A stretch of 64,000 nt of DNA from NCBI GenBank assembly GCA_045539625.1, contig JAZQFS010000016.1:2971-66970 (forward strand), in the 5' to 3' direction. Within the stretch, counting starts at the first letter, position 1. Every line of letters begins with the position of its first letter. The notes below the pieces were generated by a model. That model was given only the letters and a program-made list of their open reading frames with translations, was not told where the DNA came from and made no database searches. The translations under genes were made by a program, and so were the position numbers. This stretch comes from Eubacteriales bacterium (GTDB taxonomy: Bacteria; Bacillota; Clostridia; Oscillospirales; CAG-382). Positions 1 through 64,000 of this stretch are shown one piece after another.

Positions 1-1356
1 AACTCCTACAGCCTTAAGGAAACGGTGGATATTCTCAAAAAAGCAGGCTTTGAGGCTCTGTCAGACAGCTATGTCACCCATAACGATAAAAACGAAACAG
101 CCTACGGCTTTATCAGAGAGCTGTTTAAATTGACGGCACTGTCGGAAGATGAAAAAGCCTTTCTTCGCCATATGTCGCTGACTTCGGACCGAGGTGTGCC
201 GAACGGTGCTTTCAGGGATTGGAACGGCGACCTTTTCAAGCTGTGCCGTACAAGGCTTATCAAAAAGCGGCTTTTGTGCTATGACAGCGATACCGATATG
301 CTTTTTCTTCACCCCATAATAGGGCAGGTGGTACTGGGTGAGCTTGATGTTACGTATGACAACTGCCGTGAATTTCTTAATGCCTTTACAAAGGATATTG
401 ACGACCTTAATTATTCCAACTTTTCAATCGGCAAGAAAAAAGCTGTTGGTTGGTGCGGACTTAAAATAATGAGTGTTCTCGGTCTAACAAAGAAAACTTT
501 TCGTGCGGTTTTTGAGTCGGGCAAGGCTGTTTTTTCAATAATGAGCATACCCGAGGGGCTGTCCTTCCGTCTTGGGCTTTATGAGTTTGCCGAGGCAAAT
601 TTCGGACAAGATTCGGTGCAGGCTTGTATGACCTCAATACAGACGGCAAACGCCTATATGGAATACGGCGACTATGAAAAAGCACTGTATATGCAAAAGA
701 AAAACCTTGCCTACCTGGAAAATGAGGCAGACAAGGAGCACGTTCTGTATTATGATTTGCTTGAAAGATGTGCCGACCAGCTTGGATACATATATATGAG
801 AATGGGAAAGCCGAAAGGCGACAAAGAGGCACTTTGCGAGGCTGAAAAGTATTTCCTTACGGGATATGAAGCGGCGGATAAAATAAAGGTGTCACAACAG
901 CACAGGGAGGACCTTATACTTTTCAAGCACGCAACACCCGTTCTCGGTCTTTGCAGTCTTTACTTTGAGCAGGGAAAGCTTGACTTGCTGAAGGAAAAAA
1001 TTGCACAGTTTGAAATTATTATCGACACCCTTAAGGGCAAAGGGTATTTTATGGAGTATGACACCTCTTACCTTTGTGTACTGAAGGGCAAATACAGTAT
1101 GCTTACAAAGGATTACGTAAAAGCGGAAGAGGAATTTGAAAGTGCAATAGGGTACAGGCTAAAAAAACATACAAATATATCAACCACCGTTATGGAGTGT
1201 TATCTTCAGCTTGCCATATGCCGTAGAGAGCTTGGCAAAGCATCACTTGAAAAGGAAAATCTTATAAGTGCTCTTGAAATAGCGCAAAAGCTTTATACAC
1301 CCTCACATTCTGTTTTCGTGCAGATAAACGAGCGCCTGTCCCGATTGGAAAAGTAA
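1..1356 (+). CDS. TPR-repeat protein, probably the C-terminal part of a STAND/NB-ARC-like ATPase (5' end outside the window)
   Basis: Frame 1 is open from nt 1, with no stop before the GTG at 25. A winged-helix-like stretch (LSEDEKAFLRHMSL...LFLHPIIGQVV) is followed by degenerate helical 34-aa repeats (ANAYMEYGDYEKALYMQKKNL, LCSLYFEQGKLDLLKE, ECYLQLAICRRELGK). Confidence 0.5.
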   Translation, partial: NSYSLKETVDILKKAGFEALSDSYVTHNDKNETAYGFIRELFKLTALSEDEKAFLRHMSLTSDRGVPNGAFRDWNGDLFKLCRTRLIKKRLLCYDSDTDMLFLHPIIGQVVLGELDVTYDNCREFLNAFTKDIDDLNYSNFSIGKKKAVGWCGLKIMSVLGLTKKTFRAVFESGKAVFSIMSIPEGLSFRLGLYEFAEANFGQDSVQACMTSIQTANAYMEYGDYEKALYMQKKNLAYLENEADKEHVLYYDLLERCADQLGYIYMRMGKPKGDKEALCEAEKYFLTGYEAADKIKVSQQHREDLILFKHATPVLGLCSLYFEQGKLDLLKEKIAQFEIIIDTLKGKGYFMEYDTSYLCVLKGKYSMLTKDYVKAEEEFESAIGYRLKKHTNISTTVMECYLQLAICRRELGKASLEKENLISALEIAQKLYTPSHSVFVQINERLSRLEK

Positions 1357-1366
1357 ATACTTTTTT

Positions 1367-1403
1367 ACGGCTGTCCGTTTTTTTCGGACGGCTGTATTTT
1401 TTT
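1367..1403 (+). terminator. intrinsic terminator
   Basis: ACGGCTGTCCG / TTTTTTT loop / CGGACGGCTGT followed by ATTTTTTT. Confidence 0.75.
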
Positions 1404-1462
1404 CGGAGAAAAATCCTTCTTGCCGTATACAGTAGTGTAAAACAAAACAGGAGGACGGCAAA

Positions 1463-4400
1463 ATGAAGGATATATTTGATTACGGCGATGAGCTTAAGAG
1501 CATCGATCCCTTTGGCGATATTTTTGACGACGACGGCAATTTCAAGGACAAAATTTGTGATGAAGATGACACAGACAACGAAGAAAAAGCACTTGATGTG
1601 TTAAGAAATCTTCCTCTGCCCGCTTTACATTCAACCTCTCGGGAGCAGTTCAAGTCCCGCGGTCTTATTCCAAAATTCAATGATGAAGACGACCTTCTTG
1701 ACAGACACGGATTGTTTGAATACACACATTTTTGCGGCTATGTAACAGAGAAAAGCGTTGATTTTTCTTGTGCCGTATATTTTAAAATCCGTACCGATGA
1801 TTGCAAAACACAGACTGTACGCACCTCTTCTCTTACCGAGCTTCAGGTGAAAAAGGCAAACAGCCGTGAAAAAATCCACGTAATCGCAAATAAAAGAAGC
1901 GGTGTTTATATTGCAAAAATCATATGCACCCACGCTTTTTATAAAATGTTCTCTCTTATTGAGGGCAATGCAGAAAAGCTGTCGGCAATGAGCCGCTTTT
2001 TAAGACTTGACAAGGACGTGCGAAAAAACATAGAAACTCGTCTGGGTGAAAAAAAGTACAGCCTTGTTGATGAAAAAAACAGTGTTGCAGTTACCGACAA
2101 GGATATCCTCAGACTTAAGTACGATATGTGCAGAAACACCTTTACACCCTCTCAGCAAAGAGAAATTGACACTCTTTTCTCACAGAGAAGCGGTATAAGA
2201 AGCAAGGTTGACAAAAAGCTTGAGTATATTCTCAACATTTCATCTGTTTACCACGGCAGAAAAAAGGTGGACAGAAAAAAGCTTATGGCAGCCCTTGACT
2301 CAAAGCTTTACAAGATGGATAAGGTGAAAAACAAGCTTTGCGACTGCATTACCTCATCTTATCACACAGGCAAAAGAGGCTTTCGCATACTTCTTGCAGG
2401 CTCATCGGGCACAGGCAAGACAACAATTGCAAAGGCTGTTGCACAGGGCTGCGGTCTGCCATTTGACGTTATCAATTTAAACGGCGTTATGAGTGCTATT
2501 GACATAAAAGGCATCGATGCTTCCTATGACAGTGCAGATTGCGGAAAGCTTGTAAAAAGCTTTTACGGCATGAGAACAACGGAAGGAGTGGTTGTCCTTG
2601 ACGAAATCGACAAGATGGGCACAGGGGGTAAGGACGGCAATCCTGCCGATGCACTTCTTGACTGCCTTTCCGACCACAACAGCTGTTACGATGCCTTTCT
2701 TGAAATGGCGCTTGATACCACAAATACCGTGTTTATTGCAACGGCAAACTCCACAGAGAACATTCCCGACTACCTTCTCAACCGCTTTGATGTAATACAT
2801 ATTGACGATTACACAGACGAAGAAAAGTGCGACATCGGCGAAAAGTATTTTGTACCCGAAATTCTCTGTGCCTACAAAGTGAAAAAGGGCGAAATTGTCT
2901 TTACAGGACAGGCACTTGAAAAAACGGTAAGCCGCTATTGCAGTGACAGAGGCGTGAGAATGTTAAAGGAAAACATCAGAACGGTAGTGCGTAAAATACT
3001 TGTTATGTGGGACGAGTGCGGCAAAAGAGCAAAGATGACGGTAACTGAACGGTTTATAGAGGACGTGCTTGAAGGTTTATATGACGAAAACGACGTGTTC
3101 CTGCGCTTTGCACGTAATAAGGACCGTCTTGATGACGGTGTGCGTACAGAAATCAGAAGAACGCTTGACGAGCTTAATGTGATGGGAAAAACAGCTTCGG
3201 AAAAGGAAAAAATCAAAAAAAGAGCAGGCTATCTCACCTCGCTCATTCCCGACAGATGCGGCTTTGACAGCTTTGACAGAGAAAGATATTTTGCTTCCGT
3301 CAACGCAACCCACTACGGTCTTGACAGCGTGAAGGAACAGGTTTCAAGACTTATGTGTGCAAAGGCTTTGTCCAAAAACACAAAGCTTTCCTCCTGCCGT
3401 ATTCTTCTTGCAGGTCCTGCAGGAACAGGCAAGAGCACCATCTGCAAGAGCATAGCTGACGGTCTGGGTATTCCCTATATCAAAATCTCCCTTGGCGGAG
3501 TAGGAGACGAGGCGGTAATAAAGGGCTTTTCTCCCACCTATGTTGATGCAGATGCAGGTGAAATCGTAAAGGGACTTTCCCGAGCAGGCACAACAAACGC
3601 ACTTATCCAGCTTGACGAAATCGACAAAACAGGCTCACGCCACGGTGTCAACGCAGGCAATGCACTGCTTGATTTACTTGACAACTGCAACGGCTTTGCC
3701 GACAGATTTTTGGGCGTGCCCATAGACCTTTCGGACGTGCTGTTTGTGGCAACGGCAAACGATATTTCAAATATGGAGAGCTGGCTTTGTGACCGCTTTG
3801 ACATAATTCACATTGACGGCTACACAAAAAACGAGAAAAAGCACATTCTTACCCGATGCATTATTCCTTCACTTTGCCGTAATATGTCGGATGACTCGCT
3901 GAAGATCACCGTCACAGACAAGGCATCAGAGCTTCTTGTGTCACGCTACTGCACCTCAATGGGTGTAAGAGACCTTGAAAAGGCGGCACGCAGAATTGTC
4001 ACCGACAAGCTGTATAACGGTGCTTGCGGCAGTATTGAAATTGACGAAGAAGATGTTGTTTCCTCGCTTGGAGCACTGCCTATACAGAGAGGCAACCTTG
4101 TTTCTCAGGCTGTCCCCGGTTTTTCAAAGGCTCTTGCGGTTTCAGGTGCAAACAGCGGCATGGCGTTTTCCGTTGAAACGGTTATCACTCCCGACGAGGG
4201 TGCAACAACGGTAACGGGACTTCCCAAGGAAAGCACCCTTGACAGCGTGAAAATCGCAAAGACATATGTAAGGCTTAACTATATGAAAAACAAGCGTGAT
4301 TTCGGCTTGCACCTTCATTTCGGAGAGGGTGCTGTGGTAAAGGACGGTCCTTCGGCAGGTACGGCAATAGCAATTTCCATACTGTCTGCGGTAAGCGGCA

Positions 4401-4651
4401 AGGCGGTATGTGTCAATGCCGCATACACAGGCGAGATTGACCTTTTCGGCAATGTTTTTGCAATAGGAGGAGCACTTGCCAAGATTCAGGCAGCGGAAAT
4501 GTCAGGCTGCAGCAAGGTATTCATTCCCCGTGACAACTATGAAAGGCTGTCAGAAAAGGAGCTTGAAGGTTTTACGGTTGAGGTTGTTCCCGTAAGTCAC
4601 ATTTCGCAGATAATCGGCGAGGTTTTGCCTGAGGTAGAAAAGGAAATATAA
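1463..4651 (+). CDS. Lon-family protease with two tandem LonA-type AAA+ modules and an acidic N-terminal region of unknown type
   Basis: Two full modules are present. Each has a pre-AAA helix (LYKMDKVKNKL; HYGLDSVKEQV), Walker A (GSSGTGKTT; GPAGTGKST), Walker B (VVVLDEIDKMG; LIQLDEIDKTG) and an Arg-finger region (LLNRFDVIHI; LCDRFDIIHI). The C-terminal Lon protease domain has DGPSAGTAIA (Ser) and GGALAKIQAA (Lys). RBS AGGAGG lies upstream of the ATG. Confidence 0.8.
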   Translation: MKDIFDYGDELKSIDPFGDIFDDDGNFKDKICDEDDTDNEEKALDVLRNLPLPALHSTSREQFKSRGLIPKFNDEDDLLDRHGLFEYTHFCGYVTEKSVDFSCAVYFKIRTDDCKTQTVRTSSLTELQVKKANSREKIHVIANKRSGVYIAKIICTHAFYKMFSLIEGNAEKLSAMSRFLRLDKDVRKNIETRLGEKKYSLVDEKNSVAVTDKDILRLKYDMCRNTFTPSQQREIDTLFSQRSGIRSKVDKKLEYILNISSVYHGRKKVDRKKLMAALDSKLYKMDKVKNKLCDCITSSYHTGKRGFRILLAGSSGTGKTTIAKAVAQGCGLPFDVINLNGVMSAIDIKGIDASYDSADCGKLVKSFYGMRTTEGVVVLDEIDKMGTGGKDGNPADALLDCLSDHNSCYDAFLEMALDTTNTVFIATANSTENIPDYLLNRFDVIHIDDYTDEEKCDIGEKYFVPEILCAYKVKKGEIVFTGQALEKTVSRYCSDRGVRMLKENIRTVVRKILVMWDECGKRAKMTVTERFIEDVLEGLYDENDVFLRFARNKDRLDDGVRTEIRRTLDELNVMGKTASEKEKIKKRAGYLTSLIPDRCGFDSFDRERYFASVNATHYGLDSVKEQVSRLMCAKALSKNTKLSSCRILLAGPAGTGKSTICKSIADGLGIPYIKISLGGVGDEAVIKGFSPTYVDADAGEIVKGLSRAGTTNALIQLDEIDKTGSRHGVNAGNALLDLLDNCNGFADRFLGVPIDLSDVLFVATANDISNMESWLCDRFDIIHIDGYTKNEKKHILTRCIIPSLCRNMSDDSLKITVTDKASELLVSRYCTSMGVRDLEKAARRIVTDKLYNGACGSIEIDEEDVVSSLGALPIQRGNLVSQAVPGFSKALAVSGANSGMAFSVETVITPDEGATTVTGLPKESTLDSVKIAKTYVRLNYMKNKRDFGLHLHFGEGAVVKDGPSAGTAIAISILSAVSGKAVCVNAAYTGEIDLFGNVFAIGGALAKIQAAEMSGCSKVFIPRDNYERLSEKELEGFTVEVVPVSHISQIIGEVLPEVEKEI

Positions 4652-4676
4652 CACAGTGTAAGGCTGAAAGCATAAA

Positions 4677-4703
4677 AAGGCTGTCCCACTCGGAGACAGC
4701 CTT
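4677..4703. terminator. hairpin between convergent genes (bidirectional terminator)
   Basis: AAGGCTGTC...GACAGCCTT stem between the Lon-like stop (4651) and the mutase stop (4722). Confidence 0.55.
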
Positions 4704-4721
4704 CCTCGTTCATATTCAATT

Positions 4722-6137
4722 TTAAAGCTTAAGAAGCGTTTTCCACGCATCAATATATCCCTGTGCAGCTTCGGCACACTTGCCTTCCGCAAAGATACGT
4801 AAAAGGGGCTCTGTTCCGCTGAAACGGCAGATTACAAAGGAGGAGTCGGTAAAGTAAACCTTGCAGCCGTCCTCGTAGCTTACCTTTTGAATGTTCTTGC
4901 CGAAGTCGGGAAGCTTCTTTTCAACCATAACGGTGTTAAGAATACTTTGTTTTGCTTCGGGCGCAAAGCCGAGGTTTGATTCAACCATAACGAAATCGCC
5001 GTACTTTTCACGAAGCATTGTGAGCAGCTCCTTGGGAGTCTTTCCTGTTTTGCTGAGCATTTCAACGAAAAGTGTTGCCGCATATACGCTGTCCTTGCCG
5101 TAAATGTGACCTCTTACCGTAAGACCGCCGCTGGATTCACCGCCCAGAATTGCATCAGCCTCGTCAAGCTTTGAGGAAATGTACTTGAAGCCTACAGGCA
5201 CTTCATGGCAAACCTCTCCAACGTCCTCTGCGATTTTGTCAAGCATATGTGTTGTGGCAAGATTTCTTACAACAGGTCCCTTCCAGCCCTTGACCTCGTG
5301 GAGATACCAGTAGAGCATACAAAGGATTTCGTTGGCATCAATGTAGTTGCCCTCGCTGTCGATAATACCCAGTCTGTCGCCGTCGCCGTCAACGCCGATA
5401 CCAAGGTCATAGCCGCCTGCCACAACTTTGTCGGCAAGACCTTTAAGTGTCTTTTCGGTGGGGGCGGGCATTGAGCCGCCGAAGTATGCGTCCTTTGAGC
5501 TGTTGATGATGTCTACCGTACAGCGTGCCGTGTGAAGCACTACCATAAGAGGATAGGTTGCTGAGCCGTGCATGGGGTCAAAGAGAATACGCAGACCGCG
5601 GTTTCTTATAGCCTTGACATCGCTGAGAGCGAGAATGTCGTCAATAAAATCGTTGAAGGGGTTTTCAAGGTAGCGGATAATTCCCTTTTCAACGCCCTGT
5701 GCAAAGTCAATTGACTTTACGTTTTCGCTTTTTACTGCGTTGATGTACTCTTCAAGCTCGCCCGTAACCTCAAGGGAAGCATCTCTGCCTTCCTCGATAA
5801 TGATTTTAATACCGTTGTAGTTTGAGGGGTTGTGGGAAGCGGTAACCTCCATACCGAAGAAAAGACCGTTCTTCTTTACATAGTGCATAACAAAGGGCGT
5901 GGGTGCACTTCGGTGCAACGTTATAACCTCAATGCCGTTTGCGCCAAGTACCTCTGAAAGCCATATTGCGGCGTTGTCCGAAAGAAAACGTCTGTCAAAG
6001 CCGATGATTACGGGCTTGTTTGCAAGATTTTTCTTCTTTGCGTAGTTGCAAAAGCCCTGTGCAAAGGCACGGATATTGTCATAGTTGAAGTCTTTACCTG
6101 TTTCTGCTCTCCAACCGCCTGTACCGAATTTAATCAT
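4722..6137 (-). CDS. alpha-D-phosphohexomutase (phosphoglucomutase/phosphomannomutase family)
   Basis: Active-site loop TASHNPSNYNGIK, metal loop GVDGDGDRLG, sugar loop GGESSGG. Confidence 0.85.
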   Translation of the reverse strand: MIKFGTGGWRAETGKDFNYDNIRAFAQGFCNYAKKKNLANKPVIIGFDRRFLSDNAAIWLSEVLGANGIEVITLHRSAPTPFVMHYVKKNGLFFGMEVTASHNPSNYNGIKIIIEEGRDASLEVTGELEEYINAVKSENVKSIDFAQGVEKGIIRYLENPFNDFIDDILALSDVKAIRNRGLRILFDPMHGSATYPLMVVLHTARCTVDIINSSKDAYFGGSMPAPTEKTLKGLADKVVAGGYDLGIGVDGDGDRLGIIDSEGNYIDANEILCMLYWYLHEVKGWKGPVVRNLATTHMLDKIAEDVGEVCHEVPVGFKYISSKLDEADAILGGESSGGLTVRGHIYGKDSVYAATLFVEMLSKTGKTPKELLTMLREKYGDFVMVESNLGFAPEAKQSILNTVMVEKKLPDFGKNIQKVSYEDGCKVYFTDSSFVICRFSGTEPLLRIFAEGKCAEAAQGYIDAWKTLLKL

Positions 6138-6342
6138 TATGCGTCACTCCTTGTTTGTGAAAATCTTTTTGAGACTACATTGTACAGTATATCTTTTTCT
6201 TTGTCAATAGAAATTCGGGTATAAAAGCAATATTTTTATATTTTTTCGCAATATTTAGCTTTTTTGAGCATTTTTATTGCTTTGTTCCATATCGGCATTT
6301 TATAACGCAAAGGCGAAATTGCCTGCGGCCGCATAAAAAAGT

Positions 6343-6373
6343 AAAAAAATACCGAGGCGTAAATCCCCGGTAT
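6343..6373 (-). terminator. intrinsic terminator downstream of the P-II-like gene
   Basis: On the minus strand, ATACCGGGG...CCTCGGTAT stem followed by TTTTTTT. Confidence 0.5.
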
Positions 6374-6386
6374 CAAAAGAAAAATA

Positions 6387-7091
6387 TCAGTCTTCTCTGT
6401 CAATGCCTATTACATTGTCAAGAGGAAGCGAAACAATAAGTCCCTTTGCCTCGCTGTGCATACCGCACTTTGAGCTTATTTCCTGCATAATGTCAAGACG
6501 CTTTTCGTCGTCGGCAACAATGAAAATCATATCCTTTTCGTCCTGAATGGTTGTGCCCCAGAAGCCGATTGCCTTTTCGTTAACAATGCTTCGGCTGGGC
6601 ACTACCGTTCCGCCGCCTGCACCTGCCTTGCGTGCTGCCTCCATAACGCTTTCGCTGTAGCCCTGATTAACTACTGCGGCTATTAAATAATACTGTGTCT
6701 CGGTCATCTGTATATTCACCTTCCTTTGTTCACATTTGTCAGTTCCGTCATCAAAGCCATCAAACATTTTTACTATAAGGCAGTTGGCATTTTTCAGCGG
6801 AAGCGTAAATGCTATACCGCTGTTTACCGTACCCAGCTTAAGCTCTTTTTTCAGCTTTTTCAGCATGGCATCGGCAACTTCCTTCGGCATATAGCTAAAC
6901 AGTACTACCTTGTCGGGATTGCCAAGCCCCAGAATGTCTATCATTTCGCTGGGTGCCGTTCCTACTGCCGTACATTCATATTGCAGGGGAATGTTGTCAA
7001 GTATGAACATTTCCGCCGCCTTGTCAGCAAGCTTTGGCGTGGTAATTGATACCAGCACTCTGAATGCTGACTGCTTTTCGTTTGTATTCAT
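6387..7091 (-). CDS. protein with two P-II-like (ferredoxin-like) domains
   Basis: The second half (YYLIAAVVNQGYSESVMEAARKAGAGGGTVVPSRS...KDMIFIVADDEK) resembles the GlnB/P-II fold signature. It sits 3 nt downstream of the DUF1538-type membrane gene. Confidence 0.45.
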   Translation of the reverse strand: MNTNEKQSAFRVLVSITTPKLADKAAEMFILDNIPLQYECTAVGTAPSEMIDILGLGNPDKVVLFSYMPKEVADAMLKKLKKELKLGTVNSGIAFTLPLKNANCLIVKMFDGFDDGTDKCEQRKVNIQMTETQYYLIAAVVNQGYSESVMEAARKAGAGGGTVVPSRSIVNEKAIGFWGTTIQDEKDMIFIVADDEKRLDIMQEISSKCGMHSEAKGLIVSLPLDNVIGIDRED

Positions 7092-7094
7092 ATT

Positions 7095-8624
7095 TTACTC
7101 CTCCGTAAATTCCAAGATGGTGTCGCTGTCGTCGGGTATAAAGGTTTCTTGCGGGGTTGCTGTCTTTATCTGCTTTGCAAGCTTGAATCTGTAGCTCAGT
7201 CCCATTATCTGTATTGCAATAAGAGGAGTCAGCGCAACAAGTGCAACAACACCGAAGGCATCTGTCATAAGATTTCCTCCCACAGCCGTGCAGGCACCTA
7301 TACAGAAGGGAAGCAAGAAGGTGCTGGTCATGGGACCTGATGCAACTCCGCCTGAGTCAAAGGCAATACCTACAAAAATCTGAGGCACAAATCTTGACAT
7401 AACAAGTGCTATAATATACCCCGGAATTATGATGTAATGAATGGGAAGACCTGTGAGAATACGCAGCATTGCAAGTCCCACGCTGACAGAAACGCCCACA
7501 GACAGGGCAAAATTCATGGATTTGCTTGAAATAGCACCCTTTGTAACAGTTTGCACCTGATGGTTGAGTATCTGTATTGCGGGCTCTGCTTTTACAATAA
7601 AGTAACCGATAAGCATACTTATGGGAATCAGCAGCCACTTGAAGTTTGCATCAACTATTTTTTCTCCCAGCATCGAGCCGATAGGCGCAAAGCCCACGTT
7701 TACTCCGCACAGAAACAGTACAAGACCTATGTATGTGTAGATAAAGCCCACGCTCATTCTAAGCACCTGAATTTTGTGAAATCTTCGGCGTATAAGCTGA
7801 AACAGCAGGAACACTCCCGCTATAGGCATAAGCGAAATAAACACTTCCTTTGCGTAGTGAGGAATTTCTTTTATGAAAACCCTCATAACGTCACGCATTG
7901 TGTAAACTTTTGCAATTTCCGTGGAGGAAGCCAAAGCTTCGTCGGGGGCATAGAAGCAGCCCAGAAGCATTACCGCAAGTATGGGGCCTATGCTTGAAAG
8001 TGCCACAAGACCGAAGGAGTCCTTGGAAGCGTCCTTGTCGCCTCTCATGGCAGAAAGACCGATACCCATTGCCATTATAAAGGGAACTGTCATGGGACCT
8101 GTTGTAACTCCGCCCGAGTCAAAGGCAACTGCAAGGAAATTGTCAGGCACAAAGAATGACAGAATAAGCACTGCCGCATATAAAACCATCAGCATTACCG
8201 AAAGGTTTATTTTAAGGATAATACGTATTACCGCCATTACAAGAAACAGCCCCACGCCTATTGCCACCGTCCATATAAGCGTGGCATTTGGAACAGAGGG
8301 CACCTGATTTGACAGTACCTGAAGGTCAGGCTCTGCAACGGTAATAAGAAGTCCCATCACAAAGCTTATGATTATAATGACCAGTGTGTTGTTGGATTTA
8401 CTGATATCCGTACCTATTCCTTCACCCAGCGGACTCATTGCCGTGTCGGCACCAAGCTGGAACATACCCATACCGAACACAAGCAAAACCGTACTTACAA
8501 GGAATATCATCATATTTCCCACGTCCAGCGGTACAAGAATGATACTCAATGCCAGTACAATTGCCGCCACAGGCAGAACGGATATCAAGGATTCCCAAAC
8601 CTTCTCTTTGAAAATCTTGTTCAT
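7095..8624 (-). CDS. polytopic membrane protein with an internal duplication (DUF1538-like)
   Basis: About 12 hydrophobic helices. The motif FDSGGVTTGPMTVPF is duplicated as FDSGGVASGPMTSTF. The ATG at 8624 (MNKIFKEK) has a GGGAGG RBS, whereas the longer ORF-track start at 8699 lacks one. Confidence 0.6.
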   Translation of the reverse strand: MNKIFKEKVWESLISVLPVAAIVLALSIILVPLDVGNMMIFLVSTVLLVFGMGMFQLGADTAMSPLGEGIGTDISKSNNTLVIIIISFVMGLLITVAEPDLQVLSNQVPSVPNATLIWTVAIGVGLFLVMAVIRIILKINLSVMLMVLYAAVLILSFFVPDNFLAVAFDSGGVTTGPMTVPFIMAMGIGLSAMRGDKDASKDSFGLVALSSIGPILAVMLLGCFYAPDEALASSTEIAKVYTMRDVMRVFIKEIPHYAKEVFISLMPIAGVFLLFQLIRRRFHKIQVLRMSVGFIYTYIGLVLFLCGVNVGFAPIGSMLGEKIVDANFKWLLIPISMLIGYFIVKAEPAIQILNHQVQTVTKGAISSKSMNFALSVGVSVSVGLAMLRILTGLPIHYIIIPGYIIALVMSRFVPQIFVGIAFDSGGVASGPMTSTFLLPFCIGACTAVGGNLMTDAFGVVALVALTPLIAIQIMGLSYRFKLAKQIKTATPQETFIPDDSDTILEFTEE

Positions 8625-8815
8625 TTGCCTTAGCCTCCCGAAGTGCATTACACTTACCTGTATTATAATTATTGTAGCATATACTTTGAGAATAGTCAAA
8701 GGTCTTTTTATCTCAGCGGCTGAATGTTTACAAAAATGATTGATGCTGTTAATTATTGATGTAAAAGGCTGTGATAAAATAACCTCGGAATGACGATACG
8801 GGAAGGAGATGCTCT

Positions 8816-9580
8816 ATGCTGCTTGCAATTGACATAGGCAACACCAATATTGCCCTTGGCGGATTTGAAGAGGACGAGCTTCTGTTTGTTGCACGTATAA
8901 GCACAGATGCTTCCAAAACTGCTGACGAGTACGCCGAAAAAATCACGGGCACGCTGTCGATGTATAACAAGGACAGCCTTAAAATCACAGGTGCCATTAT
9001 CTCATCTGTAGTGCCTCCTTTGAACAGCATAATCACAAGTGCGGTAAAATTCATTTACGGAGTTGAGCCCGTTATTGTGGCTCCCGGGGTAAAAACAGGA
9101 ATAAACATTCATTGCGACAACCCGTCGTCTGTTGGCTCTGACCTTATATGTGCCTGCGTTGCCTGTGCAAAGCTTTATTCAAGTCCCGCAATTATTGTGG
9201 ATATGGGTACGGCTACAAAAATTATGGCAACCGACAAAAACGGCGCTTTTATAGGTGTTTCCATTATGGCAGGCATCACGATGGGACTTAATGCGCTGAA
9301 CGAAAGAACGGCACAGCTTCCTCTTGTCAGCCTTGAAGCTCCCGAAAATGTTATCGGCAAGAATACCGCCGACTGTATGAAAAGCGGCGTCATCTTCGGC
9401 AACGCTTCCATGATTGACGGAATGATTGACAGGTTTTATGAGCAGATTGGCAAAGCTGTTCCCGTCTATGCAACGGGCGGACTTGCACCTGTGATAATCC
9501 CTCACTGCAGGCACGAAATTACTCTTGATGAGCATATGGTGCTCAAAGGACTTAACATAATTTACAAAAAGAACAGTTAA
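8816..9580 (+). CDS. coaX: type III pantothenate kinase
   Basis: N-terminal MLLAIDIGNTNIALG (ASKHA phosphate-1 motif), DMGTATK, YATGGLA; 254 aa. Confidence 0.9.
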   Translation: MLLAIDIGNTNIALGGFEEDELLFVARISTDASKTADEYAEKITGTLSMYNKDSLKITGAIISSVVPPLNSIITSAVKFIYGVEPVIVAPGVKTGINIHCDNPSSVGSDLICACVACAKLYSSPAIIVDMGTATKIMATDKNGAFIGVSIMAGITMGLNALNERTAQLPLVSLEAPENVIGKNTADCMKSGVIFGNASMIDGMIDRFYEQIGKAVPVYATGGLAPVIIPHCRHEITLDEHMVLKGLNIIYKKNS

Positions 9581-9674
9581 AGGTTGTTGTATACTTCCGT
9601 CTGCTTAGGGCGGTTGATATAAAATTTTTATGCGTTGTACCTCATATGAGGACGACAGCAAGGAGGAATTTTTA

Positions 9675-10256
9675 ATGGCAGCAAACAAAAAAACTGACAC
9701 AAAGACACTGGCTCTGCTTTCGCTTCTTACGGCATTGACGGCAGTGCTTGCGTACCTTGGCGGCTTTGTGAAAATCGGCGGACTTGCATCAATTTCGCTG
9801 ACGCTTATACCCGTAGTAATAGGCTCGGCGCTTTGCGGTGTGGGAGCAGGTGCTTGGCTTGGAGGCGTTTCGGGAGCAGTGTTCTTTTTGACGGCGGACG
9901 CAGCCTTCTGGATGGGACTGAGCCCCTTCGGAACGGTGCTTACGGTTATGGTGAAGGGCATTGCGGCAGGCTTATGTGCAGGACTTGTATACAAGCTTGT
10001 TGAAAAGACAAACCGCTATCTTGCAGTAATTCTTTCGGCGATTGTGTGTCCTGTTGTCAACACATCAATTTTCATCGGCGGCTGCTTTGTATTCTTTATG
10101 GACACAATAAATGCAGGTGCGGCGGCTGAGGGAATGTCAACATGGGGATATCTTTTGGTATTCTTTGTAGGACTCAACTTTATATTTGAGCTTGTTGCAA
10201 ACATTGTGCTGAGCCCCGTTATTTTAAGACTTATAAACATAAAACAGGGAAAATAA
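9675..10256 (+). CDS. ECF transporter S (substrate-capture) component; substrate possibly pantothenate, by context only
   Basis: About 193 aa with 5-6 hydrophobic helices. RBS AAGGAGG lies 7 nt before the ATG at 9675. The gene is immediately downstream of coaX. Confidence 0.55.
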   Translation: MAANKKTDTKTLALLSLLTALTAVLAYLGGFVKIGGLASISLTLIPVVIGSALCGVGAGAWLGGVSGAVFFLTADAAFWMGLSPFGTVLTVMVKGIAAGLCAGLVYKLVEKTNRYLAVILSAIVCPVVNTSIFIGGCFVFFMDTINAGAAAEGMSTWGYLLVFFVGLNFIFELVANIVLSPVILRLINIKQGK

Positions 10257-10368
10257 TCATATTTTACATTGCAAGAGACTGTCTTTTTAAGGCAGTCTTT
10301 TCTTATTTTGTTACTTTGTGAATCGTTGTGCCAAAACCGCCTTGCGTTACAAAAACATCTCTCCAAGA

Positions 10369-10410
10369 AAAACAAAAAAACAACAGGCTGACATAACCGT
10401 CAACCTGCTG
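10369..10410 (-). terminator. intrinsic terminator of the GH38 gene
   Basis: Minus strand: CAGCAGGTTGAC...GTCAGCCTGTTG followed by TTTTTTTGTTTTT. Confidence 0.6.
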
Positions 10411-10446
10411 CTTGCATAAATTATATAACCGTATAAGAGAAATACG

Positions 10447-12909
10447 TTAATTCTCGTATTCCGTAAGCAATACCTTTTTCCATTCACTTGTGCCGTCAGC
10501 AATGTAGAAGGTCTCAAAGCTGTAGGGGGTAAGTGTTGTTTCAAGACTTGCAGGAAGTACATCTCCCGATACTGTCACCTTTGCCGTCTTGCCGTCGGTT
10601 TCGTAGATACGTACTACAAGTCCCTTTCCGTCCTCACTTCTCTTTATGGCACTTACAATAACATTGTCCGCCGATACATCTATACCTGCATAAGCCTTGC
10701 CTGTCAGCTTTCCTTCGTGCCAGTTTTCAATGATGTTCGTCAAAGGCTTGTTAAGTACACGTGCCGTCTTTATCACATCTGCATAGCTGTCACCTAAAGG
10801 CATTACGGTGTACATAAATTCTCTGATGCCCTGCTCGGTGTAGTCGGACTTGTGGCTTCGGGGACCTCCGTGGTCGCCGTAGATGGGACTTCTGAGAACT
10901 GTGTGGTAAAGCGTGCCGTCCTTGACGGAGCCTGAGTAGGTGTCGCTGTTTGCTATTGCAAAGCCACCGTTTGTACCCTTGACACCGAACCATGTAAGAC
11001 CGGGCTCTTCTTCGCCGTCACAAGGTCTTTCGATAACGCCGAAGGGCACTTCGTAAACAGCTTTGGGATTTTCAACGTCAAACGCCCATTTCAGCTTTAA
11101 CATTTTGTGCTTTTCGTTCCAGTTGACGCTTGCCTTTACTTCAAGCCTGTCACTTCCCGAATAAAGTGTGAAAATCTGGGTGAGAGTGGAAGTGTTGTAT
11201 CTGCTTATCACCTTAACCGATGCTCTCACGCCGCCGCTTTCCGTAATGACAACCTCGGCATCGGAAAAACGTGCCATTTCATCTGTGAAAAAGTTCTTTG
11301 CATGACTCCATGTATCATGATAATACTCGTCAATTACAACGGGCACGGCACTTCTTTCACGTATAAGCTCACGCTCGTTCTTTTTGTCATAGAAGGAAAC
11401 AATATAGCCTGAGTATTGCTCAAACTTTATTGCATAATACTCATTTTCAAGCAGTATAACCGCCTTGTGCTCTTCATAAGAGCATTTTATACCCTGAGGG
11501 TATGCGTTGCAGTCGGACTTGTCGTGCTCAAAGCCCTCGGGAAGCTCTCTTACACCTGCGTTCTGCAAATAGTATACCGCATAGCCGAGAGGCGGAACAT
11601 CTGCCATAAACGCTGTGTCCTCACGGTTGTAACATTCCTTTGTGGTAGAGTAAACAAGCTGGAAGGGCACTTTGTTTCCGTCCTTGTCGCAAACGCCGTG
11701 ACAGCAGTTGTTTACCTGCACACAGGCACGGACAGGGAAGGAGTGGGGATTGAATACAAATACTGGAAGTCCCTTTTCCTTGTCTTGAATTGTTGAAACA
11801 GCCCAGGAGATTGTCTGAAGTGCATTGTTTTCCGCAACAGCCGCCGTCTCCTGTGCCGAGCCGTACATATATGCCGTATCGTCATAGGCTTCCTTGATTG
11901 AACAGCCGTCCATAATGTCGTGGAAGTGCATAAAGCATACGTTTCTCCAGGCATCGGCGAATTTTTCGGTCGGGTACTTCTTGCCGCAAAGCTTATTCGC
12001 AAGAACGCTGTAGGCTTCGGAAGCAACAAGCTCACACTCGCTTCTTCTTATGCCGTTTTTGATTTTGGAAACGGTGGCATAACAGCCTGCGGCGTGGTGC
12101 TGAAGGTCATCGTGATATTCGGGAATTTCATAGCCGTCAGCACGCACCCTGTCATAAAAATCTTTAAGATTTGAAAAGTGCATTTCGTATTCGGGGTGCT
12201 TTTTTGCGTATTCCGTCAAAAGCTCAATGTGGCGTATTGTAGGACCTCCGCCGTGGTTGCCTACGCCGTAGAAGAAGGGAATAGCCTCAATATCGGTCTT
12301 TGTTGTGTTATTGAGATAATCAATTCTTTCCTGAAGCTTTTCCTCGTCCTCAAACTTAAAGCAATAAGGGTCGAGGATTCTGTATGTAAGAACGCTTGAG
12401 CCGTCGGGACTTACCCAGTTGAAAATATCAGAATCAAGGTTGTTTTCCTGAGGCGAGGGACGCATAAACAGGTAATTGTTCATACCGCTTTTCTTTAAAA
12501 TCTGGGGAAGCATTATGTTGTGACCGAAGGAGTCTACGTTGTAGCCAACCTTTGCGGTAACACCGAAATTTTCCTTAAAATATCTCTGCGCATAAAGTGA
12601 CTGGCGTGCAAAGCCTTCTCCTGAGGGAAGATTGCAGTCGGGCTGAACGTGCCAGCCTCCCACAATTACAAATCTGCCTTCCGCAACTCTCATCTTTATT
12701 TCTTCAAACATTTCTTCGTCAAACTCTTGTATCCAGCGGTAAACCGAGGCTGAGGAGCAGACAAATTTAAAGTCGGGGAACTCCTTCATTCTGTCAAGAG
12801 CCGAGCGTACCGTCGCCTTTGCCTCCGCCGAGCCCTCCTGCCATCTCCACTGCCACACGGGATCAAGATGGGCATTGCCCACAAGATAAAATTGCTTTTT
12901 GTTTTTCAT
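10447..12909 (-). CDS. glycoside hydrolase family 38 alpha-mannosidase
   Basis: N-terminal GNAHLDPVWQWRW, GGWHVQPDCNLPSGE, GVGNHGGGPT; 820 aa. Confidence 0.85.
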   Translation of the reverse strand: MKNKKQFYLVGNAHLDPVWQWRWQEGSAEAKATVRSALDRMKEFPDFKFVCSSASVYRWIQEFDEEMFEEIKMRVAEGRFVIVGGWHVQPDCNLPSGEGFARQSLYAQRYFKENFGVTAKVGYNVDSFGHNIMLPQILKKSGMNNYLFMRPSPQENNLDSDIFNWVSPDGSSVLTYRILDPYCFKFEDEEKLQERIDYLNNTTKTDIEAIPFFYGVGNHGGGPTIRHIELLTEYAKKHPEYEMHFSNLKDFYDRVRADGYEIPEYHDDLQHHAAGCYATVSKIKNGIRRSECELVASEAYSVLANKLCGKKYPTEKFADAWRNVCFMHFHDIMDGCSIKEAYDDTAYMYGSAQETAAVAENNALQTISWAVSTIQDKEKGLPVFVFNPHSFPVRACVQVNNCCHGVCDKDGNKVPFQLVYSTTKECYNREDTAFMADVPPLGYAVYYLQNAGVRELPEGFEHDKSDCNAYPQGIKCSYEEHKAVILLENEYYAIKFEQYSGYIVSFYDKKNERELIRERSAVPVVIDEYYHDTWSHAKNFFTDEMARFSDAEVVITESGGVRASVKVISRYNTSTLTQIFTLYSGSDRLEVKASVNWNEKHKMLKLKWAFDVENPKAVYEVPFGVIERPCDGEEEPGLTWFGVKGTNGGFAIANSDTYSGSVKDGTLYHTVLRSPIYGDHGGPRSHKSDYTEQGIREFMYTVMPLGDSYADVIKTARVLNKPLTNIIENWHEGKLTGKAYAGIDVSADNVIVSAIKRSEDGKGLVVRIYETDGKTAKVTVSGDVLPASLETTLTPYSFETFYIADGTSEWKKVLLTEYEN

Positions 12910-12930
12910 AAGACTGTCTCTCCTTTTGTT

Positions 12931-13374
12931 CTATATGAACGCCTGATACTCTGCAACCGCCAAGGCATCACACCGTTCATTGTAGGGATTTCCTGCGTGT
13001 CCCTTTACCCAGATGTATTGGATTTCGTGAAATTCGTCAAGCTCCAGCAGCTTTTCCCACAGCTCCGTGTTAAGTGCAGGCTTGCCGTCGGACTTTTTCC
13101 AGTTCTTTTCACGCCATGACCTTGCCCAGCCCAATGTCATTCCGTCAATCAAATACTTTGAGTCGGAGTACAGCTTTACAAGGCACTTTTCCTTAAGCGC
13201 CGACAGACCTTCTATTGCTGCCGTCAGCTCCATTTTGTTGTTGGTCGTATTTTTTTCTCCGCCCGACATTACCTTTTCCTTATCCTTGTAAATGAGAATG
13301 GCTCCCCAGCCGCCGGGACCGGGATTGCCGCTGCAGGCACCGTCGGTGTAAAGTGATACTGTTTTCAATGTCAA
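12931..13374 (-). CDS. rnhA: ribonuclease HI
   Basis: YTDGACSGNPGPGGWG, NNKMELTA, VKGHAGNPYNERCDALA. Confidence 0.9.
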   Translation of the reverse strand: MTLKTVSLYTDGACSGNPGPGGWGAILIYKDKEKVMSGGEKNTTNNKMELTAAIEGLSALKEKCLVKLYSDSKYLIDGMTLGWARSWREKNWKKSDGKPALNTELWEKLLELDEFHEIQYIWVKGHAGNPYNERCDALAVAEYQAFI

Positions 13375-13712
13375 TCTTCCTTTTCGGGATTAGTGAGAGG
13401 ACGGTACACAATTTCGCCGTTGATGACAAGATTTCCGTCCTTGTCAAATTCATAGCTTACCGAAAAGCCGTCTTCGGGACGCAGACCGTCGATGTAGTAG
13501 GTGATTTTTCCGTCGGAGACCTCATAGCGTGTCTTGTCGGAGGTAAAGCTTTCGTTTACGTATTCGTAGTAATAGCCGTCGGCGGTGTATTCGTATATGC
13601 CCTCTGTGCTGTCGTCAATCCATTTGCCAACAATGCTTTTGCCCGAGGAGCAGGAGCATAAAGCGGCAAGTACACACATAAATACAAGGCAGAGAGCCGT
13701 AATTTTTTTCAT
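13371..13712 (-). CDS. small lipoprotein, function unknown
   Basis: Signal peptide with lipobox (MKKITALCLVFMCVLAALCSCSSG). There is a 4-nt ATGA overlap with rnhA. Confidence 0.6.
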   Translation of the reverse strand: MKKITALCLVFMCVLAALCSCSSGKSIVGKWIDDSTEGIYEYTADGYYYEYVNESFTSDKTRYEVSDGKITYYIDGLRPEDGFSVSYEFDKDGNLVINGEIVYRPLTNPEKED

Positions 13713-13730
13713 AACTGTATCTCCCTATTG

Positions 13731-15407
13731 TCAAATTTCAGGAAAAAGGCTTGCACCCGTGCTGTTGCCGCTTTCCTTTTTGTGAACCTTTAAGGTTACG
13801 TTGAAGCCTAAAATTCTGCTTGCGTTGGCGGCAAGTGTTTCCTGCATATCGGTTTTTGAGGAAATCATAAAGTAGCCGATGGATTCAAGTACAAGATTTA
13901 AAACATCGCCGTCAATGTACGCCTTTGTGTCGCCGTTTGTCAGCATTGAATGAAGAATCATATTGTCGTGCACCGAGTCAATAAGGTCGCTGAAGGCAAC
14001 CATTTCCTCACCGAGACCGCCGACGCCCGTTTTTTGAGAAGAGCCCTGCGAGGGAGCTTTAACGGATTTCTCACTGTCGGACTGTGCATCTTTGATTGCT
14101 CTTTGCTCTGCCTCTTTTCTTGCGGCAGGACCTGATGCTTCGTTGAGGGATGCTTCAAAAACGCTGTCAAAATCGTTGGGCACGTCCGAGGGCATCATTA
14201 CTTCTTCAGGTGCCGGCTGAGGACAAGAGGTCACAGGAGTCTGATATGAAGAATTGCCGACAGGCGGATTTTTTTCAAGTGCACTTATTCTTTCAAGCAG
14301 ACAGGCAGGACTTGTTGACAGCCTGCTGTCGCAAAGACGCATTACCATAATTTCGAGCACCGTTTTTCTTGACAGACCGCTGCGATTCAGCTTTTCGTTT
14401 GCATTTTCCACAATTTCGGTGCAGTAAAGCAGTCTTTCGGGAGAGAACAGGTCTTCAATGTCACGAAGAACACCTATTACGTCCGAGCCATGGTCGTCTA
14501 TAAGAGTTGACACGTTTTTGCTTGCGTACTTCATTACAAGAAGGTCACGAAGCATATTGCCAAGCTCTGTGCAAAGAATTGACAGGTCCTTGCTTGAGGC
14601 ATAGGCTTCGTTTACCGTTTCAAGAGCACCCTCACAGTCCTTTGCCGCAATTTTCTGCAAAAGACGAAGGACAATTTCGTTGCCCACAACACCCAGCGAC
14701 ACCTCAGCCTGCTTGCGTGTTACATTCTGCTGTCCCACAAAAAGCTCAAGCATACTCAGAGCATCTCTCATAGCACCCGTTGCAAGGTTTGCAATAAGGC
14801 GTATGGCATCCTTTTCCATGCCTATGTTTTCTTGTGCACACACATATTCAAGTCTTTTTACTATGTCGTCCGAACCTATTCTGTGAAAGTCAAAGCGTTT
14901 GCACCGAGACAGAATGGTGGCGGGGATTTTGTTCAGCTCGGTTGTGGCAAGGATAAACATTACGTGCTCGGGCGGCTCTTCAAGTGTTTTTAAAAGAGCG
15001 TTGAAAGCACCCGGAGACAGCATATGAACCTCGTCCACAATGTAGACTCTGCGCTTCATTTCTATAGGCAGAAAGTTGATTTTTTCACGAAGCTCACGTA
15101 TATGGTCCACACCGTTGTTTGAAGCGGCGTCCATTTCCACAATGTCAAAGGAATTGTCAAAGGCGCGGCACTTTTCACATTCACCGCAAGGGTCGCCGCC
15201 GTTGGGATTTTCACAGCTTATTGCCTTTGCAAGAATTTTGGCACAGGTGGTTTTACCCGTTCCTCTTGAGCCGCAGAAAAGATAGGCATGGGAAACGGAG
15301 TCCTGCATTATTTCGCTTTTTAATACCTTGGTTATATGGTCCTGTCCCACAACGTCCGAAAAAACCTTGGGGCGGTATTTGCGGTAAAGGGCAATGTAGT
15401 TTGACAT
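13731..15407 (-). CDS. dnaX: DNA polymerase III subunit gamma/tau
   Basis: YRKYRPKVFSDVVGQDH, Walker A GSRGTGKTT, Zn module CENPNGGDPCGECEKC, Walker B YIVDEVHML, sensor SRCKRFDF. Confidence 0.92.
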   Translation of the reverse strand: MSNYIALYRKYRPKVFSDVVGQDHITKVLKSEIMQDSVSHAYLFCGSRGTGKTTCAKILAKAISCENPNGGDPCGECEKCRAFDNSFDIVEMDAASNNGVDHIRELREKINFLPIEMKRRVYIVDEVHMLSPGAFNALLKTLEEPPEHVMFILATTELNKIPATILSRCKRFDFHRIGSDDIVKRLEYVCAQENIGMEKDAIRLIANLATGAMRDALSMLELFVGQQNVTRKQAEVSLGVVGNEIVLRLLQKIAAKDCEGALETVNEAYASSKDLSILCTELGNMLRDLLVMKYASKNVSTLIDDHGSDVIGVLRDIEDLFSPERLLYCTEIVENANEKLNRSGLSRKTVLEIMVMRLCDSRLSTSPACLLERISALEKNPPVGNSSYQTPVTSCPQPAPEEVMMPSDVPNDFDSVFEASLNEASGPAARKEAEQRAIKDAQSDSEKSVKAPSQGSSQKTGVGGLGEEMVAFSDLIDSVHDNMILHSMLTNGDTKAYIDGDVLNLVLESIGYFMISSKTDMQETLAANASRILGFNVTLKVHKKESGNSTGASLFPEI

Positions 15408-15439
15408 AAGTTTATTTCCTTTCGCCGAGAATTGGAAAA

Positions 15440-16210
15440 TCAGTAGAAAATTCTGTTTAAATAAAGACCTTCGGCAGGGGCGGTGTCTCCAGCAAGAGAG
15501 CGGTTTTTGCCGTCAATTATCAGGGAAAGTGAGCCTGCGGGAGCTTTTTTTCGTGCCAAATCAAGATATGTACCCACCATAATTCTCACCATGTTGTAAA
15601 GAAAACCGTCGGCACATACCGAAATTGTTATAAGTCCGTCCTGCTTTTCCACGTTAAAATATTTTACCGTTCTTACGGTGTTGTCTTCGTTTTTTGAGCC
15701 TTTTGTCATAAAGGAACGAAAATCGTGTGTTCCCCGAAATTCATCGCTTACATAGGAAAGAGCGTCGATATCAATGTCACGGGGATAAAACATGGCTTTT
15801 CCCGTAAGGTGGGGATTCATATATTTTTCATTCCATATTTTGTAGATGTATTCCTTGCCCGTACAGGAATATCTTGCGTGAAAGTCTGCGTCACGGTACC
15901 CGGCAGACGTTACCGCAAGACCGCTGTCACGCAAATGTGCGTTAAGCGCCATAACAAGCCTGTCCTTGTGGGGCTTTACGTTTTCTCTTAAAATGTGGCA
16001 GACGTAGTTGTTGGCGTGAACGCCCGAGTCTGTCCTTGAACAGCCGCACACGTCGGGGCGAAAGCCAAGCACCTTTTCAAGAGCGTCCTGCAGCGTACCC
16101 TGAACGCTTCTTGCATTTTTCTGCACCTGCCAGCCGCAGAAATGTGAGCCGTCATACATAAGACTGAGGGCTATTTTTTCACCTGTGCGTATGTTTTCTT
16201 CGGGTGTCAT
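15440..16210 (-). CDS. truA: tRNA pseudouridine(38-40) synthase
   Basis: YDGSHFCGWQVQ, catalytic GCSRTDSGVHA, FLYNMVRIMVGT. Confidence 0.9.
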   Translation of the reverse strand: MTPEENIRTGEKIALSLMYDGSHFCGWQVQKNARSVQGTLQDALEKVLGFRPDVCGCSRTDSGVHANNYVCHILRENVKPHKDRLVMALNAHLRDSGLAVTSAGYRDADFHARYSCTGKEYIYKIWNEKYMNPHLTGKAMFYPRDIDIDALSYVSDEFRGTHDFRSFMTKGSKNEDNTVRTVKYFNVEKQDGLITISVCADGFLYNMVRIMVGTYLDLARKKAPAGSLSLIIDGKNRSLAGDTAPAEGLYLNRIFY

Positions 16211-17025
16211 ATTGCACTCTCCAGCATTATTTTAAGTGTTATCATAAGGGCAAGAAACAGGACAAAAAGCACAAGGATTACGCCGTCCGACAGCTTTGCC
16301 TTCATAACCTTCATTCTTGTTCTGCCCTCACCGCCCGTGTAAAGACGGCACTCCATTGCCCCTGCAAGCTCATCGGCACGTCTGAACGCCGAAACAAAAA
16401 GGGGTATGAGTATGGGCACCATTGCCTTTGCCTTGCTGAAAAGATTGCCGCTTTCAAAGTCGGCGCCTCTTGCCTTCTGGGCATTGATGATTTTCTCGGT
16501 CTCTTCGATAAGCGTCGGAATAAAGCGAAGAGCAATTGTCATCATCATGGAAAATTCGTGGACGGGAAGTCCTATTTTCTTAAAGGGCGACAGCAGTCTT
16601 TCAATGGCATCTGTCAGGGCAACGGGACTTGTGGTATAGGTGAGAAGCACGAAGGTGCTGACGATAAGACAGAGGATTCTGAGCGCCATAAGAAAAGCGT
16701 ATATAAGCCCTTCGGGGTAAATTTTTATTACCCAAAATTCAAGCAAAGGCTTTTCTCCCGTTGTCCACAGAATGTTGGCAATAACGGTGAAAGCAACAAT
16801 AAACACAACAGGCTTTAAGCCCTTTAGAATAATTGACACATTAAGGCGTGAAAGTGCCACAATCAGCACCGCCGAAACAGCCACAAGCCCGAAGGACAGG
16901 TATGAGGAGGCTGTGAAGATTGCCGCTATATAAAGAATTATGCATATTATTTTAAATCGGGGGTCAAGTCTGTGAATCACCGAGTTTCCGGGAAAAAACT
17001 GACCAAGGGTTATATCGGACAGCAT
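16207..17025 (-). CDS. ecfT: ECF transporter transmembrane (T) component
   Basis: HRLDPRFKI start, coupling helices ALRFIPTLIEE and ARGADF. It overlaps truA by 4 nt. Confidence 0.85.
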   Translation of the reverse strand: MLSDITLGQFFPGNSVIHRLDPRFKIICIILYIAAIFTASSYLSFGLVAVSAVLIVALSRLNVSIILKGLKPVVFIVAFTVIANILWTTGEKPLLEFWVIKIYPEGLIYAFLMALRILCLIVSTFVLLTYTTSPVALTDAIERLLSPFKKIGLPVHEFSMMMTIALRFIPTLIEETEKIINAQKARGADFESGNLFSKAKAMVPILIPLFVSAFRRADELAGAMECRLYTGGEGRTRMKVMKAKLSDGVILVLFVLFLALMITLKIMLESAI

Positions 17026-17245
17026 GGCAGTATCCTTTCGTTGAGAGTGTACATAAATATTCAGTATTTATTGTACCACTATTTTTTGAATACTTCTATA
17101 CATTTTTATAAAAAAGTGAGATTTTTACACAACATTATTGAAAGAAAAAAGGTAAATCAAGAATTGTTAAAAAAAGTCCTTTAGTTTTTTAACATCTATG
17201 GTATATACTACAATAGATATTCTGTATAATGGCGTAAAAGTGTTT

Positions 17246-17548
17246 ATGCCCATACGGAAGAAAAGGCTATTTTTACAAAAAAGGAATGAAAAAGCATTGG
17301 CAAAAATAAGATATATTACAAAAGGTACCTGCTCAAGAGCAATAAACCTTGAGGTAGAGGACGGCAAGATAATAAGCGTCCAATTTGAAGGCGGCTGCAA
17401 CGGCAATACTCAGGGCGTTGCAAGGCTTGTTGAGGGTATGGATACCAAAACGGCAATACAAAAGCTTTCGGGAATTAAGTGCGGCTTTAAAAGCACGTCC
17501 TGCCCCGACCAGCTTGCAAAGGCATTAGAAAGTATGGAAAATCAGTAA
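17246..17548 (+). CDS. small TSCPD-domain protein
   Basis: A literal TSCPD motif (KSTSCPDQLAKAL) and GGCNGNTQG are present. The true start is uncertain; it could be internal, near ...YITKGTCS. Confidence 0.6.
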   Translation: MPIRKKRLFLQKRNEKALAKIRYITKGTCSRAINLEVEDGKIISVQFEGGCNGNTQGVARLVEGMDTKTAIQKLSGIKCGFKSTSCPDQLAKALESMENQ

Positions 17549-17573
17549 TTTGGCAACAAAAAAGGTGAAATCA

Positions 17574-19292
17574 ATGAATTATTTAAATGAATATAAAAAG
17601 TGGCTTGACTTTGAGGAGCTTGACGGGGAGCTTAAAGAGGAGCTTTGTGCAATAGCAGATGATGACAAGGAAATCAAGGAGCGTTTTTACGCACCCATGT
17701 CCTTCGGTACGGCAGGTCTTCGCAGTATTATAAGAGCAGGAATTAACGGTATGAATGTTTATACCGTGGCACAGGCAACACAGGGGCTTGCAAAGCTTGT
17801 TACAGAGAACGGCAGAGAAAAGGACGGCGTTGTCATAGCCTGCGACACAAGAATAAAGTCTGAGCTTTTTGCACGTACCTGTGCACAGGTTCTTGCGGCA
17901 AACGGCATAAAGGTTTATATCTTTGATGCACCAAGACCGACACCTCTTCTTTCATATGCAATAAGAGAGCTGAAGACGGCGGCAGGCATCAACATCACCG
18001 CCTCTCACAATCCCAAAGCTTACAACGGCTACAAGGCGTACTGGTCGGACGGCGCACAGATAAGCCCCGAACAGGCAAAGGTTGTATCCGATGCCATAGA
18101 CAGCGTTGATATTTTTACGGGCGTTAAGAAAATCGACTTTGACGAGGGCGTAAAATCAGGGCTTATAGAGGTTATCGGCAAGGATATTGACGAAAAGTAT
18201 ATGGCTGTTGTTTTAAATCAGAGCGTAAACAAGGACGCAATAAGCGATATTGCAGACTCCTTCAAGGTTGTATACACTCCCTTCCACGGAACAGGACGTA
18301 TTCTCATTCCCGAAGTGCTCAGAAGAAGAGGCTTAAAGCACCTTTTCTGTGTAGAGGAGCAGATGATTCCCGACGGCTCATTCCCGACGGTTAAAAGTCC
18401 TAACCCCGAAGATAAGGAAGGTTTCAGCCTTGCAATCGAAATTGCAAAGAAAGAGGGCTGTGACCTTTGTGTAGGCTCAGATCCCGATGCCGACAGAGTG
18501 GGAGTAATTCTCAGAACGGATAAGGGCGAGTTTATTCCTCTTACGGGAAATCAGATAGGCTGTATGCTTATTTCCTACATCATTGAAGCAAGAAAATTAA
18601 CAGGCACGCTTCCCGCCAACGCCTGCGTTATAAAGTCGATAGTAAGCTCACCATTGGCGGATGCCATTTGCAAAAAGAACGGCATAACGATTATGGACGT
18701 GCTGACGGGCTTTAAGTTTATAGGCGAAAAGATGACGGAATTTGAGGAAACAAAGGAATATTCCTACATCTTCGGCTTTGAAGAAAGCTACGGCTACCTT
18801 TGCGGAACATATGCCCGTGATAAGGACGCAGTAAGTGCATCAATGCTTATTGTTGAAATGGCGGCGTTCTACGCAAAGCAGGGCAAGACGCTTTACGATG
18901 TGCTGTGCGGTATTTTTGAAGAGTACGGCTACTATATGGAAGGCGTGCAGAATGTTTCCTTCCCCGGCATTGACGGTGCGGAGAATATGAAAAAGCTTAT
19001 GGAAACGCTCAGAACCAACGCACCAAAAAGTCTTGCAGGCAAAAAGGTGACGGTGCTTGAAGATTACCTTTGCTCCGTTAAGACGGGCAGTGACGGCAGC
19101 ACAGAGAAAATTCTTCTTCCAAAGTCAAACGTGCTTTGCTTTGTAACAGACTGCGGCGATAAGATTTTCGTGCGTCCCTCGGGTACAGAGCCTAAAATCA
19201 AGTTCTATTACCTTGTGTCGGATAAGGACGAAAAGTCCGCTTCGGCAAAGGTTGAAAGCTACAAGGAAGCAGTAAGTCTTCTTTTGAAATAA
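17574..19292 (+). CDS. phosphoglucomutase (PgcA-like alpha-D-phosphohexomutase)
   Basis: ITASHNPKAYNGYK, GSDPDADRVG, GFEESYGY, RPSGTEPKIK. The ATG at 17574 is preceded by AAAGGTGA. Confidence 0.85.
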   Translation: MNYLNEYKKWLDFEELDGELKEELCAIADDDKEIKERFYAPMSFGTAGLRSIIRAGINGMNVYTVAQATQGLAKLVTENGREKDGVVIACDTRIKSELFARTCAQVLAANGIKVYIFDAPRPTPLLSYAIRELKTAAGINITASHNPKAYNGYKAYWSDGAQISPEQAKVVSDAIDSVDIFTGVKKIDFDEGVKSGLIEVIGKDIDEKYMAVVLNQSVNKDAISDIADSFKVVYTPFHGTGRILIPEVLRRRGLKHLFCVEEQMIPDGSFPTVKSPNPEDKEGFSLAIEIAKKEGCDLCVGSDPDADRVGVILRTDKGEFIPLTGNQIGCMLISYIIEARKLTGTLPANACVIKSIVSSPLADAICKKNGITIMDVLTGFKFIGEKMTEFEETKEYSYIFGFEESYGYLCGTYARDKDAVSASMLIVEMAAFYAKQGKTLYDVLCGIFEEYGYYMEGVQNVSFPGIDGAENMKKLMETLRTNAPKSLAGKKVTVLEDYLCSVKTGSDGSTEKILLPKSNVLCFVTDCGDKIFVRPSGTEPKIKFYYLVSDKDEKSASAKVESYKEAVSLLLK

Positions 19293-19322
19293 CAAGTATA
19301 AAACACGAAAGGATATATAAAA

Positions 19323-20774
19323 ATGGCAGACAAGAAACAGGTTGAACAGATTACCTCAAGGGATACCGACTTTGCACAGTGGTATACCGACATAGTTAAA
19401 AACGCAGACCTTGCTGATTATTCCAGCGTAAAGGGCTGTATGATTATCCGTCCCTACGGATATGCTATCTGGGAAAATATCCAGAAAATCATGGACACAC
19501 GCTTTAAGGAAACAGGACATGAAAACGTATATATGCCCATGTTCATTCCCGAAAGCCTTCTCAACAAGGAAAAGGATCACGTTGAAGGCTTTGCACCCGA
19601 AGTTGCATGGGTAACACACGGCGGAAGCGAGCCTCTGACAGAGCGTCTTTGCGTTCGTCCCACCTCCGAAACACTTTTCTGCGAGCACTTTGCAAAGATT
19701 ATCAATTCCTACCGAGATCTTCCCGTGCTTTATAACCAGTGGTGCAGCGTTGTAAGATGGGAAAAGACAACAAGACCTTTCCTCAGAACAAGAGAATTCT
19801 TGTGGCAGGAAGGACATACAATGCACGCAACTGCAGAAGAAGCAAGAGCAGAAACACTTCAGATGCTTAACATTTATGCCGACGTTTGCGAGCATGACCT
19901 TGCAATGCCTGTAGTAAAGGGACCCAAGACTCCCTCCGACAAGTTTGCAGGTGCTGAGGATACATATGCCATTGAAGCACTTATGCACGACGGTAAGGCA
20001 CTTCAGGCAGGTACATCTCACTACTTCGGCGACGGCTTCGCAAGAGCATTTGACATCACCTACAAGTCAAAGGACAACAAGGACGAATATCCTCACCAGA
20101 CCTCATGGGGTACAACCACCCGTCTTATTGGTGCCATCATTATGACACACGGCGACGACAACGGTCTTGTGCTTCCTCCTGCAGTAGCACCTATTCAGGT
20201 TATTATAGTTCCCGTTGCACAGCATAAGGAAGGCGTGCTTGAAAAGGCTCGTGAGCTTCACGACAAGCTCGCCGCCTGCGGCATCAGAGTAAAGACAGAT
20301 GACAGCGACAACAGCCCCGGCTGGAAGTTTGCTCAGTACGAAATGAAGGGTGTACCCGTAAGAATTGAAATAGGGCCCCGTGACATCGAAAACGGACAGT
20401 GTGTTGCGGTTACCCGTCACAACGGCGAAAAGACCTTCCTTTCACTTGACAATATGCTGGAAGACTTCAAGGACGGCGTACTTGCAAAGCTTGAAGAGGT
20501 AAGAGAGGGTATTTACAACATAGCTCTTGAAAACCGCAAGAAGCACACCTACAACTGCACAACCATGGACGAAATCAAGGACGCTCTTGAAAAGAACGGC
20601 GACGGTTTTGTTCGTGCTATGTGGTGCGGCGACGAAGAATGTGAAGACACCGTAAAGGCTGAAACAGGTGTTGGCTCAAGATGTATTCCCTTTGAGCAGG
20701 AAACACTCAGCGACAAGTGCGTATGCTGCGGCAAGCCTGCAAAGAAGCTGGTTTACTGGGGTAAAGCGTACTAA
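19323..20774 (+). CDS. proS: proline--tRNA ligase (archaeal/eukaryote-like class IIa form)
   Basis: [25 protein letters not shown], class II motif 3 region, C-terminal Zn cluster CGDEECE...CVCCGKPA...YWGKAY. Confidence 0.92.
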
Positions 20775-20819
20775 TAGTTGGTTTTATTGCAATAAAAAAG
20801 CCAATACCGTATCAGGGTA

Positions 20820-20848
20820 TTGACAAAATTGAAATTGCAGTATATAAT
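20820..20848 (+). promoter_or_regulatory. consensus sigma-A promoter (TTGACA-17 nt-TATAAT)
   Basis: TTGACA 20820-20825, 17-nt spacer, TATAAT 20843-20848. No protein gene lies downstream on this strand. Confidence 0.7.
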
Positions 20849-20854
20849 AAAGAT

Positions 20855-20942
20855 ACAAGGCAAGACCCATTGCGGTTGTGCCAGAATGAATTGATTAAAA
20901 TAACCGCTACATTTTGGCTGATGGGGCGGTTATTTTACTTTT
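20855..20942 (+). ncRNA. candidate antisense sRNA (type I antitoxin-like); may read through to the weak terminator at 21117-21142
   Basis: It starts about 7 nt after the consensus -10. The hairpin AAAATAACCGC (20897-20907) / GCGGTTATTTT (20926-20936) is followed by ACTTTTAT. It is fully complementary to the 3' end of the minus-strand peptide ORF. Confidence 0.45.
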
Positions 20943-21001
20943 ATACAAAGTAAAAATGTGAGAAAAAACAATAAAAGGAAAAACCTTATGTATTTCCACA
21001 T
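20930..21001 (-). CDS. 23-aa hydrophobic peptide MWKYIRFFLLLFFLTFLLCIKVK (type I toxin-like)
   Basis: SD AAAGGAGGTG (complement of 21007-21016) lies 5 nt upstream of the ATG. One transmembrane helix with a basic KVK tail. The ORF has its own consensus promoter. Confidence 0.5.
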   Translation of the reverse strand: MWKYIRFFLLLFFLTFLLCIKVK

Positions 21002-21086
21002 AGCACCACCTCCTTTACGGAGCGTGGCACAACCGCCGGTAAAAAACCGATAATGGTCTTGCCTCGGCTGAAGCTTCAGCGAGACT

Positions 21087-21115
21087 ATTATACACCGATA
21101 TGAAATAAAAGTCAA
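21087..21115 (-). promoter_or_regulatory. near-consensus sigma-A promoter (TTGACT-17 nt-TATAAT) for the small-peptide mRNA
   Basis: Complement of AGTCAA 21110-21115 and ATTATA 21087-21092, with a 17-nt spacer. Confidence 0.65.
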
Positions 21116-21144
21116 CAGCGCCGATGGGCGTTTTATTTTTTTGT

Positions 21145-21177
21145 GCAAAAAAGACTGTTTCAAAGCGAAACAGTCTT
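21145..21177 (-). terminator. intrinsic terminator of the rlmA-like gene
   Basis: Minus strand: AAGACTGTTTC GCTTTG GAAACAGTCTT followed by TTTTTT. Confidence 0.8.
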
Positions 21178-21182
21178 GATTT

Positions 21183-22004
21183 CTACACTTTTTTGTAAAC
21201 CAGAATCCGAAAGAAAGCCGAAACATCAAGCTCCTTCAGTTCCTTCAGCTTTTGCACGCCTTCCTTTGGAGTTTTCCAGGTGTAGGGCGTCATATGAAAC
21301 AGCGCCTGTATGTGCTCGGCGTTGTCAAGGGTAAAGCTTGACGACACGCAGTGTGTGCCTGTCAGCTCAAAGCCGTCGTATTCTTCTGTTTTGACGGGGT
21401 TTTTGTAGGGTACATCATATAACACCTGCTTAAGCTCCCACAGATGGTCTGCGTCCGGTACTACGTAAAGAAAATATCCGCCCGTCTTTAACACACGTGA
21501 AAATTCCTCGGCGGCAAGGGGCGAAAAGCAGTTGACAATTATGTCACAGCTGTTGTCGGACAGCGGCAGGTGATACACCGATGCCACCGCAAATTCTCCA
21601 CCGTCACATACCTTTGCAGTATGCTTTACGGCATCTTTTGACAGGTCAATTCCCACAACCGCGCCGTTTTTGCTTTTTGCAACAAGGCTGTAGGCACTTG
21701 TGTAATAGCCCTCACCGCAGCCTGCATCAAGAATTACCCCTTTATCGGGGCAATACTGCTGTAAAAGTGAGCACATTTTGTCACGGAGCGGCTTGTAATA
21801 TCCGCCTTCAAGAAAGCCTGTGCGTGCTCTTATCATATCCCTGCCGTCCCCTGAGCCTTTTTTTGTATGCTTTGACGGAGAAGTTAGATTGACATAGCCT
21901 TCCTTGGCAATGTCGAAAAGGTGACCGTTCCCGCATTTGTAAGCACCGTCCTGCTTTGAAAGGTTGGCACGGCACACGGGACAGGTAAAAATATTATCCA
22001 ACAT
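21183..22004 (-). CDS. 23S rRNA (guanine-N1)-methyltransferase, RlmA/RrmA-like
   Basis: N-terminal Zn ribbon CPVCRANL...YKCGNGHLFDIAKEGYVNL and SAM motif ILDAGCGEGYY. Confidence 0.75.
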   Translation of the reverse strand: MLDNIFTCPVCRANLSKQDGAYKCGNGHLFDIAKEGYVNLTSPSKHTKKGSGDGRDMIRARTGFLEGGYYKPLRDKMCSLLQQYCPDKGVILDAGCGEGYYTSAYSLVAKSKNGAVVGIDLSKDAVKHTAKVCDGGEFAVASVYHLPLSDNSCDIIVNCFSPLAAEEFSRVLKTGGYFLYVVPDADHLWELKQVLYDVPYKNPVKTEEYDGFELTGTHCVSSSFTLDNAEHIQALFHMTPYTWKTPKEGVQKLKELKELDVSAFFRILVYKKV

Positions 22005-22209
22005 TTTTCATTCCTTTGGGTAAAGTTTATTATATTATAATACAAAAGATATAAAAAGGCAAGAGAAAAAGATGAAGGCTGATAAAAAAACAAAGGTGAA
22101 AGATGCCAAGGCAAAAAAGTTAAAATTTGTCCTGTTGTTATCGGTTTTTGGCTGGAACAAGCGGGGCTTATGTGGTATATTGTATACGTAAAGTATGGGA
22201 GGTTTTACT

Positions 22210-24087
22210 ATGGACTTTAGAAAAATGGCTGAAAAGCTTGTTTCCCAAATGACTCTCGGTGAAAAGATGGCACAGATGAAGTTTGAAGCGCCTGCAATTG
22301 AAAGACTGGGCGTTCCTGCCTATAATTGGTGGAACGAAGGCTTACACGGCGTTGCACGTCAGGGTACGGCGACGGTGTACCCTCAGGCAATTGCCATGGC
22401 GGCAAGCTTTAACGATGAGTTACTTCAGACGGTGGGCGACCAGATAAGCACCTAGGCGAGAGCCGTTTACAATCAATATAAGCAAAACGGCAAAACGCAG
22501 CGGTATGAGGGCATTACAATCTGGTCTCCCAATATAAATATTTTCCGAGATCCCCGCTGGGGCAGAGGACACGAAACCTACGGCGAAGATCCCTATCTTA
22601 CGGCACGTATGGGAACAGCCTTTGTAAAAGGTCTTCAGGACGACGGAAAATACCGCAAGGCTGACGCTACGCTTAAGCATTATGCCGTTCACAGCGGTCC
22701 TGAGGCGTACAGACACGGCTTTAATGCCATCGTCAGTGAAAAGGATTTGAGAGAAACCTACCTTTGGGCATTTAAATACTGTATAGAAAACGCTCACCCT
22801 TCGGCGGTTATGGGTGCATACAACAGAACAAACGGCGAGCCTTGCTGTGCAAGTAAAACTCTCCTGCAGGATATACTCCGTGATGAATGGGGCTTTGACG
22901 GCTATGTTGTAAGTGACTGCGGTGCAATACGTGATATCCACGAAAACCACAAGCTTTGCGAAAATGCGGCTCAAAGTGCGGCACTTGCGGTAAATAACGG
23001 CTGTGAGCTTAACTGCGGACAGGCGTACTCATACCTTATGGCGGCATACGAGCAAGGACTTGTAACGGAAGAAACAATCACCGAGGCGGTTACAAAGCTG
23101 TTTACGGCACGCTTCAGGCTTGGAATGTTTGCCGACGACTGCGAATTTGACAATATTTCCTATGACGTGGTTGAATGTAAGGCACATAAGGAAACAAACC
23201 GCAAGATGGCACAGGAAAGTATTGTGCTTCTCAAAAACAACGGCATACTTCCCTTAAAGGAAAATGCACGTGTTGCGGTAATCGGTCCCAATGCCGACTC
23301 ACAGACAATGCTTCTGGGAAATTACAGCGGTCTGCCCTCAGACTATTACACACTTCTCAGAGGAATACAGCAGTACAGCGAAAACGTGAAATATTCCCTC
23401 GGCTGTCATATTTACAATGAAAAAATGCACATAGATAAGCTTCGTTCAAGTCTGAGAGAGGCCGAAATGGTTGCCAAAAATTGCGATGTTGTGATTATGT
23501 GTATGGGAATCGATCCCACTTTTGAGGGGGAAGAAGGAGACAGCTTTAATCAGTCTGCCGCAGGTGACAAGCTTGACCTTGAGCTTCCGCTGTCACAGAA
23601 AATTCTGTATGACACCATCATAAAGCTGGGCAAGCCCGTAGTTTTTGTCAACGTCAGCGGAAGTGCCATAAATCTTAAGGCACAGAAACAGCAGTGCGAT
23701 GCGGTAATTCAGTGCTTTTATCCCGGTGCCATGGGAGGACTTGCACTCGGTGACATCATTTTCGGCAAGGTAAGCCCGTCGGGACGTCTTCCCGTAACCT
23801 TCTATGAGTCGGTGGACGACCTGCCCGACTTTAAAGACTATTCCATGGAAAACAGAACCTACAAGTTCTACAAGGGAACGCCCGTCTTTGAGTTCGGCGA
23901 AGGACTTACATATTCCGACATTTGCGAAGAATGGCTTGACGAGAGCACCGTAAAAGTAACAAACAACGGCTCTTTTGACACAGCCTACACGGTGCTGAGG
24001 TTTGAGTACATACCTCACAAGAGCCTTTGCGGTTTTAAGAAGATTTTCCTGAAGAGCGGCGAAAGCATTACCGTAAAATTTGAATGA
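22210..24087 (+). pseudogene. glycoside hydrolase family 3 (beta-glucosidase/xylosidase-like) interrupted by one in-frame TAG at 22453-22455
   Basis: ORFs 22195-22455 and 22609-24087 are in the same frame. Read through the TAG, the translation is continuous GH3 sequence (...VGDQIST*ARAVYN...SPNINIFRDPRWGRGHETYGEDP...GYVVSDCGA...). The stop sits where I recall GH3 homologues having Glu. Confidence 0.75.
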
Positions 24088-24120
24088 TGAATAATCTCCC
24101 CGCTTGTTCGGAGAGATTCA

Positions 24121-24333
24121 GCTTGTCGCAAAACCATTGTGAAAGTTTAGGTCAAGCCTTTTCAAAGGCTTGCAGTTTCCAAAGACAGCGTCTTTGGTCG
24201 CCGTCCGCAGACGGCGAAACTCCTTATGCTTCATAAAGCGCAGGAAAGGTGAATTTACCGTCCTTCAAAAGACGGTAAAGAGGAAAACCCTCGCCGGGGG
24301 TTTTCCTAAAACGTGAGATAAAACATACTTTTT
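24121..24333. repeat. hairpin-array repeat, left copy (inverted relative to 25855-26068)
   Basis: The reverse complement matches 25855-26068 almost base for base, except for one hairpin whose two arms differ in a compensatory way. Confidence 0.85.
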
Positions 24334-24342
24334 GGCAGGCTC

Positions 24343-24381
24343 AATCTCCCCGCCTGTTCGGGGAGATTTTCTTTGATTTTT
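24343..24381 (+). terminator. intrinsic terminator; a degenerate second copy of this hairpin lies at 24093-24118
   Basis: AATCTCCCC GCCTGTTC GGGGAGATT followed by TTCTTTGATTTTT. Confidence 0.8.
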
Positions 24382-24385
24382 GTAC

Positions 24386-24414
24386 TTGAAAAATACCGTG
24401 CAATATGTTATAAT
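24386..24414 (+). promoter_or_regulatory. sigma-A promoter of the FAD-protein gene
   Basis: TTGAAA, 17-nt spacer, TATAAT. Confidence 0.6.
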
Positions 24415-24476
24415 TAATCATAATCATTTTCAAACCGCATTATGGCGTAAAGTACCAAGCGACAGGAGAAATAAGA

Positions 24477-25841
24477 ATGAGATATGATTGCATAATAATC
24501 GGTGCAGGTCCCGGCGGAATTTTTTCTGCCTTTGAGCTTGTAAACACAAAGCCCGAGCTTAAAGTGGCGGTGTTTGAGGCAGGTCATGCATTGGAAAAAA
24601 GAAAGTGCCCCATCGACGGTGACAAGGTAAAGAGCTGTATCAGCTGTAAGAGCTGCTCCATTATGAGCGGCTTTGGCGGTGCAGGTGCTTTTTCCGACGG
24701 TAAGTACAATATTACCAACGATTTCGGCGGCACGCTGTATGAGTTCATAGGTAAAAACAGAGCCCTTGAGCTTATGCATTATGTTGACGACATAAATATG
24801 CGCTTTGGCGGAGAGGGCACAAAGCTGTATTCGACGTCAGGCTCAAAGTTCAAAAAACTGTGTATACAGAATGACCTGCATTTGCTTGACGCATCTGTTC
24901 GTCATCTGGGCACAGATATAAACTATGTTGTTCTTGAAAACCTCTATGCTTTTCTTAAGGACAAGGTTGACTTTTACTTTGACTGCCCCGTTGAAACAAT
25001 AGACATTGTGGACGGCGGCTATGAGGTAAAGTGCAAGGACGGCTCTTACAGCTGTGAAAAGTGCATTATTTCCGTGGGCAGAAGCGGAAGCAAGTGGATG
25101 GAAAGTGTGTGTAACCATCTTGACATTCCCACCAAGAGCAACAGAGTGGACATCGGCGTGAGAGTAGAGCTTCCCGCCGAGGTTTTCTCCCATCTTACCG
25201 ACGAGCTTTACGAAAGTAAAATTGTGTACCGTACCAAAAAGTACGGCGACAAGGTGAGAACCTTCTGTATGAATCCCAAGGGAAGCGTTGTTAACGAAAA
25301 TACAGGCGGTATTATCACCGTTAACGGACATAGCTACGAGGATCCCAAAAAGCAGACGGAAAACACTAACTTTGCCCTGCTTGTGGCAAAGCATTTTTCC
25401 GAGCCCTTCAAGGACTCCAACGGATATGGCGAAAGCATAGCAAAGCTCAGCAATATGCTGGGCGGAGGCGTTATTGTACAGCGTTTCGGCGACCTTATAA
25501 ACGGTCAGCGTTCAAATGCGGTGAGAATACGCGAGTCCTTTGTTAATCCCACACTTCAGGCAACGCCCGGTGACCTTAGCCTTGTGCTTCCCAAGCGTAT
25601 TCTTGACGGCATTATCGAGATGATATACGCCCTTGACAAAATCGCCCCCGGTACGGCAAACGACGACACTCTTCTTTACGGTGTTGAGGTTAAGTTCTAC
25701 AATATGGAGGTTGAGGTGGACGAGCATCTCCAGTCAAAGTATGACGGTCTTTACATCATCGGCGACGGAAGCGGAATTACCCACTCTCTTTCCCATGCTT
25801 CGGCAAGCGGTGTTCACGTTGCAAGAAATATTCTGGGTTAA
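24477..25841 (+). CDS. FAD-dependent oxidoreductase-like protein (COG2509-like), function unknown
   Basis: N-terminal Rossmann motif YDCIIIGAGPGGIFSA, Cys cluster CPIDGDKVKSCISCKSC, C-terminal GLYIIGDGSG. Confidence 0.7.
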   Translation: MRYDCIIIGAGPGGIFSAFELVNTKPELKVAVFEAGHALEKRKCPIDGDKVKSCISCKSCSIMSGFGGAGAFSDGKYNITNDFGGTLYEFIGKNRALELMHYVDDINMRFGGEGTKLYSTSGSKFKKLCIQNDLHLLDASVRHLGTDINYVVLENLYAFLKDKVDFYFDCPVETIDIVDGGYEVKCKDGSYSCEKCIISVGRSGSKWMESVCNHLDIPTKSNRVDIGVRVELPAEVFSHLTDELYESKIVYRTKKYGDKVRTFCMNPKGSVVNENTGGIITVNGHSYEDPKKQTENTNFALLVAKHFSEPFKDSNGYGESIAKLSNMLGGGVIVQRFGDLINGQRSNAVRIRESFVNPTLQATPGDLSLVLPKRILDGIIEMIYALDKIAPGTANDDTLLYGVEVKFYNMEVEVDEHLQSKYDGLYIIGDGSGITHSLSHASASGVHVARNILG

Positions 25842-25854
25842 TAATTTTTCTCTG

Positions 25855-26232
25855 AAAAAGTATGTTTCATCTCACGTTTTAGGAAAACCCCCGGCGAGGG
25901 TTTTCCTCTTTTTCGTCCTTTTAGGACGAAAAATTCACCTTTTCTGCGCTTTATGAAGCATAAGGAGTTTCGCCGTCTGCGGACGGCGACCAAAGACGCT
26001 GTCTTTGGAAACTGCAAGCCTTTGAAAAGGCTTGACCTAAACTTTCACAATGGTTTTGCGACAAGCTTTACCGTCCTTTTAAGGACGGTAAATTCACCTT
26101 TCCTGCGCTTTATGAAGCACAAGGAATTTCGACCTCTCGGAGGTCGACCAAAGGCTTCTCGCCTTTGGAAACTCGGTCGCTTTCTTATAAGAAAGCGACC
26201 CAAAGAATTTTATAACAGGTTTTGCGACAATC
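25855..26232. repeat. hairpin-array repeat, right copy: unit 25855-26068 plus a diverged tandem unit 26069-26232
   Basis: Conserved linkers (AAATTCACCTTTCCTGCGCTTTATGAAGCA.AAGGA.TTTCG, CCAAAG..CTTTGGAAACT, TTTTGCGACAA) separate stems whose sequences differ between units but stay self-complementary. Confidence 0.85.
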
Positions 26233-26234
26233 TC

Positions 26235-26261
26235 AGAGCTGCTGCGGCAGCTCTTTTTTTC
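26235..26261 (+). terminator. intrinsic terminator
   Basis: AGAGCTGC TGCG GCAGCTCT followed by TTTTTTT. Confidence 0.7.
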
Positions 26262-26315
26262 TTGCTTTTTTGGAAGCCTGCGACAGTAAGTTGCTGTTAA
26301 TAAAGGACTTTAACA

Positions 26316-26353
26316 AAAACAAAAAAACAGAAGAGCCGCCGAAGCAGCTCTTC
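26316..26353 (-). terminator. intrinsic terminator of the 1542-aa SLH protein gene
   Basis: Minus strand: GAAGAGC...GCTCTTC stem followed by TGTTTTTTTGTTTTTG. Confidence 0.6.
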
Positions 26354-26374
26354 AAAAGAGATGTTTTATTGTGC

Positions 26375-29300
26375 TTAGTCTTTGATTTCCTTAACAACAA
26401 TGTTGTCAAGCTCGAAGGTGTCTGATACATCTTCTCCCGTAGGTGTGATGTAGCAGGAGAATTTAACGCCGTTGTTGCTTGTCATGGGACCGGGAACATA
26501 AATTGTGTTGAAGTGTGTCCATGAACCGTCGGCTTCAAGCCAGATGCTGCCTGCGTGGTGATTCGTGCCGTCTGATGCAGGATACTGAATGTTAACGGCA
26601 AGATTCATTCTTACCTTGTTGCCCTTGGAGTCGCATACGCCTCTTGCATCAAAGGAAATTTCGTATTTCTTGCCTGATTCAAAGGGATAATCATGTATCG
26701 CATAAGTCCAAGCCTTCTTGTCGGGACCTGTGAAGCGGTATACATGGTTGCCGGGCTTCTGAGCATCCTCTTCGATGGTAACCTTGGCTGTGCCGGAGTA
26801 GAAGGTCTGGATACCGGGAAGCTCTGCTGTGCCGTTCTGAATACCTGATGTATTATAAAGCTCGGGATCATATTCGGGATCTTCGATAAGTCTGATGTAG
26901 TCTATATCGATTGAGCCAATCTTGTTAAAGGGGTCAAATCTGAAGCCTGTAATAAGACCGTTCCAGTTAGGAAGGGGCTTTACATCAAAGGTATATACTT
27001 CCCACTCACCCTTGGAGTCGGTGGACTTGAGAGTCTGTCTTACAGTCTTTGTTTCGTTCCATGAGCTGTCAAGGCTTGTGATGTAGTAGAAGGTCATTTG
27101 GTCGGGCTTTTCAGCTTCGTACTTGTAACGAACTCTCACTTCAATTTCCTTGTACTGTCTTGCAGGGAATTTAATCTTGGAACCGGCGGACATATTGGGG
27201 TCGGTGTTTGTGCCGTTTAAGTTTTCACAGTTGAGGTACTCGCCGTTGGCTGTGAAGTTCATGTTGCCTGACTTCCAGCCGTCGCTGTCAAAGCCGCTGA
27301 AGTCCCACTGACCGGGCTGTGTGAAGGAGCCGCTTGTAATAAGCTCAAGCTCGGGAGTCTCGATGTATACGTTTGTGCCCTCTTCCTTGTAGGTGTAGCC
27401 GAGAGCTTCGCTGAGAGCCTTGAAGTCAATCATGGGAATACCGTCTACGGAGTAAACTGTATAGCCAAGCTTCTTTTCTACGCCGTCAACGGTATACTTG
27501 TCTGAGCCGTCCTTAAAGGTAACAACATGGTTGTTGGCGGTGAGCTTGATTGTTCTTGTTTCGTGATCCCATTCAAAGAAGGAATAGAGAAGGTGGTCGA
27601 TGGCTGTTTCGGGGTCGAAGGGATATACAAGAACGCCGTTGTTTCTTTCGGGAAGAATGATGCTGTCGGCTTCAATGGTGTTAACAAAGAGCTTGTTGTC
27701 AACAGCATACTTTGCATCAATTTCATTTTCCTTAATCTTAAGCAGTTCAATTGCACCCAGCTTAAAGGCAGCGCCGTTGCCGTTGCAGGGGTCAATTCTC
27801 AAAGCCTTGAGAGTGCCTCTCCAAAGACCGCTTCTTAAATGGAAGTCACAAAGCATGGGCTGAAGTCCGCCTGCTGTTGAGGTGTACTTAACCTGCATTG
27901 ACTTGTTTTCACTGTAGTCGGGCTCTGCTTCTGTGCCGTAGAACACCTGAAGATGCTTGCCGCCAGGGATTTCGAGGTTTACTCTGATTGCCGCAATTTC
28001 CTTGAGATTCAAGCCGTCAATGCCCTTAACATTGAAGTTAAAGTCCTCCTTGTTGCTGACACCGCTCATAACGCCGTTTTCAAACTTAACGTTGTCAACG
28101 CCGTTTATATCAACGATTGTCTCGGCAGTAGGAACGATGGTCTTAACAACCTCGTATTCATATTCCTTGGTATTTACGTTGGTGGGATTTTCGTAGTAGC
28201 CCTGGAATCTTAAAAGTCTTGCGTACTGAGGATAGAAATGGTTGATACGTTCAAGCTGAGCTTCATTGGGAACAACATGAGGAAGTTCTTTAGGAAGGTT
28301 TGTATACTTGTCTCTGAGAACGTCAAGATAGCTGAAGCCGTTAAGACCTTCGCAAGGCATAATATATGTACCTTCGCCGTATTCGTTCCATGTAGATACC
28401 CAAACCATCTTTTCTTCCCATGTGCCCTTTTCTGCGTACTTGGGAATGTATGTGCTCTTAACCCATTCATGGCTCTTTGCCCAATCTTCGGGAGTCATGA
28501 GAGGCTGCTTCATGTTTCTCCATGCAAAGTCGCTGTAGCCTACGCTGATTGTAGGAATAACGTGTGCAGTCTTTGCTTCATTTGCAAGGTTTACGTTCTT
28601 GTCAACGTTAACCTGGTACTGATAGCCCGGTGCATTCCAGTGATATGCTGCGTATGCATCAAGACCTGCCTTTTCAATGGTGTTGATGGATGCATTTGAA
28701 ACGTAAAGCATACCGTCAAAGCCGTAGCTGCGTGCTACCTCTTCAAGGTATTCAAATTCAGCCTTAGCCTTTTCAAAGTTGCCGAAATACTTATCGCTGC
28801 AAATTGAATCAAGTGCATATACGTGTAAAAGAAGCTTATTGTCAATTACAGCGTAGTTTTCATCAAGGAAGTAGTTTTCAAACCAGTAAGGAATTACGTG
28901 GGTTCTGAACTGTTCTGCATTAAACTTTGTACCGCTTCCTGCTTCCCAGATAAGGCAGTACTTCATGTAATCCTGATACTTGGAATGCTGGAGACCTTCG
29001 TTAAGCTGGAAGGACAGGTGGGTTGTCTTGACAGGACCCTTTGCAGGACTTGCGTACCAGCAAACCGCCTGAATGTCAATACCGCCTTCAACCATGTACT
29101 TAACTTCCCAGTCAGCACTTTCTCTGCTTCCTTCGTCGTAGTAGCCGAGAACAGGCTTGTTTTCGTCGTAAGGAGTAATGCAAGCCCAGCCGTAGTGTGT
29201 GCCGTCATTGTACCAGAGGTTACAGATGTTCATTGCAACGATGTAATCGTCAAAGCTTGCCTTTGCAACAGGTGCGGGAACATAGTCATAATGGTCAATG

Positions 29301-31003
29301 TTGCCGTAAACCTTGATGTTGTCAACCTTTGCGTTGCCGCCGTTTGAGTAAATTACGATGCTGTCAACAGGCTCTGTTGCACCAAGTGCTACAGTTGCAA
29401 GCTCACGGCCGTTGATAACGATTTCAGCCTTGCCTGCCGAAGGGTTTGCTTCAACACGAAGTCTGTACCACATATTCTTGGTAAGCTTTTCGTAAACAAC
29501 TTCGCCGTTGGCATAAAGCTTGCCGTCCTTGCTTACAAAGTCAACAGCAGCAGTAGAGCCGCTGAGTACCTTAAAGCCTGCGTTTTCGCCTTCGGGGAAG
29601 ATTGCAAGCATTTCGGCGATGTACTTTGTTTCGATGGGAGCGAAGGTCTTTGCTACGGAGGACTTACCCTTGAGAAGGATTTCTCTGTCATTATTAACCG
29701 ATGCTTCGCCTTCTGTCTTCCAGCCGTATACCTCTTCAAGACCGTAAATGTCGAAGTTTTCATATACGCCGTAGTTTGCGGTAAAGTTCATCTTACCGGG
29801 TGTCATAACACCGTCGCCTGTTTCATCAATGATGAGTCTGTAGCTTGCGATGTTGTCGGAAAGCATATCGTATTCGCCGCAGTATGCGTTGTTGATGTAT
29901 GTCTTAACCTTGCCTGCGGGAATGTCCATAATAAGACGGAAGTTGTCATATTCGTTAACGGATGCTGTTGCAAGAGGGGTAAATTTGCCGTCCTTGCCGA
30001 GAACATTCCACTTGCCGTCAATAATTGTGAATGAAAACGCATCCTTTACGTCAATGTCGCAGAACTTAACCCAAGCACCCTTGTCAACCATCTGCTTAAC
30101 CTGGAATTCAGCAACAACGATGTCCTTGTCAATCTTGTTGAACTCACGGAAAAGTGATGAGGGCTGAGTTTTGCTGATGTTAACCACAGAGCCTGCACCC
30201 TCTTCAATGTCTGTTCTGGGTGTGCCGCCTCTGTTGTCAATAACCCAACCTGCTTCGATGTTTTCACGAATACTCATTGCGTGGTTGGTGAGGCCGTTGT
30301 TCATATTGCCGTCAAAGTAAAGGAAAACATAAGAGTCACGGAAGTTGTATTCCTTGAGAGTGCCCTTTACTCTGTTTTCGGGAAGTGCAACACGGTTGAT
30401 AATTGCCGCACTTTCGCTTCTCTTGATATCGGAATCGGGGTTGAATGTACCGAAGTCATCGCTTCCGAATACGATACCTGCGTTGTAAAGCATAAGAATT
30501 TTCTTTGCATAGTCGTTGCCCTCGATAACGTCGGGAATATGTACAACGTTATTGATTGCCTTGTACTCACTTGCGGGTACTGCATCTGCAAAGAGGGTTG
30601 CCATTTCGGCACGAGTGATGTTACGTGTCATGCTGTCGAATTGGTCTTCCTTCATAATACCGTTGGAAACAGCATATTTTACGTACATATCGTACCAGTT
30701 GCCGCCCTGAACTGCAGGAATTTCCTTGCCGTTGTAGCTTGCGTTTACACGGGCAGCCATTGTGATACCCTGAGCAACTGTTACATTGCCGTCGGGGCTG
30801 AATACGGTGTCGTCCGTACCGTTCATAAAGCCAAGTTCGTATGCGGAAGCAACTTCCTTTGCATACCATGCACCTGATTTTACGTCGGTGAACTGACCGT
30901 CTTTGTAGGTGTTGGTTTTAGTGAAGGCTGCATTTGCGGCAACTGTAAGAGCTGCGGCAGTGGCAACGGTCACCAAAGCCTTAAACGGTTTTCTGAAGTT
31001 CAT
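26375..31003 (-). CDS. 1542-aa secreted SLH-domain surface protein with a putative glycoside-hydrolase-like core and C-terminal beta-sandwich (CBM-like) modules
   Basis: Signal peptide MNFRKPFKALVTVATAAALTVAANA. SLH-type repeats are present (FTDVKSGAWYAKEV...FSPDGNVTVAQGITM; ...ITRAEMATLF; ...IKRSESAAII). The central region ends in STWNEYGEGTYIMP, a motif I recall from WbsX/GH99-like TIM barrels. The functional call is weak. Confidence 0.6.
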   Translation of the reverse strand: MNFRKPFKALVTVATAAALTVAANAAFTKTNTYKDGQFTDVKSGAWYAKEVASAYELGFMNGTDDTVFSPDGNVTVAQGITMAARVNASYNGKEIPAVQGGNWYDMYVKYAVSNGIMKEDQFDSMTRNITRAEMATLFADAVPASEYKAINNVVHIPDVIEGNDYAKKILMLYNAGIVFGSDDFGTFNPDSDIKRSESAAIINRVALPENRVKGTLKEYNFRDSYVFLYFDGNMNNGLTNHAMSIRENIEAGWVIDNRGGTPRTDIEEGAGSVVNISKTQPSSLFREFNKIDKDIVVAEFQVKQMVDKGAWVKFCDIDVKDAFSFTIIDGKWNVLGKDGKFTPLATASVNEYDNFRLIMDIPAGKVKTYINNAYCGEYDMLSDNIASYRLIIDETGDGVMTPGKMNFTANYGVYENFDIYGLEEVYGWKTEGEASVNNDREILLKGKSSVAKTFAPIETKYIAEMLAIFPEGENAGFKVLSGSTAAVDFVSKDGKLYANGEVVYEKLTKNMWYRLRVEANPSAGKAEIVINGRELATVALGATEPVDSIVIYSNGGNAKVDNIKVYGNIDHYDYVPAPVAKASFDDYIVAMNICNLWYNDGTHYGWACITPYDENKPVLGYYDEGSRESADWEVKYMVEGGIDIQAVCWYASPAKGPVKTTHLSFQLNEGLQHSKYQDYMKYCLIWEAGSGTKFNAEQFRTHVIPYWFENYFLDENYAVIDNKLLLHVYALDSICSDKYFGNFEKAKAEFEYLEEVARSYGFDGMLYVSNASINTIEKAGLDAYAAYHWNAPGYQYQVNVDKNVNLANEAKTAHVIPTISVGYSDFAWRNMKQPLMTPEDWAKSHEWVKSTYIPKYAEKGTWEEKMVWVSTWNEYGEGTYIMPCEGLNGFSYLDVLRDKYTNLPKELPHVVPNEAQLERINHFYPQYARLLRFQGYYENPTNVNTKEYEYEVVKTIVPTAETIVDINGVDNVKFENGVMSGVSNKEDFNFNVKGIDGLNLKEIAAIRVNLEIPGGKHLQVFYGTEAEPDYSENKSMQVKYTSTAGGLQPMLCDFHLRSGLWRGTLKALRIDPCNGNGAAFKLGAIELLKIKENEIDAKYAVDNKLFVNTIEADSIILPERNNGVLVYPFDPETAIDHLLYSFFEWDHETRTIKLTANNHVVTFKDGSDKYTVDGVEKKLGYTVYSVDGIPMIDFKALSEALGYTYKEEGTNVYIETPELELITSGSFTQPGQWDFSGFDSDGWKSGNMNFTANGEYLNCENLNGTNTDPNMSAGSKIKFPARQYKEIEVRVRYKYEAEKPDQMTFYYITSLDSSWNETKTVRQTLKSTDSKGEWEVYTFDVKPLPNWNGLITGFRFDPFNKIGSIDIDYIRLIEDPEYDPELYNTSGIQNGTAELPGIQTFYSGTAKVTIEEDAQKPGNHVYRFTGPDKKAWTYAIHDYPFESGKKYEISFDARGVCDSKGNKVRMNLAVNIQYPASDGTNHHAGSIWLEADGSWTHFNTIYVPGPMTSNNGVKFSCYITPTGEDVSDTFELDNIVVKEIKD

Positions 31004-31327
31004 TTTACCTCTCCTTTGTTATAAATTTTGACATACTATTATACCAAGAAATGAGGCAGGAGTCAATACAAATTGTAGAAAATAAACAGAAAAATATTCA
31101 ATCCCACCATATTTTTCGGCAAATTGATGTCTTTATTACATTATACATAAATTTCATTGATTTTCTATAACACAAAGTACAAAAAGTATAACTATATTCA
31201 TTTTTTTGCATTTTTTTGCCTTGAAGAATAAGAAAAATAAATGAAGCAATACTTAATTATAAAGTTTGGGGAAATCATCTGTCACCCCCGAAAAAAACAG
31301 CCGTAAAAGTGGGAAATTGCCTCTCTG

Positions 31328-31367
31328 ACGGTAGAATTTGCGCAAAAACGGCAGAATTTACGCAAAA
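31328..31367 (+). promoter_or_regulatory. tandem 20-bp direct repeat (candidate operator) upstream of the 1210-aa surface-protein gene
   Basis: ACGGTAGAATTTGCGCAAAA / ACGGCAGAATTTACGCAAAA, adjacent copies with 2 mismatches, about 25 nt upstream of an extended -10 (TGTTATAAT). Confidence 0.4.
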
Positions 31368-31437
31368 CCGTTTTTTTGGAATCTATGTGTTATAATGGAA
31401 AAAAGAAAAATATAATCGTTATGAAAGGGCTGAAAAT

Positions 31438-34400
31438 ATGAAAACAAAGAAATTTTTTACGGTTTTATTCACAGTTATATCGTTAGTGCTTATGACGGCG
31501 GTGACAGCAGGTGCACTTTCGGTTGATATTGCACAGGGCGATGTAACCGTTACACAGTCGGACGGTGTAAAATACGCAAACGGCACAGCCTATTCGGGCG
31601 AGCTTACCGTAACCGACAGCGACACAAAATTAGCAAATATGCTGAAAATTGAAAGCGGTGAGCACAATGTTACGATCAATTCCATTACGGTATGCAATAT
31701 TCTTGTATCAGAAGGAGCAAAGCTTAATCTCACCATAAAGGGTGACGGTAAAATTTACAACTCATCCACCTTATACCGGTTTGCGGGAATCAGTGTGCCC
31801 GAGGGTGCCGAGCTTGTAATAACCGAGGCTTCCACAGGCTCAATGTATATCGAAGGCGGCTGTGATTCAGCGGGAATCGGCGGTGACAAGGAAAAAAGCA
31901 ACGGAAAAATAACCATTAGCGGCGGCACGCTGACTATTGAAGGTGACGTTGACGCAGCAGGCATCGGCGGCGGTGAGAGAGGTGAGGGAAAAGATATAAC
32001 CATTACGGGCGGTACGCTGAATGTCAAAGGCGGTAACTCTGCAGCAGGCATCGGCGGCGGTTTTGCTTGCGGCGGATCGAATATAACCATTACGGGCGGC
32101 AAGGTAACTGCCACAGGCGGTATGTATGGAGCAGGTATCGGCGGCGGAAGCAACTGTGACGGAACAAATATAACCATCACGGGCGGCACAGTAATTGCCG
32201 AGCGCGGTATCTATGCAGCAGGTATCGGCGGCGGACATAACGGCAGCGGAACAGACATCACCATTTCAGGCGGCACGGTAACCGCTATAGGATATAATCT
32301 TCCCGAACATTATACAAGAGGTATAGGTGCAGGTGATACAGATTACAATTGGTCAGCGGACGATAACGTTACGAAGAACATTTTTGTTGACCCTCAGGAG
32401 TTTTGCGCAATCATTGCAAAATTAAACGAAGAGTCCACAGAAATAATCGATACATACACAGAAAAGACAGATATTTCTTCGATGGTTCACGAGAGATTTA
32501 TGATTCACTTGTATACCGTTACCTGCGGCGGCAATCACGTTGACGAGGATAAAGACCATAAGTGTGATATTTGTAAGGGAACAACCCCCTGTGACTTTGA
32601 TGAAAACAACGGCTTTTGCCTTGTTTGCGATGAATACCAAGAACCTGAGCTTAAAGATAACTACTATCAAATCAAAAACGGCGGTAACCTCTACTGGTTT
32701 GCAAACCACATAAACAACGTTGACAGAACGGCAAACGCAGTTCTCCTGAATGACATCGACCTTGAAGGAAAGTCTGACGGCACAGGCAGAAAGTGGATAC
32801 CGATAGGCTTTACAGGCGAGAACAGCAACAACTTCCGAGGTATCTTTGACGGCAGAAATCATACAATCACAAATCTTTATATTGACGAGCAAAGAGCAGG
32901 AATGGGACTCTTCGGAGAAGTACGTCTGGGTACTGTTGAAAACTTTACCGTTTACGGCAATGTGAAGCTCACTTCCGATTGCAGCTACGTTGGCGGTGTT
33001 ATAGGCTCTGCTCCCGGTGCAAACGGTACGGATGTTCCCGACCATAACGGTGCAACAATTCGTAATATTACATCGTATGTAAATGTAACTCTCGCCGAAA
33101 ACGCTCACGGCTCAAGCTTTGTGGGCGGCTTTATCGGTTACGCTAACCACGAAACAACTATCGAAAACTGCTCATGGTACGGAACTCTTGACCTTGGCAT
33201 TTACCGTGCAGACAGCGGTGTGGGCGGTCTTGTGGGACGACTTTACGATAAATCTAATGTTACAATTCGCAACTGCGCTGCTTACGGCACTATAAAGACC
33301 TCCTATAAGAGCGGTACTCACAATAATTACGATACCATTTACATCGGCGGTGTGCTGTCCTTCAGCCCGTCAGGTACAAAGGCAGTCCTTAAAAACAATC
33401 TTTGGGCAGGCAGCTTTATTGATGACACCGACCTTGATGGCAAAGCACATCTCTCTGCTTTCGGTACGTTAAACGGCGAAGAAACTGTGACAAACTGCTA
33501 CACTATTGATTCCGCACCCTACCTCACAACCGAAAATGTAAATGCCAACGGCATTATAACCGTTACCCCGCAGCAGCTTGCTTCCGGTGAGGTTGCTTAC
33601 AAGTTGGGCGATGCCTTCGGTCAGAAAATCGGAACGGATGCTTATCCAATCCTTGGCGGCGACGTGGTTTACTACGGCTATGAAGAATGTAATTCTGCCC
33701 AAAAGGTTTACAGCAATGAAGAAGTAAGCGAAACACTTCCCGACCATAAGGACGAAGACAAAAACCACACTTGCGACGTGTGCAAGGAGATTGTTACCGA
33801 GTGTTCGGACGAAGACAATAATCACCTTTGCGACGTCTGCTCCGTAGAATTAAGTAAGTGCTCGGACGAAGACAATAACCATATCTGCGACGTCTGCACC
33901 GAAAAATTAAGTGAGTGCTCTGATGAGGACAAAAACTGCGTGTGCGACGTTTGCGGCACTTCCATAGCCCACAAGGACGAAGACGCAGACTGTGTGTGTG
34001 ACGTTTGCAAAACAGAAATACACATTGATGAAAATTCCGACAGTATATGTGACAAATGCAATATTGCTTGGGGAAGCTGCGGCGAAAATGTAACCTGGAC
34101 CTTTAACGAAACCACAGGTACGATAACCCTTTCGGGAACGGGTGCAACCAAGAATTACGTTCAATCCCCTTGGTTTGGCTATCGCGATAAATTTACAAAC
34201 TTAACCATAGAAAACGGAATAACCGGTCTTGGTAATAGTTTACTTTCATTGTGTTCCAATCTTGAAACAATACATTATCTTGGCACGGAAGAAGAATGGG
34301 GTGCAATCAATATAGGTGCAGGTAACTCAAGTTATGTCAACGCCGCCGACAAACACTTTTGCATACATAAGGAAGCACAGCAGGCAACCTGTCTTGCCGG

Positions 34401-35070
34401 CGGAAATGAGAGCGGTTGGTATTGCGAAACCTGCCAAAAGTATATAAAAGGCGGCAAAGAAATCCCTGCAAATCCCGATAATCACCTTGACGAAGACAGC
34501 GACCACTTCTGCGACGCCTGTGATGAATTAATGAGCTGGTGTTCAGACGGAGACGGCGACCACCTGTGCGATATCTGCAAAACTGCTTTTCATGTAGACG
34601 AGGACTGCGACTGTGCTTGCGACATCTGCAAAGAAGCTACTCATGAAGACGAGGACGGCGACTGTTTTTGCAATTTCTGCTCAGCGGCTGTACATATAGA
34701 CGAAGACGGCAACTGCTATTGTGATTTCTGCTCAGCGGCTATGCATATAGACGAAGACGATGATTGGATTTGTGATGCTTGTAGTGATATTGCAGCAAAC
34801 GGATTTGAAATCAAGTATATCCCCGAAACTGCGGAAGTGTATATATTAGCACCGTATGATATCAGTGATGCTGTGGTTGTTATTGCAGATTACAAAGAAT
34901 CAATACTTGCGAATGTTTATTTTGTAGATGTCGATATTTGTATGGAATCATCGACGGGTTATGTATATGTCGATAATGAGTTCCATTTGCTCGGCACAGG
35001 CGACAAGATTATGCTGTGGGAAAGCACAAGCACCTTTGTACCTCTTTGCAAGGAGTATATTGTCCCGTAA
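31438..35070 (+). CDS. 1210-aa secreted surface protein with Gly-rich beta-solenoid repeats, GLUG-like region, BspA-type LRR and 13 DEDxDHxCDxC mini-repeats
   Basis: Signal peptide. Five to six repeats of ITI(S/T)GGT..(A/I)..G....AGIGGG. GGVIG/GGFIGY/GGLVG motifs. LRR-like ITGLGNSLLSLCSNLETIHYLGTEEEW. Repeated H.DED.(D/N)H.CD.C units. Confidence 0.65.
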   Translation: MKTKKFFTVLFTVISLVLMTAVTAGALSVDIAQGDVTVTQSDGVKYANGTAYSGELTVTDSDTKLANMLKIESGEHNVTINSITVCNILVSEGAKLNLTIKGDGKIYNSSTLYRFAGISVPEGAELVITEASTGSMYIEGGCDSAGIGGDKEKSNGKITISGGTLTIEGDVDAAGIGGGERGEGKDITITGGTLNVKGGNSAAGIGGGFACGGSNITITGGKVTATGGMYGAGIGGGSNCDGTNITITGGTVIAERGIYAAGIGGGHNGSGTDITISGGTVTAIGYNLPEHYTRGIGAGDTDYNWSADDNVTKNIFVDPQEFCAIIAKLNEESTEIIDTYTEKTDISSMVHERFMIHLYTVTCGGNHVDEDKDHKCDICKGTTPCDFDENNGFCLVCDEYQEPELKDNYYQIKNGGNLYWFANHINNVDRTANAVLLNDIDLEGKSDGTGRKWIPIGFTGENSNNFRGIFDGRNHTITNLYIDEQRAGMGLFGEVRLGTVENFTVYGNVKLTSDCSYVGGVIGSAPGANGTDVPDHNGATIRNITSYVNVTLAENAHGSSFVGGFIGYANHETTIENCSWYGTLDLGIYRADSGVGGLVGRLYDKSNVTIRNCAAYGTIKTSYKSGTHNNYDTIYIGGVLSFSPSGTKAVLKNNLWAGSFIDDTDLDGKAHLSAFGTLNGEETVTNCYTIDSAPYLTTENVNANGIITVTPQQLASGEVAYKLGDAFGQKIGTDAYPILGGDVVYYGYEECNSAQKVYSNEEVSETLPDHKDEDKNHTCDVCKEIVTECSDEDNNHLCDVCSVELSKCSDEDNNHICDVCTEKLSECSDEDKNCVCDVCGTSIAHKDEDADCVCDVCKTEIHIDENSDSICDKCNIAWGSCGENVTWTFNETTGTITLSGTGATKNYVQSPWFGYRDKFTNLTIENGITGLGNSLLSLCSNLETIHYLGTEEEWGAINIGAGNSSYVNAADKHFCIHKEAQQATCLAGGNESGWYCETCQKYIKGGKEIPANPDNHLDEDSDHFCDACDELMSWCSDGDGDHLCDICKTAFHVDEDCDCACDICKEATHEDEDGDCFCNFCSAAVHIDEDGNCYCDFCSAAMHIDEDDDWICDACSDIAANGFEIKYIPETAEVYILAPYDISDAVVVIADYKESILANVYFVDVDICMESSTGYVYVDNEFHLLGTGDKIMLWESTSTFVPLCKEYIVP

Positions 35071-35097
35071 CCTTCACAGTATAAAATGATAAAATAT

Positions 35098-35145
35098 ACC
35101 CCGTTCACCAAGGCGAAATGCCAAAAATGAACGGGGTGTTCTTTT
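35098..35145. terminator. bidirectional terminator between convergent genes
   Basis: ACCCCGTTCA...TGAACGGGGT stem with a T-rich 3' flank and an A-rich 5' flank. Confidence 0.7.
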
Positions 35146-35170
35146 GTGTATTTTTATTGTAAGGAAAAGT

Positions 35171-36373
35171 TTAATGCTGTGTTTTGTTCTTTTTGCTTTT
35201 TGCTCTGATAAGCACAACAAGGCAGATTACCAGCAGTATCGGGAAAACCGTTGCATAAAGCAAGCCTGTCTTTAAGTTGCCGCCTGCATTCTCCGAAATG
35301 TGTCCCACCATTGCAGGGCTGACGGTAGCACCAAGGTCGCCTGCAAGAGCAAGGAAAGCAAACATTGCCGTGCCGCCCTTGGGACAGCTTTGTGAGGAAA
35401 TGCTGATGGAGCCCGGCCACATAATGCCTACCGCAAGTCCGCACAACGCACAGCCCAAAAGTCCGATGACGGCAATTGACGACAGCGACGCCGCAAGATA
35501 ACAGCAAGCCGCCATAACACCGCAAAGCAGCATAACCTTGCTTAAATTCAGCCTTTCGCTGAACTTGCCGTACATCATTCGTGCAATGCCCATAAACATT
35601 GCAAAAAGGCAGGGACCTGCAAGGTCGCCCACGGTTTTTGATACTCCGACAGCCGACTCCGTAAAGGCGGACGCCCACTGAGCCATGGTGGTCTCCGACG
35701 CACCCGAGCATATCATAAGCATTATCATCAGCCAGAACACAGGTGTCCCAAGAAGCTTTCTTACGCCCATACTTTCTTCACCGCCGTCCAGCTTTTCAAT
35801 GGGACAGCTTATAAAGTTTAAGGTGTTGTACAAGGGAATAATTGCCCAGATTAAGGTAAGTATTTTCCAATTTTCAAGTCCGAACAGCGAGAAAAACAGC
35901 GTTGAGCCCAAAATTACGCTCATTGCACCCCAGCAGTAGAAGGAGTGGAGGGTGCTCATAACGCCGTCCTTATTTTCAAAGGGACAGGCTTCAACGATGG
36001 GGCTGAGAAGCACCTCAATAAGACCGCTTCCCACCGAGTAAAGCACAACGGAAATAATTATTCCCGTAAAGGGCGAGGGCAGAAGGTCAGGCAGAAATGC
36101 CATCAAAACAAGCCCAAGTGCCGACGTCACCTGAGAAGCAATAACGCAGGTGCGGTAGCCGATTTTGTCGGCAAACTTTGTTGCAGCAAGGTCGACTATA
36201 AGCTGAGTCAGATAGAACACCATGGGAATGAGGGCGATTTTCTCAAGAGTTATGCCGTAGCTACCTCTGAAGGTGAGAAACAGAAGGGGAGTGAAGTTTG
36301 CGGTTATAGCCTGTGTTACAAAGCCAAGGTAACAGGCGGTAAGTGTTTTTCTGTAGTTCTTTTGCGTTGCCAT
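35171..36373 (-). CDS. MFS transporter
   Basis: 400 aa, about 12 hydrophobic helices, two-fold MFS-like layout. Confidence 0.75.
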   Translation of the reverse strand: MATQKNYRKTLTACYLGFVTQAITANFTPLLFLTFRGSYGITLEKIALIPMVFYLTQLIVDLAATKFADKIGYRTCVIASQVTSALGLVLMAFLPDLLPSPFTGIIISVVLYSVGSGLIEVLLSPIVEACPFENKDGVMSTLHSFYCWGAMSVILGSTLFFSLFGLENWKILTLIWAIIPLYNTLNFISCPIEKLDGGEESMGVRKLLGTPVFWLMIMLMICSGASETTMAQWASAFTESAVGVSKTVGDLAGPCLFAMFMGIARMMYGKFSERLNLSKVMLLCGVMAACCYLAASLSSIAVIGLLGCALCGLAVGIMWPGSISISSQSCPKGGTAMFAFLALAGDLGATVSPAMVGHISENAGGNLKTGLLYATVFPILLVICLVVLIRAKSKKNKTQH

Positions 36374-36422
36374 AATGATGAGTCCTTTCGAGGGAGAGGG
36401 AGTTTTTTAATCATTACCGCAG

Positions 36423-36451
36423 ATTATAGCATAAAAAGGGGAGAAGGTCAA
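36423..36451 (-). promoter_or_regulatory. sigma-A promoter of the MFS gene
   Basis: Minus strand: TTGACC, 17-nt spacer, TATAAT, about 50 nt upstream of the ATG. Confidence 0.55.
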
Positions 36452-36503
36452 GGGGTGTGTGTTTTTTTGATGGTAGGTGCCTTTCTTGCCAAAATAATGA
36501 GAG

Positions 36504-36545
36504 TCCCACATAGAAAGTAACCTTTTCTATGTGGGATATTTTTAT
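36504..36545. terminator. strong 13-bp hairpin with T-rich tail (orphan terminator)
   Basis: TCCCACATAGAAA GTAACC TTTCTATGTGGGA followed by TATTTTTAT. Confidence 0.55.
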
Positions 36546-36615
36546 AAATACCTTTTCCGTTAAAAAACAATATAAATACTAACAAACCGCCAATCGGGCA
36601 CGGAAAATAAAAAAT

Positions 36616-36672
36616 AAATCCGAGATTAGGTCTCGGATTTGCTGCGGCACTTTGCCGCTGGTGGAGGCGGCG
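36616..36672. repeat. displaced original ssrA 3' end (14 nt, TGGTGGAGGCGGCG on this strand) plus original ssrA terminator; outermost att-like junction J1
   Basis: 36616-36664 matches 40084-40132 (49 bp, 1 mismatch). 36659-36672 is identical to 63436-63449, the 3' end of ssrA. On the minus strand the segment reads CCACCA, hairpin, hairpin, TTTATTTTTT, i.e. a terminator directly after a CCA end. Confidence 0.7.
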
Positions 36673-36895
36673 TTGAACTACTGTGTTTCGCGGAAAGGGG
36701 TATATGGATAGGCTGGGGAGGATGGGTGCGGGAGGCGGGATGGTGAGGATAGCCATAGGTCTGTGTGGGGATGGGAAGAAAAGGTTGTTTTTTGGTTTTG
36801 AATGGTGGGGAGGTACAATAATTGAAACTTGACAACGAAGTTTTATAGTGGTAGAATTATGATACTATAAATTGTCATTGACTTTGGAGGTTTGT

Positions 36896-39817
36896 ATGAA
36901 ACGTTTTGTGTTTGTGATATTAGTATTTGCTATGTGCGTAACAGGAATTTCTACGACAGTATTTGCTCAAAGAGATGTCTCGAGAGAAGAAGTTCTTGCT
37001 AGTGAACTGAAAGAACTAGGCCTTTTCAGGGGTGTTTCAGAAACGGACTTTGATTTAGACAGAGAGCCTACCAGAGTTGAAGCACTTGTTATGCTTATTA
37101 GAGTCCTTGGCAAAGAAAGTGATGTAACAAATGATACATGGAAGCATCCTTTTACGGATGTCCCCGGATGGGCAGATAATTATGTTGGCTATGCTTATTC
37201 TAAAGGATTGACCAACGGACAATCTGATACAGAGTTTGGCGTGGGAAGTGCTAATGCTACAACATATTTAACTTTTGTACTCCGTGCTCTCGGATATTCT
37301 GATACAAATGGGAGAGATTTTAGCTGGAATGATCCTTATACTCTTGCCAGAGAAACCGGAACACTTTCTACTGAAGTGAACATTGATGATTTTTGGCGTG
37401 CAGATGTTGTTACTGTTTCTCATGCGGCACTTTCGGCATACCTCAATGGCTCACAGCAGACACTTGCACAAAAATTGATTTCTGCAGGTGTTTTTACACA
37501 GAGTGAATTCGATAGTGTTTACAATAGAGGAGCAAATGTCACAAAACCCACTCAAAGCGGTGAATTGACTGCCGAAGAAATATTTGCAAAATGTTCTCCT
37601 GCTGTGTTCTATATTGAGCTTTACGATAAAAATTATGACACAATTGCTTCGGGAAGCGGTTTCTTCATAGATGACAAAGGTACTGCTGTTACAAATTATC
37701 ATGTAATTGAAGATGCGTATTCCGCATTAATTCAGTTGTCTGATACGCAAGCTGTCCACAAAGTTCTTGGTGTTTACGATTATAATGTTGAGGAAGATTG
37801 GGCGATTATAAAGACTAGTTGCTCGGGCAACAAATATCTTAATATAGGTGATACTTCTACAGTTGTCGGTGGTGCAAAGGTTTATGCAATAGGCAGTCCT
37901 CTCGGACTTCAGAATACCATTTCTGAAGGCATTGTATCAAATCCTGCCAGAGTAGACGGCGGAGTGACGTATATTCAGACAAATGCGGCGATTTCGAGCG
38001 GAAGCAGCGGAGGTGCTCTCCTTAATAAGTACGGAGAAGTTGTTGGTATTACGTCTGCCGGTTATACAGAAGGTCAGAATCTTAATCTTGCATTGCCAAT
38101 GACATATCTTGAAGGTTATAAATTAAATCAAGTTACTGCTCTTAGCACATTATTTCCGGAAACATCCCAAAGCACTCAGAACCAACAGCAAAATGAAGCT
38201 GGAGGCAGCCGAAAAGAAATGGCATATTCACTTCTCAAAGGTTTTGTGATGCAAAACTATGATGAATATGATGATGATCTTGGGTGGTATATATACACAG
38301 AAAAATATGAAAAAGAAGATGGTTCAGGTTACGATTCTCTCGAGTTGTGCTACGACAAAGAAGATAACTATCTTATGATGTGCGTGAAAGATCTTTATTA
38401 TTCATCACATTCGTATTATTATGTCTTTGATATAACTTTGGATTATTCTCAAAGCATAGGTTTGTATTATTTTGATGCATATACTAACAATGCTGGTTTT
38501 GTGGAATATTCAAGCGGAGAAGCGTATGTGGATATTGCAGAATTCAGTCAAAGTTATAATTATGAGTTTGATGAATATGAAGGTAACAGCCAAGATAAAG
38601 AAGAACTTATTGCGGCTATTATGCATAATGACGGTTTAAATTTTATAAACTATCTTTTCTATACATATTTGAATGATTTTGGGTATTACAGCACAGAAGA
38701 TTTGGGATATACTTCGTATCGAAAATTTACCAGAGGAAGTTCGGCAAACACGGGTGAATCACAAAACGCACAATCTTCAACAACAGAAAGTGTTACGTAT
38801 AGATTAAACACTCAAAGCGTAACTGTTGATGCAGGAAAAACGACAAATGTTGAATTGAAATATTCATCTGTTGGTATACCCGGAAATATCAAAATGATTT
38901 TAACTTCAGCAGATGAAAGTGTTGCAACTGCAAAATGGGCAAACGATAATGCTTCATCGTCGCCGATGGATATTATTATTACTGCTGTTGCTTCCGGAAC
39001 TACTACTATAACGGTATCAAACAGATATACAAATGATGTCGCAGTAATTAATGTGACAGTAAATCCTAAGAATAAGAGTCAGCCTACTCCAGAGATTTCC
39101 TATTCTTTGAGTTCAACCAACGTAATGTTGAATGTTGGAAAATCCGAAATAATATATTTGGATTATGATTGTTCAAATTTTCCTGATGATTTTGACGTTT
39201 TTCTTGCTGTAGAAGATGAAAGCATAGCTGTTGCGAATTGGACAGACGGTGATGAGTTGCCTTGGGGAATAAAAATAAAAGGTGTTTCTAAAGGAACAAC
39301 TCAATTTAAAATATCCAACAGTTTTAACAATCAATATATAAAGGGAACAATCGTTGTTAGTTCATCCACAGGCAGTTCATCGGGCAGTTCATCGGGCAGT
39401 TCATCGGGCGGTTCAACAGGTGGTTCTTATTACGGGCCTTCCGGAAACACTTCTATTAGCAGTGTAGACACTATGTATGCTAAATTTGCAACTGCAAAAT
39501 TTCCACTGAAACTTTATTCCAATGATGGGAAAACATTTTTGGGAAAACTGACAACTAACAAATATGATATTGATAGTATTTCAAATGAATATGGTTCATA
39601 TGGAAGCAAATATTCGTCAACAAGTATTTTCAATGAATATGGAACGTACGGAAGTAAGTATAATTCAAACAGTGCATTTAACGAATATGCTTCCTACCCT
39701 CCGATAATCGTAGATAGCAATGGTAACTTTATAGCTTACCTTACTGCCAATACTTATAAGATCAATGGAATAACATTCTACAAATTAATGGCATATCTTG
39801 AACAATTTAATCAGTAA
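36896..39817 (+). CDS. secreted SLH-like / trypsin-like (S1, HtrA/DegP-type) serine protease with Ig-like (Big_2-like) domains and a C-terminal NEYG.YGSKY repeat domain
   Basis: Signal peptide MKRFVFVILVFAMCVTGISTTVFA. SLH-like FTDVPGWADNYVGYAYSKGL. Protease motifs TNYHVIED (His), DWAIIK (Asp), GSSGGALLN (Ser). RBS GGAGG lies before the ATG at 36896. Confidence 0.75.
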   Translation: MKRFVFVILVFAMCVTGISTTVFAQRDVSREEVLASELKELGLFRGVSETDFDLDREPTRVEALVMLIRVLGKESDVTNDTWKHPFTDVPGWADNYVGYAYSKGLTNGQSDTEFGVGSANATTYLTFVLRALGYSDTNGRDFSWNDPYTLARETGTLSTEVNIDDFWRADVVTVSHAALSAYLNGSQQTLAQKLISAGVFTQSEFDSVYNRGANVTKPTQSGELTAEEIFAKCSPAVFYIELYDKNYDTIASGSGFFIDDKGTAVTNYHVIEDAYSALIQLSDTQAVHKVLGVYDYNVEEDWAIIKTSCSGNKYLNIGDTSTVVGGAKVYAIGSPLGLQNTISEGIVSNPARVDGGVTYIQTNAAISSGSSGGALLNKYGEVVGITSAGYTEGQNLNLALPMTYLEGYKLNQVTALSTLFPETSQSTQNQQQNEAGGSRKEMAYSLLKGFVMQNYDEYDDDLGWYIYTEKYEKEDGSGYDSLELCYDKEDNYLMMCVKDLYYSSHSYYYVFDITLDYSQSIGLYYFDAYTNNAGFVEYSSGEAYVDIAEFSQSYNYEFDEYEGNSQDKEELIAAIMHNDGLNFINYLFYTYLNDFGYYSTEDLGYTSYRKFTRGSSANTGESQNAQSSTTESVTYRLNTQSVTVDAGKTTNVELKYSSVGIPGNIKMILTSADESVATAKWANDNASSSPMDIIITAVASGTTTITVSNRYTNDVAVINVTVNPKNKSQPTPEISYSLSSTNVMLNVGKSEIIYLDYDCSNFPDDFDVFLAVEDESIAVANWTDGDELPWGIKIKGVSKGTTQFKISNSFNNQYIKGTIVVSSSTGSSSGSSSGSSSGGSTGGSYYGPSGNTSISSVDTMYAKFATAKFPLKLYSNDGKTFLGKLTTNKYDIDSISNEYGSYGSKYSSTSIFNEYGTYGSKYNSNSAFNEYASYPPIIVDSNGNFIAYLTANTYKINGITFYKLMAYLEQFNQ

Positions 39818-39823
39818 AAACTG

Positions 39824-39861
39824 AAAGGAAACAAGTTAAATGCTTGTTTCCTTTGTCTTTT
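39824..39861 (+). terminator. intrinsic terminator
   Basis: AAAGGAAACAAG TTAAATG CTTGTTTCCTTT followed by GTCTTTTA. Confidence 0.8.
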
Positions 39862-40008
39862 ATTAACTACCCGTCCCAAACTCCTTTCCCAAACTTTCCA
39901 AATCCCTGCAAATTCCCTAAATCCAACAAGAACACACCCCCCACAAAGCCTTCAAATCTTGACCAAGTGGGGTATTCCTATAAAATAAACATGGACGTGA
40001 AAACGCCG

Positions 40009-41610
40009 CTAAAAGCAATGAGCCCGACTGCTCCAGATTATGGCAGTCGGGCGGTGCTGTATTCGGGCACAAAAACAGGGTTTAAATCCGAGATTAGGTC
40101 TCGGATTTGCCGCGGCACTTTGCCGCTGGTGGCTCAACATACCGGGCAGTCGAACACCCTGCTGTAATCCGGCGTCAATCTCCATAAGTGTAATTGTTCG
40201 GTTATCACCTGAATAGTTAAATGTTAATACGACCTTATCGTCATACACAAACACAGAATTTATGAAGGTCCTTATCAATCGTTTTTGACATTCTAAATCA
40301 GTGTAATCCATATTGGCAAACTGATGCAGGAAATAAATTATATGCTCTTTTGTAAGCCCTAAGTTTTCCTTTAATTTTGCCGATGCAAGTGCCGCCTTGA
40401 TCTCATTCTTTTGTTCATCAAGCTCGTCCATTCTCTGCTTTGTGGCATCGTTGAAAATGCCTTGCTCTATAGCTCTAACCAAATTGGAAATGGCTTTTTC
40501 TACTTCAGCCAAGCTCTTTTGCAGAGAATCTGTATATGAGGTGTCGGTATTCTGTGCTATGTAATACTGATATGTATTTTCTGCTATAAACTCTAATAGT
40601 TCTTCGTCCTGGACAAGTTTAATCACATATTCAAGCACAAGATTCTCTATCCATATCTGCCGAACCGGCTTTTTGTTACACAGTTTCTTACGTTGATTGT
40701 GACAGTAATAATAGTGATGGCGGTTTCCAGTTCTGCTTGTTCCGCACACCCCTACCATCATAGCACCGCATTTGCCGCAGAAAAGTTTTTCGGTTAGCAG
40801 ATATTCGACTTTAGAGTTCTTATGTGCCGCCGCTTTCTGATTGTATTTCAGCATTTCCTGAACCTTGTAAAAGGTTTCTTTATCTACAATGGGAGGAATG
40901 GCATTTTCCAAACGAACTTCATCTTTGTAAGTATATATGCCGATATATTTCTCGTTCTTCAATATTGTCCGCAGACTATTGTGCGTAAAAGGCTTTCCTT
41001 TTAATGTTCTGCAGCCTTGTTCGTTTAGCTTCTGCACAATTTCAGATATGGTTTTGCCTTTCGCATAAAGGTCAAAAACAAGTTTGACAGTTGGTGCGTT
41101 ATCGGGATCTATAATGAATTTCTTATCAGGACCGGTAAGATACCCTAAAGGTCTGTTGCCACCCGTGCTTTGTGCCTTTGCTGCACTTGCTCTTTGACCT
41201 CTCTTGATGTTTTGCGATAACTGCTCGGAGTAATAAGCCGCCATTCCTTCAATAACAGATTCAAGGATAATACCTTCGGGTGTATCGGGTATCATCTCGG
41301 CAACATAATAGATTTTAATGCCGTTTTTCTTGAGGTGATATTTGTTAAGTGCAATCTCTTCCTTGTTTCGCCCAATACGGTCTGTTTTCCAAACTATAAG
41401 TGCATCAAATTTATGCTTTGCCGCATCTGAAAGCATCAACTGAAACTGTTCTCGGTTATCGTTTCGCCCTGTCTGTGCCCTGTCAGCATACACGTGTATA
41501 ATTGTAAGTCCGTGTTCTGCCGCAAAGCGTTCAGCTTCGGCAACCTGACCTTCTATTGATTGCTCACCTTGTCTATGGCTCGAAAAACGGGCATAAACAA
41601 CAGCGTTCAT
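40009..41610 (-). CDS. large serine recombinase (integrase)
   Basis: N-terminal resolvase catalytic domain (AVVYARFSSHRQGEQSIEGQ, LIVWKTDRIGRN), recombinase domain, Zn-ribbon (CGKCGAMM...HHYYYC) and coiled-coil. The last ~42 codons run into the attL/terminator repeat. Confidence 0.88.
   Translation of the reverse strand: MNAVVYARFSSHRQGEQSIEGQVAEAERFAAEHGLTIIHVYADRAQTGRNDNREQFQLMLSDAAKHKFDALIVWKTDRIGRNKEEIALNKYHLKKNGIKIYYVAEMIPDTPEGIILESVIEGMAAYYSEQLSQNIKRGQRASAAKAQSTGGNRPLGYLTGPDKKFIIDPDNAPTVKLVFDLYAKGKTISEIVQKLNEQGCRTLKGKPFTHNSLRTILKNEKYIGIYTYKDEVRLENAIPPIVDKETFYKVQEMLKYNQKAAAHKNSKVEYLLTEKLFCGKCGAMMVGVCGTSRTGNRHHYYYCHNQRKKLCNKKPVRQIWIENLVLEYVIKLVQDEELLEFIAENTYQYYIAQNTDTSYTDSLQKSLAEVEKAISNLVRAIEQGIFNDATKQRMDELDEQKNEIKAALASAKLKENLGLTKEHIIYFLHQFANMDYTDLECQKRLIRTFINSVFVYDDKVVLTFNYSGDNRTITLMEIDAGLQQGVRLPGMLSHQRQSAAANPRPNLGFKPCFCARIQHRPTAIIWSSRAHCF
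40084..40132. repeat. attL of the serine-recombinase element (copy of the ssrA terminator plus CCACCA, junction J2)
   Basis: 49-bp copy of 36616-36664. Identity to the ssrA end stops after TGGTGG, and the element sequence (CTCAACATACC...) begins at 40133. Confidence 0.65.
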
Positions 41611-41685
41611 TACTTCACCTCCTATCGTTTTTGAGATAAATATTTTCTATAATACGAACTCGTTCTTATTAATATTGATATCATT

Positions 41686-44556
41686 CTATTTTTCAGAGAA
41701 CAATTTAGAAAATAATTCATCTATTTCTTCATATATCAGCTTATGAAAAACTTCCTTTTCAAAAAATCTAAATATTACAGAACTTCCTCTACTTATAATA
41801 TCTTTTTCGTTTTTTCCTAGTTTTAAAAGATTGTTTTTATAAAAATCATCTAATTCTCTAAATATATGTATTGGCTCTAAGGAAAATTCTATTATTGGTT
41901 TCGTCAGGCAAGATTCTTTATTAGCAATTTCTATATATTCATAACCACTGTTTTTACCATTACGATATACAATTGCTATGGTTTGAGTGTTTTTATACAC
42001 AGAAGACAGTATAGGAATGTACTCATGAGATATTTCATAAACTGCTTTTTTTACTAATTCTACTATCCTTTTTACTTTTTTTAATAGCTGTTCGTCCGAG
42101 TATACCGAATCAACATAATAACATCTTTCGGATGGAGTCATATCTTCCTTAATGTCTAGAAAGTTTTCTACTACTATTTTTTTGCTTATTAACAAGTTAC
42201 ATAACGCTTCTATTAAAGATGCATTTTTCACTTTATTGGTTGTATCACAAACATATGAAATAATACTTTCCACATCATTTTCATATAAACTCAACCTTTT
42301 ATTTCCGATCCTTATATCTTTTAATAAATTTTGCACCTTTTCAACTAATAAGACATCTATTTCGGTGTCGAATACTGTTTTGTTGCTTAAAGCTTCTTTC
42401 ATCTGTGTCTTAATTAAATCTATGGCTATCTCCCTGGAAGAGTCAAACCCATATGAAAGAAGTTCGAGATTATAATATCGTTGATGAATACCTCTGGATG
42501 AAAAAACAGAAGAGAAAATTGGAGAACTAAATCCATCTTTTGAAATAATCATAGGGGCATTACCTGTGGAAATTGTTGCTTCAATTTGGGTGCTTTCATC
42601 ACTACCATTGTATATAACCATTGATATTGAACCATCAACGAAATTTATAGTTCCTTTAATACAAGCTTTGCCGATATCCAGCAATGTATACCCATCGAAT
42701 GAATGTTTTATATTGTAAAAATACTTTTCAACTATATTAGTATAACTTTTTAAAATCTGTTCAAAGTATGCCTCTGCATACTCACTGTTTAAATCTTCTT
42801 CAACAGTAGTAAAGTTCCTTCTTGACTTTGTAGCCTTTATGTATAATTTTAAATTGTAATTCTCAAGATAATCTAAAACGATATTTTGTTTTTTTTGATT
42901 AGATATTATACCGGTTAAATAACAGATTATCTCGTAGTATTTTTCTTTGTTTATTACTTTATCCAACCACCCACATATATCCTCGGGATTCATTTTGGAA
43001 ACATACAGGGCTACAAAAAATTCCTGTATGGCTTTATGGAAAAATTTAATTCCTTGAGCCCCTTTGCATATTATGCCTGTTTCCCATATTATCTCGTATA
43101 TTTTTTCTGCTTTGCCAGATTCACAGAATTCGCTTAATGTTTCGAAAAATAAATCTGTACTATCTTCTTCATCATAAGTGAGTACTGCATATTTTGAAAG
43201 AGTTTGTTTAATTATGCTTTCTTCGTATAATGAACAAGACATGTTTTTAATTTTCTCATCTATATACATTTCGAATAACGACGAATGATTTGATGGGATT
43301 TTATACGTGCTGCTTTTTAAGACAAGCGATATGAACAACTTAAAAAACAGTGGCGTTCTTATTAATTCCAACAATCTGGTTGGTATATGATGAATGTTAA
43401 ATGGTATCATATCATTTGAGTACAGTTTAAGCAACTCTTGTAGCTTTTCATCTGACAATTTTTCAAGTGTATACTTGGTAAAATCGATACATAAGTCGTC
43501 CTTGTAATTCTGTTCTCTTGATGTAACCACAATAATATTTGAGGTATATCGTCTTAACTGATGCAATTCATATAGCAATTCATCATAATTGTGTTTTACC
43601 TCATCTAAAGCATCAAAAAGTATTATGAATCCGCCCTCATTGATTCTCTTTTCTACATATTCCTTTGTTGCAAATGGGAGGATAACACCTAGTTCTTTAA
43701 GAACACCTTCAACTATTGACTTATATACTTTCCCAAAATATCTCCCCTCTAAAACAACGGGAATTTTATCGTCTGACTCGTTATATTTTAGCAAATAATC
43801 TCTTAACATCATATAAATCAGATGTGTTTTTCCACCGCCGGGTTCAGAAACAATGATTTTGCTAGTATTATCTATAATATCCGTATAGTTTTGAACTTCA
43901 GTATCTATTCGAAGATTTGGAGAGTATAAAGTTTTTTCAAGAGTTCTATCTACGCTTACATACAATTCTTCTGTGCATTTTGTACGCATTACATTTTTGT
44001 AAGGTTCGTATATGCCTACCTTGTTCCATGTATCTTTATATTCCGAAGAGTTTTTGATTTTTAATATGTTTTGGTAGTTTAATCTATTAATTTCATCCCA
44101 CTTCGCAGGAATTTCACTAACCAAACATGAAAAAACACATGTGTCAGAATAGTTTGCATTAACTATATACCCCTCAATATTAACCCCATTAGATATCATA
44201 TATGCAACAGATTTTGTCCATGCTGAATAAAATACAGGTTGACCTTTAACTAATAATTTTTGCGTTGGTTTCTTCGCTTCAAAAACAAGCAAAATATGAT
44301 TATATACCCATTCCAAATTACTTGGTTTATTTTCCCTATTTTCTGCAAATTCGTTTGATGTGAATTGTAAGAAATCCGCGGCTTTCGCAGTTAATGGTTT
44401 CCCACCCTCGTAACCATATACAGGAAATTCTTCTGCTCGTAGTTCTATAGGATAACACAGTAATTCAAGTAAGGGCACTATTAGTTTACTTCTTACTTCT
44501 GCCTCGGATTGTATATTCTGTTTTAAAAAACATTCTATTAGTTCAGATACATTCAT
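41686..44556 (-). CDS. STAND (NACHT-like) NTPase with an N-terminal HsdR-N/Mrr-type PD-(D/E)xK nuclease domain; antiviral-STAND (Avs)-like
   Basis: N-terminus SEAEVRSKLIVPLLELL...AADFLQF...LLVFEAKKP (D...ExK). Walker A VSEPGGGKTHL, Walker B FIILFDALDEV. About 550-aa helical C-terminal region. About 30% GC by eye. Confidence 0.65.
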   Translation of the reverse strand: MNVSELIECFLKQNIQSEAEVRSKLIVPLLELLCYPIELRAEEFPVYGYEGGKPLTAKAADFLQFTSNEFAENRENKPSNLEWVYNHILLVFEAKKPTQKLLVKGQPVFYSAWTKSVAYMISNGVNIEGYIVNANYSDTCVFSCLVSEIPAKWDEINRLNYQNILKIKNSSEYKDTWNKVGIYEPYKNVMRTKCTEELYVSVDRTLEKTLYSPNLRIDTEVQNYTDIIDNTSKIIVSEPGGGKTHLIYMMLRDYLLKYNESDDKIPVVLEGRYFGKVYKSIVEGVLKELGVILPFATKEYVEKRINEGGFIILFDALDEVKHNYDELLYELHQLRRYTSNIIVVTSREQNYKDDLCIDFTKYTLEKLSDEKLQELLKLYSNDMIPFNIHHIPTRLLELIRTPLFFKLFISLVLKSSTYKIPSNHSSLFEMYIDEKIKNMSCSLYEESIIKQTLSKYAVLTYDEEDSTDLFFETLSEFCESGKAEKIYEIIWETGIICKGAQGIKFFHKAIQEFFVALYVSKMNPEDICGWLDKVINKEKYYEIICYLTGIISNQKKQNIVLDYLENYNLKLYIKATKSRRNFTTVEEDLNSEYAEAYFEQILKSYTNIVEKYFYNIKHSFDGYTLLDIGKACIKGTINFVDGSISMVIYNGSDESTQIEATISTGNAPMIISKDGFSSPIFSSVFSSRGIHQRYYNLELLSYGFDSSREIAIDLIKTQMKEALSNKTVFDTEIDVLLVEKVQNLLKDIRIGNKRLSLYENDVESIISYVCDTTNKVKNASLIEALCNLLISKKIVVENFLDIKEDMTPSERCYYVDSVYSDEQLLKKVKRIVELVKKAVYEISHEYIPILSSVYKNTQTIAIVYRNGKNSGYEYIEIANKESCLTKPIIEFSLEPIHIFRELDDFYKNNLLKLGKNEKDIISRGSSVIFRFFEKEVFHKLIYEEIDELFSKLFSEK

Positions 44557-44564
44557 TTATATAA

Positions 44565-45188
44565 TTACTCCTTGAATCTGTCTTTGCTATTACTATCACA
44601 TGTCTTTTTCAACACAGCCACCAAAACCTTATGATCATACACTGACTGTATTGAAGCTGACAATAATTCTTCTTTATCAACATTGCCCCAATTTACATCA
44701 TACCCCATTCGTTTTGCCATAAGACGAATAAATTCACGAATGGGACGTCCGTTACCTTCTCTGAATGGATGAATTATGTTGAGTTCCGCCATAACATATG
44801 CAAGATTATCAAAAACCTTTTCTTCATTTGATTCTCTTAACATATTCTTTTCTTTTATCTTTGCAAACACTTTATCAAGCTCTCTGTCAATCAAGTTCGG
44901 AGGATAGAACATTGTATCAGCTTTACTGATTTGTTCTCGTCTGAGTTTTCCCGCAAACGAGTAAATATCTTCAAATATAAACTTGTGTATATTCATAAGA
45001 TGGGCTTTTGTAAAATTACCCTTGATGGGATTTTTCAAAAGCTCCATTTGTTTAATTAAGGTTATTTCTTCCTCAGCCGTTTTTAAAATACTGTTATCTG
45101 TTATGTTCAGCTTGTTTTTCAACACATTGCTGTTTGGATAACAATAAATAGATTGTGTAGTGGTATATACTTCGTATTTTGAAAACAT
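44565..45188 (-). CDS. Fic-domain protein (class I FicT/VbhT-like toxin)
   Basis: Canonical Fic motif HPFREGNGRPIREF. 207 aa. Located 2 nt downstream of the VbhA-like gene. Confidence 0.85.
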   Translation of the reverse strand: MFSKYEVYTTTQSIYCYPNSNVLKNKLNITDNSILKTAEEEITLIKQMELLKNPIKGNFTKAHLMNIHKFIFEDIYSFAGKLRREQISKADTMFYPPNLIDRELDKVFAKIKEKNMLRESNEEKVFDNLAYVMAELNIIHPFREGNGRPIREFIRLMAKRMGYDVNWGNVDKEELLSASIQSVYDHKVLVAVLKKTCDSNSKDRFKE

Positions 45189-45190
45189 AA

Positions 45191-45562
45191 TTATACCCTC
45201 TGCATATATTTTCGTTTAAGCTCTTCAATCATTTGGGTATAGCTAATTTTACCGCTGTCAATTCTTTTCAGGTTTTCTATCCCGCTTTTACTTACTTTCA
45301 TACCTTCTACCGCAAAAGTACCTTTAAGGTTTTTCAAATTACTTTCAAAATTGTTGGATTCCATAACAGTTTTATTTCTCCAATCTGTATATTTACCGGA
45401 CTTGATTCTGGCATCAGCAGGCTTTTGTGCATTTTTAGGCAAAAGCCATGCACCGGCAATTTTTGTTGCACCTTCAATTCTGCCTTCGTTGCATAATACG
45501 GTAATTCTTCTGATAGAAATACCCCACATCAAGCTTGCTTCTTTTATTGTTAGTATATCCAC
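45191..45562 (-). CDS. HTH (MerR/excisionase-type) fused to a VbhA-like Fic antitoxin domain
   Basis: HTH LTIKEASLMWGISIRRITVLCNEGRIEGA. C-terminal inhibitory motif TFAVEG, matching (S/T)xxxE(G/N). The GTG start at 45562 is preceded by AAAGAGGTG. The longer ORF-track start would include the promoter. Confidence 0.7.
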   Translation of the reverse strand: MDILTIKEASLMWGISIRRITVLCNEGRIEGATKIAGAWLLPKNAQKPADARIKSGKYTDWRNKTVMESNNFESNLKNLKGTFAVEGMKVSKSGIENLKRIDSGKISYTQMIEELKRKYMQRV

Positions 45563-45584
45563 AATGGCACCTCTTTTTGCTAAT

Positions 45585-45613
45585 ATTATATACCACATTT
45601 GGAACAATGTCAA
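45585..45613 (-). promoter_or_regulatory. consensus promoter of the VbhA-Fic-(STAND) operon
   Basis: Minus strand: TTGACA, 17-nt spacer, TATAAT. Confidence 0.65.
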
Positions 45614-45655
45614 TGTTTATAATTTTCCAAAGTGTAAAAATTAGTGCAAGTTACA

Positions 45656-46279
45656 TTATTCCTTAACTGTATCTAAATTCAGTGCAAGTCTTGCAGTATT
45701 TCTGTCTTTAAGACTTGCCTTATCATATGCTCTTGCAACCTCATACGCATTTGCAGAAAGCTCACTTGGCATATATGCTTTGCCGCCTGCCCACACTTCG
45801 AGCGGTACATTCAGCGTTTCTGATAACTGCATTGCAATAGGAAGAGGTGCGTCCTTCATCCTTCGGGTTATAATAGAACGTACTTGTCTGTCGGTAAGCC
45901 CGGTAACTCTTACAATATCGGAAATATATAACCCCATTTTCATTGTTACCTCAATGAAAATCTTGTAAAAAGGAAGACCTTCAAGCTCGTTGCATAACTC
46001 TTCGTACACTGCTTCCGATTCGGTATCACCCAAAAGGTAATCAACTGAAACCTTTAATTTTTCGGCATACTTGCTTACCTGTTCAATTTTGGGTGAACGC
46101 TGTCCAAGCTCGTAACGGCTGAGTATCTGTTTTGAAGTACCAAGCATTTTAGCAAATTCATCTTGCGAGAGCCCTTTTTCTTTACGAAGTTCTCGTAGTC
46201 TTTCTCCAAACGAAGTAAAATGCAAATCCACATCGGGCAGGCTGTCTATAACAGCCTGTTCTTTTTTGCTGTCATTCAT
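45656..46279 (-). CDS. XRE-family HTH regulator (repressor-like) with a C-terminal domain
   Basis: FGERLRELRKEKGLSQDEFAKMLGTSKQILSRYELGQRSP. The ATG at 46279 is preceded by AAAGGAG. Confidence 0.8.
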   Translation of the reverse strand: MNDSKKEQAVIDSLPDVDLHFTSFGERLRELRKEKGLSQDEFAKMLGTSKQILSRYELGQRSPKIEQVSKYAEKLKVSVDYLLGDTESEAVYEELCNELEGLPFYKIFIEVTMKMGLYISDIVRVTGLTDRQVRSIITRRMKDAPLPIAMQLSETLNVPLEVWAGGKAYMPSELSANAYEVARAYDKASLKDRNTARLALNLDTVKE

Positions 46280-46389
46280 ATCACTCAAACTCCTTTGTTT
46301 GTAATTCTGCACATATCTACATACATATTATAACTCATTAAATCCACATTGTCAATATCTTTTGTAAAATTATATGAATTTGTCGACAA

Positions 46390-46437
46390 ACGGTTGACAA
46401 ACGGCGAAATATACTGTAAAATAGCATTGTCAACCGT
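46390..46437 (+). promoter_or_regulatory. promoter (TTGACA-17 nt-TAAAAT) bracketed by an 11-bp inverted repeat; candidate XRE operator
   Basis: ACGGTTGACAA 46390-46400 and TTGTCAACCGT 46427-46437. -35 at 46394-46399, -10 at 46417-46422. Additional direct GACAAACGG copies are present. Confidence 0.55.
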
Positions 46438-46518
46438 ACGGTGACACAATGCAGACGATTCAAGGAGGTGTCTAAAAATGATATTAATATTCGGATAAAC
46501 CCGAAAGAAATTCCAAGC

Positions 46519-46641
46519 ATGGAGAAAAAATTACTGTGTGCTACTTTTCTTGATGCAGTTATACGGTTTTACCAAAATCCCAATAACGAGCTTGCATTCA
46601 GAAAATGGTATGCGGAGAAAGGAGGAAAAGTCAATGGATGA
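46519..46641 (+). CDS. 40-aa hypothetical protein
   Basis: MEKKLLCATFLDAVIRFYQNPNNELAFRKWYAEKGGKVNG. It overlaps the next ATG by 8 nt. The RBS is weak. Confidence 0.3.
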   Translation: MEKKLLCATFLDAVIRFYQNPNNELAFRKWYAEKGGKVNG

Positions 46642-46864
46642 AAGAATGGAAAAAATGCTGCGAGAGAAATACCCCCATCACATACCCCTTAAAGTTGCAT
46701 CAAAGTTTCTTGCAGTATCGCCCCGACAGTTATCAAAGCTAATTGCAGACGAACGAAAGCCCTTTTGTGAAATAGGTGCTAATATCGGGACAAAACAGAA
46801 GTATGCCAGAATCTATACAGGCAGAATGATTAAGTATCTCAAAGGCGAATTGCCCTATGACTAA
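46634..46864 (+). CDS. small HTH protein (excisionase/Cro-like)
   Basis: RBS GGAGGA lies 7 nt upstream. IPLKVASKFLAVSPRQLSKLIADERKPF resembles an HTH. Confidence 0.5.
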   Translation: MDERMEKMLREKYPHHIPLKVASKFLAVSPRQLSKLIADERKPFCEIGANIGTKQKYARIYTGRMIKYLKGELPYD

Positions 46865-46989
46865 TTAGGTAGTTTTCATTCTTGTATAGGAGGTGGTTGT
46901 CTTCCGTGGAAGCAAACAGAAATAATTGTCAGGTGATATGAAGGTATTGGAGCTTTTCGTATCACCTGACTTTTTATATGGAGGTATTT

Positions 46990-48063
46990 ATGAAATTACA
47001 CAACAACCAGTTATATCTTATACGCCACCTTATTCGTTTTAATTATCTTGATTATGAAAGCTGTCTTGATGTGCTCGACAGAGAAAACACAGGGGACAAA
47101 ATTAAAATGTCCTATGCATTCAGGCCACTTACAAAGAATAAGTACATATCTAAAAATAAAGACGGTATAGTAACAGTACTGAAAAAAGGAAAAGCTTTAT
47201 TTCCAAATACAAAACCGTTGATTTCTTCGGGTGGTGAAAAAGAGCGTGTTATTCAGGTGTCAAAAACGGCGGCACTTTTGGAGAAAAATGGATGTGTCAT
47301 AACGGATAGAGTACCTGACAGTCAAAAGCCACATTTCATTCCCTCTGCATGTTGGCGTAATATTGCTCACGGAATACTTTCAACAACCCGTTTTGTTGGT
47401 ATGCTTTTGGCATACGGTAAAAAGTACGCGGTTTACGACATAGGAGACGGCAGTGTTGAATGGCAGGTTCGTGCGGAAAGTTCTCTTTTCTATACAAGAT
47501 ACGGCTCTTACGAAACAAAGGCAAACGGAATGATTCTTATTTGTGATGACGATAAGAAAGATGCCATTGCAACAAACATTATCCGCCAGACTATGTGGCA
47601 CAGAAAAAGTCTTATGAGTGAAAATTATACCGAGCGTGAAAGACCTGTCCGCTTTTCAAGGTCACCGATAAAGCTCAGAACACAGTATGAGCGTGTTTAT
47701 CTTACAACAACGAAAACACTTAGAAAATCGTTGTTTCGGATATATAACGAGGATAATACCATAAGGAAATGTCTCAAGAACGGAACTCTAACATACGATC
47801 CCAAGATAGGAGATTTTGAAATATGGCCCGAAAGGTTTTATATAAATCCCGCATTTGACCTCTTGAAGCTTGTGTACTTCTTCTCTGCCGTCAAGCTTGA
47901 TATTTACGATGAAAATGAAACCGGATGTAAATCGGGTATCACATATTCTATAGCGATGCACAAAGAGGACAAGCCGATACTTGATATGTACGAAGATGTA
48001 AAAAACTCAAGGAGGATAAAAGTATATGAAATTAGATCTGATGAAAACTCTCAAAAGAATTGA
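46990..48063 (+). CDS. hypothetical protein with an N-terminal winged-helix-like region (possible replication/relaxation function)
   Basis: RBS GGAGG before the ATG at 46990. No confident family match by eye. Confidence 0.5.
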   Translation: MKLHNNQLYLIRHLIRFNYLDYESCLDVLDRENTGDKIKMSYAFRPLTKNKYISKNKDGIVTVLKKGKALFPNTKPLISSGGEKERVIQVSKTAALLEKNGCVITDRVPDSQKPHFIPSACWRNIAHGILSTTRFVGMLLAYGKKYAVYDIGDGSVEWQVRAESSLFYTRYGSYETKANGMILICDDDKKDAIATNIIRQTMWHRKSLMSENYTERERPVRFSRSPIKLRTQYERVYLTTTKTLRKSLFRIYNEDNTIRKCLKNGTLTYDPKIGDFEIWPERFYINPAFDLLKLVYFFSAVKLDIYDENETGCKSGITYSIAMHKEDKPILDMYEDVKNSRRIKVYEIRSDENSQKN

Positions 48064-48628
48064 AAAGAATATTAACTTCAAAGGCAAGACAGATGTTGAA
48101 AAATTGAAAGTTGCATATGAAGACACCCTGCGTTTGCGAAGTCAGCTGATTGCTATTATACATGATAAAGAACAATTCATCCATATTCCGTGTCATATAT
48201 TTAACCCTGTTTTTTTCACTTGTGAGCGGACAGAAAAGAAGAAGTCAGTCACCCTTACAATAAATGAACCGCTACCGTCAACAAAGGAATTGACAGAAGC
48301 GGTAGAAGAACACTGGATAAAAATGATTCACGATGAGCTTGTCAGAGAAGGTAAAACGGGAATTCCTGTATTTGACAAAGCATTCGTAATGATTGAAATA
48401 ACCACACCGAGAGGCACCCATAATTGTAAAGTGTGGGACACTTCAAACAGAAGTATAAATGTTATTATCAATAACATAAAAGGGATTCTTTTTATGGACG
48501 ACAATTTCGAGCATATGGCATTCGCGGTGACTGCAGACTGGGGCGAAGAAGCCAAAACAGTAATAAAAATCATAGATTTTGACGAGCAATTCAAAGCAAA
48601 TCTTGACAACTTACTGGCAACTCCATGA
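48026..48628 (+). CDS. hypothetical protein
   Basis: RBS AAGGAGGA lies 9 nt upstream. It overlaps the upstream gene by 38 nt. Confidence 0.5.
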   Translation: MKLDLMKTLKRIEKNINFKGKTDVEKLKVAYEDTLRLRSQLIAIIHDKEQFIHIPCHIFNPVFFTCERTEKKKSVTLTINEPLPSTKELTEAVEEHWIKMIHDELVREGKTGIPVFDKAFVMIEITTPRGTHNCKVWDTSNRSINVIINNIKGILFMDDNFEHMAFAVTADWGEEAKTVIKIIDFDEQFKANLDNLLATP

Positions 48629-48812
48629 CGGTTTCAAAAATGCCATAGAGAAAAAACGATTGGCACTAAAAAACATTTCGCAAAATGCCGTGTAAAACAT
48701 CTATTGGCATCGATTTGTGCATCCAAAGCAAAATAAAAACTACCCAATTTCAGAGGGGTTATGTGAGGGGGATTTCGCGTAAGCGCAATTCCCGAACAGA
48801 ACAGGCAGAGAT

Positions 48813-48861
48813 AAGCCCAAACCGAGTGCGCGTTTTACGCAAATCTCGTTTGGGCTTTTTG
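48813..48861 (+). terminator. intrinsic terminator
   Basis: AAGCCCAAAC...GTTTGGGCTT followed by TTT. Confidence 0.65.
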
Positions 48862-48981
48862 CAGGAATAAAACTAATTTAATGTAAATCATTGACGACTC
48901 ACAGACACAAAGAAGAATGAGATTTTTGTGATATGGTAAAATATATATACGAAAAATCAATGAAAAGGAGTTGTCAAAATA

Positions 48982-49821
48982 ATGAAAAAAATTACTCAAA
49001 TACTAATTGAAGAATTTAAGATATTTCTTGTCAGCGAAGAGAAAAGTGATGCTACAGTAGACAAGTACATTCGTGATATCTGCGCTTTTTCAATGTGGTT
49101 AAATGGAAAGGAAGTTGACAAGCCCGCAGTCCTTGAATACAAATCGTATCTTGTTGACAATTACAAGCCTGCAAGTGTTAACTCAGTTTTATCTTCCCTA
49201 AACAGCTTTTTCACTTACAACGAGTGGTATGACTGTAAGGTAAAGTCCTTAAAGATTCAAAAACAGATATTTGCCTCAAAGGAAAAAGAGCTTACAAAAG
49301 CAGAATATGAGAGACTTCTTGAGGCGGCAAAGTCGAAGAAGAATGAAAGACTCTACTTGTTGATGCAGACCATATGCTCAACGGGAATTCGTGTGTCAGA
49401 ACTAAGATTTATAACTGTTGCTGCTGTTAATACAGGAGTTGCTAACATCAATTGCAAAGGTAAGCTGCGTCAAGTATTTCTTCCCAAAACACTTTGTAAG
49501 GTTCTCACAAGATATATCCGAGAGCAAAAAATAACAAGCGGCTTCGTGTTCGTATCACGAACAGGTAAACCGCTTGACAGAAGCAATATTTGGTCAGATA
49601 TGAAAAAGCTCTGCGAATCCGCAGGAGTATCAAAGGATAAAGTCTTTCCGCACAATCTTCGCCATCTTTTTGCACGCACTTACTATTCGCTTCAAAAAGA
49701 TATTGTGCGCCTTGCCGACATTCTCGGTCATTCAAGTGTGAATACGACGAGAATTTATACGATGGAAACGGGTGAGGTGCATAAGAGGCACATTGAAAAA
49801 CTAGGGTTACTACGATGCTAA
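48982..49821 (+). CDS. tyrosine recombinase (short Xer/invertase-like)
   Basis: Catalytic signature GIRVSELR (Arg), HNLRHLFA (His-x-x-Arg), LGHSSVNTTRIYT (His, Tyr). 279 aa. Confidence 0.88.
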   Translation: MKKITQILIEEFKIFLVSEEKSDATVDKYIRDICAFSMWLNGKEVDKPAVLEYKSYLVDNYKPASVNSVLSSLNSFFTYNEWYDCKVKSLKIQKQIFASKEKELTKAEYERLLEAAKSKKNERLYLLMQTICSTGIRVSELRFITVAAVNTGVANINCKGKLRQVFLPKTLCKVLTRYIREQKITSGFVFVSRTGKPLDRSNIWSDMKKLCESAGVSKDKVFPHNLRHLFARTYYSLQKDIVRLADILGHSSVNTTRIYTMETGEVHKRHIEKLGLLRC

Positions 49822-49825
49822 AATG

Positions 49826-50094
49826 ACATAATTCCAATTATGTGGTATTAAAAATAGCAAAAATCAACTTAACTCTACACAAAAGCATTAGAATTATAAA
49901 ATTACAGCACGAAAAGACCAATGAAAGAAATTAAAGTTACATTGGTCTGCTTTGTTATGCCTTAATTTGTAAAAATATTATGTAGTTTTACGTAAATCAT
50001 TGACTTAAAACACATTTTGTGATATGATGAATGGGTAAAATTGTGTTGGTATCGTCTGCAATCAAATGACAGTACCACATAATTGGAATTTTGT
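49826..50094. promoter_or_regulatory. invertible DNA element (inverton): 22-bp IRs flanking a 225-bp promoter-bearing segment
   Basis: IRL ACATAATTCCAATTATGTGGTA at 49826-49847. IRR TACCACATAATTGGAATTTTGT at 50073-50094 (18 bp perfect, 21/22 overall). It lies directly after the tyrosine recombinase stop. Confidence 0.7.
50000..50028 (+). promoter_or_regulatory. extended -10 promoter inside the inverton, currently facing the surface-protein operon
   Basis: TTGACT, 17-nt spacer containing TG at -15/-14, TATGAT. Confidence 0.6.
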
Positions 50095-50121
50095 AGTAAG
50101 CATTGGAAAGGAGGAAACATA

Positions 50122-50256
50122 ATGAAAAAAAAGCAATATGAAAAACCGGAACTTGAAGTAACAGTATTTGTATCAGAAGATATACTTACAACATCTTCAA
50201 ATATTGATAACAATCAAGGCGAGTGGGATCCGCTTTCGCCCTGGGGAAATTTTTAG
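50122..50256 (+). CDS. 44-aa peptide MKKKQYEKPELEVTVFVSEDILTTSSNIDNNQGEWDPLSPWGNF
   Basis: Strong RBS GGAAAGGAGG 7 nt upstream. First ORF after the invertible promoter. Missing from the ORF track, presumably because of a length cutoff. Confidence 0.5.
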   Translation: MKKKQYEKPELEVTVFVSEDILTTSSNIDNNQGEWDPLSPWGNF

Positions 50257-50277
50257 TAAGTACAAAGGAGAATTGAT

Positions 50278-51840
50278 ATGAAAAACACATTAAAATTAAT
50301 CGCATTAACGTTGGTTGTATCTATGCTTTTAATCGGAGTGGCAGTACCTGCTTCGGCAAATGGTGAAGCACCCGAATTGAGCATAGACTACTGCAACCTT
50401 TCCTTCCGTGACAGCGTGTGCATTAAATATGCTGTTGCATCAACAAGCACAGAAGAAACCACGGTTCTTCTGTGGGATGAACCTTCCGATGAATACTTGT
50501 ATGGCACACATATTGCCGAACTTTCAACCGTTGGCAATCAGACAATAAGTGGCGAAACATATAAGGTATTTGACTATACCGAACTTGCAGCAAAGCAGAT
50601 GACAGATGTTATATATGCTCGTGCCTATACCGTTGTTGACGGTGAAGCGTATTACAGCGATGTTGTAAAATACAGCATTCTTCAATATGCGTATAGCAAA
50701 CTCGGCAAGACAGGTACAGCATCTGATGATGAAAATCTCAAGGCTATGCTTTCTTCAATGCTCGAATATGGTGCAAACGCACAGAAGTATTTTGAGTATG
50801 ATGTAGACAGACTTGCGACAGATGACTTTTATAAGGTTAAAATTATAGGTGGTCTTATTGACGACCAGTGTAATCACGGTCTTTATCTTGAAGGCGACAA
50901 GGTTAATGTTATAGCACCTGAAACTAATAGCGATGGCGTTGAATTTGCAGGGTGGATAAATGAAAACGGTGATGTTGTTGCAGAAACAGCAGAAGCCACA
51001 ATAACAGTCGGAACTTCAAATGATGTTTATACAGCAGTTTATGGAGAAATTCCTGCTGACCCCAATAAGCCTGAAGCATCCGAAGGTCTTGAATATGAAT
51101 CCAACGGAGACGCCACTTGCTATCTTGTTGGCATGGGCGAATGCCAAGATGCGGACATTGTAATTCCCGAAACATCACCCGACGGTGATACAGTATTTGC
51201 CATCGACCGTAACGCATTTGCCAGTGAAGCAATAACATCTATTACTATTCCTACAACAATAGAAGAAATCGGTAGAAATGCATTTAACGGTTGTGATTCT
51301 TTGACAGATGTGTATTACCTTGGTACAGAGAAAGAGTGGGAAGCTCTTTGCGAAAATATTGCTACAGGTAATACCGCTCTTTTGAATGCGAATGTTCATT
51401 TCGCAAAGGAATCGATAACTTATGATGAACCTACAATCGTTGTTGAAAGTGTAACTGCAAGTGCAGGAGATACTGTGGAAGTACTTGTAGATCTTTACAG
51501 TAATCCCGGAATACTTGGAATGACATTGAAACTTGGATTTAATGACGAAGCAATGACACTTGCTAAAGTGGAGAAAGGAACAGCTCTAAGTGAAATGACC
51601 TTTACATCTCCCAAAGGAGAAGCTCTCAAAAACGGATGCGAACTTCCTTGGGATGCGGAGGAAGTATTGCCTGAAGATGTAACAAACGGCAACATCTTAA
51701 AATTAACTTTTGAGATTGCAGATAACGCAGAAACTGGAGATTACAATGTGACCTTAACCTACAATAACGGAGCCGTTATTGACAATGATATGCTTCCCGT
51801 GAATCTTGCAATTATTAACGGTAAAGTATCTATAGCATAA
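50278..51840 (+). CDS. secreted protein: unknown N-domain, BspA-type LRR, C-terminal cohesin-like module
   Basis: Signal peptide ...VAVPASANG. LRR ITSITIPTTIEEIGRNAFNGCDSLTDVYYLGTEKEWE. C-terminal module NPGILGMTLKLGFNDEAM...GDYNVTLTYNNGAVIDNDMLPVNLAIINGKVSI. Confidence 0.7.
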   Translation: MKNTLKLIALTLVVSMLLIGVAVPASANGEAPELSIDYCNLSFRDSVCIKYAVASTSTEETTVLLWDEPSDEYLYGTHIAELSTVGNQTISGETYKVFDYTELAAKQMTDVIYARAYTVVDGEAYYSDVVKYSILQYAYSKLGKTGTASDDENLKAMLSSMLEYGANAQKYFEYDVDRLATDDFYKVKIIGGLIDDQCNHGLYLEGDKVNVIAPETNSDGVEFAGWINENGDVVAETAEATITVGTSNDVYTAVYGEIPADPNKPEASEGLEYESNGDATCYLVGMGECQDADIVIPETSPDGDTVFAIDRNAFASEAITSITIPTTIEEIGRNAFNGCDSLTDVYYLGTEKEWEALCENIATGNTALLNANVHFAKESITYDEPTIVVESVTASAGDTVEVLVDLYSNPGILGMTLKLGFNDEAMTLAKVEKGTALSEMTFTSPKGEALKNGCELPWDAEEVLPEDVTNGNILKLTFEIADNAETGDYNVTLTYNNGAVIDNDMLPVNLAIINGKVSIA

Positions 51841-51853
51841 AGAGGCGATAATA

Positions 51854-53227
51854 ATGAACAAAAGAATTATTACAGTCTTCTTAACATTAATTCTAATTTG
51901 CTCGTTAACAGTTATGTCAAAGGTCAGTTTAGCTTCTTTTACCGACGTTCCTGACCATGAGTGGTTTGCAGAAAGCGTAGAATATGTAAAAGATAAAGGT
52001 TTGATGAATGGTATAACTGTTACCACCTTTGAACCGCAGACCTCTATAACTCGTGGAATGATTGTTACAATCATTTATAGATTAGAAGGGTCACCGGAGG
52101 TTAAGAGTGAGCTTCAGTTTTCAGATGTAAACCCGACATATTATTACTGCACTCCAATTATTTGGGCATCTGAAAATGGTATCGTTAACGGTTATAGCAA
52201 AGATACTTTCGCACCCGACGATGAAATCACAAGAGAACAGTTTGCAACAATTCTCTATCGGTATGCTGAGAAGAAGGGCCTTGATGTTTCGCTCGGTTCG
52301 GATAGTGTTGATTTGTCAAGCTTCGAAGACGAAAGTAAAATCAGCGAATATGCAGTAAAAGCTTTGTCTTGGGCGAATGAAGCGGGACTGATTAAAGGTG
52401 TTACAGTAACAACCCTTGAACCTCAGGGAAAAGCTACTAGAGCACAGGCTGCAACCATTTTTATGAGATTTGATAAACTTATAGAACAGTCTGAACAATC
52501 AAATTCTTCAATCGAATCTAAGGATGATGAAACAGACAATGATGAAACCGCGCCCGGCAAGAATGGTGATTCATCTTCAAGCAATGACAGTGGTTCCCCA
52601 AAAGACCCTGTTAAAAATGACGATAAAGATGATGGCAACAACGACAAAGATAATAATAACGACGATGATAATGCCGGAGAGTGGGATGATGTGAAAGATG
52701 AAAACTCCAAAAATGAAAACACTGGCAATGACTCTTCAAAAGACGAACCCTCGAATGATGACCCTATCGAGGAAGATGACAATGAAGATGAAGCCTATGA
52801 AAATCCAACGATAGTTGTTGACAATGCTTCTGTAAGAGCAGGAGAAGAAGTTTCGATAAGTGTTGAACTTCACAATAACCCGGGAATACTTGGAATGACA
52901 TTAAAACTGAAATTTGATGAAGAAGTGATGACGCTAACCGAAGTCAAAAAAGGAACGGCTCTTAGTGAAACTACATTTACGGCTCCTAAAGGCGAAGCAC
53001 TCAAAAATGGTTGTCGATTCCTTTGGGATGCAGAATATGTGTCAATCGAAGATGTAACAAACGGCAACATCTTAAAATTAACGTTTGAGATTGTAGATGA
53101 CGCAGAAACTGGAGATTACAACGTGACCTTAAGTTACAATAACGGAGCCGTTATTGACAATGATATGCTTCCAGTTAATCTTGAGATTATTAATGGTAAA
53201 ATTTCTATAAAACAAGGAGGATATTGA
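51854..53227 (+). CDS. cell-wall anchor: three SLH repeats, acidic low-complexity linker, C-terminal cohesin-like module
   Basis: FTDVPDHEWFAESVEYVKDKGLMNG, FSDVNPTYYYCTPIIWASENGIVNG, SEYAVKALSWANEAGLIKG. D/N/E/S-rich linker. Module NPGILGMTLKLKFDEEVM...INGKISI. Confidence 0.75.
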   Translation: MNKRIITVFLTLILICSLTVMSKVSLASFTDVPDHEWFAESVEYVKDKGLMNGITVTTFEPQTSITRGMIVTIIYRLEGSPEVKSELQFSDVNPTYYYCTPIIWASENGIVNGYSKDTFAPDDEITREQFATILYRYAEKKGLDVSLGSDSVDLSSFEDESKISEYAVKALSWANEAGLIKGVTVTTLEPQGKATRAQAATIFMRFDKLIEQSEQSNSSIESKDDETDNDETAPGKNGDSSSSNDSGSPKDPVKNDDKDDGNNDKDNNNDDDNAGEWDDVKDENSKNENTGNDSSKDEPSNDDPIEEDDNEDEAYENPTIVVDNASVRAGEEVSISVELHNNPGILGMTLKLKFDEEVMTLTEVKKGTALSETTFTAPKGEALKNGCRFLWDAEYVSIEDVTNGNILKLTFEIVDDAETGDYNVTLSYNNGAVIDNDMLPVNLEIINGKISIKQGGY

Positions 53228-53229
53228 TA

Positions 53230-56200
53230 ATGAAAAATAGATTCATATCAGCTTTTTTGGCATTTGTTATGATTTTTACAATCATTCCATTCAATGCTTT
53301 TGCTGCAGATGTTCAAGAGACAACTGCAGTTGTAAGTGTTAAAAATACAACCGCTGAGCCAGGCAACACTGTTACAGTTAATGTTGTGATTGAAAACAAT
53401 CCTGGAATACTCGGTATGACATTGAAATTGAATTTTGATGACAGCATAGCAACGCTAAAGTCCGTAAAAAACGGTGATGCATTAAGTGCTATGTCATTTA
53501 CCCCACCTACGGGTGATGCTCTGGTAAGTGGCTGTAATTTGGTTTGGGATGCGGAAGAAGTTAAGGCGGAAGATATAAAAGACGGTGTAATGGCAATGCT
53601 TACTTTTGAAATTGCGGAAGATGCAATTCCCGGTGCTTTTGTCGACATCGATTTTTCTTACAATAAAGGAGCTATTCGTGATTCCGATTTTTCAGCTATA
53701 GATGTATCAATTGTAAGCGGACGTATTAGTATATTAGATTATACCCCCGGCGATCTCAATGAAAGTGGCTATATAGATTCAACTGATGTTGTATTCTTGA
53801 GAAGATATATCGCGGGCGGTTATACTACTCCCGAGGGAAATCCGATAACTATTAATGAATTTGCAGCTGATGTTGATGATAATGATTATTTAGATTCTAC
53901 AGACATAGTTTCGATTCGTAGAAATATTGCTGGCGGTTACGGTGTTGAATTGCTTCCTCATACAGAAAAATGTAAGCACATTTCTTTGACTGCAATTCCT
54001 GCAAAAGAAGCAACGTGTACAGATGACGGTAATGTTGCATACTGGGCTTGTGACGATTGTTCTAAAGTGTTTAGCGATGCAGCGGCAACAACTGAAATCA
54101 CAATTGAAGACACCATACTCACTGTTGAACACCAAACAACATATACTCCTGAAAAAGAAGCAACTACCTATGCAGATGGTAATATAGAGTATTGGACTTG
54201 CTCTACATGCGGTAAGTTGTTTAGCGACAGCACATGCGAGAACGAAATTGAACTTAAAGACACAATAATTCAAAAGCTTACTGGTAATACATATACTGTA
54301 TATTTCAAGGATGCTCAAACAGGAAAAGCTACATTTGTAAGCCTTGATAATCAGGAAACATCGGTTTCTTCAATTACAAAAGACAAAAGCGAAAGATATG
54401 ATTTCCCTCAGTTTAAAAAATATGGGTTCTTCGCTTTGTGTCTTACTGACAGTAACGGCAACATAATTACTGGAATAGATGCCGGCACTACTGGTGATGT
54501 TGATGTTTATGTTCATTGGATGAGTAACAGAAACCAAACACGTCCCGTAAAAGAACTTGGAAAACCACAGATTATTGAGGATAAAGAAAACGGACAGATA
54601 TACTTCGTATACGAAATCGGTGAGATTGACAATGTGCCTATTGAAGTTTTGTTTAATGCCGGTGAAATAGACGAAGAAATGGTTCATGAAAAAACAAGCG
54701 TAAAGGTAAAAAACACTGCCACAGAAAATGTTACGGCAATAGCAGAAACAGTAGCGATGGCTACTACAAAATCCGCTTCGATGACATTGTCAGAAGATTG
54801 GATAAATAAGTATTCCCTTGACGAAGAGTGGGCAGCAACTCAAGATTCAGAAAAGGTTGCTAATCTCAAAAAATATATTGAAGATGGCGGTCAAATAAAT
54901 ATCAGTTCGCAATATGGCGGAGAAGATACACACACCGACACCTCTGGTTCAAGTACTACAGACACACACAAAGATACAACAGGAAAGGTAAATACCGAAA
55001 GTAGCGAAGACGGCGGCAATGAAGAAAGTCAACTTGCCGGAAAATTTGGGGCCTCATATTCTGTAGACGCATTAGGTGTTAAAGCGGGAATGGATTTTGA
55101 GATATCCGCATATCAGAAAGAGGGGTCTAATTGGAAGGAAGCTGAAAGCGAACAGAATTCTTCAGGAACAGAAGATTCCCATGAAACTACCAGGTATAAC
55201 GATATTTCAGATTCGTATTCTAACCATTGGAATACTGAAGAGGGTTATACTATGTCCAACAAAATCGGAACCGAAACCGATATTTCAACAGCGTTAAGAA
55301 CGGCTATTACGGAAAACTCCAAAAAGAGTTACAGCGACGAATACCAAAGAGGTTCCTTAACCACTGAATCACAGAATATTTCCCACAACGAGGGTCGCGA
55401 ATACTCTGCTGCAATTACTTTTAGTGAAGAAGAAGAGATTACCGACTCTACTACTGTTACATTAACTTTTAAAACTAAAGGTCATTACAGATTTATTAGA
55501 GCAGGAAAACTTGATGTTTACGCTGTTGTAGGTTATGACATTAAGAATAATACATATTCTGTATCTACGTTTAGTATGTTTGAAAAAGGAACAAAAGAAA
55601 TATGGGACTTTTCAGAAACGGGAACTTTTAAAGATGGAGAAATAGGCGTTTTACCGTTTGAGGTGCCTTATGAGGTAGAAGAATACATTCTTGGAGAAAC
55701 AGCGTATACCAACGGCCTTTATTTCAATATTGCAGAGGGTGCAGTAACAAGATATGATGGTACTGCCAAAAATGTATTGATACCTAATTATTATTCCAAA
55801 AACGGCAATATGACTTATGTAAGAACATTAGGCAATGATCCTCAAACCCTTAAGCCGCTGTTCGCAGGAAACGAAAACATAGAGGTTGTACGTCTCAGCA
55901 AATATATTACTTCTATTCCTGATGGTGCTTTTGAAGGATGTACAAATCTTAAAACAGTTATTGCTCCCGGTGTGACTTCGATAGGTGCTAATGCATTCAA
56001 GGGCTGTGAAAATCTCAACAAATTTATCGTTTCAACAAAAGTTACAACTCTCGGCGATAATGCTTTTGTTGATTGCCCTGAAGTAATAGTTAATGCAAGC
56101 AACTCGTCAGTCGCAAGAGCTGCAACTACTGCTGGGGCAAATAAGATAACCATAAATGTTGAAGATATGAGCGGCAAATTTACAGAAAAGGTGCTTGATG

Positions 56201-57828
56201 ACGACGAGAATGTTATCGCAGATTACACAAACGGCTATACAATCAACATTGGTGATATCGAATACTTTGCTTTCTACGGCGGAGGCAAAACATTTAACAA
56301 TGTTAAACTTGTGTCCAGTGCTGAAACGACATATATCGAAAAAGCAACATTCACAAGTGATAGTGGTATTTCATTGAATATTAATTCTGAAAACATTACT
56401 TTCAAAGGCGTTAATGTAAAAAATGACAATGTTGCAATGCTATCTCAGTTTGACGGAGCAAAGATATTAATTGCTGAAAATTCAACATTTGATACACTAA
56501 CAGATGATAAGTCAACAAAAGTAATTGTAAATAACATTGAACTTTCAAACAATGCTGGCGAAACAGCACAGTGGATAATTGACGGTACATTATATGTTTA
56601 CGGAAATACCGAATTTGCAGGCAAATATATAGCGGTTGCCAAAGCTATAACTACATTGTCTAAAACTGAGTTTGAAAACTATGTAACGGGTGTTTTCACC
56701 ATTACTTTCAACCCGGTCGGCGGATCTGTTTCCACAACCTCAAAATCCGTAACATATGGCAGTCCATATGGTACGCTTCCCGTACCTACAAGAACGGGAT
56801 ACACATTCACAAGATGGACGTTGTCTGATGATGATGCCACAATAAATGAAAGTAGTATTGTTTCTACACCGGCGGATCATACATTGATTGCACGGTGGAA
56901 GGCAAACGAATATACGGTAAAATTTAATACAAATGGTGGCGTTTGTTCTACACCCTCAAAAACAGTAACATATGGTTCGACTTATGGAGATTTGCCCACA
57001 CCGACAAGAGATTATTACGAGTTTCTTGGTTGGTATACGGCAAAGACCGGAGGTACAAAAATTACATCATCTACAAAGGTATCTATAACCGCAGAACAGA
57101 CACTCTATGCACAGTGGAAGCAAAAAGATGTTTCAACAAATTGGGTGCTCAAGTCGGAAATGCCGACTGGTGCTCAAGTGGTAAACACAAAGTACACCTA
57201 TGCCAAGACACATTATACCACTTCAAGCTCTTCCACAATGAGTGGTTGGACAAAGTATGATACCACATGGGCTTGGAGCAATTATGGCTCTTGGAGTGCT
57301 TGGCAGTATGGAGCTGTAACTGAAACAGACAGCAGAGATGTTGAAACACAGCAGGTTGTAGATGTTCCTGCACATACTGAATATAGATATGGGGCATATG
57401 TTGGCGATAACAACCGAGGGAACAGACCTTGTAGTTATTGTGCAACAGGTTACACTAATAGGACGCCTAATGAAGTCTGGACAGAATGGTCTGATTCAAA
57501 AATACCTACGCCAAGCGGATGGAATTATAAATGTTACCGTGCTTGCACGCATAAGGGCGGTCAGTATTTTTCCGAACCAGATTCTCCTGGTGGTCGTGGT
57601 CAAGGATACTATTGGCATGACTATGTAGTTGAGGGTTATAGCGATGTCTTCTTCTGGGAAGAAACTCGCCAAGTTGCAGCCACATATAAAACTCAGTACA
57701 GATACAGAGATAGAAGTAAGATATACACATATCACTTCTATAAAGTAGAAGACCTTGAATCAACTTCTTATCCAACAGGTGATAATATTTCTACTATCAA
57801 TGAATGGGTACAGTACCGAGAAAAATAA
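53230..57828 (+). CDS. 1533-aa secreted protein: N-terminal cohesin-like module, dockerin, CxxC pairs, large unknown central region, BspA-type LRR, Listeria-Bacteroides-type repeats, Trp/Tyr/Cys-rich C-terminus
   Basis: Signal peptide MKNRFISAFLAFVMIFTIIPFNAFA. NPGILGMTLKLNFDD. Dockerin segments DLNESGYIDSTDVVFLRRYIAGGY and DVDDNDYLDSTDIVSIRRNIAGGY. TGYTFTRWT and YEFLGWY repeats. RBS AAGGAGG. The ATG at 53230 overlaps the upstream stop. Confidence 0.75.
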   Translation: MKNRFISAFLAFVMIFTIIPFNAFAADVQETTAVVSVKNTTAEPGNTVTVNVVIENNPGILGMTLKLNFDDSIATLKSVKNGDALSAMSFTPPTGDALVSGCNLVWDAEEVKAEDIKDGVMAMLTFEIAEDAIPGAFVDIDFSYNKGAIRDSDFSAIDVSIVSGRISILDYTPGDLNESGYIDSTDVVFLRRYIAGGYTTPEGNPITINEFAADVDDNDYLDSTDIVSIRRNIAGGYGVELLPHTEKCKHISLTAIPAKEATCTDDGNVAYWACDDCSKVFSDAAATTEITIEDTILTVEHQTTYTPEKEATTYADGNIEYWTCSTCGKLFSDSTCENEIELKDTIIQKLTGNTYTVYFKDAQTGKATFVSLDNQETSVSSITKDKSERYDFPQFKKYGFFALCLTDSNGNIITGIDAGTTGDVDVYVHWMSNRNQTRPVKELGKPQIIEDKENGQIYFVYEIGEIDNVPIEVLFNAGEIDEEMVHEKTSVKVKNTATENVTAIAETVAMATTKSASMTLSEDWINKYSLDEEWAATQDSEKVANLKKYIEDGGQINISSQYGGEDTHTDTSGSSTTDTHKDTTGKVNTESSEDGGNEESQLAGKFGASYSVDALGVKAGMDFEISAYQKEGSNWKEAESEQNSSGTEDSHETTRYNDISDSYSNHWNTEEGYTMSNKIGTETDISTALRTAITENSKKSYSDEYQRGSLTTESQNISHNEGREYSAAITFSEEEEITDSTTVTLTFKTKGHYRFIRAGKLDVYAVVGYDIKNNTYSVSTFSMFEKGTKEIWDFSETGTFKDGEIGVLPFEVPYEVEEYILGETAYTNGLYFNIAEGAVTRYDGTAKNVLIPNYYSKNGNMTYVRTLGNDPQTLKPLFAGNENIEVVRLSKYITSIPDGAFEGCTNLKTVIAPGVTSIGANAFKGCENLNKFIVSTKVTTLGDNAFVDCPEVIVNASNSSVARAATTAGANKITINVEDMSGKFTEKVLDDDENVIADYTNGYTINIGDIEYFAFYGGGKTFNNVKLVSSAETTYIEKATFTSDSGISLNINSENITFKGVNVKNDNVAMLSQFDGAKILIAENSTFDTLTDDKSTKVIVNNIELSNNAGETAQWIIDGTLYVYGNTEFAGKYIAVAKAITTLSKTEFENYVTGVFTITFNPVGGSVSTTSKSVTYGSPYGTLPVPTRTGYTFTRWTLSDDDATINESSIVSTPADHTLIARWKANEYTVKFNTNGGVCSTPSKTVTYGSTYGDLPTPTRDYYEFLGWYTAKTGGTKITSSTKVSITAEQTLYAQWKQKDVSTNWVLKSEMPTGAQVVNTKYTYAKTHYTTSSSSTMSGWTKYDTTWAWSNYGSWSAWQYGAVTETDSRDVETQQVVDVPAHTEYRYGAYVGDNNRGNRPCSYCATGYTNRTPNEVWTEWSDSKIPTPSGWNYKCYRACTHKGGQYFSEPDSPGGRGQGYYWHDYVVEGYSDVFFWEETRQVAATYKTQYRYRDRSKIYTYHFYKVEDLESTSYPTGDNISTINEWVQYREK

Positions 57829-57837
57829 TCAACTATC

Positions 57838-57868
57838 AAGCGGTGGCTTTATGTCGCCGCTTAGTTTC
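57838..57868 (+). terminator. possible terminator (imperfect stem, weak T-tract)
   Basis: AAGCGGTGGC TTTAT GTCGCCGCTT AGTTTCT. Confidence 0.35.
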
Positions 57869-57899
57869 TAAACAATTCAGATAAAAAAGAGGTGCAAAA

Positions 57900-58436
57900 A
57901 TGTCAGAGTATGAGTTGCTCAGAAATGAAATTGTTGAATGTTATGATACCATAAAGCAATACAATTTGGCGGCATATGCTACTGTAGTGGCAATTTTTGC
58001 TTTTGCAACTGAACAGAGTGATAGTTTTTTATACTATTTAATTCCTTATGTTGCAATTATTCCGCTGTATATTGCGTGTGAAAGTAAAAATCATAATATT
58101 TGTAAAATTGCGGCGTATATGTATGTTTTTTTAGAAGGTGATAATAAATATAATTGGGAACGTAGACATCAAAAATATGATGAGCTATTTAGTCAAAAAA
58201 GAAATTGGAGATCAATTTCTTTATATTACTTCTTGTCAATATTATGTTCGATAATGTCAATTGTAAAAATCTATATGTTAAACTACAATTTACACATAAA
58301 ACTACTTTTTAGCATACTTGTATTTGTATTTACAATAGTTGTAATTGTTATTATGAAGGCAAATACTATCAATTATGTTGATTGCAGAAAAACAATGATA
58401 GAGAATTGGGAGAATATAAATAAATCAGTGGATTAA
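57900..58436 (+). CDS. 4-TM membrane protein, unknown function
   Basis: 178 aa. N-terminal soluble helix, two TM pairs separated by a basic loop (NWERRHQKYDELFSQKRNWR). Very AT-rich. Confidence 0.6.
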   Translation: MSEYELLRNEIVECYDTIKQYNLAAYATVVAIFAFATEQSDSFLYYLIPYVAIIPLYIACESKNHNICKIAAYMYVFLEGDNKYNWERRHQKYDELFSQKRNWRSISLYYFLSILCSIMSIVKIYMLNYNLHIKLLFSILVFVFTIVVIVIMKANTINYVDCRKTMIENWENINKSVD

Positions 58437-58514
58437 GTGCTAGATATGTGACATTGATAGAAAATTGTTGATTTCTTGAATAAAAGAAAAAGTTATAAAT
58501 TAATTGATAATATT

Positions 58515-58575
58515 GGACCGCCCTCTAAACAATTCTGCTTTAGAGGGCGGTCCTTCTTCTGTAAATGAAAATACA
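58515..58575 (+). repeat. hairpin-tail module C (terminator-like)
   Basis: GGACCGCCCTCTAAA...TTTAGAGGGCGGTCC, then TTCTTCTGTAAATG. The tail is shared with the modules at 60607 and 63342. Confidence 0.6.
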
Positions 58576-58700
58576 ACATTTTAAATATTATACACATCAA
58601 CACAAAAACTAAAAACAATCAATTGTCTTTAATTTGAGAAAGTGGATTGCATAATATTGCATATAGTTTTACAAGACGATATCAGGAGTAAATACTTGTA

Positions 58701-59855
58701 TTAGTTTTCTCGGTTTTCCTTTTTAAATTGTTTTTGCTTTAATACTATCGCTTCTAATTCTTTTTGATGCATATCTATTTCTTTTTCGTACTCTCGTTTC
58801 TCTTTGCTTACATCAAATATGTTTATGTATGCAACAACAATGGAAAGTATGGCTGTGATGAGTGGGAATATAGTTAAAATTGTAATTTCTTCGTAAAACT
58901 TTCCTTCCACTGCTATCGCAAATGTAATAGTAAGCGCAATTACAAGGAGGAATGAGGTCATCATTAAAACGCTATTCTTGGTTTTGTTCCTTTTTTCCTT
59001 GTGTTTAATTTTAAGTTCGGAAATTTGTTTTTTTAAGGTGTTTTCTTCCTCTTTTGCGGAGTGAAATTCAAGTATTGATTTAAACTTTTTTAATTTTTCT
59101 CGAATTGATTCATCGGAAAGTATGGTATAACAAACATTAAAAACTTGTTCACCGTAATTTGCACTCGTATTTTCTAGATCAGGTATTTGAGAAATAGAAA
59201 ATGCTTTTCGTATTTTCCAATCAAACATTATTGTCTCAATGTTTGTGAAAACAGTTCCACCAGAAACTTTTGAGTAAATCTCATATTCGTCTTTGCTTGC
59301 TTTATTAAAAACTTGATACACTTTTTTTTCGTTGATAATATCTCCAATTTTCAAATATAAACTTCTCATTGCAGCGGAACTTATAGCATCTGTTTCCATA
59401 ACGGTTAGATTAACATCACATAGTGGCAAAATAAGTTTTAATATATCCGTATACCCTGCCTGACAATCAAAAAGCACAACATCATATTTTTGAAAAATAT
59501 CATTATGTATTAGTGATTTGCCGTCATCTTTATGGGTATATGTTTTTGTGATTTCTTTTGTTATTTGCGTTATAGAAGGTATAAAATCACAATTAGAATT
59601 TATATTTACAAAACTTGTTTTTTTATTGTTATTATCACAAAAAAGTAAGTCATAAAATGACAGTATATTCTTCTTTTTATGTGACAATTTGTCTTCATAG
59701 AAATATGTTGCACCATTAGTGCTTAAATCGCAATCTACTAAAAGGGTCTTTATTCCACACCTAGATAAAAGAGAAGCCATGCTTAATGCTAATGTGGTTT
59801 TTCCACTACCACCTTTTCCGCTAATAAAAGAGATTGTTTTACACATGTTTTTCAC
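58701..59855 (-). CDS. ParA/MinD-superfamily P-loop ATPase fused to a coiled coil and two C-terminal TM helices
   Basis: Deviant Walker A SGKGGSGKTT, A' LLVDCDLS, Walker B VVLFDCQAG. KE-rich coiled coils flank VLMMTSFLLVIALTITFAIAV and ILTIFPLITAILSIVVAYINIF. Confidence 0.7.
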   Translation of the reverse strand: MKNMCKTISFISGKGGSGKTTLALSMASLLSRCGIKTLLVDCDLSTNGATYFYEDKLSHKKKNILSFYDLLFCDNNNKKTSFVNINSNCDFIPSITQITKEITKTYTHKDDGKSLIHNDIFQKYDVVLFDCQAGYTDILKLILPLCDVNLTVMETDAISSAAMRSLYLKIGDIINEKKVYQVFNKASKDEYEIYSKVSGGTVFTNIETIMFDWKIRKAFSISQIPDLENTSANYGEQVFNVCYTILSDESIREKLKKFKSILEFHSAKEEENTLKKQISELKIKHKEKRNKTKNSVLMMTSFLLVIALTITFAIAVEGKFYEEITILTIFPLITAILSIVVAYINIFDVSKEKREYEKEIDMHQKELEAIVLKQKQFKKENREN

Positions 59856-60376
59856 CTCGCATTAATACTTCCTAAATTTCCTGTATTCAAATTCTCATTG
59901 AATTTTTGCACTCTATCATCGTTATTTTCACTGGAGTTTTCAATATCTGAAATGTTATCTTCTTTGCTTACACACAATATAAAACAATCTAGTAACATAT
60001 AGGCCATAACGCATATAGAGATTATAAACATAGTTGTATGCAAATTTTCGTTATATTCTGCAGTAAACAGAATAATTGCGGATATAACCAAAATGGAACC
60101 TATTGCAAAACAAAACAATGAGAGCAGAATTCTAGTAACTAACTCGTTTTTTCCGTGTATCCTTGGAGTAAATTCCATTAGCAGAGCAAGTGAAAATATA
60201 AAATATGCACTTCCTACGCCAACATTTAAATCCTTTACAACATATATACCACCAATCCAACATATAATCCAAACTAACAACTTAATAATATATTCCATTT
60301 TTCCACTATACAAGTGCATTTCAGAAAAAATACTTATTATTTTGTTCACATAATCCACCATCCTATCATCTTCCAA
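59852..60376 (-). CDS. 4-TM membrane protein with an acidic C-terminal tail, translationally coupled to the ParA-like gene
   Basis: 4-nt overlap (ATGA-type) with the downstream gene. Four hydrophobic helices. The start could be the ATG at 60361. Confidence 0.55.
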   Translation of the reverse strand: MEDDRMVDYVNKIISIFSEMHLYSGKMEYIIKLLVWIICWIGGIYVVKDLNVGVGSAYFIFSLALLMEFTPRIHGKNELVTRILLSLFCFAIGSILVISAIILFTAEYNENLHTTMFIISICVMAYMLLDCFILCVSKEDNISDIENSSENNDDRVQKFNENLNTGNLGSINAR

Positions 60377-60606
60377 AATTCAACATTTTATTACATATTA
60401 TACCATAATATATTCGTTTTTTCAATGTAAATTTTGAAAACATAGCTTTAGTTTAGATATTTTGTCGAGCATATAAATGCACAATAATTTGATTTTAAGC
60501 TATAATTTGTACTATGAACAAAATAAAGCATTAGATATGCTTTAAATTGTTATATTTACATTTCAAAATGGCTAGAGTGGATATTTGATTGCGAGTAATT
60601 AAACAG

Positions 60607-60685
60607 GAACTACCACCCAAGCCAATCACATCTTGGGTGGTAGTTCTTCTGTAACTGTAAAGATATTTCTGTCAATATACAGAGA
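60607..60685. repeat. hairpin-tail module A (about 80% identical to 63342-63418)
   Basis: ACTACCACCCAAG...CTTGGGTGGTAGT, then TCTTCTGTAACTGTAAAGATATTTCTGTCAATATACAGAG. Confidence 0.7.
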
Positions 60686-60773
60686 TAGATATTTGTATTG
60701 TGTTTATCTGCTGCAAAAAATGTTTTTTTATTGAATTAGAACTTTTACATTATTTAATGTTATAGCACTAATT

Positions 60774-61865
60774 TCAACCATCGGTTTTTACTGAATACTC
60801 TTTTAAAAATAGATTTGGTAAGAAAATATCCCTTCTCAAATCGTAATCTTTGATAGCGTTTTTAAGGCTTAACTTGGGATTGGTGGTAACCGGATCTTGA
60901 AGTAATTTTGCGGGTTCCTGTAAAATTTTTATCGTATCATCGTCCAGTTGTTTGGATAGATAATAATCCTCTGTATATAAAAAAATAATACGATTAATTA
61001 TTTCAAGTCGTTGTTCCTGTGAAAGGCTAGCTATATGGTCTTCAAATTGTCTATATCTTGTGCTTTTTGAATCAACAAACAGAATTATTGCCGTAGCATT
61101 TTTCAGAGGAAAAACAGCAATATGTATATACTCAATTTTATAGTTGTGTTTGTGGTTAAAAATATTATTGATTTCTTCTCCATCAATACCAGTTATTAGT
61201 GGAATCATACCTTGAAATGCTATAGGACACGTGTGATTTAATTTATCATAAGAAACTACTCTGATCCAACTTTCAGAAGTTGTCAAAAAAGATTTCGAAA
61301 CATTATAGATTTCATAGCATTCTTGAATATCTCGTTTTCTTGCTTCAATTTGAGCATCAAGAATCTTATTTACAAACAACGATAATATCGGATTCTTTTC
61401 TTTTATGAGACCTTTACAATCTTCAAAAAGCTCTGTTTCGGTTTCATGCTTATAGATATCTCTTAAAGCATTTTTTAGTGCTATTTGGTTTAGTGCTATT
61501 TCTGTAGGATATTTTTCGTATGCCTCTACTTTTTCATAATTTTGAAACACACGGCCATCGCAGGATTTACAAATAATGTGAAAAATTCCCGCATTGCCTA
61601 TTCCGGAATCGTTACTAAGTAATTTTGAATCAATTAATGTATTAAACGAATTCAATTTTCCGTTCCATGCAATATTTTCAAGGCAAAACCGGGGAATCGT
61701 GTGTGAATCACAAAACCCACCCTCTTTGCCGCACAGCAGACATTTTTTATGTCGGGACTTTTTTCTTGCGTCTTTAATTTGTGTGTTTAACTTTCTCTTT
61801 ATCTCAATTATTTCTTCAGTAGTTAAACCATCGGTGCCCATATCAATTCTTTTAATAAATATCAC
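60774..61865 (-). CDS. hypothetical Cys-rich protein; possible degenerate HNH/Zn-ribbon nuclease
   Basis: CLLCGKEGGFCDSHTIPRFCL ... HIICKSCDGRVF (CxxC...H...CxxC). The rest has no recognisable family. The start codon is uncertain (GTG 61865 or ATG 61841). Confidence 0.5.
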   Translation of the reverse strand: MIFIKRIDMGTDGLTTEEIIEIKRKLNTQIKDARKKSRHKKCLLCGKEGGFCDSHTIPRFCLENIAWNGKLNSFNTLIDSKLLSNDSGIGNAGIFHIICKSCDGRVFQNYEKVEAYEKYPTEIALNQIALKNALRDIYKHETETELFEDCKGLIKEKNPILSLFVNKILDAQIEARKRDIQECYEIYNVSKSFLTTSESWIRVVSYDKLNHTCPIAFQGMIPLITGIDGEEINNIFNHKHNYKIEYIHIAVFPLKNATAIILFVDSKSTRYRQFEDHIASLSQEQRLEIINRIIFLYTEDYYLSKQLDDDTIKILQEPAKLLQDPVTTNPKLSLKNAIKDYDLRRDIFLPNLFLKEYSVKTDG

Positions 61866-62018
61866 CCCTATAAAACAAAATTTCTTCGATTTTACTTATC
61901 CAATGGACTATCCACAAATTTCTTGCTTACACTAACATTTTATCACAATTAAAATAATCGCATCGCATTATACATTGTGTTTACCCAGTTCTGCTATTTT
62001 TCCCAAATCCAGTCACAT

Positions 62019-62354
62019 TCAGACGATTGAACAAATTGCATTTTCTCCCAAAAAGGAATAGAGTGTCTTAGTGGTTGCACAATAATTTGTTGGACATCTT
62101 GACAATTCTTCAAATATGATATTATACGTTTGCCTACTCCTGCTTTTTTTCTTTAAAGTTTCAAATGCAATAATAACAAGAGTTTTGCTACTATTGTCGA
62201 AATAATAATCTATAAAGGCAACTACTTTCCCTTTTTCGAAAACACTTATTACTTCGCTATTGAGTAAGTAAGATTCGAAAGAATTGAATAAACACAGTTT
62301 ATTGGAGCCTTCATCTCCAATAGTATAGTTGTTGAATGTCATATATTCACCCAT
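62019..62354 (-). CDS. small hypothetical protein (possibly a truncated GNAT-like fold)
   Basis: 111-aa ORF 13 nt downstream of the 62368 gene. There is only weak resemblance to the beta4-alpha3 region of acetyltransferases. Confidence 0.35.
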   Translation of the reverse strand: MGEYMTFNNYTIGDEGSNKLCLFNSFESYLLNSEVISVFEKGKVVAFIDYYFDNSSKTLVIIAFETLKKKSRSRQTYNIIFEELSRCPTNYCATTKTLYSFLGENAICSIV

Positions 62355-62367
62355 TTTTTCAAGCGAT

Positions 62368-63153
62368 TTATTTTATTCTTTCATCTAACAGTTTATAAGG
62401 TTTTATACCCTTTATTTCAGGCGGAGTATCCATGTATATTTTTTCATCACCGATATCTTCAAGAAAATTTGTAACAACTTTTTCACAAGATTCTCGCAAA
62501 GAAAACAATGTTGTTTTAATATCAGAATTTTTGCTTAAATAGTCACTAAACGAACTTAAAACAACATCAATCACGTCACAAAGATGAACACATAAATATC
62601 TATCAATGTAATACGCATTTGCGGTAATCATTGCTTTGTTAAAATTTAATTTCAGCACAAACGTGTTATCTGATACTCGATGTCGGTAGAGATTCCATTT
62701 CATCTGTTCGGGCGTACAATGGCTATAATTATTTAATCCATTTCTTATTAATTTTCTATATTCGCCTAAAGGGGTTGACTCATCTATTGTTTGTCCCTCG
62801 GTCCAATACTTTGCTGCCTCACTAGCCTTTAACTCTCCATAATACCACTTTATTGCCATTTCTTCACTGGCGGCTACTGCGGCAAAGCAGTCAAGTGCAT
62901 CTTCCATAGCTCTCAGCATTGTGATGGCGGATGAATGATACCCTGCACCATTTATTATTCCGACACTATCAAGAATACCCAGCAAATGCAAAATAATAGC
63001 CGAAGACGCTGTACGAGAATCTTCAGAATAATTATTCGAAAAAGGTTCTTCGCTGAATATGTTCCATAGCAACTTTGATGCTTGCTGTATAGGACTTGTT
63101 ATTCCTACTGTATCGCTATATGGAGATTGTAATCTCTCGTTGAGTACATTCAT
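62368..63153 (-). CDS. hypothetical all-alpha protein (AbiV/DUF5677-like by eye, weak)
   Basis: RBS AAGAGGAA before the ATG at 63153. Motifs AITMLRAMEDALDCFAAVA and LNNYSHCTPEQ resemble that helical family. Confidence 0.5.
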   Translation of the reverse strand: MNVLNERLQSPYSDTVGITSPIQQASKLLWNIFSEEPFSNNYSEDSRTASSAIILHLLGILDSVGIINGAGYHSSAITMLRAMEDALDCFAAVAASEEMAIKWYYGELKASEAAKYWTEGQTIDESTPLGEYRKLIRNGLNNYSHCTPEQMKWNLYRHRVSDNTFVLKLNFNKAMITANAYYIDRYLCVHLCDVIDVVLSSFSDYLSKNSDIKTTLFSLRESCEKVVTNFLEDIGDEKIYMDTPPEIKGIKPYKLLDERIK

Positions 63154-63341
63154 ATTAATTCCTCTTTTGTTCAAACTATAATAACATATATTATATCAAA
63201 AGCATATTAATAAATCTGCCCATTTCTCATAAATACACTATTTATTCAATACTTGATATTGTATCAGTTCTTTTTATGCTTTCATTATATAACAATTCTA
63301 GTGCAAAAACCATATAGTTTCGAAAAACATTTTATGACAAA

Positions 63342-63418
63342 AACTACCACCCAAGTCCATCACGACTTAGGTGGTAGTTCTTCTATAAATGCAAAGACAT
63401 TCCTGACAATATGCAGGG
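63342..63418. repeat. hairpin-tail module B; serves as the island-supplied terminator of ssrA
   Basis: On the minus strand, ACTACCACC...GGTGGTAG followed by TTTTT, about 50 nt after the ssrA CCA end. Confidence 0.65.
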
Positions 63419-63435
63419 TTCGACTTTGCGTGTTA

Positions 63436-63789
63436 TGGTGGAGGCGGCGGGAATCGAACCCGCGTCCGAAAATCCATTCATACACCTTTCTACGAGCGTA
63501 GTTTGTTGTTAAAATTCCCCTCACAGCCCATCAACAAACAAACGGGCAGGGAAGGTAGCTTCATAAGTTCATGCCACGGCTCAAAGCTTTGCCATGTTCA
63601 CGTTCACTGCTAATGTGACACCGAGTTTCGGGCCGCAGTACTCCCGAAGTCGATGACGCCGCACTTAGGCAGCGTAAGCTAATCTGTTATTGTTAGCGTT
63701 TATTTTTAGTGTGTGGCGTTTTAAAGAGCTTCCACAACCTCTGCTCGCTTAGCATACTTCAAAATCCCCGTCGAAACCTTGGCGCCCCC
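63436..63789 (-). ncRNA. ssrA: transfer-messenger RNA
   Basis: Minus strand starts GGGGGCGCCAAGGTTTCGACGGGGATTTTGAAG and ends GCGGGTTCGATTCCCGCCGCCTCCACCA. The internal tag reading frame GCT AAC AAT AAC AGA TTA GCT TAC GCT GCC TAA gives ANNNRLAYAA. Confidence 0.93.
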
Positions 63790-63828
63790 GTATGGACGCA
63801 TTGAAAGGACAGCCTTCAAAGCATATAT

Positions 63829-63857
63829 ATTTTACCATTTATATCGACGGCTGTCAA
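63829..63857 (-). promoter_or_regulatory. ssrA promoter
   Basis: Minus strand: TTGACA, 17-nt spacer, TAAAAT, about 40 nt upstream of the mature 5' end. Confidence 0.6.
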
Positions 63858-64000
63858 GTTAAATAAATGTTACATCACGGCTTGTTTTGCCGATTTTTGG
63901 CGAGGCGATGGGTTTTTGTGTGTATATTTCACTAAATGTGAACGACTTTGTGATACAAATTGCCAAAAATACTTTTGTTTATAATGCTTCTATTGACACG

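Follow-up and report, generated by a model that had tools for sequence, protein, structure and literature searches.

The txpA/RatA pair is carried on the skin element of Bacillus subtilis, and its 59-aa toxin TxpA belongs to the TxpA/BsrG peptide family. The closest described counterpart of the locus reported here is bsrG/SR4. The bsrG mRNA, whose structure has been probed, is 296 nt long: nucleotides 1 to 35 pair with nucleotides 232 to 262 (helix P1), the Shine-Dalgarno (SD) sequence is held in a 4-bp stem, stem-loop SL2 has the start codon at its base, stem-loop SL3 takes in the stop codon on its 5′ side, and the RNA closes with a terminator; upon binding of SR4, the SD stem was measured to lengthen from 4 to 8 bp (PMC3834814). 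Type I systems described in connection with T1TAdb have mRNAs of 150 to 400 nt, hydrophobic toxins of 20 to 60 aa for which a transmembrane segment is predicted, and antisense RNAs of 60 to 200 nt that have their own promoter and are complementary to the toxin mRNA (PMC8594479; Fozo 2010, PMC2887945), with SD/anti-SD pairing, a 5′-3′ interaction, and 5′ and 3′ stem-loops as listed features (PMC8594479). Toxin lengths are 28 to 60 aa in B. subtilis and 34 to 59 aa in Clostridioides difficile (PMC6563280). In our literature search, type I systems in Clostridia were found for C. difficile only (PMC6563280), and none for Ruminococcaceae-type gut or rumen anaerobes.

We analyzed a 64-kb stretch of DNA (the window) from an uncultured gut/rumen member of the Clostridia, in which a first-pass annotation had placed a type I toxin-antitoxin-like locus in the gap between proS and rlmA. 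These genes do flank it: ProRS is encoded at positions 19323 to 20774 of the plus strand and an RlmA-type methyltransferase at positions 21183 to 22004 of the minus strand, so that proS and rlmA converge around a 409-nt gap; rlmA has its separate terminator at 21148 to 21180. The site is chromosomal and lies outside any recognizable prophage or island. On the sequence evidence laid out below, we regard the ~350-bp element as a credible new type I toxin-antitoxin-like locus, and we assign a probability of about 0.7 to its being a chromosomal module of the bsrG/SR4 design. The promoters, the open reading frame (ORF), the long-distance helix, and the hairpin with its U tract are all confirmed at the coordinates given here, and chance is dismissed as their origin.

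Both promoters claimed at the outset were recovered. On the plus strand, a TTGACA-17-TATAAT site at 20820 to 20848 matches the consensus in 12 of 12 positions and is the predicted promoter of an antisense (antitoxin) RNA. Facing it on the minus strand, a TTGACT-17-TATAAT site at 21087 to 21115 (11 of 12 positions) is the predicted promoter of a peptide (toxin) mRNA. An orthologous module, with ~80% identity, is present in a sister species (L086; 97.7% amino acid identity in ProRS and 77% in RlmA), where both promoters score 12/12 (the minus-strand one reads TTGACA-17-TATAAT) and the hexamers are conserved while the spacers have changed. Judging from the hexamers, the antisense promoter appears to be at least as strong as the sense one. 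Sites with at least 11 of 12 matches occur 14 times in the 64-kb window, compared with 2.3 ± 1.6 times in shuffled sequences (~6-fold enrichment), and 2 of the 14 are directed toward each other within the 409-nt gap.

The minus strand carries a 23-codon ORF, MWKYIRFFLLLFFLTFLLCIKVK, that runs from an ATG at 21001 to a TAA at 20930 and encodes a hydrophobic peptide with a GRAVY score of 1.53 and a net charge of +4. As had been noted, it follows a strong SD: AAAGGAGGTG occupies positions 21016 to 21007, with GGAGG 7 nt upstream of the ATG. In a census of SD-preceded ATG ORFs of 15 to 60 aa with a GRAVY score of at least 1 located outside large ORFs, this was the only one in the 64-kb window. The sister-species orthologue, MKYIRIIIYIIIFVFIAFTFSIKVN, has 25 aa (GRAVY 1.76) and retains the SD, the ATG, and the stop codon; the two ORFs are separated by two in-frame indels of 3 and 9 nt, with hydrophobicity kept. 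The ends of the peptide (KYIR...IKV) are conserved, the overall amino acid identity is 45%, and the transmembrane sequence is fast evolving. Charges are split between the N-terminal KYIR and the C terminus, where only KVK (in the window) or KVN (in the sister species) follows the hydrophobic core, a polar tail of 3 residues. Substitutions by codon position number 8, 2, and 6, second positions having changed least, a bias (P = 0.07) that is suggestive of coding. No synonymous changes were seen in the conserved codons at the N and C termini, and constraint there could therefore act at the RNA level. The toxins of B. subtilis and C. difficile listed in PMC6563280 are all longer than this peptide of 23 to 25 aa. 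It had no BLASTP alignment to BsrG at an E value of ≤100, no significant family in Pfam, NCBIfam, PADLOC, or PHROGs, and no detectable similarity to the BsrG or TxpA peptides, which places it outside the TxpA/BsrG family as defined by peptide similarity.

The predicted toxin mRNA would extend over ~287 nt (20794 to 21080, minus strand), taking its 5′ end from the −10 box and its 3′ end from the terminator, with a minimum free energy of −98.8 kcal/mol; its 291-nt counterpart in the sister species has the same predicted fold architecture. It starts with a 5′-terminal hairpin, GCUGA-AGCU-UCAGC (21067 to 21080), whose stem is invariant and whose loop changes from AGCU to UUAU in the sister species. 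A possible covariation beyond this hairpin (CUC/GAG to CUU/AAG) was discounted because the bases involved probably lie upstream of the transcription start. Extensive pairing between the 5′ leader and the 3′ region, another of the original claims, is borne out in two parts. The 5′ arm of helix H1 (21055 to 21066) forms 12 pairs with 20856 to 20867, and the 5′ arm of helix H2 (21023 to 21036) forms 13 pairs with 20872 to 20884; between the two 5′ arms there is a small CGG-loop-CCG hairpin (21037 to 21049) with a conserved stem and a loop of variable length and sequence. Then comes the SD-sequestering hairpin CUCC-GUAAA-GGAG (21010 to 21022), a 4-bp stem that is invariant in both species and at which the SD is located, with the start codon predicted to lie within the hairpin that follows. 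The 3′ end of the H2 5′ arm, GUGCCAC, has an alternative predicted pairing that extends the SD stem: when the stretch complementary to the antisense RNA was forced open in a constrained fold, this stem grew from 4 bp to 11 bp in the window and to 8 bp in the sister species. A further hairpin (20896 to 20937) begins at the stop codon, and the 3′ arms of H1 and H2 (20856 to 20884) are nearly invariant, their one change being itself a compensatory partner. The intrinsic terminator of the mRNA (20794 to 20824; stem 20824 to 20800 followed by a T tract), which ends the transcript ahead of proS, shares sequence with the −35 box of the promoter for the antisense RNA, and its stem is kept in the sister species via a U-A to C-G change. 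Folding energies have z scores of about −8.3 on each strand, and none of 200 shuffled sequences folded as well.

The plus strand would give rise to a short antisense RNA of ~91 nt (20855 to 20945, both ends predicted), consisting of a 5′ hairpin encoded by the same DNA as the H1 and H2 3′ arms, a linker, and a terminator hairpin (20896 to 20937) followed by ACTTTTAT; the latter hairpin is the plus-strand form of the one that begins at the stop codon of the mRNA. This agrees with the first-pass annotation, which had put the RNA at ~88 nt, and its predicted overlap with the 3′ end of the ORF holds as well: over its full length the RNA can pair with the 3′ part of the mRNA, a stretch that takes in the final five codons and the two 3′ arms, and it has the same predicted fold in the window and in the sister species. 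A simple terminator scan made no call at 20896 to 20937, where the hairpin has a loop of more than 8 nt, but it did call the corresponding site of the sister species. A second plus-strand intrinsic terminator at 21117 to 21142 (stem 21117 to 21132 plus a T tract) adjoins the −35 box of the toxin promoter, with its stem conserved and its loop changed in the sister species. Where the antisense RNA terminates is ambiguous: it would measure ~91 nt or, if transcription reaches the second terminator, ~288 nt, and this terminator would stop such a read-through form ahead of rlmA. With its own terminator on each strand, the module is self-contained.

Comparison with the sister species bears out the fold. 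Changes in H1 are three, all one-sided and all still paired (G-U to A-U, A-U to G-U, and C-G to U-G); read on the plus strand, they would be mismatches. H2 has one compensatory change, G-C to A-U (alignment columns 58 and 206), and the hairpin that begins at the stop codon has another, A-U to U-A. Altogether, 62 of the 62 consensus pairs are kept; 4 of the changes are one-sided but compatible with pairing and 2 are compensatory (the long-range helix accounts for one of these), for a consensus structure that was derived from the same two sequences used to score it; since just two distinct sequences exist, the covariation comes down to few events. All 124 pair cells are standard on the minus-strand RNA and 6 are broken on its complement; the G-U pairs and one-sided changes fit the minus-strand RNA only. 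Outside the ORF, 6 of 100 paired columns differ, versus 14 of 53 unpaired ones (Fisher P = 0.0007). Identity is highest in the segment shared with the antisense RNA (89%), amounts to 85 to 89% in the noncoding parts, and drops to 65% in the ORF; the flanking terminators (64 to 77%) and rlmA (~76% at the nucleotide level) are conserved much less than the element.

The proposed likeness to bsrG/SR4 proved apt, and feature for feature the fold predicted here corresponds to the one published for bsrG. In both systems, the genes converge and share the 3′ part of a toxin mRNA of ~290 nt (287 nt predicted here) that has a long subdivided 5′/3′ helix topped by stem-loops, an SD in a 4-bp GC-rich stem, a second stem-loop with the start codon at its base, a third with the stop codon on its 5′ side, and a terminal terminator. 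The antisense promoter is the stronger one in each, and the lengthening of the SD stem measured for bsrG has its predicted equivalent here (4 to 8-11 bp). In the modeled folds, a bsrG/SR4-type mechanism, in which the antisense RNA binds the 3′ part of the mRNA, frees the 5′ arm, and extends the SD stem, would fit both species. The differences are also clear: the peptides are unrelated (23 to 25 aa versus 38 aa for BsrG), the predicted ~91-nt antisense RNA lies wholly within the transcribed region of the mRNA whereas SR4 measures ~180 nt, the gap between helix and terminator is ~31 nt and holds the antisense promoter compared with 1 nt in bsrG, there is an extra 5′ hairpin, and the site is a non-prophage one in a gut/rumen clostridial host.

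BsrG (RF01412) was the sole Rfam model to give a small E value, with scores of 32.5 bits in the window (E = 4.9e-6 in 551 nt) and 19.7 bits in the sister species (E = 0.02), both below the curated gathering threshold of 55 bits; bsrG of SPbeta scores 210 bits. The two matches are in the same register, span model positions 25 to 154 of 259, and align the SD-sequestering hairpin to SL1. In the reciprocal direction, our covariance model of the element (R1), which was built from two close sequences only and has a short reach, did not exceed 7.4 bits when run on bsrG of SPbeta, in a nonhomologous alignment. Membership in the BsrG family is not established, and "BsrG-like" refers to architecture only. 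It is doubtful, if conceivable, that the mRNA scaffold is truly homologous to bsrG. The two would then form an RNA-level superfamily of a Bacillus prophage and gut Oscillospirales chromosomes, sharing the 5′ leader, the SD stem-loop, the stop-proximal pairing, the 5′-3′ helix, and a 3′-targeting antisense RNA, while the peptide would have lost all recognizable similarity and been reduced to 23 to 25 aa. If true, this would mean that the architecture of the mRNA can reveal type I families that searches with the peptide miss.

Resemblance to other type I systems is less close. With txpA/RatA (summarized in PMC6563280), the locus shares convergent genes for a toxin mRNA and an antisense RNA that overlap at their 3′ ends, a hydrophobic membrane peptide, and control that is thought to act via duplex-triggered mRNA decay; no peptide similarity to TxpA was found, and the Rfam RatA model gave no match at an E value of ≤10. 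In hok/Sok and aapA1/IsoA1, type I systems with a long-distance 5′-3′ interaction (Masachis & Darfeuille, cited in PMC8594479), the full-length toxin mRNA is likewise locked by 5′/3′ pairing and an anti-SD sequesters the SD, but these systems are proteobacterial, encode peptides unrelated to this one, are targeted by their antisense RNAs in the 5′ region rather than the 3′ region, and rely on 3′ trimming for mRNA activation. The C. difficile systems come from the same class and likewise combine a small hydrophobic toxin with charged residues and a cis-antisense RNA (PMC6563280, PMC5961336); however, their toxins have 34 to 59 aa and are mostly encoded in prophages or next to CRISPR arrays, often under Sigma-B promoters (PMC6563280), whereas this locus has no sequence similarity to them, is flanked by proS and rlmA, and carries sigma-A-type promoters close to consensus. 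In size, the predicted mRNA of 287 nt and the peptides of 23 aa (GRAVY 1.53) and 25 aa (GRAVY 1.76) fall within the T1TAdb ranges, as would the ~91-nt complementary antisense RNA with its own 12/12 promoter and conserved terminator hairpin; translation-blocking cis elements are predicted in both species.

What computation shows are the sequence elements, how these are conserved and covary in the sister species, and the folds predicted for the RNAs; we infer that both RNAs are transcribed with the ends given above, that the mRNA is translated into a toxic peptide, and that RNase III and a switch in the SD stem take part in its control. The sigma-A-type promoter at 21115 to 21087 would produce a ~287-nt mRNA, from which a membrane peptide of 23 aa, positively charged at both termini, would be made. 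By itself this mRNA should be nearly untranslatable, with its two-part 5′-3′ helix, its SD in a GC-rich 4-bp stem, and its start codon in the next hairpin. The perfect-consensus promoter on the opposite strand (20820 to 20848) would produce the ~91-nt RNA, every nucleotide of which has its complement in the 3′ part of the mRNA. Pairing of the two would create a long duplex, presumably an RNase III substrate, and lead to mRNA decay; it would also remove the 3′ arms from the 5′ leader, allowing the freed GUGCCAC to join the SD stem (8 to 11 bp) and block ribosome binding further. Loss of the antisense RNA would result in more peptide and in membrane damage or depolarization.

A small membrane protein that is not a toxin could also be under such cis-antisense control, for example, a modulator of a membrane complex whose level is tuned by the two RNAs. 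The comparative evidence speaks for a translated hydrophobic peptide and for sense and antisense RNAs rather than for toxicity as such, the locus is chromosomal, single copy, and placed between housekeeping genes, and many type I toxins typically end in a longer polar C-terminal tail than this peptide does. We nevertheless consider this explanation unlikely. Three layers of repression (helix, SD stem, and start-codon hairpin) together with an antisense promoter no weaker than the sense one are the hallmark of toxin control, presence in two sister lineages and absence from the next relatives befit an accessory element better than a core subunit, and the fast evolution of the transmembrane sequence (45% identity versus 97.7% for ProRS) argues against a specific protein partner.

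Considerably less probable is that the RNAs alone matter, either as a noncoding sense/antisense pair or as a ~288-nt plus-strand small RNA (from 20855 to the terminator at 21117 to 21142), with the ORF being fortuitous in a T-rich stretch. Greater conservation of the noncoding parts than of the ORF, the lack of synonymous changes in the conserved codons, a plus-strand fold that is nearly as good (z = −8.3), and a conserved terminator on that strand would all be expected in that case. On the other side, GGAGG stands at an ideal spacing from the ATG and both are invariant, the two indels are multiples of three with start, stop, and hydrophobicity kept and second codon positions spared, the G-U pairs and one-sided changes suit the minus-strand RNA, 6 pair cells break on the plus strand, and the plus strand matched no Rfam family. 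Finally, that the region between these convergent genes is an inert spacer made up of their terminators and chance promoter-like hexamers can hardly be maintained, given that rlmA has a separate terminator, that 12/12 and 11/12 hexamers are rare by chance and are conserved in the sister species despite changed spacers, and that the element is conserved far above its surroundings.

Two more specific possibilities were rejected. The helix joining the two ends of the RNA brought 6S and other housekeeping RNAs to mind, but an RNA of this sort has no support in Rfam, where neither 6S (RF00013) nor any other housekeeping family matched at the gathering threshold or at an E value of ≤10, and the element contains an ORF with coding signals; a match of this kind was the outcome that the first-pass annotation had said would speak against it. 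A leader peptide or attenuator was discarded because no same-strand gene lies downstream and the mRNA stops at its own terminator before proS.

A type I toxin-antitoxin-like module thus remains our preferred reading, and its known distribution is narrow. A covariance-model search of related DNA, the kind of check proposed at the outset, gave no additional copy: R1 detected none elsewhere in the window and none in the 745 kb of related loci, its weak matches in two of them (L033 and L022) being a generic terminator and an unrelated coding region. The single copy in the window, the lack of others in the related DNA, and the lack of a recognizable prophage or island count against the preferred reading. 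The only carriers found are one locus from the same species (L085) and the one from the sister species; the element is absent from contigs with ProRS at 90 to 93% identity and from those with RlmA at ~60% identity, and 80 proS loci from GTDB species representatives had neither an adjacent rlmA nor the element. An exact-protein look-up returned no record of the ProRS or RlmA of the window. Pattern scans for the SD plus 8 wobble-free codons gave 4 chance matches in metagenomes (marine and lake contigs; signal peptides or noncoding sequence), pattern scans of viral contigs gave none, and blastn and tblastn searches of phage and plasmid collections were also negative, the low-complexity filter probably blunting the peptide searches.

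Type I loci escape standard annotation and, as anticipated, neither the RNAs nor the peptide appear among the gene calls of two related contigs. No new principle is involved. If confirmed, the locus would represent a new family of toxins, notable for how short the peptide is (23 to 25 aa), and a second, independent case of the dual mechanism of bsrG/SR4, where binding of the antisense RNA sets off decay and also makes the SD stem tighter, which would suggest that this design is ancient or easily reinvented. Being compact (~350 bp), self-insulated, and equipped with consensus promoters, the module could serve as a portable RNA-controlled kill switch or counterselection cassette in anaerobic Firmicutes.

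The convergent genes for a class II prolyl-tRNA synthetase (ProRS; proS, positions 19323 to 20774, plus strand) and an RlmA-type 23S rRNA methyltransferase (rlmA, 21183 to 22004, minus strand) are separated by a gap of 409 nt, which contains a well-supported candidate for a type I toxin-antitoxin-like module of bsrG/SR4-type design, whose peptide has no match among known families. The promoter scan recovered both facing consensus promoters claimed in the first-pass annotation, TTGACA-17-TATAAT on the plus strand (20820 to 20848; 12/12) and TTGACT-17-TATAAT on the minus strand (21115 to 21087; 11/12). The whole 64-kb window has 14 promoter-like sites scoring at least 11/12, compared to 2.3 ± 1.6 in shuffled sequences, so most of them are real promoters; two of the 14 face each other within the proS-rlmA gap. 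That annotation lacked two terminators: an intrinsic one on the minus strand (20824 to 20800), which ends the peptide mRNA before proS, and one on the plus strand (21117 to 21132) that abuts the toxin −35 box. The rlmA gene has its own, separate terminator hairpin (21148 to 21180). The small hydrophobic ORF led by a Shine-Dalgarno (SD) sequence is likewise present on the minus strand, with GGAGG located 7 nt before the ATG (21001), a TAA stop codon (20930), and the product MWKYIRFFLLLFFLTFLLCIKVK. It is the window's only SD-preceded ATG ORF of 15 to 60 aa with a GRAVY value of at least 1 outside large ORFs.

Between positions 20853 and 21090, both strands fold far better than shuffled sequences (z = −8.3 and −8.2). 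The proposed long-range 5'-3' complementarity is real and resolves into two helices in the predicted fold of the minus-strand RNA, H1 (21066 to 21055 paired with 20867 to 20856) and H2 (21036 to 21023 paired with 20884 to 20872). The predicted toxin mRNA (minus strand, ~21080 to ~20794, 287 nt) would consist, from 5' to 3', of a 5' hairpin, the 5' arm of H1, a small hairpin, the 5' arm of H2, an SD hairpin (CUCC-GUAAA-GGAG), a start-codon hairpin, the ORF, a hairpin with the stop codon at its start, the two 3' arms (H2, then H1), ~31 nt holding the antisense promoter, and a terminator that overlaps the antisense −35 box. Since GGCGGUU and AACCGC(C) each occur twice in this mRNA (21036 to 21030, 20930 to 20924, 20908 to 20902, and 20877 to 20872) and are conserved in the sister-species contig L086, alternative helices are possible; that they offer alternative, possibly cotranscriptional pairings is speculative. 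The short antisense RNA suggested earlier (plus strand, 5' end near 20855, ~91 nt predicted) is predicted to have the same fold in both species, with a hairpin at its 5' end joined by a linker to a terminator hairpin, after which comes ACUUUUAU; the scan also called a terminator in L086 at the site equivalent to its end. Antisense read-through would stop at the conserved plus-strand terminator, giving ~288 nt, and either the ~91-nt or the ~288-nt form may dominate.

A ProRS scan of GTDB species genomes yielded 80 loci, all from uncultured Oscillospirales/Eubacteriales (best identity, 87% aa), none of which had rlmA beside proS or the element; neither the ProRS nor the RlmA of the window is on record as an exact sequence. 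Two informative contigs were reached through homologues of RlmA: L085, from the same species (RlmA 99% identical), in which the element is unchanged, and L086 (GCA_045646465.1; RlmA 77% and ProRS 97.7% aa identity), in which it occupies the same rlmA-proS gap at ~80% nucleotide identity. The element is absent from the next clade out (ProRS 90 to 93%) and from genera with RlmA of ~60% identity; phage, plasmid, and viral-contig collections contain nothing similar, and a metagenome pattern scan gave only chance matches. R1, a covariance model built for the element, detected three copies in all in 745 kb, those in the window, L085, and L086. Within the genomes and collections searched, the module is accessory and lineage-restricted, occurring in two sister species. 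No type I system has been described for the host group in the literature searched, and to a specialist the locus would be a neat candidate rather than a surprise.

In L086, both promoters score 12/12, with invariant hexamers and altered spacers, and separate fold predictions for the 287-nt (window) and 291-nt (L086) RNAs agree. Covariation, named as a check in the first-pass annotation, is seen: the consensus structure, itself built from the two sequences being compared, has 62 pairs, none broken, 4 with one-sided compatible changes, and 2 with compensatory changes (G-C to A-U in H2 and A-U to U-A in the stop-codon hairpin). All 124 pair cells are standard on the minus-strand RNA, whereas six become C-A mismatches on the complement, which indicates that the structure under selection is that of the peptide mRNA. 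Outside the ORF, differing columns account for 6/100 paired versus 14/53 unpaired positions of this structure (p = 0.0007).

An Rfam search of the region returned no family at its threshold. A small E-value was obtained for a single model, BsrG, which matched the minus strand in both species, scoring 32.5 bits in the window (E = 4.9e-6) and 19.7 bits in L086 (E = 0.02) against a cut-off of 55 bits; the matches span model positions 25 to 154, covering the leader stem, SD hairpin, start codon, and stop-proximal pairing. The Rfam alignment pairs the 5' GGCGGUU with the stop-codon-proximal AACCGCC of the toxin mRNA, mirroring the inner part of bsrG helix P1. In the experimentally probed bsrG mRNA (296 nt, with a terminator at the end), nt 1 to 35 pair with nt 232 to 262 to form the long, subdivided P1, topped by SL1 to SL3; a 4-bp stem holds the SD, SL2 has the start codon at its base, and the 5' part of SL3 contains the stop codon (PMC3834814). 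The predicted layout of the element is the same, which bears out the proposed bsrG/SR4-like architecture. Because SR4 binding turns the 5' arm of bsrG single-stranded and extends the SD stem from 4 to 8 bp, SR4 acts on both decay, by promoting RNase III-dependent degradation, and translation, which it inhibits (PMC3834814). When the antisense-complementary stretch was forced to be unpaired in a constrained fold, the freed GUGCCAC paired with GUGGUGC beside the SD, and the SD stem lengthened from 4 bp, reaching 11 bp in the window and 8 bp in L086. On these folds, the element would closely match bsrG/SR4 in how the system would work. This likeness does not establish membership in the BsrG family, given the two scores below the cut-off, the failure of R1 to find bsrG in SPbeta (where the Rfam model scores 210 bits), the lack of similarity between the peptide and BsrG, and the absence of a fitting family in Pfam, NCBIfam, PADLOC, or PHROGs. 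Deep homology with bsrG at the RNA level, despite the unrelated peptides, is rather unlikely.

From sequence, conservation, and covariation, we infer mRNA synthesis, antisense action, and toxicity, as well as the folds that would block translation; we assign the mechanism as a whole a probability of about 0.7. The near-consensus promoter would make a toxin mRNA in which the H1/H2 long-distance helix, together with the SD stem and the hairpin at the start codon, would lock translation. The perfect-consensus promoter would make the antisense RNA, whose ~91 nt would pair with the 3' part of the mRNA, leading to duplex-dependent decay and releasing the 5' arm, which would tighten the SD stem. Were the antisense RNA lost, the cell would make a cationic transmembrane peptide of 23 aa, which would harm the membrane. 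A nontoxic small membrane protein under antisense control is an unlikely alternative product. In length, the peptide falls inside the T1TAdb toxin range of 20 to 60 aa (PMC8594479), and all the toxins that PMC6563280 lists for B. subtilis and C. difficile are longer.

It is very unlikely that the locus produces only noncoding RNAs and that the ORF is fortuitous. The orthologous L086 peptide, MKYIRIIIYIIIFVFIAFTFSIKVN, is just 45% identical and maintains the KYIR...IKV ends and the hydrophobic core; against this option stand the retained SD, ATG, and stop codon, indels that keep the frame (a 3-nt deletion and a 9-nt insertion), and wobble pairs that fit only one strand. Substitutions at codon positions 1, 2, and 3 number 8, 2, and 6 (p = 0.07), and the sparing of the second position, which selection for hydrophobic residues should produce, is only suggestive. 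An inert spacer is hardly credible and is excluded by the conservation pattern, with identities to L086 of 89% in the segment common to the short antisense RNA, 85% in the 5' leader, 65% in the ORF, 64 to 77% in the flanking terminators, and about 76% in rlmA (nucleotide level).

L085 has a ~620-nt insert within the rlmA terminator hairpin (3100 to 3775), flanked by a duplicated ~25-nt hairpin copy and holding most of a called 155-aa ORF (3053 to 3520) with no Pfam match, as well as a 953-aa ORF with an HsdM-like N-terminus fused to ProRS; the arrangement reflects an assembly chimera or else a small insertion. L086 carries ~320 extra nt between the element's terminator and proS (2800 to 3098), in which a ~35-nt hairpin-forming repeat, CGTCGGTTGGTGCAAA(T/G)ACGACCTTTACGAGCACC, occurs twice and looks REP-like.

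Elsewhere in the window, the GH3 glycoside hydrolase gene (22195 to 24087) has an in-frame TAA at 22453 to 22455; L085 (97.7% identical) has GAA at this position and an intact gene (625 aa), and possible readings of the window copy are a pseudogene, a nonsense mutation specific to the strain, or a sequencing error. Across the last ~26 kb (~38000 to 64000), G+C falls from about 0.45 to 0.28 to 0.39, and this stretch, ending beside the tmRNA gene ssrA (63436 to 63789, minus strand; 11/12 consensus promoter at 63857 to 63829), may be a horizontally acquired island. Within this low-G+C part of the window, at 45585 to 46422, three consensus or near-consensus sigma-70 sites surround an ORF (45656 to 46312, minus strand): two on the minus strand (46355 to 46327 and 45613 to 45585; 12/12 each) and one on the plus strand (46394 to 46422; 11/12), with those at 46355 and 46394 forming a divergent pair.

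Follow-up and report, generated by a model that had tools for sequence, protein, structure and literature searches.

Stacking of an antitoxin-Fic cassette and a nuclease-NACHT STAND gene beside a serine recombinase: two probably independent modules under one promoter

Introduction

Does a Fic toxin-antitoxin pair which shares an apparent operon with a nuclease-NACHT STAND NTPase form a single defence system with it, or do separate modules merely lie side by side? This question is raised by three genes found in the order antitoxin, Fic, STAND on the minus strand (open reading frame list and direct reading of that strand) of the 64-kb stretch of Eubacteriales DNA analysed here, referred to as the window. 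A preliminary description had proposed a fixed operonic combination in which Fic could act as a guard of the STAND sensor or as a second effector. Class I Fic toxin-antitoxin modules, VbhTA and FicTA, are reportedly the subject of work by Engel and co-workers from 2012. All features given below lie on the minus strand.

Results

Layout and transcription of the locus

The antitoxin gene is preceded by a sigma-70 promoter (45585-45613) whose hexamers TTGACA (45613-45608) and TATAAT (45590-45585), separated by 17 nt, match the consensus in 12 of 12 positions. In the 64-kb window 0.03 occurrences of this exact pattern would be expected, and three are present. Both hexamers and their spacing are invariant in nine antitoxin-Fic loci that show no other relationship upstream, and the promoter evidently marks the 5' boundary of a mobile antitoxin-Fic cassette. 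The TTG start of the mechanically called antitoxin frame (45191-45613) falls inside this promoter and was rejected; the true start is the GTG at 45562, 7 nt past the ribosome binding site AAGAGG, which yields a protein of 123 amino acids (45191-45562). The antitoxin stop codon (TAA, 45193-45191) is followed by two nucleotides (tt) and the ATG of the Fic gene at 45188, while the Fic stop codon (TAA, 44567-44565) is separated by 8 nt from the STAND ATG at 44556. The STAND ribosome binding site AAGGAG covers the last two Fic codons, and this 8-nt junction would by its very arrangement force some coupling of STAND expression to that of Fic. Promoter, spacings and ribosome binding site are as the preliminary description had given them.

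A terminator scan revealed no convincing terminator within the three-gene unit; two weak terminator-like matches inside the STAND gene are at shuffle level (3 found versus 2.6 expected). Nor is there a conserved internal promoter between the three genes: a promoter-like site matching in 10 of 12 positions is present in the Fic 3' end (44663-44634), its -10 hexamer being conserved neither in locus L075 nor in the sister element L087. Because of the gene spacing the three genes are likely co-transcribed from the antitoxin promoter, as had been supposed, with nothing found that would separate STAND from the other two.

The claimed adjacency to the integrase of the island was likewise verified, as a large serine recombinase (40009-41610; Pfam Resolvase, Recombinase and Zn_ribbon_recom) begins 75 nt past the STAND stop on the same strand. 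RNA folding of the intervening spacer (41611-41685; z-score +1.1) showed no hairpin followed by a T-run and thus no terminator. The spacer retains the ribosome binding site AGGAGGTGA, and sequence comparison reveals that in L087 AGGAGGTGA overlaps the Fic stop codon. The transcript probably runs on into the recombinase gene, presumably its last.

Antitoxin and Fic toxin

The antitoxin comprises an N-terminal winged helix-turn-helix (HTH) of the Xis/BldC/MerR type (residues 1-42), a linker and a C-terminal part of three helices carrying the Fic-inhibitory motif T82-F-A-V-E86-G, which belongs to the VbhA-type class (S/T)xxxE(G/N). Homologues form 151 clusters, and among the 120 listed nearly all are 123 amino acids long. 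HTH_17 matches all 20 family members (best E 1.8e-7) and Pfam VbhA 7 of the 20, at a best E of 3.9e-4 and below the curated cutoff; both T82 and E86 are invariant. Superposition of the HTH from an AF2 model (pLDDT 79) on Xis and BldC gives an rmsd of 1.4-1.7 Å, excisionases and BldC being the closest folds by model comparison.

The Fic protein (44565-45188, 207 amino acids) is a class I, VbhT/FicT-like AMP-transferase with the active-site motif H140-PFREGNGR-148. It matches Pfam Fic (E 1e-16), NCBIfam VbhT (141.7 bits) and VbhT in the PDB (3zcb, E 1.1e-32). It resembles the VbhTA/FicTA modules (Harms et al. 2017, PMC5675462) in that 184 residues of its FIC domain can be aligned with VbhT (E 1e-32), its HPFREGNGR motif has the canonical form, an antitoxin gene with the (S/T)xxxE(G/N) motif lies immediately upstream and the pair resides on mobile DNA. 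In contrast to these modules, the antitoxin has 123 instead of about 60 amino acids and bears the N-terminal winged HTH, and the toxin has neither a BID nor any other C-terminal domain. A full-text literature search returned no description of a winged HTH fused to a VbhA-type antitoxin. At 226 bits the toxin matches PDC-S04, which is a candidate system only; the PDC are PADLOC phage-defence candidates nominated from defence-rich neighbourhoods. The neighbours of Fic loci include AbiA, Gabija, type I RM, SoFic and PDC-S02. SoFic itself is a different, longer Fic subfamily (28 bits for the window protein), and its antitoxin AS1 is encoded downstream (PMC12249575).

The STAND protein

The STAND gene (41686-44556) encodes 956 amino acids, with about 47 full-length homologues of 30-94% identity, and its AF2 model has a pLDDT of 85 and a pTM of 0.80. 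Residues 1-170 (44047-44556) form a PD-(D/E)xK nuclease domain of the HsdR_N type with the catalytic candidates D61, E93 and K95; these and K96 are invariant in the alignment. HSDR_N_2 matches 9 of 12 homologues of this domain (best E 2.2e-5), the window copy itself not being matched. The domain is common to more than 50 loci with other C-terminal architectures (42-54% identity), and next to these further loci sharing it alone no Fic gene was found. The NACHT module (about residues 215-585; 42802-43914) harbours a Walker A motif EPGGGKT (G240, G242, K243) and a Walker B motif ILFDALDE (D315, D318, E319). Its best Foldseek matches are NLRC4, NOD2 and NLRP3 (E 1e-10 to 1e-8), the family profile finds NLRC4 in the PDB (E 4e-7), and among 30 members Pfam NPHP3_N matches 20, nSTAND3 19 and NACHT 13. 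For the C-terminal domain (residues 586-956; 41689-42801) TPR or LRR repeats were rejected since the AF2 secondary structure is a non-repeat mixed alpha/beta fold; profile and PDB searches gave no family or PDB match. As NLR-like proteins are tripartite, this domain is presumed to be the sensor.

Profiles and structures uphold the assignment of the three genes as HTH-VbhA-like antitoxin, class I Fic and nuclease-NACHT STAND. The further designation "Avs-like" stands as far as a STAND NTPase with a nuclease effector and a logic of sensing and then oligomerisation is meant. It does not stand in the strict sense, as the NTPase groups structurally with the NACHT proteins, a TPR-like sensor is absent and PADLOC gives no match of any kind, including Avs and NLR models. 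PADLOC v2 is taken to include Avs models. Closer relatives in design are bNACHT25, a bacterial NLR-related protein with an Mrr-like REase effector (Kibby et al., 10.1101/2022.07.19.500537), and the NACHT antiphage protein EruA (NCBIfam NF058535). With these the window protein shares a single tripartite polypeptide of N-terminal restriction-endonuclease-fold effector, NACHT and C-terminal sensor, a usually solitary gene and an effector domain which is swapped among relatives. It differs from them in its HsdR_N-type nuclease, a non-repeat alpha/beta C-terminal fold for which no relative was found, the lack of a PADLOC model match, an EruA score of just 24 bits where the cutoff is 1000, and a defence role that is putative.

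Distribution of the cassette and the STAND gene

The comparison drew on a limited sample from gut and rumen metagenomes, with about 14 contexts each for STAND and for antitoxin-Fic. Twelve other contexts, all devoid of STAND, conserve the promoter, the antitoxin, the 2-nt gap and Fic; in them unrelated DNA sets in a few bases beyond the -35 hexamer on its upstream side, so that promoter, antitoxin and Fic form a common autonomous cassette. The stand-alone copies L092 and L099 close with intrinsic terminators. Elsewhere Fic is followed by AbiA at 36 nt (PADLOC 774 bits), by an Stk2-like kinase overlapping it by 4 nt, by a serine recombinase at 4 nt, by a SoFic-like second Fic, by a 246-aa unknown gene beyond which lie PDC-S02 and, after it, Gabija GajA, by a PadR operon or by a convergent housekeeping gene. 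AbiA, the kinase and STAND are three abortive-infection-type genes, each promoter-less directly behind the cassette, an arrangement for which chance stacking may not be the whole explanation.

Conversely, tblastn shows 12 of 14 testable contexts of full-length STAND homologues to lack both Fic and antitoxin; these Fic-less homologues (33-62% identity) have diverse neighbours, and STAND is normally a solitary gene. Upstream of the homologue in L107 a promoter-like motif, TTGATT-17-TATAAT, was read by eye. The trio is confined to the terminal clade of the window (STAND at least 77% identical), which in a neighbour-joining tree comprises the window and P0002 with P0003/P0004 as sister lineage. 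Since L001, of the P0004 type, is without Fic, the Fic-STAND linkage is derived. The proposed fixed combination of Fic and STAND is contradicted by these contexts, and the recurrent linkage looked for in other genomes is largely absent, the trio being seen in one small clade.

A 3.0-kb difference from the sister element

The closest antitoxin-Fic relative of the window, L087, has no STAND gene at all and joins Fic directly to the recombinase. In blastn it matches the window at 48018-44623 (89.5%) and again at 41623-40146 (83%); in L087 itself these matching blocks lie just 28 nt apart. The stretch missing from it (41624-44622) consists of a new Fic tail, STAND and 62 nt of the spacer; the last 19 Fic codons (44623-44565), part of this stretch, show no homology to L087. 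The window thus appears to differ from L087 by a 3.0-kb insertion bearing STAND. No direct repeat flanking the stretch was found. Its GC content is 0.30-0.33 versus 0.36-0.41 in neighbouring DNA, and this lower GC together with the difference from L087 counts for an insertion. The N-terminal 204 residues of the recombinase are 98% identical in L075, where it also lies directly downstream of STAND. On the other side of the cassette, an XRE/RstR-type repressor (45656-46312; HTH_3 E 2.9e-20, NCBIfam RstR) with a separate 12/12 promoter (46355-46327) is present in L087 and absent from L076 and L077; it belongs to the element, not to the cassette.

Inheritance and decay of the trio

Homology of the window to L076 and L077, whose promoter-to-STAND modules are identical, runs exactly from the promoter to the STAND stop, while the flanking context differs. 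The window and L076 are separated by a STAND dS of about 1.2, and dN/dS is 0.05-0.2 on Fic segments and STAND. Within this small clade the trio has been inherited as a unit and, as the low dN/dS of Fic implies, Fic was under purifying selection beside STAND most of that time. The trio at such a dS, with different flanks and low Fic dN/dS, is no fleeting accident and counts against a reading of the two modules as independent, as does the 8-nt junction. In the three assemblies L076, L077 and L078, which share an identical STAND, codon 63 of the antitoxin has lost 1 nt and Fic is frameshifted twice, by +1 at codon 107 and by -1 at codon 147 within GNGR, while the STAND frame of 962 aa is intact. 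L076 keeps the decayed toxin-antitoxin region, promoter included, as the 5' leader of STAND.

Discussion

We favour, at a probability of roughly 0.7, the reading that an integrative element carries, stacked at its recombinase end, two modules which are independent of each other and each of a known kind, STAND being on the toxin-antitoxin promoter, and that the coupling is transcriptional and historical instead of an obligate functional partnership. The winged HTH of the antitoxin presumably autoregulates the invariant promoter, and the VbhT-like Fic is presumably kept from binding ATP by the T-x-x-x-E-G helix in the C-terminal part of the antitoxin. FicT/VbhT toxins AMPylate gyrase and topo IV (PMC5675462). 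Freed Fic would AMPylate its likely targets GyrB/ParE and arrest growth, so that the cassette would serve the element for addiction or abortive infection. L087 would preserve the ancestral state, with the cassette translationally coupled to the serine recombinase. STAND would have arrived as the 3.0-kb insertion between Fic and recombinase, replacing the last Fic codons, and since the insertion brought no promoter it would now be transcribed from that of the toxin-antitoxin pair. As a single-gene NLR-like sensor it may detect an infection cue with its C-terminal domain, whereupon the NACHT NTPase would oligomerise and the PD-(D/E)xK nuclease be activated to cut DNA. As in defence islands and cargo hotspots, variable defence genes lie between conserved anchors and sister elements differ by presence or absence; unlike there, the anchor is a toxin-antitoxin cassette which also supplies the cargo promoter.

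A guard or second-effector role of Fic in an integrated three-component defence, as suggested in the preliminary description, would agree with the operonic spacing, with inheritance of the trio over two element backgrounds under purifying selection on each of the three genes and with the match of the Fic family to PDC-S04. Yet we consider it very improbable: linkage is missing from 12 of the 14 STAND contexts that could be tested and from every one of the 12 further antitoxin-Fic contexts, it is a derived trait of a single terminal clade, L087 does without STAND, L076, L077 and L078 maintain an intact STAND beside a pseudogenised toxin-antitoxin pair, and a full-text literature search found no description of a Fic-NACHT system. 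Possible, with clearly less weight than the stacking of independent modules, is that the cassette chiefly serves the element, its Xis-like antitoxin and promoter controlling expression of the recombinase for integration and excision, post-segregational killing stabilising the element and STAND being passive cargo unconnected with either role. The antitoxin-Fic-recombinase array of L087 with its overlapping Fic stop and recombinase ribosome binding site, the retention of the same site after STAND in the window with no terminator, the excisionase/BldC-like HTH and the frequent adjacency of the cassette to large serine recombinases are consistent with this. The cassette is, however, also carried in recombinase-less core chromosomal contexts (L099-L106, L092-L097), and the proposal overlaps with the stacking of independent modules.

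It is rather unlikely, in our view, that the cassette is a portable autoregulated switch which repeatedly captures abortive-infection genes at the +1 position. Infection or element loss would here deplete a labile antitoxin and derepress the promoter, and the downstream STAND, AbiA or kinase gene would be induced together with free Fic, the third gene being interchangeable and the coupling residing at the level of expression. Such a switch would fit the invariant promoter and HTH-bearing antitoxin, the missing room for a promoter before AbiA (36 nt), kinase (4-nt overlap), STAND (8 nt) and recombinase (4 nt), the terminators of cassette copies without a tight third gene and the decayed leader retained in L076. 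But the slot also holds recombinase, housekeeping or unknown genes and may be a mere cargo hotspot of integrative elements, and L076 keeps STAND despite its frameshifted antitoxin, for which reason regulated expression cannot be required for STAND retention. A possible novelty lies in the recurrence of abortive-infection genes immediately downstream of the antitoxin-Fic cassette.

Organisation of the gene array

On the minus strand, between 41686 and 45613, ORF listing and direct reading of the sequence bore out the layout given in the preliminary description: an antitoxin gene (45191-45562), a Fic toxin gene (44565-45188) and a gene coding for a STAND protein of 956 residues (41686-44556) follow one another behind a single consensus promoter. 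The latter reads TTGACA-17-TATAAT (45613-45585; 12/12 match), a pattern which in its exact form occurs three times in 64 kb while 0.03 occurrences are expected. The antitoxin ORF as called mechanically begins at a TTG inside this promoter; the real start is the GTG at 45562, located 7 nt past AAGAGG. As had been described, two nucleotides separate the antitoxin stop codon (45193-45191) from the Fic ATG (45188), and the STAND ATG (44556) lies 8 nt past the Fic stop codon (44567-44565), its ribosome binding site (RBS) AAGGAG covering the final two Fic codons. No credible terminator was found within the unit reaching from the promoter to the STAND gene. A candidate internal promoter at the 3' end of the Fic gene (44663-44634; 10/12) is probably non-functional, since relatives do not keep its -10 hexamer and promoter-like matches in this region are no commoner than in shuffled sequences.

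The STAND gene is followed, after a spacer of 75 nt, by the gene of a large serine recombinase (40009-41610, minus strand). As this spacer retains a strong RBS and no hairpin was found within it, the transcript probably reaches the recombinase gene which, judged from the sequence, would be part of the transcript of the trio. Between 39850 and 40150 the recombinase ORF enters a GC-rich stretch directly past the terminator of an upstream host gene (36872-39817), with the GC content stepping from about 0.45 to about 0.36. This is probably the boundary or an attachment site of the element, so that the ORF finder may have misplaced the C-terminus of the recombinase.

The toxin-antitoxin pair

The Fic toxin comprises 207 residues and carries the active-site motif H140-PFREGNGR-148, read in translation, which conforms to the canonical HPFx(D/E)GN(G/K)R. 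It reaches 61.9 bits with the Pfam Fic model (cutoff 24), matches VbhT in the PDB (3zcb/3shg) with an E-value of 1e-32 over 184 residues (10-193) and is matched by PADLOC PDC-S04 (PDLC04838) with 226.1 bits and an E-value of 9.5e-68 (residues 8-199 of 207). With the NCBIfam VbhT model it scores 141.7 bits, staying under the equivalog cutoff of 800 because the half harbouring the BID domain is missing. On these sequence grounds the toxin is classed as an AMP-transferase of the class I VbhT/FicT type.

The antitoxin is 123 residues long, a length found in almost every one of the 120 homologue clusters listed, out of 151 found. Its residues 1-42 constitute a winged helix-turn-helix (HTH) domain, to which HTH_17 matches in 20 of 20 homologues and which in the AF2 model superposes on lambda Xis and BldC at 1.4-1.7 Å. 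The C-terminal part consists of three helices and contains the sequence T82-FAV-E86-G, whose T82 and E86 are invariant in 20 homologues. The antitoxin is hence encoded by a separate small gene directly upstream of the toxin and contains the class I Fic inhibitory motif (S/T)xxxE(G/N). Pfam VbhA yielded sub-threshold matches only (7 of 20 antitoxin homologues), and VbhA in the PDB was retrieved neither by the antitoxin sequence profile nor by Foldseek with the antitoxin model; it is the invariant motif together with the weak Pfam matches and the gene order which leads us to assign the protein to the VbhA type. Compared to class I FicTA/VbhTA modules, the pair is alike in toxin homology, motif and upstream position of the antitoxin but differs by the fusion of the latter to an HTH domain. 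A full-text literature search returned no description of an HTH-fused VbhA antitoxin, and the relatives of the antitoxin on IMG/VR viral contigs are HTH-only.

The STAND protein

Used alone, the sequence of the 956-residue protein gave nothing useful in Pfam, PDB and PADLOC searches; its identification needed family-level profiles and a structure model. With the HMMs of Avs1-5 and the curated STAND families of PADLOC there was no family matching at E <= 0.01, and by HMM the protein is not an Avs. The Walker A (EPGGGKT) and Walker B (ILFDALDE) motifs of a P-loop NTPase are present, with G240, G242 and K243 of the former and D315, D318 and E319 of the latter being invariant. The AF2 model (pLDDT 85) consists of three domains and retrieves NLRC4, NOD2 and NLRP3 via Foldseek at E-values from 1e-10 to 1e-8, while the family profile finds NLRC4 in the PDB at 4e-7. 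Pfam NPHP3_N, nSTAND3 and NACHT match 13-20 of 30 family members, though not the window protein itself. The protein is a NACHT-clade STAND NTPase of tripartite effector-NTPase-sensor architecture, in which the C-terminal domain would take the part of the sensor. This domain, 370 residues in length, is a non-repeat alpha/beta domain without known relative. Within the N-terminal 170 residues D61 and E93-x-K95 are invariant. HSDR_N_2 matches 9 of 12 homologous nuclease domains (best E-value 2.2e-5) although not the window copy, and the profile of the nuclease domain has no match in the PDB. The invariant residues and the HSDR_N_2 matches of the homologues point to a PD-(D/E)xK nuclease, putatively of the HsdR_N type.

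A full-library profile search at E <= 1e-30 yielded about 198 clusters of this STAND family at the 50% identity level. Some clusters share the NACHT and C-terminal domains only, under other N-termini, and many share the nuclease domain only. The 170-residue nuclease domain (44047-44556) is found at 42-54% identity in more than 50 loci (L004-L074), whose remainder differs, being proteins of about 500 residues or architectures with TPR, Sel1 or pentapeptide repeats. This domain exchange among nuclease/NACHT proteins is effector shuffling. Each part of the array belongs to a known kind, a class I Fic toxin-antitoxin pair and a nuclease-NACHT NLR-like protein.

Recurrence of the Fic-STAND combination

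About 47 full-length STAND homologues were collected, and DNA was recovered for 17 loci, both from genome and metagenome collections and through exact look-up. According to tblastn and ORF inspection, a Fic gene is present upstream of the STAND gene only in L075, which belongs to the same element (STAND 94% identical), and in L076/L077 (77%). The 12 other STAND contexts with enough upstream sequence (33-62% identity) contain neither Fic nor antitoxin and have unrelated neighbours. Of 14 testable STAND contexts, only two thus show the combination put forward in the preliminary description as fixed and operonic, and these two belong to one terminal clade; from the antitoxin-Fic side the STAND gene is absent in 12 of 12 other contexts. 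Nor are all components intact wherever the trio occurs, as in L076/L077 a frameshifted antitoxin and a frameshifted Fic gene stand beside an intact STAND gene. Since co-occurrence and integrity both fail, the proposal of a fixed multi-gene system cannot be upheld. The interpretation given in the preliminary description is thus supported in part. The operon is plausible, and within one small clade the trio is inherited together, but it does not make up a fixed or obligate system.

In a neighbour-joining tree the window protein and the homologue P0002 form a terminal clade whose sister lineage (P0003/P0004) includes the Fic-less type of locus L001; the Fic-STAND linkage is therefore derived. By tblastn, no Fic was found at further loci sharing the nuclease domain only. 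No plasmid record matches the region at the DNA level, and a protein-level search of plasmids and phages gave distant NACHT proteins only, the best of which, from a Lysinibacillus plasmid, has no Fic neighbour. IMG/VR viral contigs contained no relative of the STAND protein, and the literature search found nothing specific on a Fic-plus-NACHT or Fic-plus-STAND system. At L013 (also L012, L014 and L023) a STAND homologue of 55% identity is flanked by a 36-nt direct repeat (83%; 5834-5869 and 8894-8929 of that locus) whose copies lie 3060 nt apart and duplicate the 5' end of a low-molecular-weight phosphotyrosine phosphatase gene, as if a cassette had been inserted with duplication of its target.

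The 123-residue antitoxin is common, and in the 12 further contexts it always precedes a Fic protein of about 198 residues, almost always at a distance of 2 nt (the exception, L135, shows a 4-nt overlap). The promoter hexamers of this cassette are invariant, and homology ends only a few bases beyond the -35 hexamer in the upstream direction. The gene after Fic varies between contexts, the STAND gene occurring in none of them. It is AbiA 36 nt on (PADLOC AbiA, 774 bits), a Stk2-like kinase overlapping Fic by 4 nt and adjoining a type I RM system, a SoFic-like second Fic, or a 246-residue gene of no known function followed by PDC-S02 and then Gabija GajA/GajB. Elsewhere it is a PadR operon, an IS element, a serine recombinase 4 nt on or, at a core chromosomal site, a terminator with convergent cell-division genes. 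Among loci L079-L086, L088-L091 and L125-L139 the AbiA, Stk2-like kinase and SoFic-like genes stand directly behind the cassette, so closely that a promoter would hardly fit in between, if at all. In L098 (5393-9388) one antitoxin-Fic cassette precedes an array of at least four more Fic-domain genes.

Comparison with the sister element and history of the trio

L087 (GCA_045604605.1, JAZUOL010000119.1) represents a sister element without STAND gene which has an antitoxin 98% identical to the window copy and the same XRE repressor upstream. It aligns with the window over 48018-44623 (89.5%) and then over 41623-40146 (83%). As these blocks lie only 28 nt apart in L087, the window contains an extra 3.0 kb (41624-44622), in which the STAND gene and a spacer of 62 nt are preceded by new sequence in place of the final Fic codons. 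The STAND gene has the lowest GC content of the region (0.30-0.32); no convincing direct repeats flank the insertion. Comparison of L087 6001-8544 and window 40009-45613 showed that the recombinase RBS AGGAGGTGA of L087 shares nucleotides with the Fic stop codon; an identical copy of this RBS stands after the STAND gene in the window. This overlap implies that the recombinase is apparently expressed from the toxin-antitoxin promoter, presumably under autoregulation, and suggests toxin-antitoxin control of integration or excision, the HTH of the antitoxin being excisionase-like. The array in the window is a recent insertion of cargo into a toxin-antitoxin-recombinase operon. Since the STAND gene came without a promoter, it is expected to be expressed from that of the cassette.

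Homology between the window and L076/L077 covers precisely the interval bounded by the promoter and the STAND stop codon (45618-41686; 77%), while the flanks differ, with DUF6809 and NikA-like genes upstream and a DUF2971/PDC-S31 gene downstream in L076/L077; the three genes have therefore moved together. When the window is compared with L075, dN/dS amounts to 0.10 (Fic) and 0.17 (STAND); in the comparison with L076 the STAND value is 0.11, at a dS of 1.17, and the in-frame Fic segments give 0.05-0.2. These low values indicate that Fic was maintained beside STAND through most of the divergence of window and L076. In L076/L077, however, the antitoxin has lost 1 nt at codon 63, and the Fic frame shifts by +1 at codon 107 and by -1 at codon 147, which lies within GNGR, while the STAND gene, identical also in L078 (three assemblies from two projects), is an intact ORF of 962 codons. 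STAND is thus retained without a functional toxin-antitoxin pair. We rejected assembly errors as the origin of the frameshifts because L076 and L077 stem from two projects and yet are identical from the promoter through STAND. Between window and L075, dS is uneven (STAND 0.18, Fic 0.46, recombinase 0.40), suggesting that the STAND gene alone was recently exchanged by recombination.

Further features of the integrated element

Two near-consensus, outward-facing promoters within 46312-46440 (46355-46327, minus strand, 12/12; 46394-46422, plus strand, 11/12) lie between an XRE/RstR-type repressor and small plus-strand genes (46441-46864), a layout resembling a CI/Cro-type switch for the element. 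The genes between 50278 and 57828 code for cohesin, dockerin, SLH and BspA-type LRR surface proteins, one of 1534 residues, and make up mobile-element cargo of cellulosome- or amylosome-like character. A block of very low GC content (58000-63800; 0.28-0.32) with a ParA-like ATPase (58701-59855, minus strand) and genes of no known function adjoins a tmRNA gene (63436-63789, minus strand), which is a classic site of integration, and the island may be of composite make-up.

Discussion

The best-supported reading is that two independent modules, the toxin-antitoxin cassette and the STAND gene, are stacked. Within the cassette, the antitoxin HTH would autoregulate the promoter and the T-x-x-x-E-G helix would obstruct ATP binding in Fic which, once freed, might AMPylate GyrB/ParE as has been shown for VbhT and FicT (PMC5675462). 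The cassette could in this way serve the element, through addiction or abortive infection, and, in the ancestral layout, would drive the recombinase too. For the STAND protein, by analogy with bNACHT25, the C-terminal domain may sense an infection cue upon which the NACHT domain would oligomerise and activate the nuclease; bNACHT25 and other bacterial NLR-related proteins normally act alone (10.1101/2022.07.19.500537). That the Fic pair guards the STAND protein or serves as its second effector, as originally put forward, has become very improbable with the Fic-less homologues and the frameshifted pairs beside an intact STAND gene.

The variety of genes behind the cassette bears on two related readings. 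The cassette may be a switch by which infection controls the expression of interchangeable abortive-infection genes, which we consider unlikely; the AbiA and kinase contexts would accord with it, but the position is also taken by a recombinase and, in other contexts, by housekeeping genes or genes of no known function. Likewise improbable is the proposal of a portable, self-regulated leader which recurrently captures promoter-less AbiA, Stk2-like kinase or nuclease-NACHT genes at the +1 position, loss of the antitoxin in infection at once freeing Fic and inducing a second, exchangeable immune effector. A role of the cassette chiefly in controlling the recombinase and stabilising the element, to which the arrangement in L087 relates, remains and overlaps with the account of two stacked modules.

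The locus provides a worked example of how operon-like spacing, here a tight three-gene array with a single promoter, can mislead. Fusion with an excisionase-type HTH marks a widespread variant of the class I Fic antitoxin (151 clusters found), and the nuclease-NACHT proteins constitute a family of about 200 clusters at 50% identity which is missed by PADLOC and only weakly matched by NCBIfam. If the promoter of the cassette is infection-responsive, autoregulation of the toxin-antitoxin pair would be linked to the induction of immune genes, and if the leader proposal is true, a toxin-antitoxin module would act as an infection-responsive transcriptional switch for immune sensors.

Follow-up and report, generated by a model that had tools for sequence, protein, structure and literature searches.

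Does the short non-coding segment between a tyrosine recombinase gene and a set of surface-protein genes act as a promoter that can be turned around, and in which state was it assembled? An earlier note on this DNA had proposed an invertible promoter between the recombinase and a surface-protein operon, assembled in the ON orientation. We followed up the proposal in the window, by which we mean the whole stretch of 64,000 nucleotides that was analysed, and in related loci of other genomes (handles with L for loci, with P for recombinases). The proposal stands: repeats, promoter and recombinase are conserved, homologous segments are found in both orientations, and near-identical strains occur in both states. 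The locus is very probably a fimS-type invertible promoter switch, run by the adjoining recombinase and assembled ON.

Table 1 Features of the switch, its cargo and its surroundings (positions refer to the window unless a locus handle is given)
Feature	Position	Strand	Basis or remark
Large serine recombinase	40009-41610	-	start of low-GC stretch nearby
Fic	44565-45188		low-GC stretch
HTH genes	45191-46312		low-GC stretch
Xer-like tyrosine recombinase, 279 aa	48982-49821	+	PF00589 and SAM-like N-domain; presumed invertase of the adjoining switch
Left arm (IRL) ACATAATTCCAATTATGTGGTA	49826-49847	.	inverted-repeat search, family conservation
IRL outer half-site ACATAA	49826-49831
IRL spacer TTCCAA	49832-49837
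IRL inner half-site TTATGTGGTA	49838-49847
Invertible segment, 225 bp, promoter toward cargo (ON)	49848-50072	.	homologues in both orientations
Conserved hairpin, stem AGACCAATG / CATTGGTCT, 16-nt loop	49915-49948 (49915-49923 / 49940-49948)	.	fold and covariation
Sigma-70-type promoter, extended -10, TTGACT-17-TGaTATGAT	50000-50028	+	promoter scan
Right arm (IRR) TACCACATAATTGGAATTTTGT	50073-50094	.	inverted-repeat search, family conservation
IRR inner half-site TACCACATAA	50073-50082
IRR spacer TTGGAA	50083-50088
IRR outer half-site TTTTGT	50089-50094
RBS GGAAAGGAGG (50105-50114) and small ORF (44 aa, 50122-50256)	50105-50256	+	peptide conserved in L090, L234
Secreted protein, Flg_new_2, LRR_5 and C-terminal cohesin	50278-51840	+	domain search
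Cell-wall anchor, three SLH and C-terminal cohesin	51854-53227	+	SLH E=2e-34, cohesin 3e-13
1534-aa surface protein: N-terminal cohesin-like module, dockerin, LRR_5, Flg_new repeats	53224-57828	+	domain search
ParA-like ATPase	58701-59855		low-GC stretch
Loci of the clade with recombinases 52-59% identical	L268:2326-2582; L309:2321-2670; L302:2327-2602; L285:2326-2569; L306:2326-2583

A layout shared by related loci in the Clostridia

A protein-seeded scan, in which each species was represented by one genome, gave 80 loci whose recombinases have 68-93% identity to the window's; all are from Clostridia, mostly gut and rumen MAGs. Five were left out because the contig ends before the right arm. 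Among the 75 evaluable loci, 73 have the same layout of recombinase stop codon, inverted repeat, segment, inverted repeat and cargo gene, with the left site starting 0-24 nt past the stop codon and the two sites 183-322 nt apart. The earlier expectation that the repeat pair should be kept in related loci is thereby confirmed, and the pair is kept at the same position.

A reciprocal scan with the site motif alone gave at least 120 loci. The 3' end of a recombinase homologue (42-77% identity) abuts the site in 79 of the matches listed, and 56 of the 66 listed matches that have a spaced pair show such an abutting homologue; single site-motif matches in other phyla, among the matches listed, come without one. 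Members of the family occur in hundreds of species-level genomes, some of which carry several copies.

A divergent clade (52-59% identity) includes Anaerotruncus colihominis DSM 17241, Eisenbergiella tayi DSM 26961, Muricomes intestini, Oscillibacter sp. 1-3 and Pseudoflavonifractor. It has the same layout, with arms drifted to ACAACATAA or ACAACAGA...TCTGTTGT. The strict arm pattern missed most partners in this clade, and a general repeat search revealed the drifted-arm pairs. The arms thus co-vary with the recombinase clade.

Not every copy is complete. The right arm is missing in L011, L081-84 and L077, the last of which has the left site only. In L011:4844-5000 and L081:3844-4000 (also L082-L084) the left arm and the promoter half are present in the OFF orientation, the hairpin and right arm are absent, and the sequence runs directly into a dockerin ORF. 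This truncated form is identical in 21 contigs carrying recombinase P0031, and on its sequence it is apparently a locked variant. Loci that have lost the right arm indicate that copies can decay into locked states.

Two arms built as recombination sites

As the earlier note had described, the window holds 22-nt inverted repeats with one mismatch, 18 nt of them perfect, around 225 nt. No other spaced inverted repeat of at least 18 nt within 1 kb is present in the 64 kb of the window. Each arm is itself near-palindromic, reading ACATAA-TTCCAA-TTATGT on the left and ACATAA-TTGGAA-TTTTGT on the right, where the outer half-site departs from TTATGT by one mismatch. The pattern ACATAA-N6-TTATGT falls at just the two arm positions in the window, against 0.25 expected. 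In the core site of a tyrosine recombinase, a short asymmetric overlap region lies between two binding half-sites in inverted orientation, and each window arm is, judged by its build, such a site. The two spacers are reverse complements of each other, and because the two sites are inverted relative to this asymmetric spacer, recombination between them would yield inversion rather than excision.

Across the family the arm consensus is TACCACATAA-N6-TTATGTGGTA, arm length ranges from 22 to 28 nt, and conservation is generally lower in the outer half-sites. Among the loci we counted 34 spacer sequences, none of them palindromic. In 73 of 74 pairs, the window's among them, the left spacer read as its reverse complement gives precisely the right one, where shuffling gives 3.6; right-hand sites were chosen partly by spacer match, other arm-matching sites being rare at the loci. 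Tyrosine recombinases require identical (homologous) overlap regions, and covariation of the spacers is what this requirement predicts. It would be hard to explain if the repeats were a protein operator or the ends of a transposon.

At L089:816-835, a recombinase fragment 98% identical to the window's adjoins the spacer TCCATA rather than TTCCAA, with the promoter in the OFF orientation. A near-identical enzyme beside another spacer indicates that the spacer changes faster than the enzyme.

Extra copies of the site in direct repeat, 30-40 nt apart, were seen at L012:4849-4901, L226:2349-2401, L243:2326-2431 and L147:6606-6981, and also in L053, L060, L065, L069-L071 and L074. The arrangements comprise two left sites, two right sites, two of each in L147, and three left sites with a 40-nt period in Lachnospiraceae bacterium 3-2. 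These additional sites might allow alternative inversions or small deletions, or provide extra recombinase binding.

A conserved promoter and a covarying hairpin inside the segment

The extended -10 promoter that had been proposed to face the cargo is the best promoter-like site between positions 49400 and 50500 (10/12 plus TG). Each of the 74 segments carries one strong TTGACa/t-17-TGnTATAAT promoter, directed outward from an equivalent place some 45-55 nt inside one arm. TTGAC and the T/A positions of the -10 are invariant columns, and the -35 and extended -10 are the most conserved columns of the interior; beyond the sites, the hairpin and this promoter, the 74 aligned segments have little sequence in common. 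The promoter points toward the cargo in 18 loci, including the window, and toward the recombinase in 56. A scan of metagenome contigs for the conserved promoter core gave no matches. From its sequence, we infer that the promoter in the window is active.

Upstream of the promoter lies a hairpin with a fold of -14.5 to -14.8 kcal/mol (z about -3). Over the 74 loci, 91% of cells are paired and compensatory changes are seen in 7 of the 9 pairs; 0 of 500 shuffles reach the pairing score, and slid controls collapse. With its 16-nt loop and modest T-tract, the window hairpin is not a canonical intrinsic terminator, a simple terminator scan of the window did not call it as one, and an Rfam search of 49600-50400 found no family. 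The earlier note had judged its U-tract to be better in the flipped orientation. This did not hold: the two directions tie in the window, and the family favours the promoter strand, which has the better T-tract in 53 loci, against 8 for the opposite strand and 13 ties, the window among them. Placed behind the promoter and with the T-tract on that promoter's strand, the hairpin would end the recombinase transcript in the ON state, and its most likely role, judged from placement and pairing, is as a terminator or insulator of transcription entering the segment.

The hairpin also bears on a different account, in which the locus would be a switch of the cwpV type: a transcript coming from beyond the segment would meet an orientation-dependent terminator, and the promoter-like site within the segment would be incidental. 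A conserved, covarying hairpin inside the segment would suit such a switch, and there is no obvious terminator between the recombinase gene and the left arm, so that the recombinase transcript reads into the segment. However, the hairpin lies upstream of the promoter and so cannot attenuate the promoter's own transcript in ON, the cwpV promoter lies outside its switch (PMC2784873), and it is the promoter, at its fixed outward position, that is best conserved among the interior columns of the 74 loci. We consider a cwpV-type switch very unlikely, and take the internal promoter as the element that is switched.

Homologous segments are found in both orientations

The window segment aligns over its full length, at 77-84% identity, in the same orientation with L008 and L014 and in reverse with L001, L002, L003, L005 and L013, the recombinase gene being fixed throughout. 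Closer comparisons come from two groups of relatives. The recombinase P0039 is 86% identical to that of the window. Among its loci, L217-L220 and L223 are OFF, L221 and L222 are ON, and L225, which is cut inside the segment, has the OFF junction too. As assembled, L220 (OFF) differs from L221/L222 (ON) by 150 mismatches in 3840 nt; after in-silico inversion of the segment bounded by the repeats, a single mismatch in 3840 nt is left.

The second group carries P0013, 91% identical to the window recombinase (L090-L095), and matches the window in its upstream ORFs, its small peptide, its cohesin and SLH-cohesin genes and its right-arm half-site TTTTGT. Five of these contigs are OFF and L093 carries the flipped junction. 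Its last 15 nt, past the left arm, match perfectly the reverse-complemented bases ahead of the right arm in L090, from which L093 differs at 7 positions over the upstream 3866 nt. Close relatives thus show both orientations in L220 versus L221/L222 and in L093 versus L090. In the window, the corresponding flipped left junction would be the left arm running into CTGTCATTTGATTGCAG. The loci of P0003 (93% identity, four contigs and L002) are all OFF, and those of P0027 and of P0048 show a single state each.

Contig ends cluster at the switch: of the 24 that lie within 4 kb 3' of the recombinase, 10 are in the first 450 nt (p=1.4e-4). Breaks at this place would result from mixed orientations in a sample when assembler k-mers are longer than the arms. 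Many metagenome contigs, short ones from the site-motif scan among them, begin or stop at a site or just past it, such as L007, L010, L017, L025, L033, L035, L041, L064, L075, L080, L093, L096 and L224, as well as L106, L113, L135 and L163.

Could the two orientations in public contigs be assembly artefacts, and the repeat a static operator or palindrome? All the comparative data come from metagenome assemblies, whose contigs often end at the repeat. Yet assembler k-mers exceed the arms (22-28 nt) in length, k141 standing in the contig names, and a wrong orientation would therefore not be expected unless reads supported it. The ON form of P0039 is identical from two samples and two assembly pipelines (L221, L222), orientation varies among dozens of species while the flanks stay fixed, and breaks at the arms are themselves expected from mixed orientations in a sample. 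The chance that the orientations are artefacts seems to us close to negligible.

A family that flips may still contain copies that do not, and the window copy could be a locked relic, fixed ON by the mismatch in its right outer half-site or by an inactive recombinase. The right arm does read TTTTGT for TTATGT, decayed copies without a right arm exist elsewhere (L011, L081-84, L077), and the comparison covers relatives of the window's own strain. Against this, the orthologous L090-L095 locus, with the same TTTTGT half-site, occurs in both states, and outer half-sites are the less conserved ones family-wide. Both window spacers are intact and complementary, and the recombinase ORF is full length with its catalytic residues. 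We give the relic a small chance. Since no database record was found for the exact sequence of the window recombinase, it is from orthologues that we infer that the window copy still flips.

The adjoining recombinase

The recombinase matches PF00589 (Phage_integrase) at E=5e-31, with 108 bits against a cut-off of 27, and its ORF stops 4 nt ahead of the left arm. Its best NCBIfam matches are XerA and XerD, and its scores stay below the Xer equivalog cut-offs throughout (XerA 147 bits against 220, XerD 130 against 330, XerC 114 against 335). The FimB and FimE models (NCBIfam PRK09870/09871) score 36.7 bits against 221 and 25 against 222. Aligned with the XerC-like 4a8e and XerA 5hxy, the protein has the catalytic R, HxxR, H and Y intact, the stretches GIRVSEL, HNLRH and GHSSVNTTRIY matching the catalytic motifs of these two structures.

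The adjoining recombinase is most likely the invertase of the switch, as its co-location with the site suggests: a family member abuts the site in 73/75 protein-seeded loci and in 56/66 site-seeded pairs among the matches listed. Several genomes have more than one family member, each beside a switch. With several members and the same arm consensus in one genome, another paralogue could act in trans.

Three ORFs (361, 200 and 61 aa) lie 5' of the recombinase at 46978-48870 and gave no Pfam or NCBIfam match. The P0013 loci have counterparts of the first two (357 and 200 aa) in unchanged order. Within the recombinase gene, we considered a minus-strand terminator-like hairpin (49611-49624) as the end of an OFF-state antisense RNA and rejected it: being present in only 5/81 loci, it is a by-product of the coding sequence.

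The cargo is a predicted cohesin-dockerin surface assembly

A strong RBS and the small ORF follow directly after the switch. The encoded 44-aa peptide is acidic, shares the pattern M.KK.YE.PE.E..V....D.LT.S...DNQGEWD with L090 and L234, has no signal peptide, and belongs to no Pfam or NCBIfam family. The small-peptide ORF always stands ahead of the cohesin gene.

All three of the larger proteins have a cohesin; the middle one has three SLH domains besides, and the largest a dockerin. The N-terminal module of the 1534-aa protein is 47% identical to the cohesin of the SLH protein, and no carbohydrate-active enzyme domain was found in the three surface proteins. From these domains, the three genes are predicted to build a cell-surface assembly made up of a cohesin anchored through SLH domains, another cohesin protein and a giant protein with cohesin, dockerin and LRR. 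Our literature search found no paper tying DNA inversion or phase variation to cohesin/dockerin genes; in the literature searched, a cohesin/dockerin/SLH cargo has not previously been associated with phase variation.

Elsewhere in the family, the first genes past the switch are very diverse and lean to the cell envelope. They encode zinc-ribbon membrane proteins, SPFH/Band_7_1, SLH, LRR_5, Flg_new, Big_2, SH3_3, M23 peptidase, dockerin, VWA/PP2C, TetR and DUF5685.

Genomic context

From about 38 to 64 kb of the window the GC content is 28-39%, against 42-48% upstream. The low GC, together with serine recombinase, Fic, HTH and ParA-like genes, makes an integrated element plausible, and 38000-64000 is probably such an element, with its right end beyond the window. 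The earlier note had placed the cargo on a mobile island. The GC drop and the serine recombinase, Fic and ParA genes make this plausible here, but it does not extend to the family, where the module and the same cargo also stand beside housekeeping genes. Related switch modules follow pheT, sodC or araA in other genomes. At L234:2342-3840 and in L235, a 41-aa peptide and a Flg_new_2/LRR_5/cohesin protein are found with the recombinase and switch beside araA and an aldolase gene. An araA-linked module with the same cargo indicates that the whole module occurs in different genomic contexts.

These surroundings also bear on whether the repeats might instead be attachment or dif-like sites, with the recombinase acting as an integrase of the island or as a resolvase rather than as an invertase. 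The enzyme is Xer-like and sits in a low-GC region with other mobile-element genes, as that account would have it. But the sites are only 225 bp apart and inverted relative to the spacer, near-identical strains show a precise inversion, the same module stands beside pheT, sodC and araA in other genomes, and the island has a large serine recombinase of its own (Table 1). We regard attachment or dif-like sites as extremely unlikely and hold to an invertible promoter.

Proposed mechanism and implications

In the mechanism that we propose, the adjoining recombinase would bind the palindromic half-sites of each arm (consensus ACCACATAA / TTATGTGGT), strand exchange would take place within the asymmetric 6-bp spacer, and the 225-bp segment would flip. 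In the ON state, transcription would run from near 50035 through the right arm to the RBS, the small ORF and the three surface-protein genes, and the hairpin would end the recombinase transcript entering the segment. In the OFF state, the promoter would read in antisense into the recombinase gene from its 3' end, and no longer into the operon. The effects of the hairpin and of OFF-state antisense transcription are presumptive; an antisense feedback from the OFF promoter would fit the 3:1 bias toward OFF.

A broader reading combines four elements. A self-contained recombinase and switch may have spread through gut Clostridia as a portable cassette, coming to stand before very different operons. 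Its copies share their arms and have each their own 6-bp spacer, an address that would keep switches of the same genome apart. OFF antisense transcription into the recombinase gene would stabilise OFF, consistent with the 56:18 distribution of orientations. The fourth element is a phase-variable cohesin-dockerin assembly. We offer the combination tentatively, as possible, and would on balance not expect all four elements to hold together. If it is true, a whole cohesin-dockerin surface assembly is phase-variable, which is unreported in the literature searched.

Much work has been done on phase-variable promoters in Bacteroides, E. coli and C. difficile, and much less in the Oscillospiraceae, Acutalibacteraceae and Lachnospiraceae, which are dominant in human and ruminant guts. 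Our analysis suggests that cohesin-dockerin/SLH assemblies in uncultured gut Clostridia are expressed heterogeneously. Such expression matters for adhesion, for colonisation of fibre and for exposure to phage and the immune system, and also for reading metatranscriptomes and understanding assembly breaks. Because the arms are fixed, the spacer variable, the promoter fixed in position and the hairpin conserved, the state of the switch can be scored from assemblies or reads. The existence of cultured carriers (Anaerotruncus colihominis DSM 17241, Eisenbergiella tayi DSM 26961, Blautia celeris NSJ-34 and Lentihominibacter faecis BX16) makes the mechanism testable. A specialist will find the mechanism unsurprising; what is of use, and open to test, is the family's clean sequence grammar and the proposed phase variation of a cohesin-dockerin assembly.

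Comparison with known systems

The earlier note had likened the layout to fimS with FimB/FimE, to the cwpV/RecV switch of C. difficile and to Bacteroides invertons. The likeness to fimS and to promoter invertons of the Bacteroides type is sound; that to cwpV/RecV is not, its promoter lying outside the segment and recV elsewhere (PMC2784873).

By sequence, the locus has what marks a fimS-type switch, namely a pair of inverted repeats around a short non-coding segment and an internal promoter reading out through one repeat. As in fimS, the promoter in a short repeat-bounded segment points in ON toward genes for a surface structure, a tyrosine recombinase gene lies immediately upstream with its transcript reading into the switch, and most snapshots are OFF. 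It differs in having one Xer-like recombinase, where E. coli has two (FimB/FimE), in arms of 22-28 bp built as half-site, 6-bp spacer and half-site, where the fimS repeats are 9 bp, and in its Gram-positive host.

A tyrosine recombinase takes part in the cwpV switch as well, where imperfect inverted repeats of ~21 bp enclose ~195 bp ahead of the gene for a cell-wall protein; there the promoter is not part of the stretch that inverts, OFF comes about through formation of a terminator, and recV is encoded elsewhere (PMC2784873). The present locus shares with it the Firmicutes host, the inverted repeats, a cell-wall protein gene and a tyrosine recombinase, but has its promoter inside the segment and its recombinase adjoining, which sets it apart from switches of the cwpV type.

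With the Bacteroides systems (Mpi, Tsr), the family has in common promoter segments flanked by inverted repeats that serve surface structures, are many per genome and are enriched in the gut. The phylum, the promoter type and the repeat motifs are different. Mpi is moreover a serine recombinase that acts globally in trans, whereas each switch here has its own adjoining tyrosine recombinase.

The nearest relatives may already have been catalogued. In the accessible part of a PhaseFinderDC survey of hCom2, inverton group 139 of the Clostridia is linked to the adjacent tyrosine recombinase invertase group 35 (PMC11892184). The same part gives repeats of up to 25 nt and interiors of 206-228 nt (Clostridium sp. 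D5, Intestinimonas butyriciproducens), a nearby tyrosine recombinase for nearly all members, and flipping at read level in culture (PMC11892184). Compared by geometry, taxon and adjacency alone, as far as that part of the survey goes, the window family is probably inverton group 139 with invertase group 35. A genome scan seeded with an Allofournierella family member gave no match in Intestinimonas or Clostridium sp. D5, and our literature search found no relevant paper in which the site motif is printed. The survey is a catalogue, and its accessible part does not describe the half-site and spacer architecture, the spacer covariation, the hairpin or a cohesin/dockerin cargo (PMC11892184). The locus is an addition to a known kind of switch, in a Clostridia family that is large and only lightly described.
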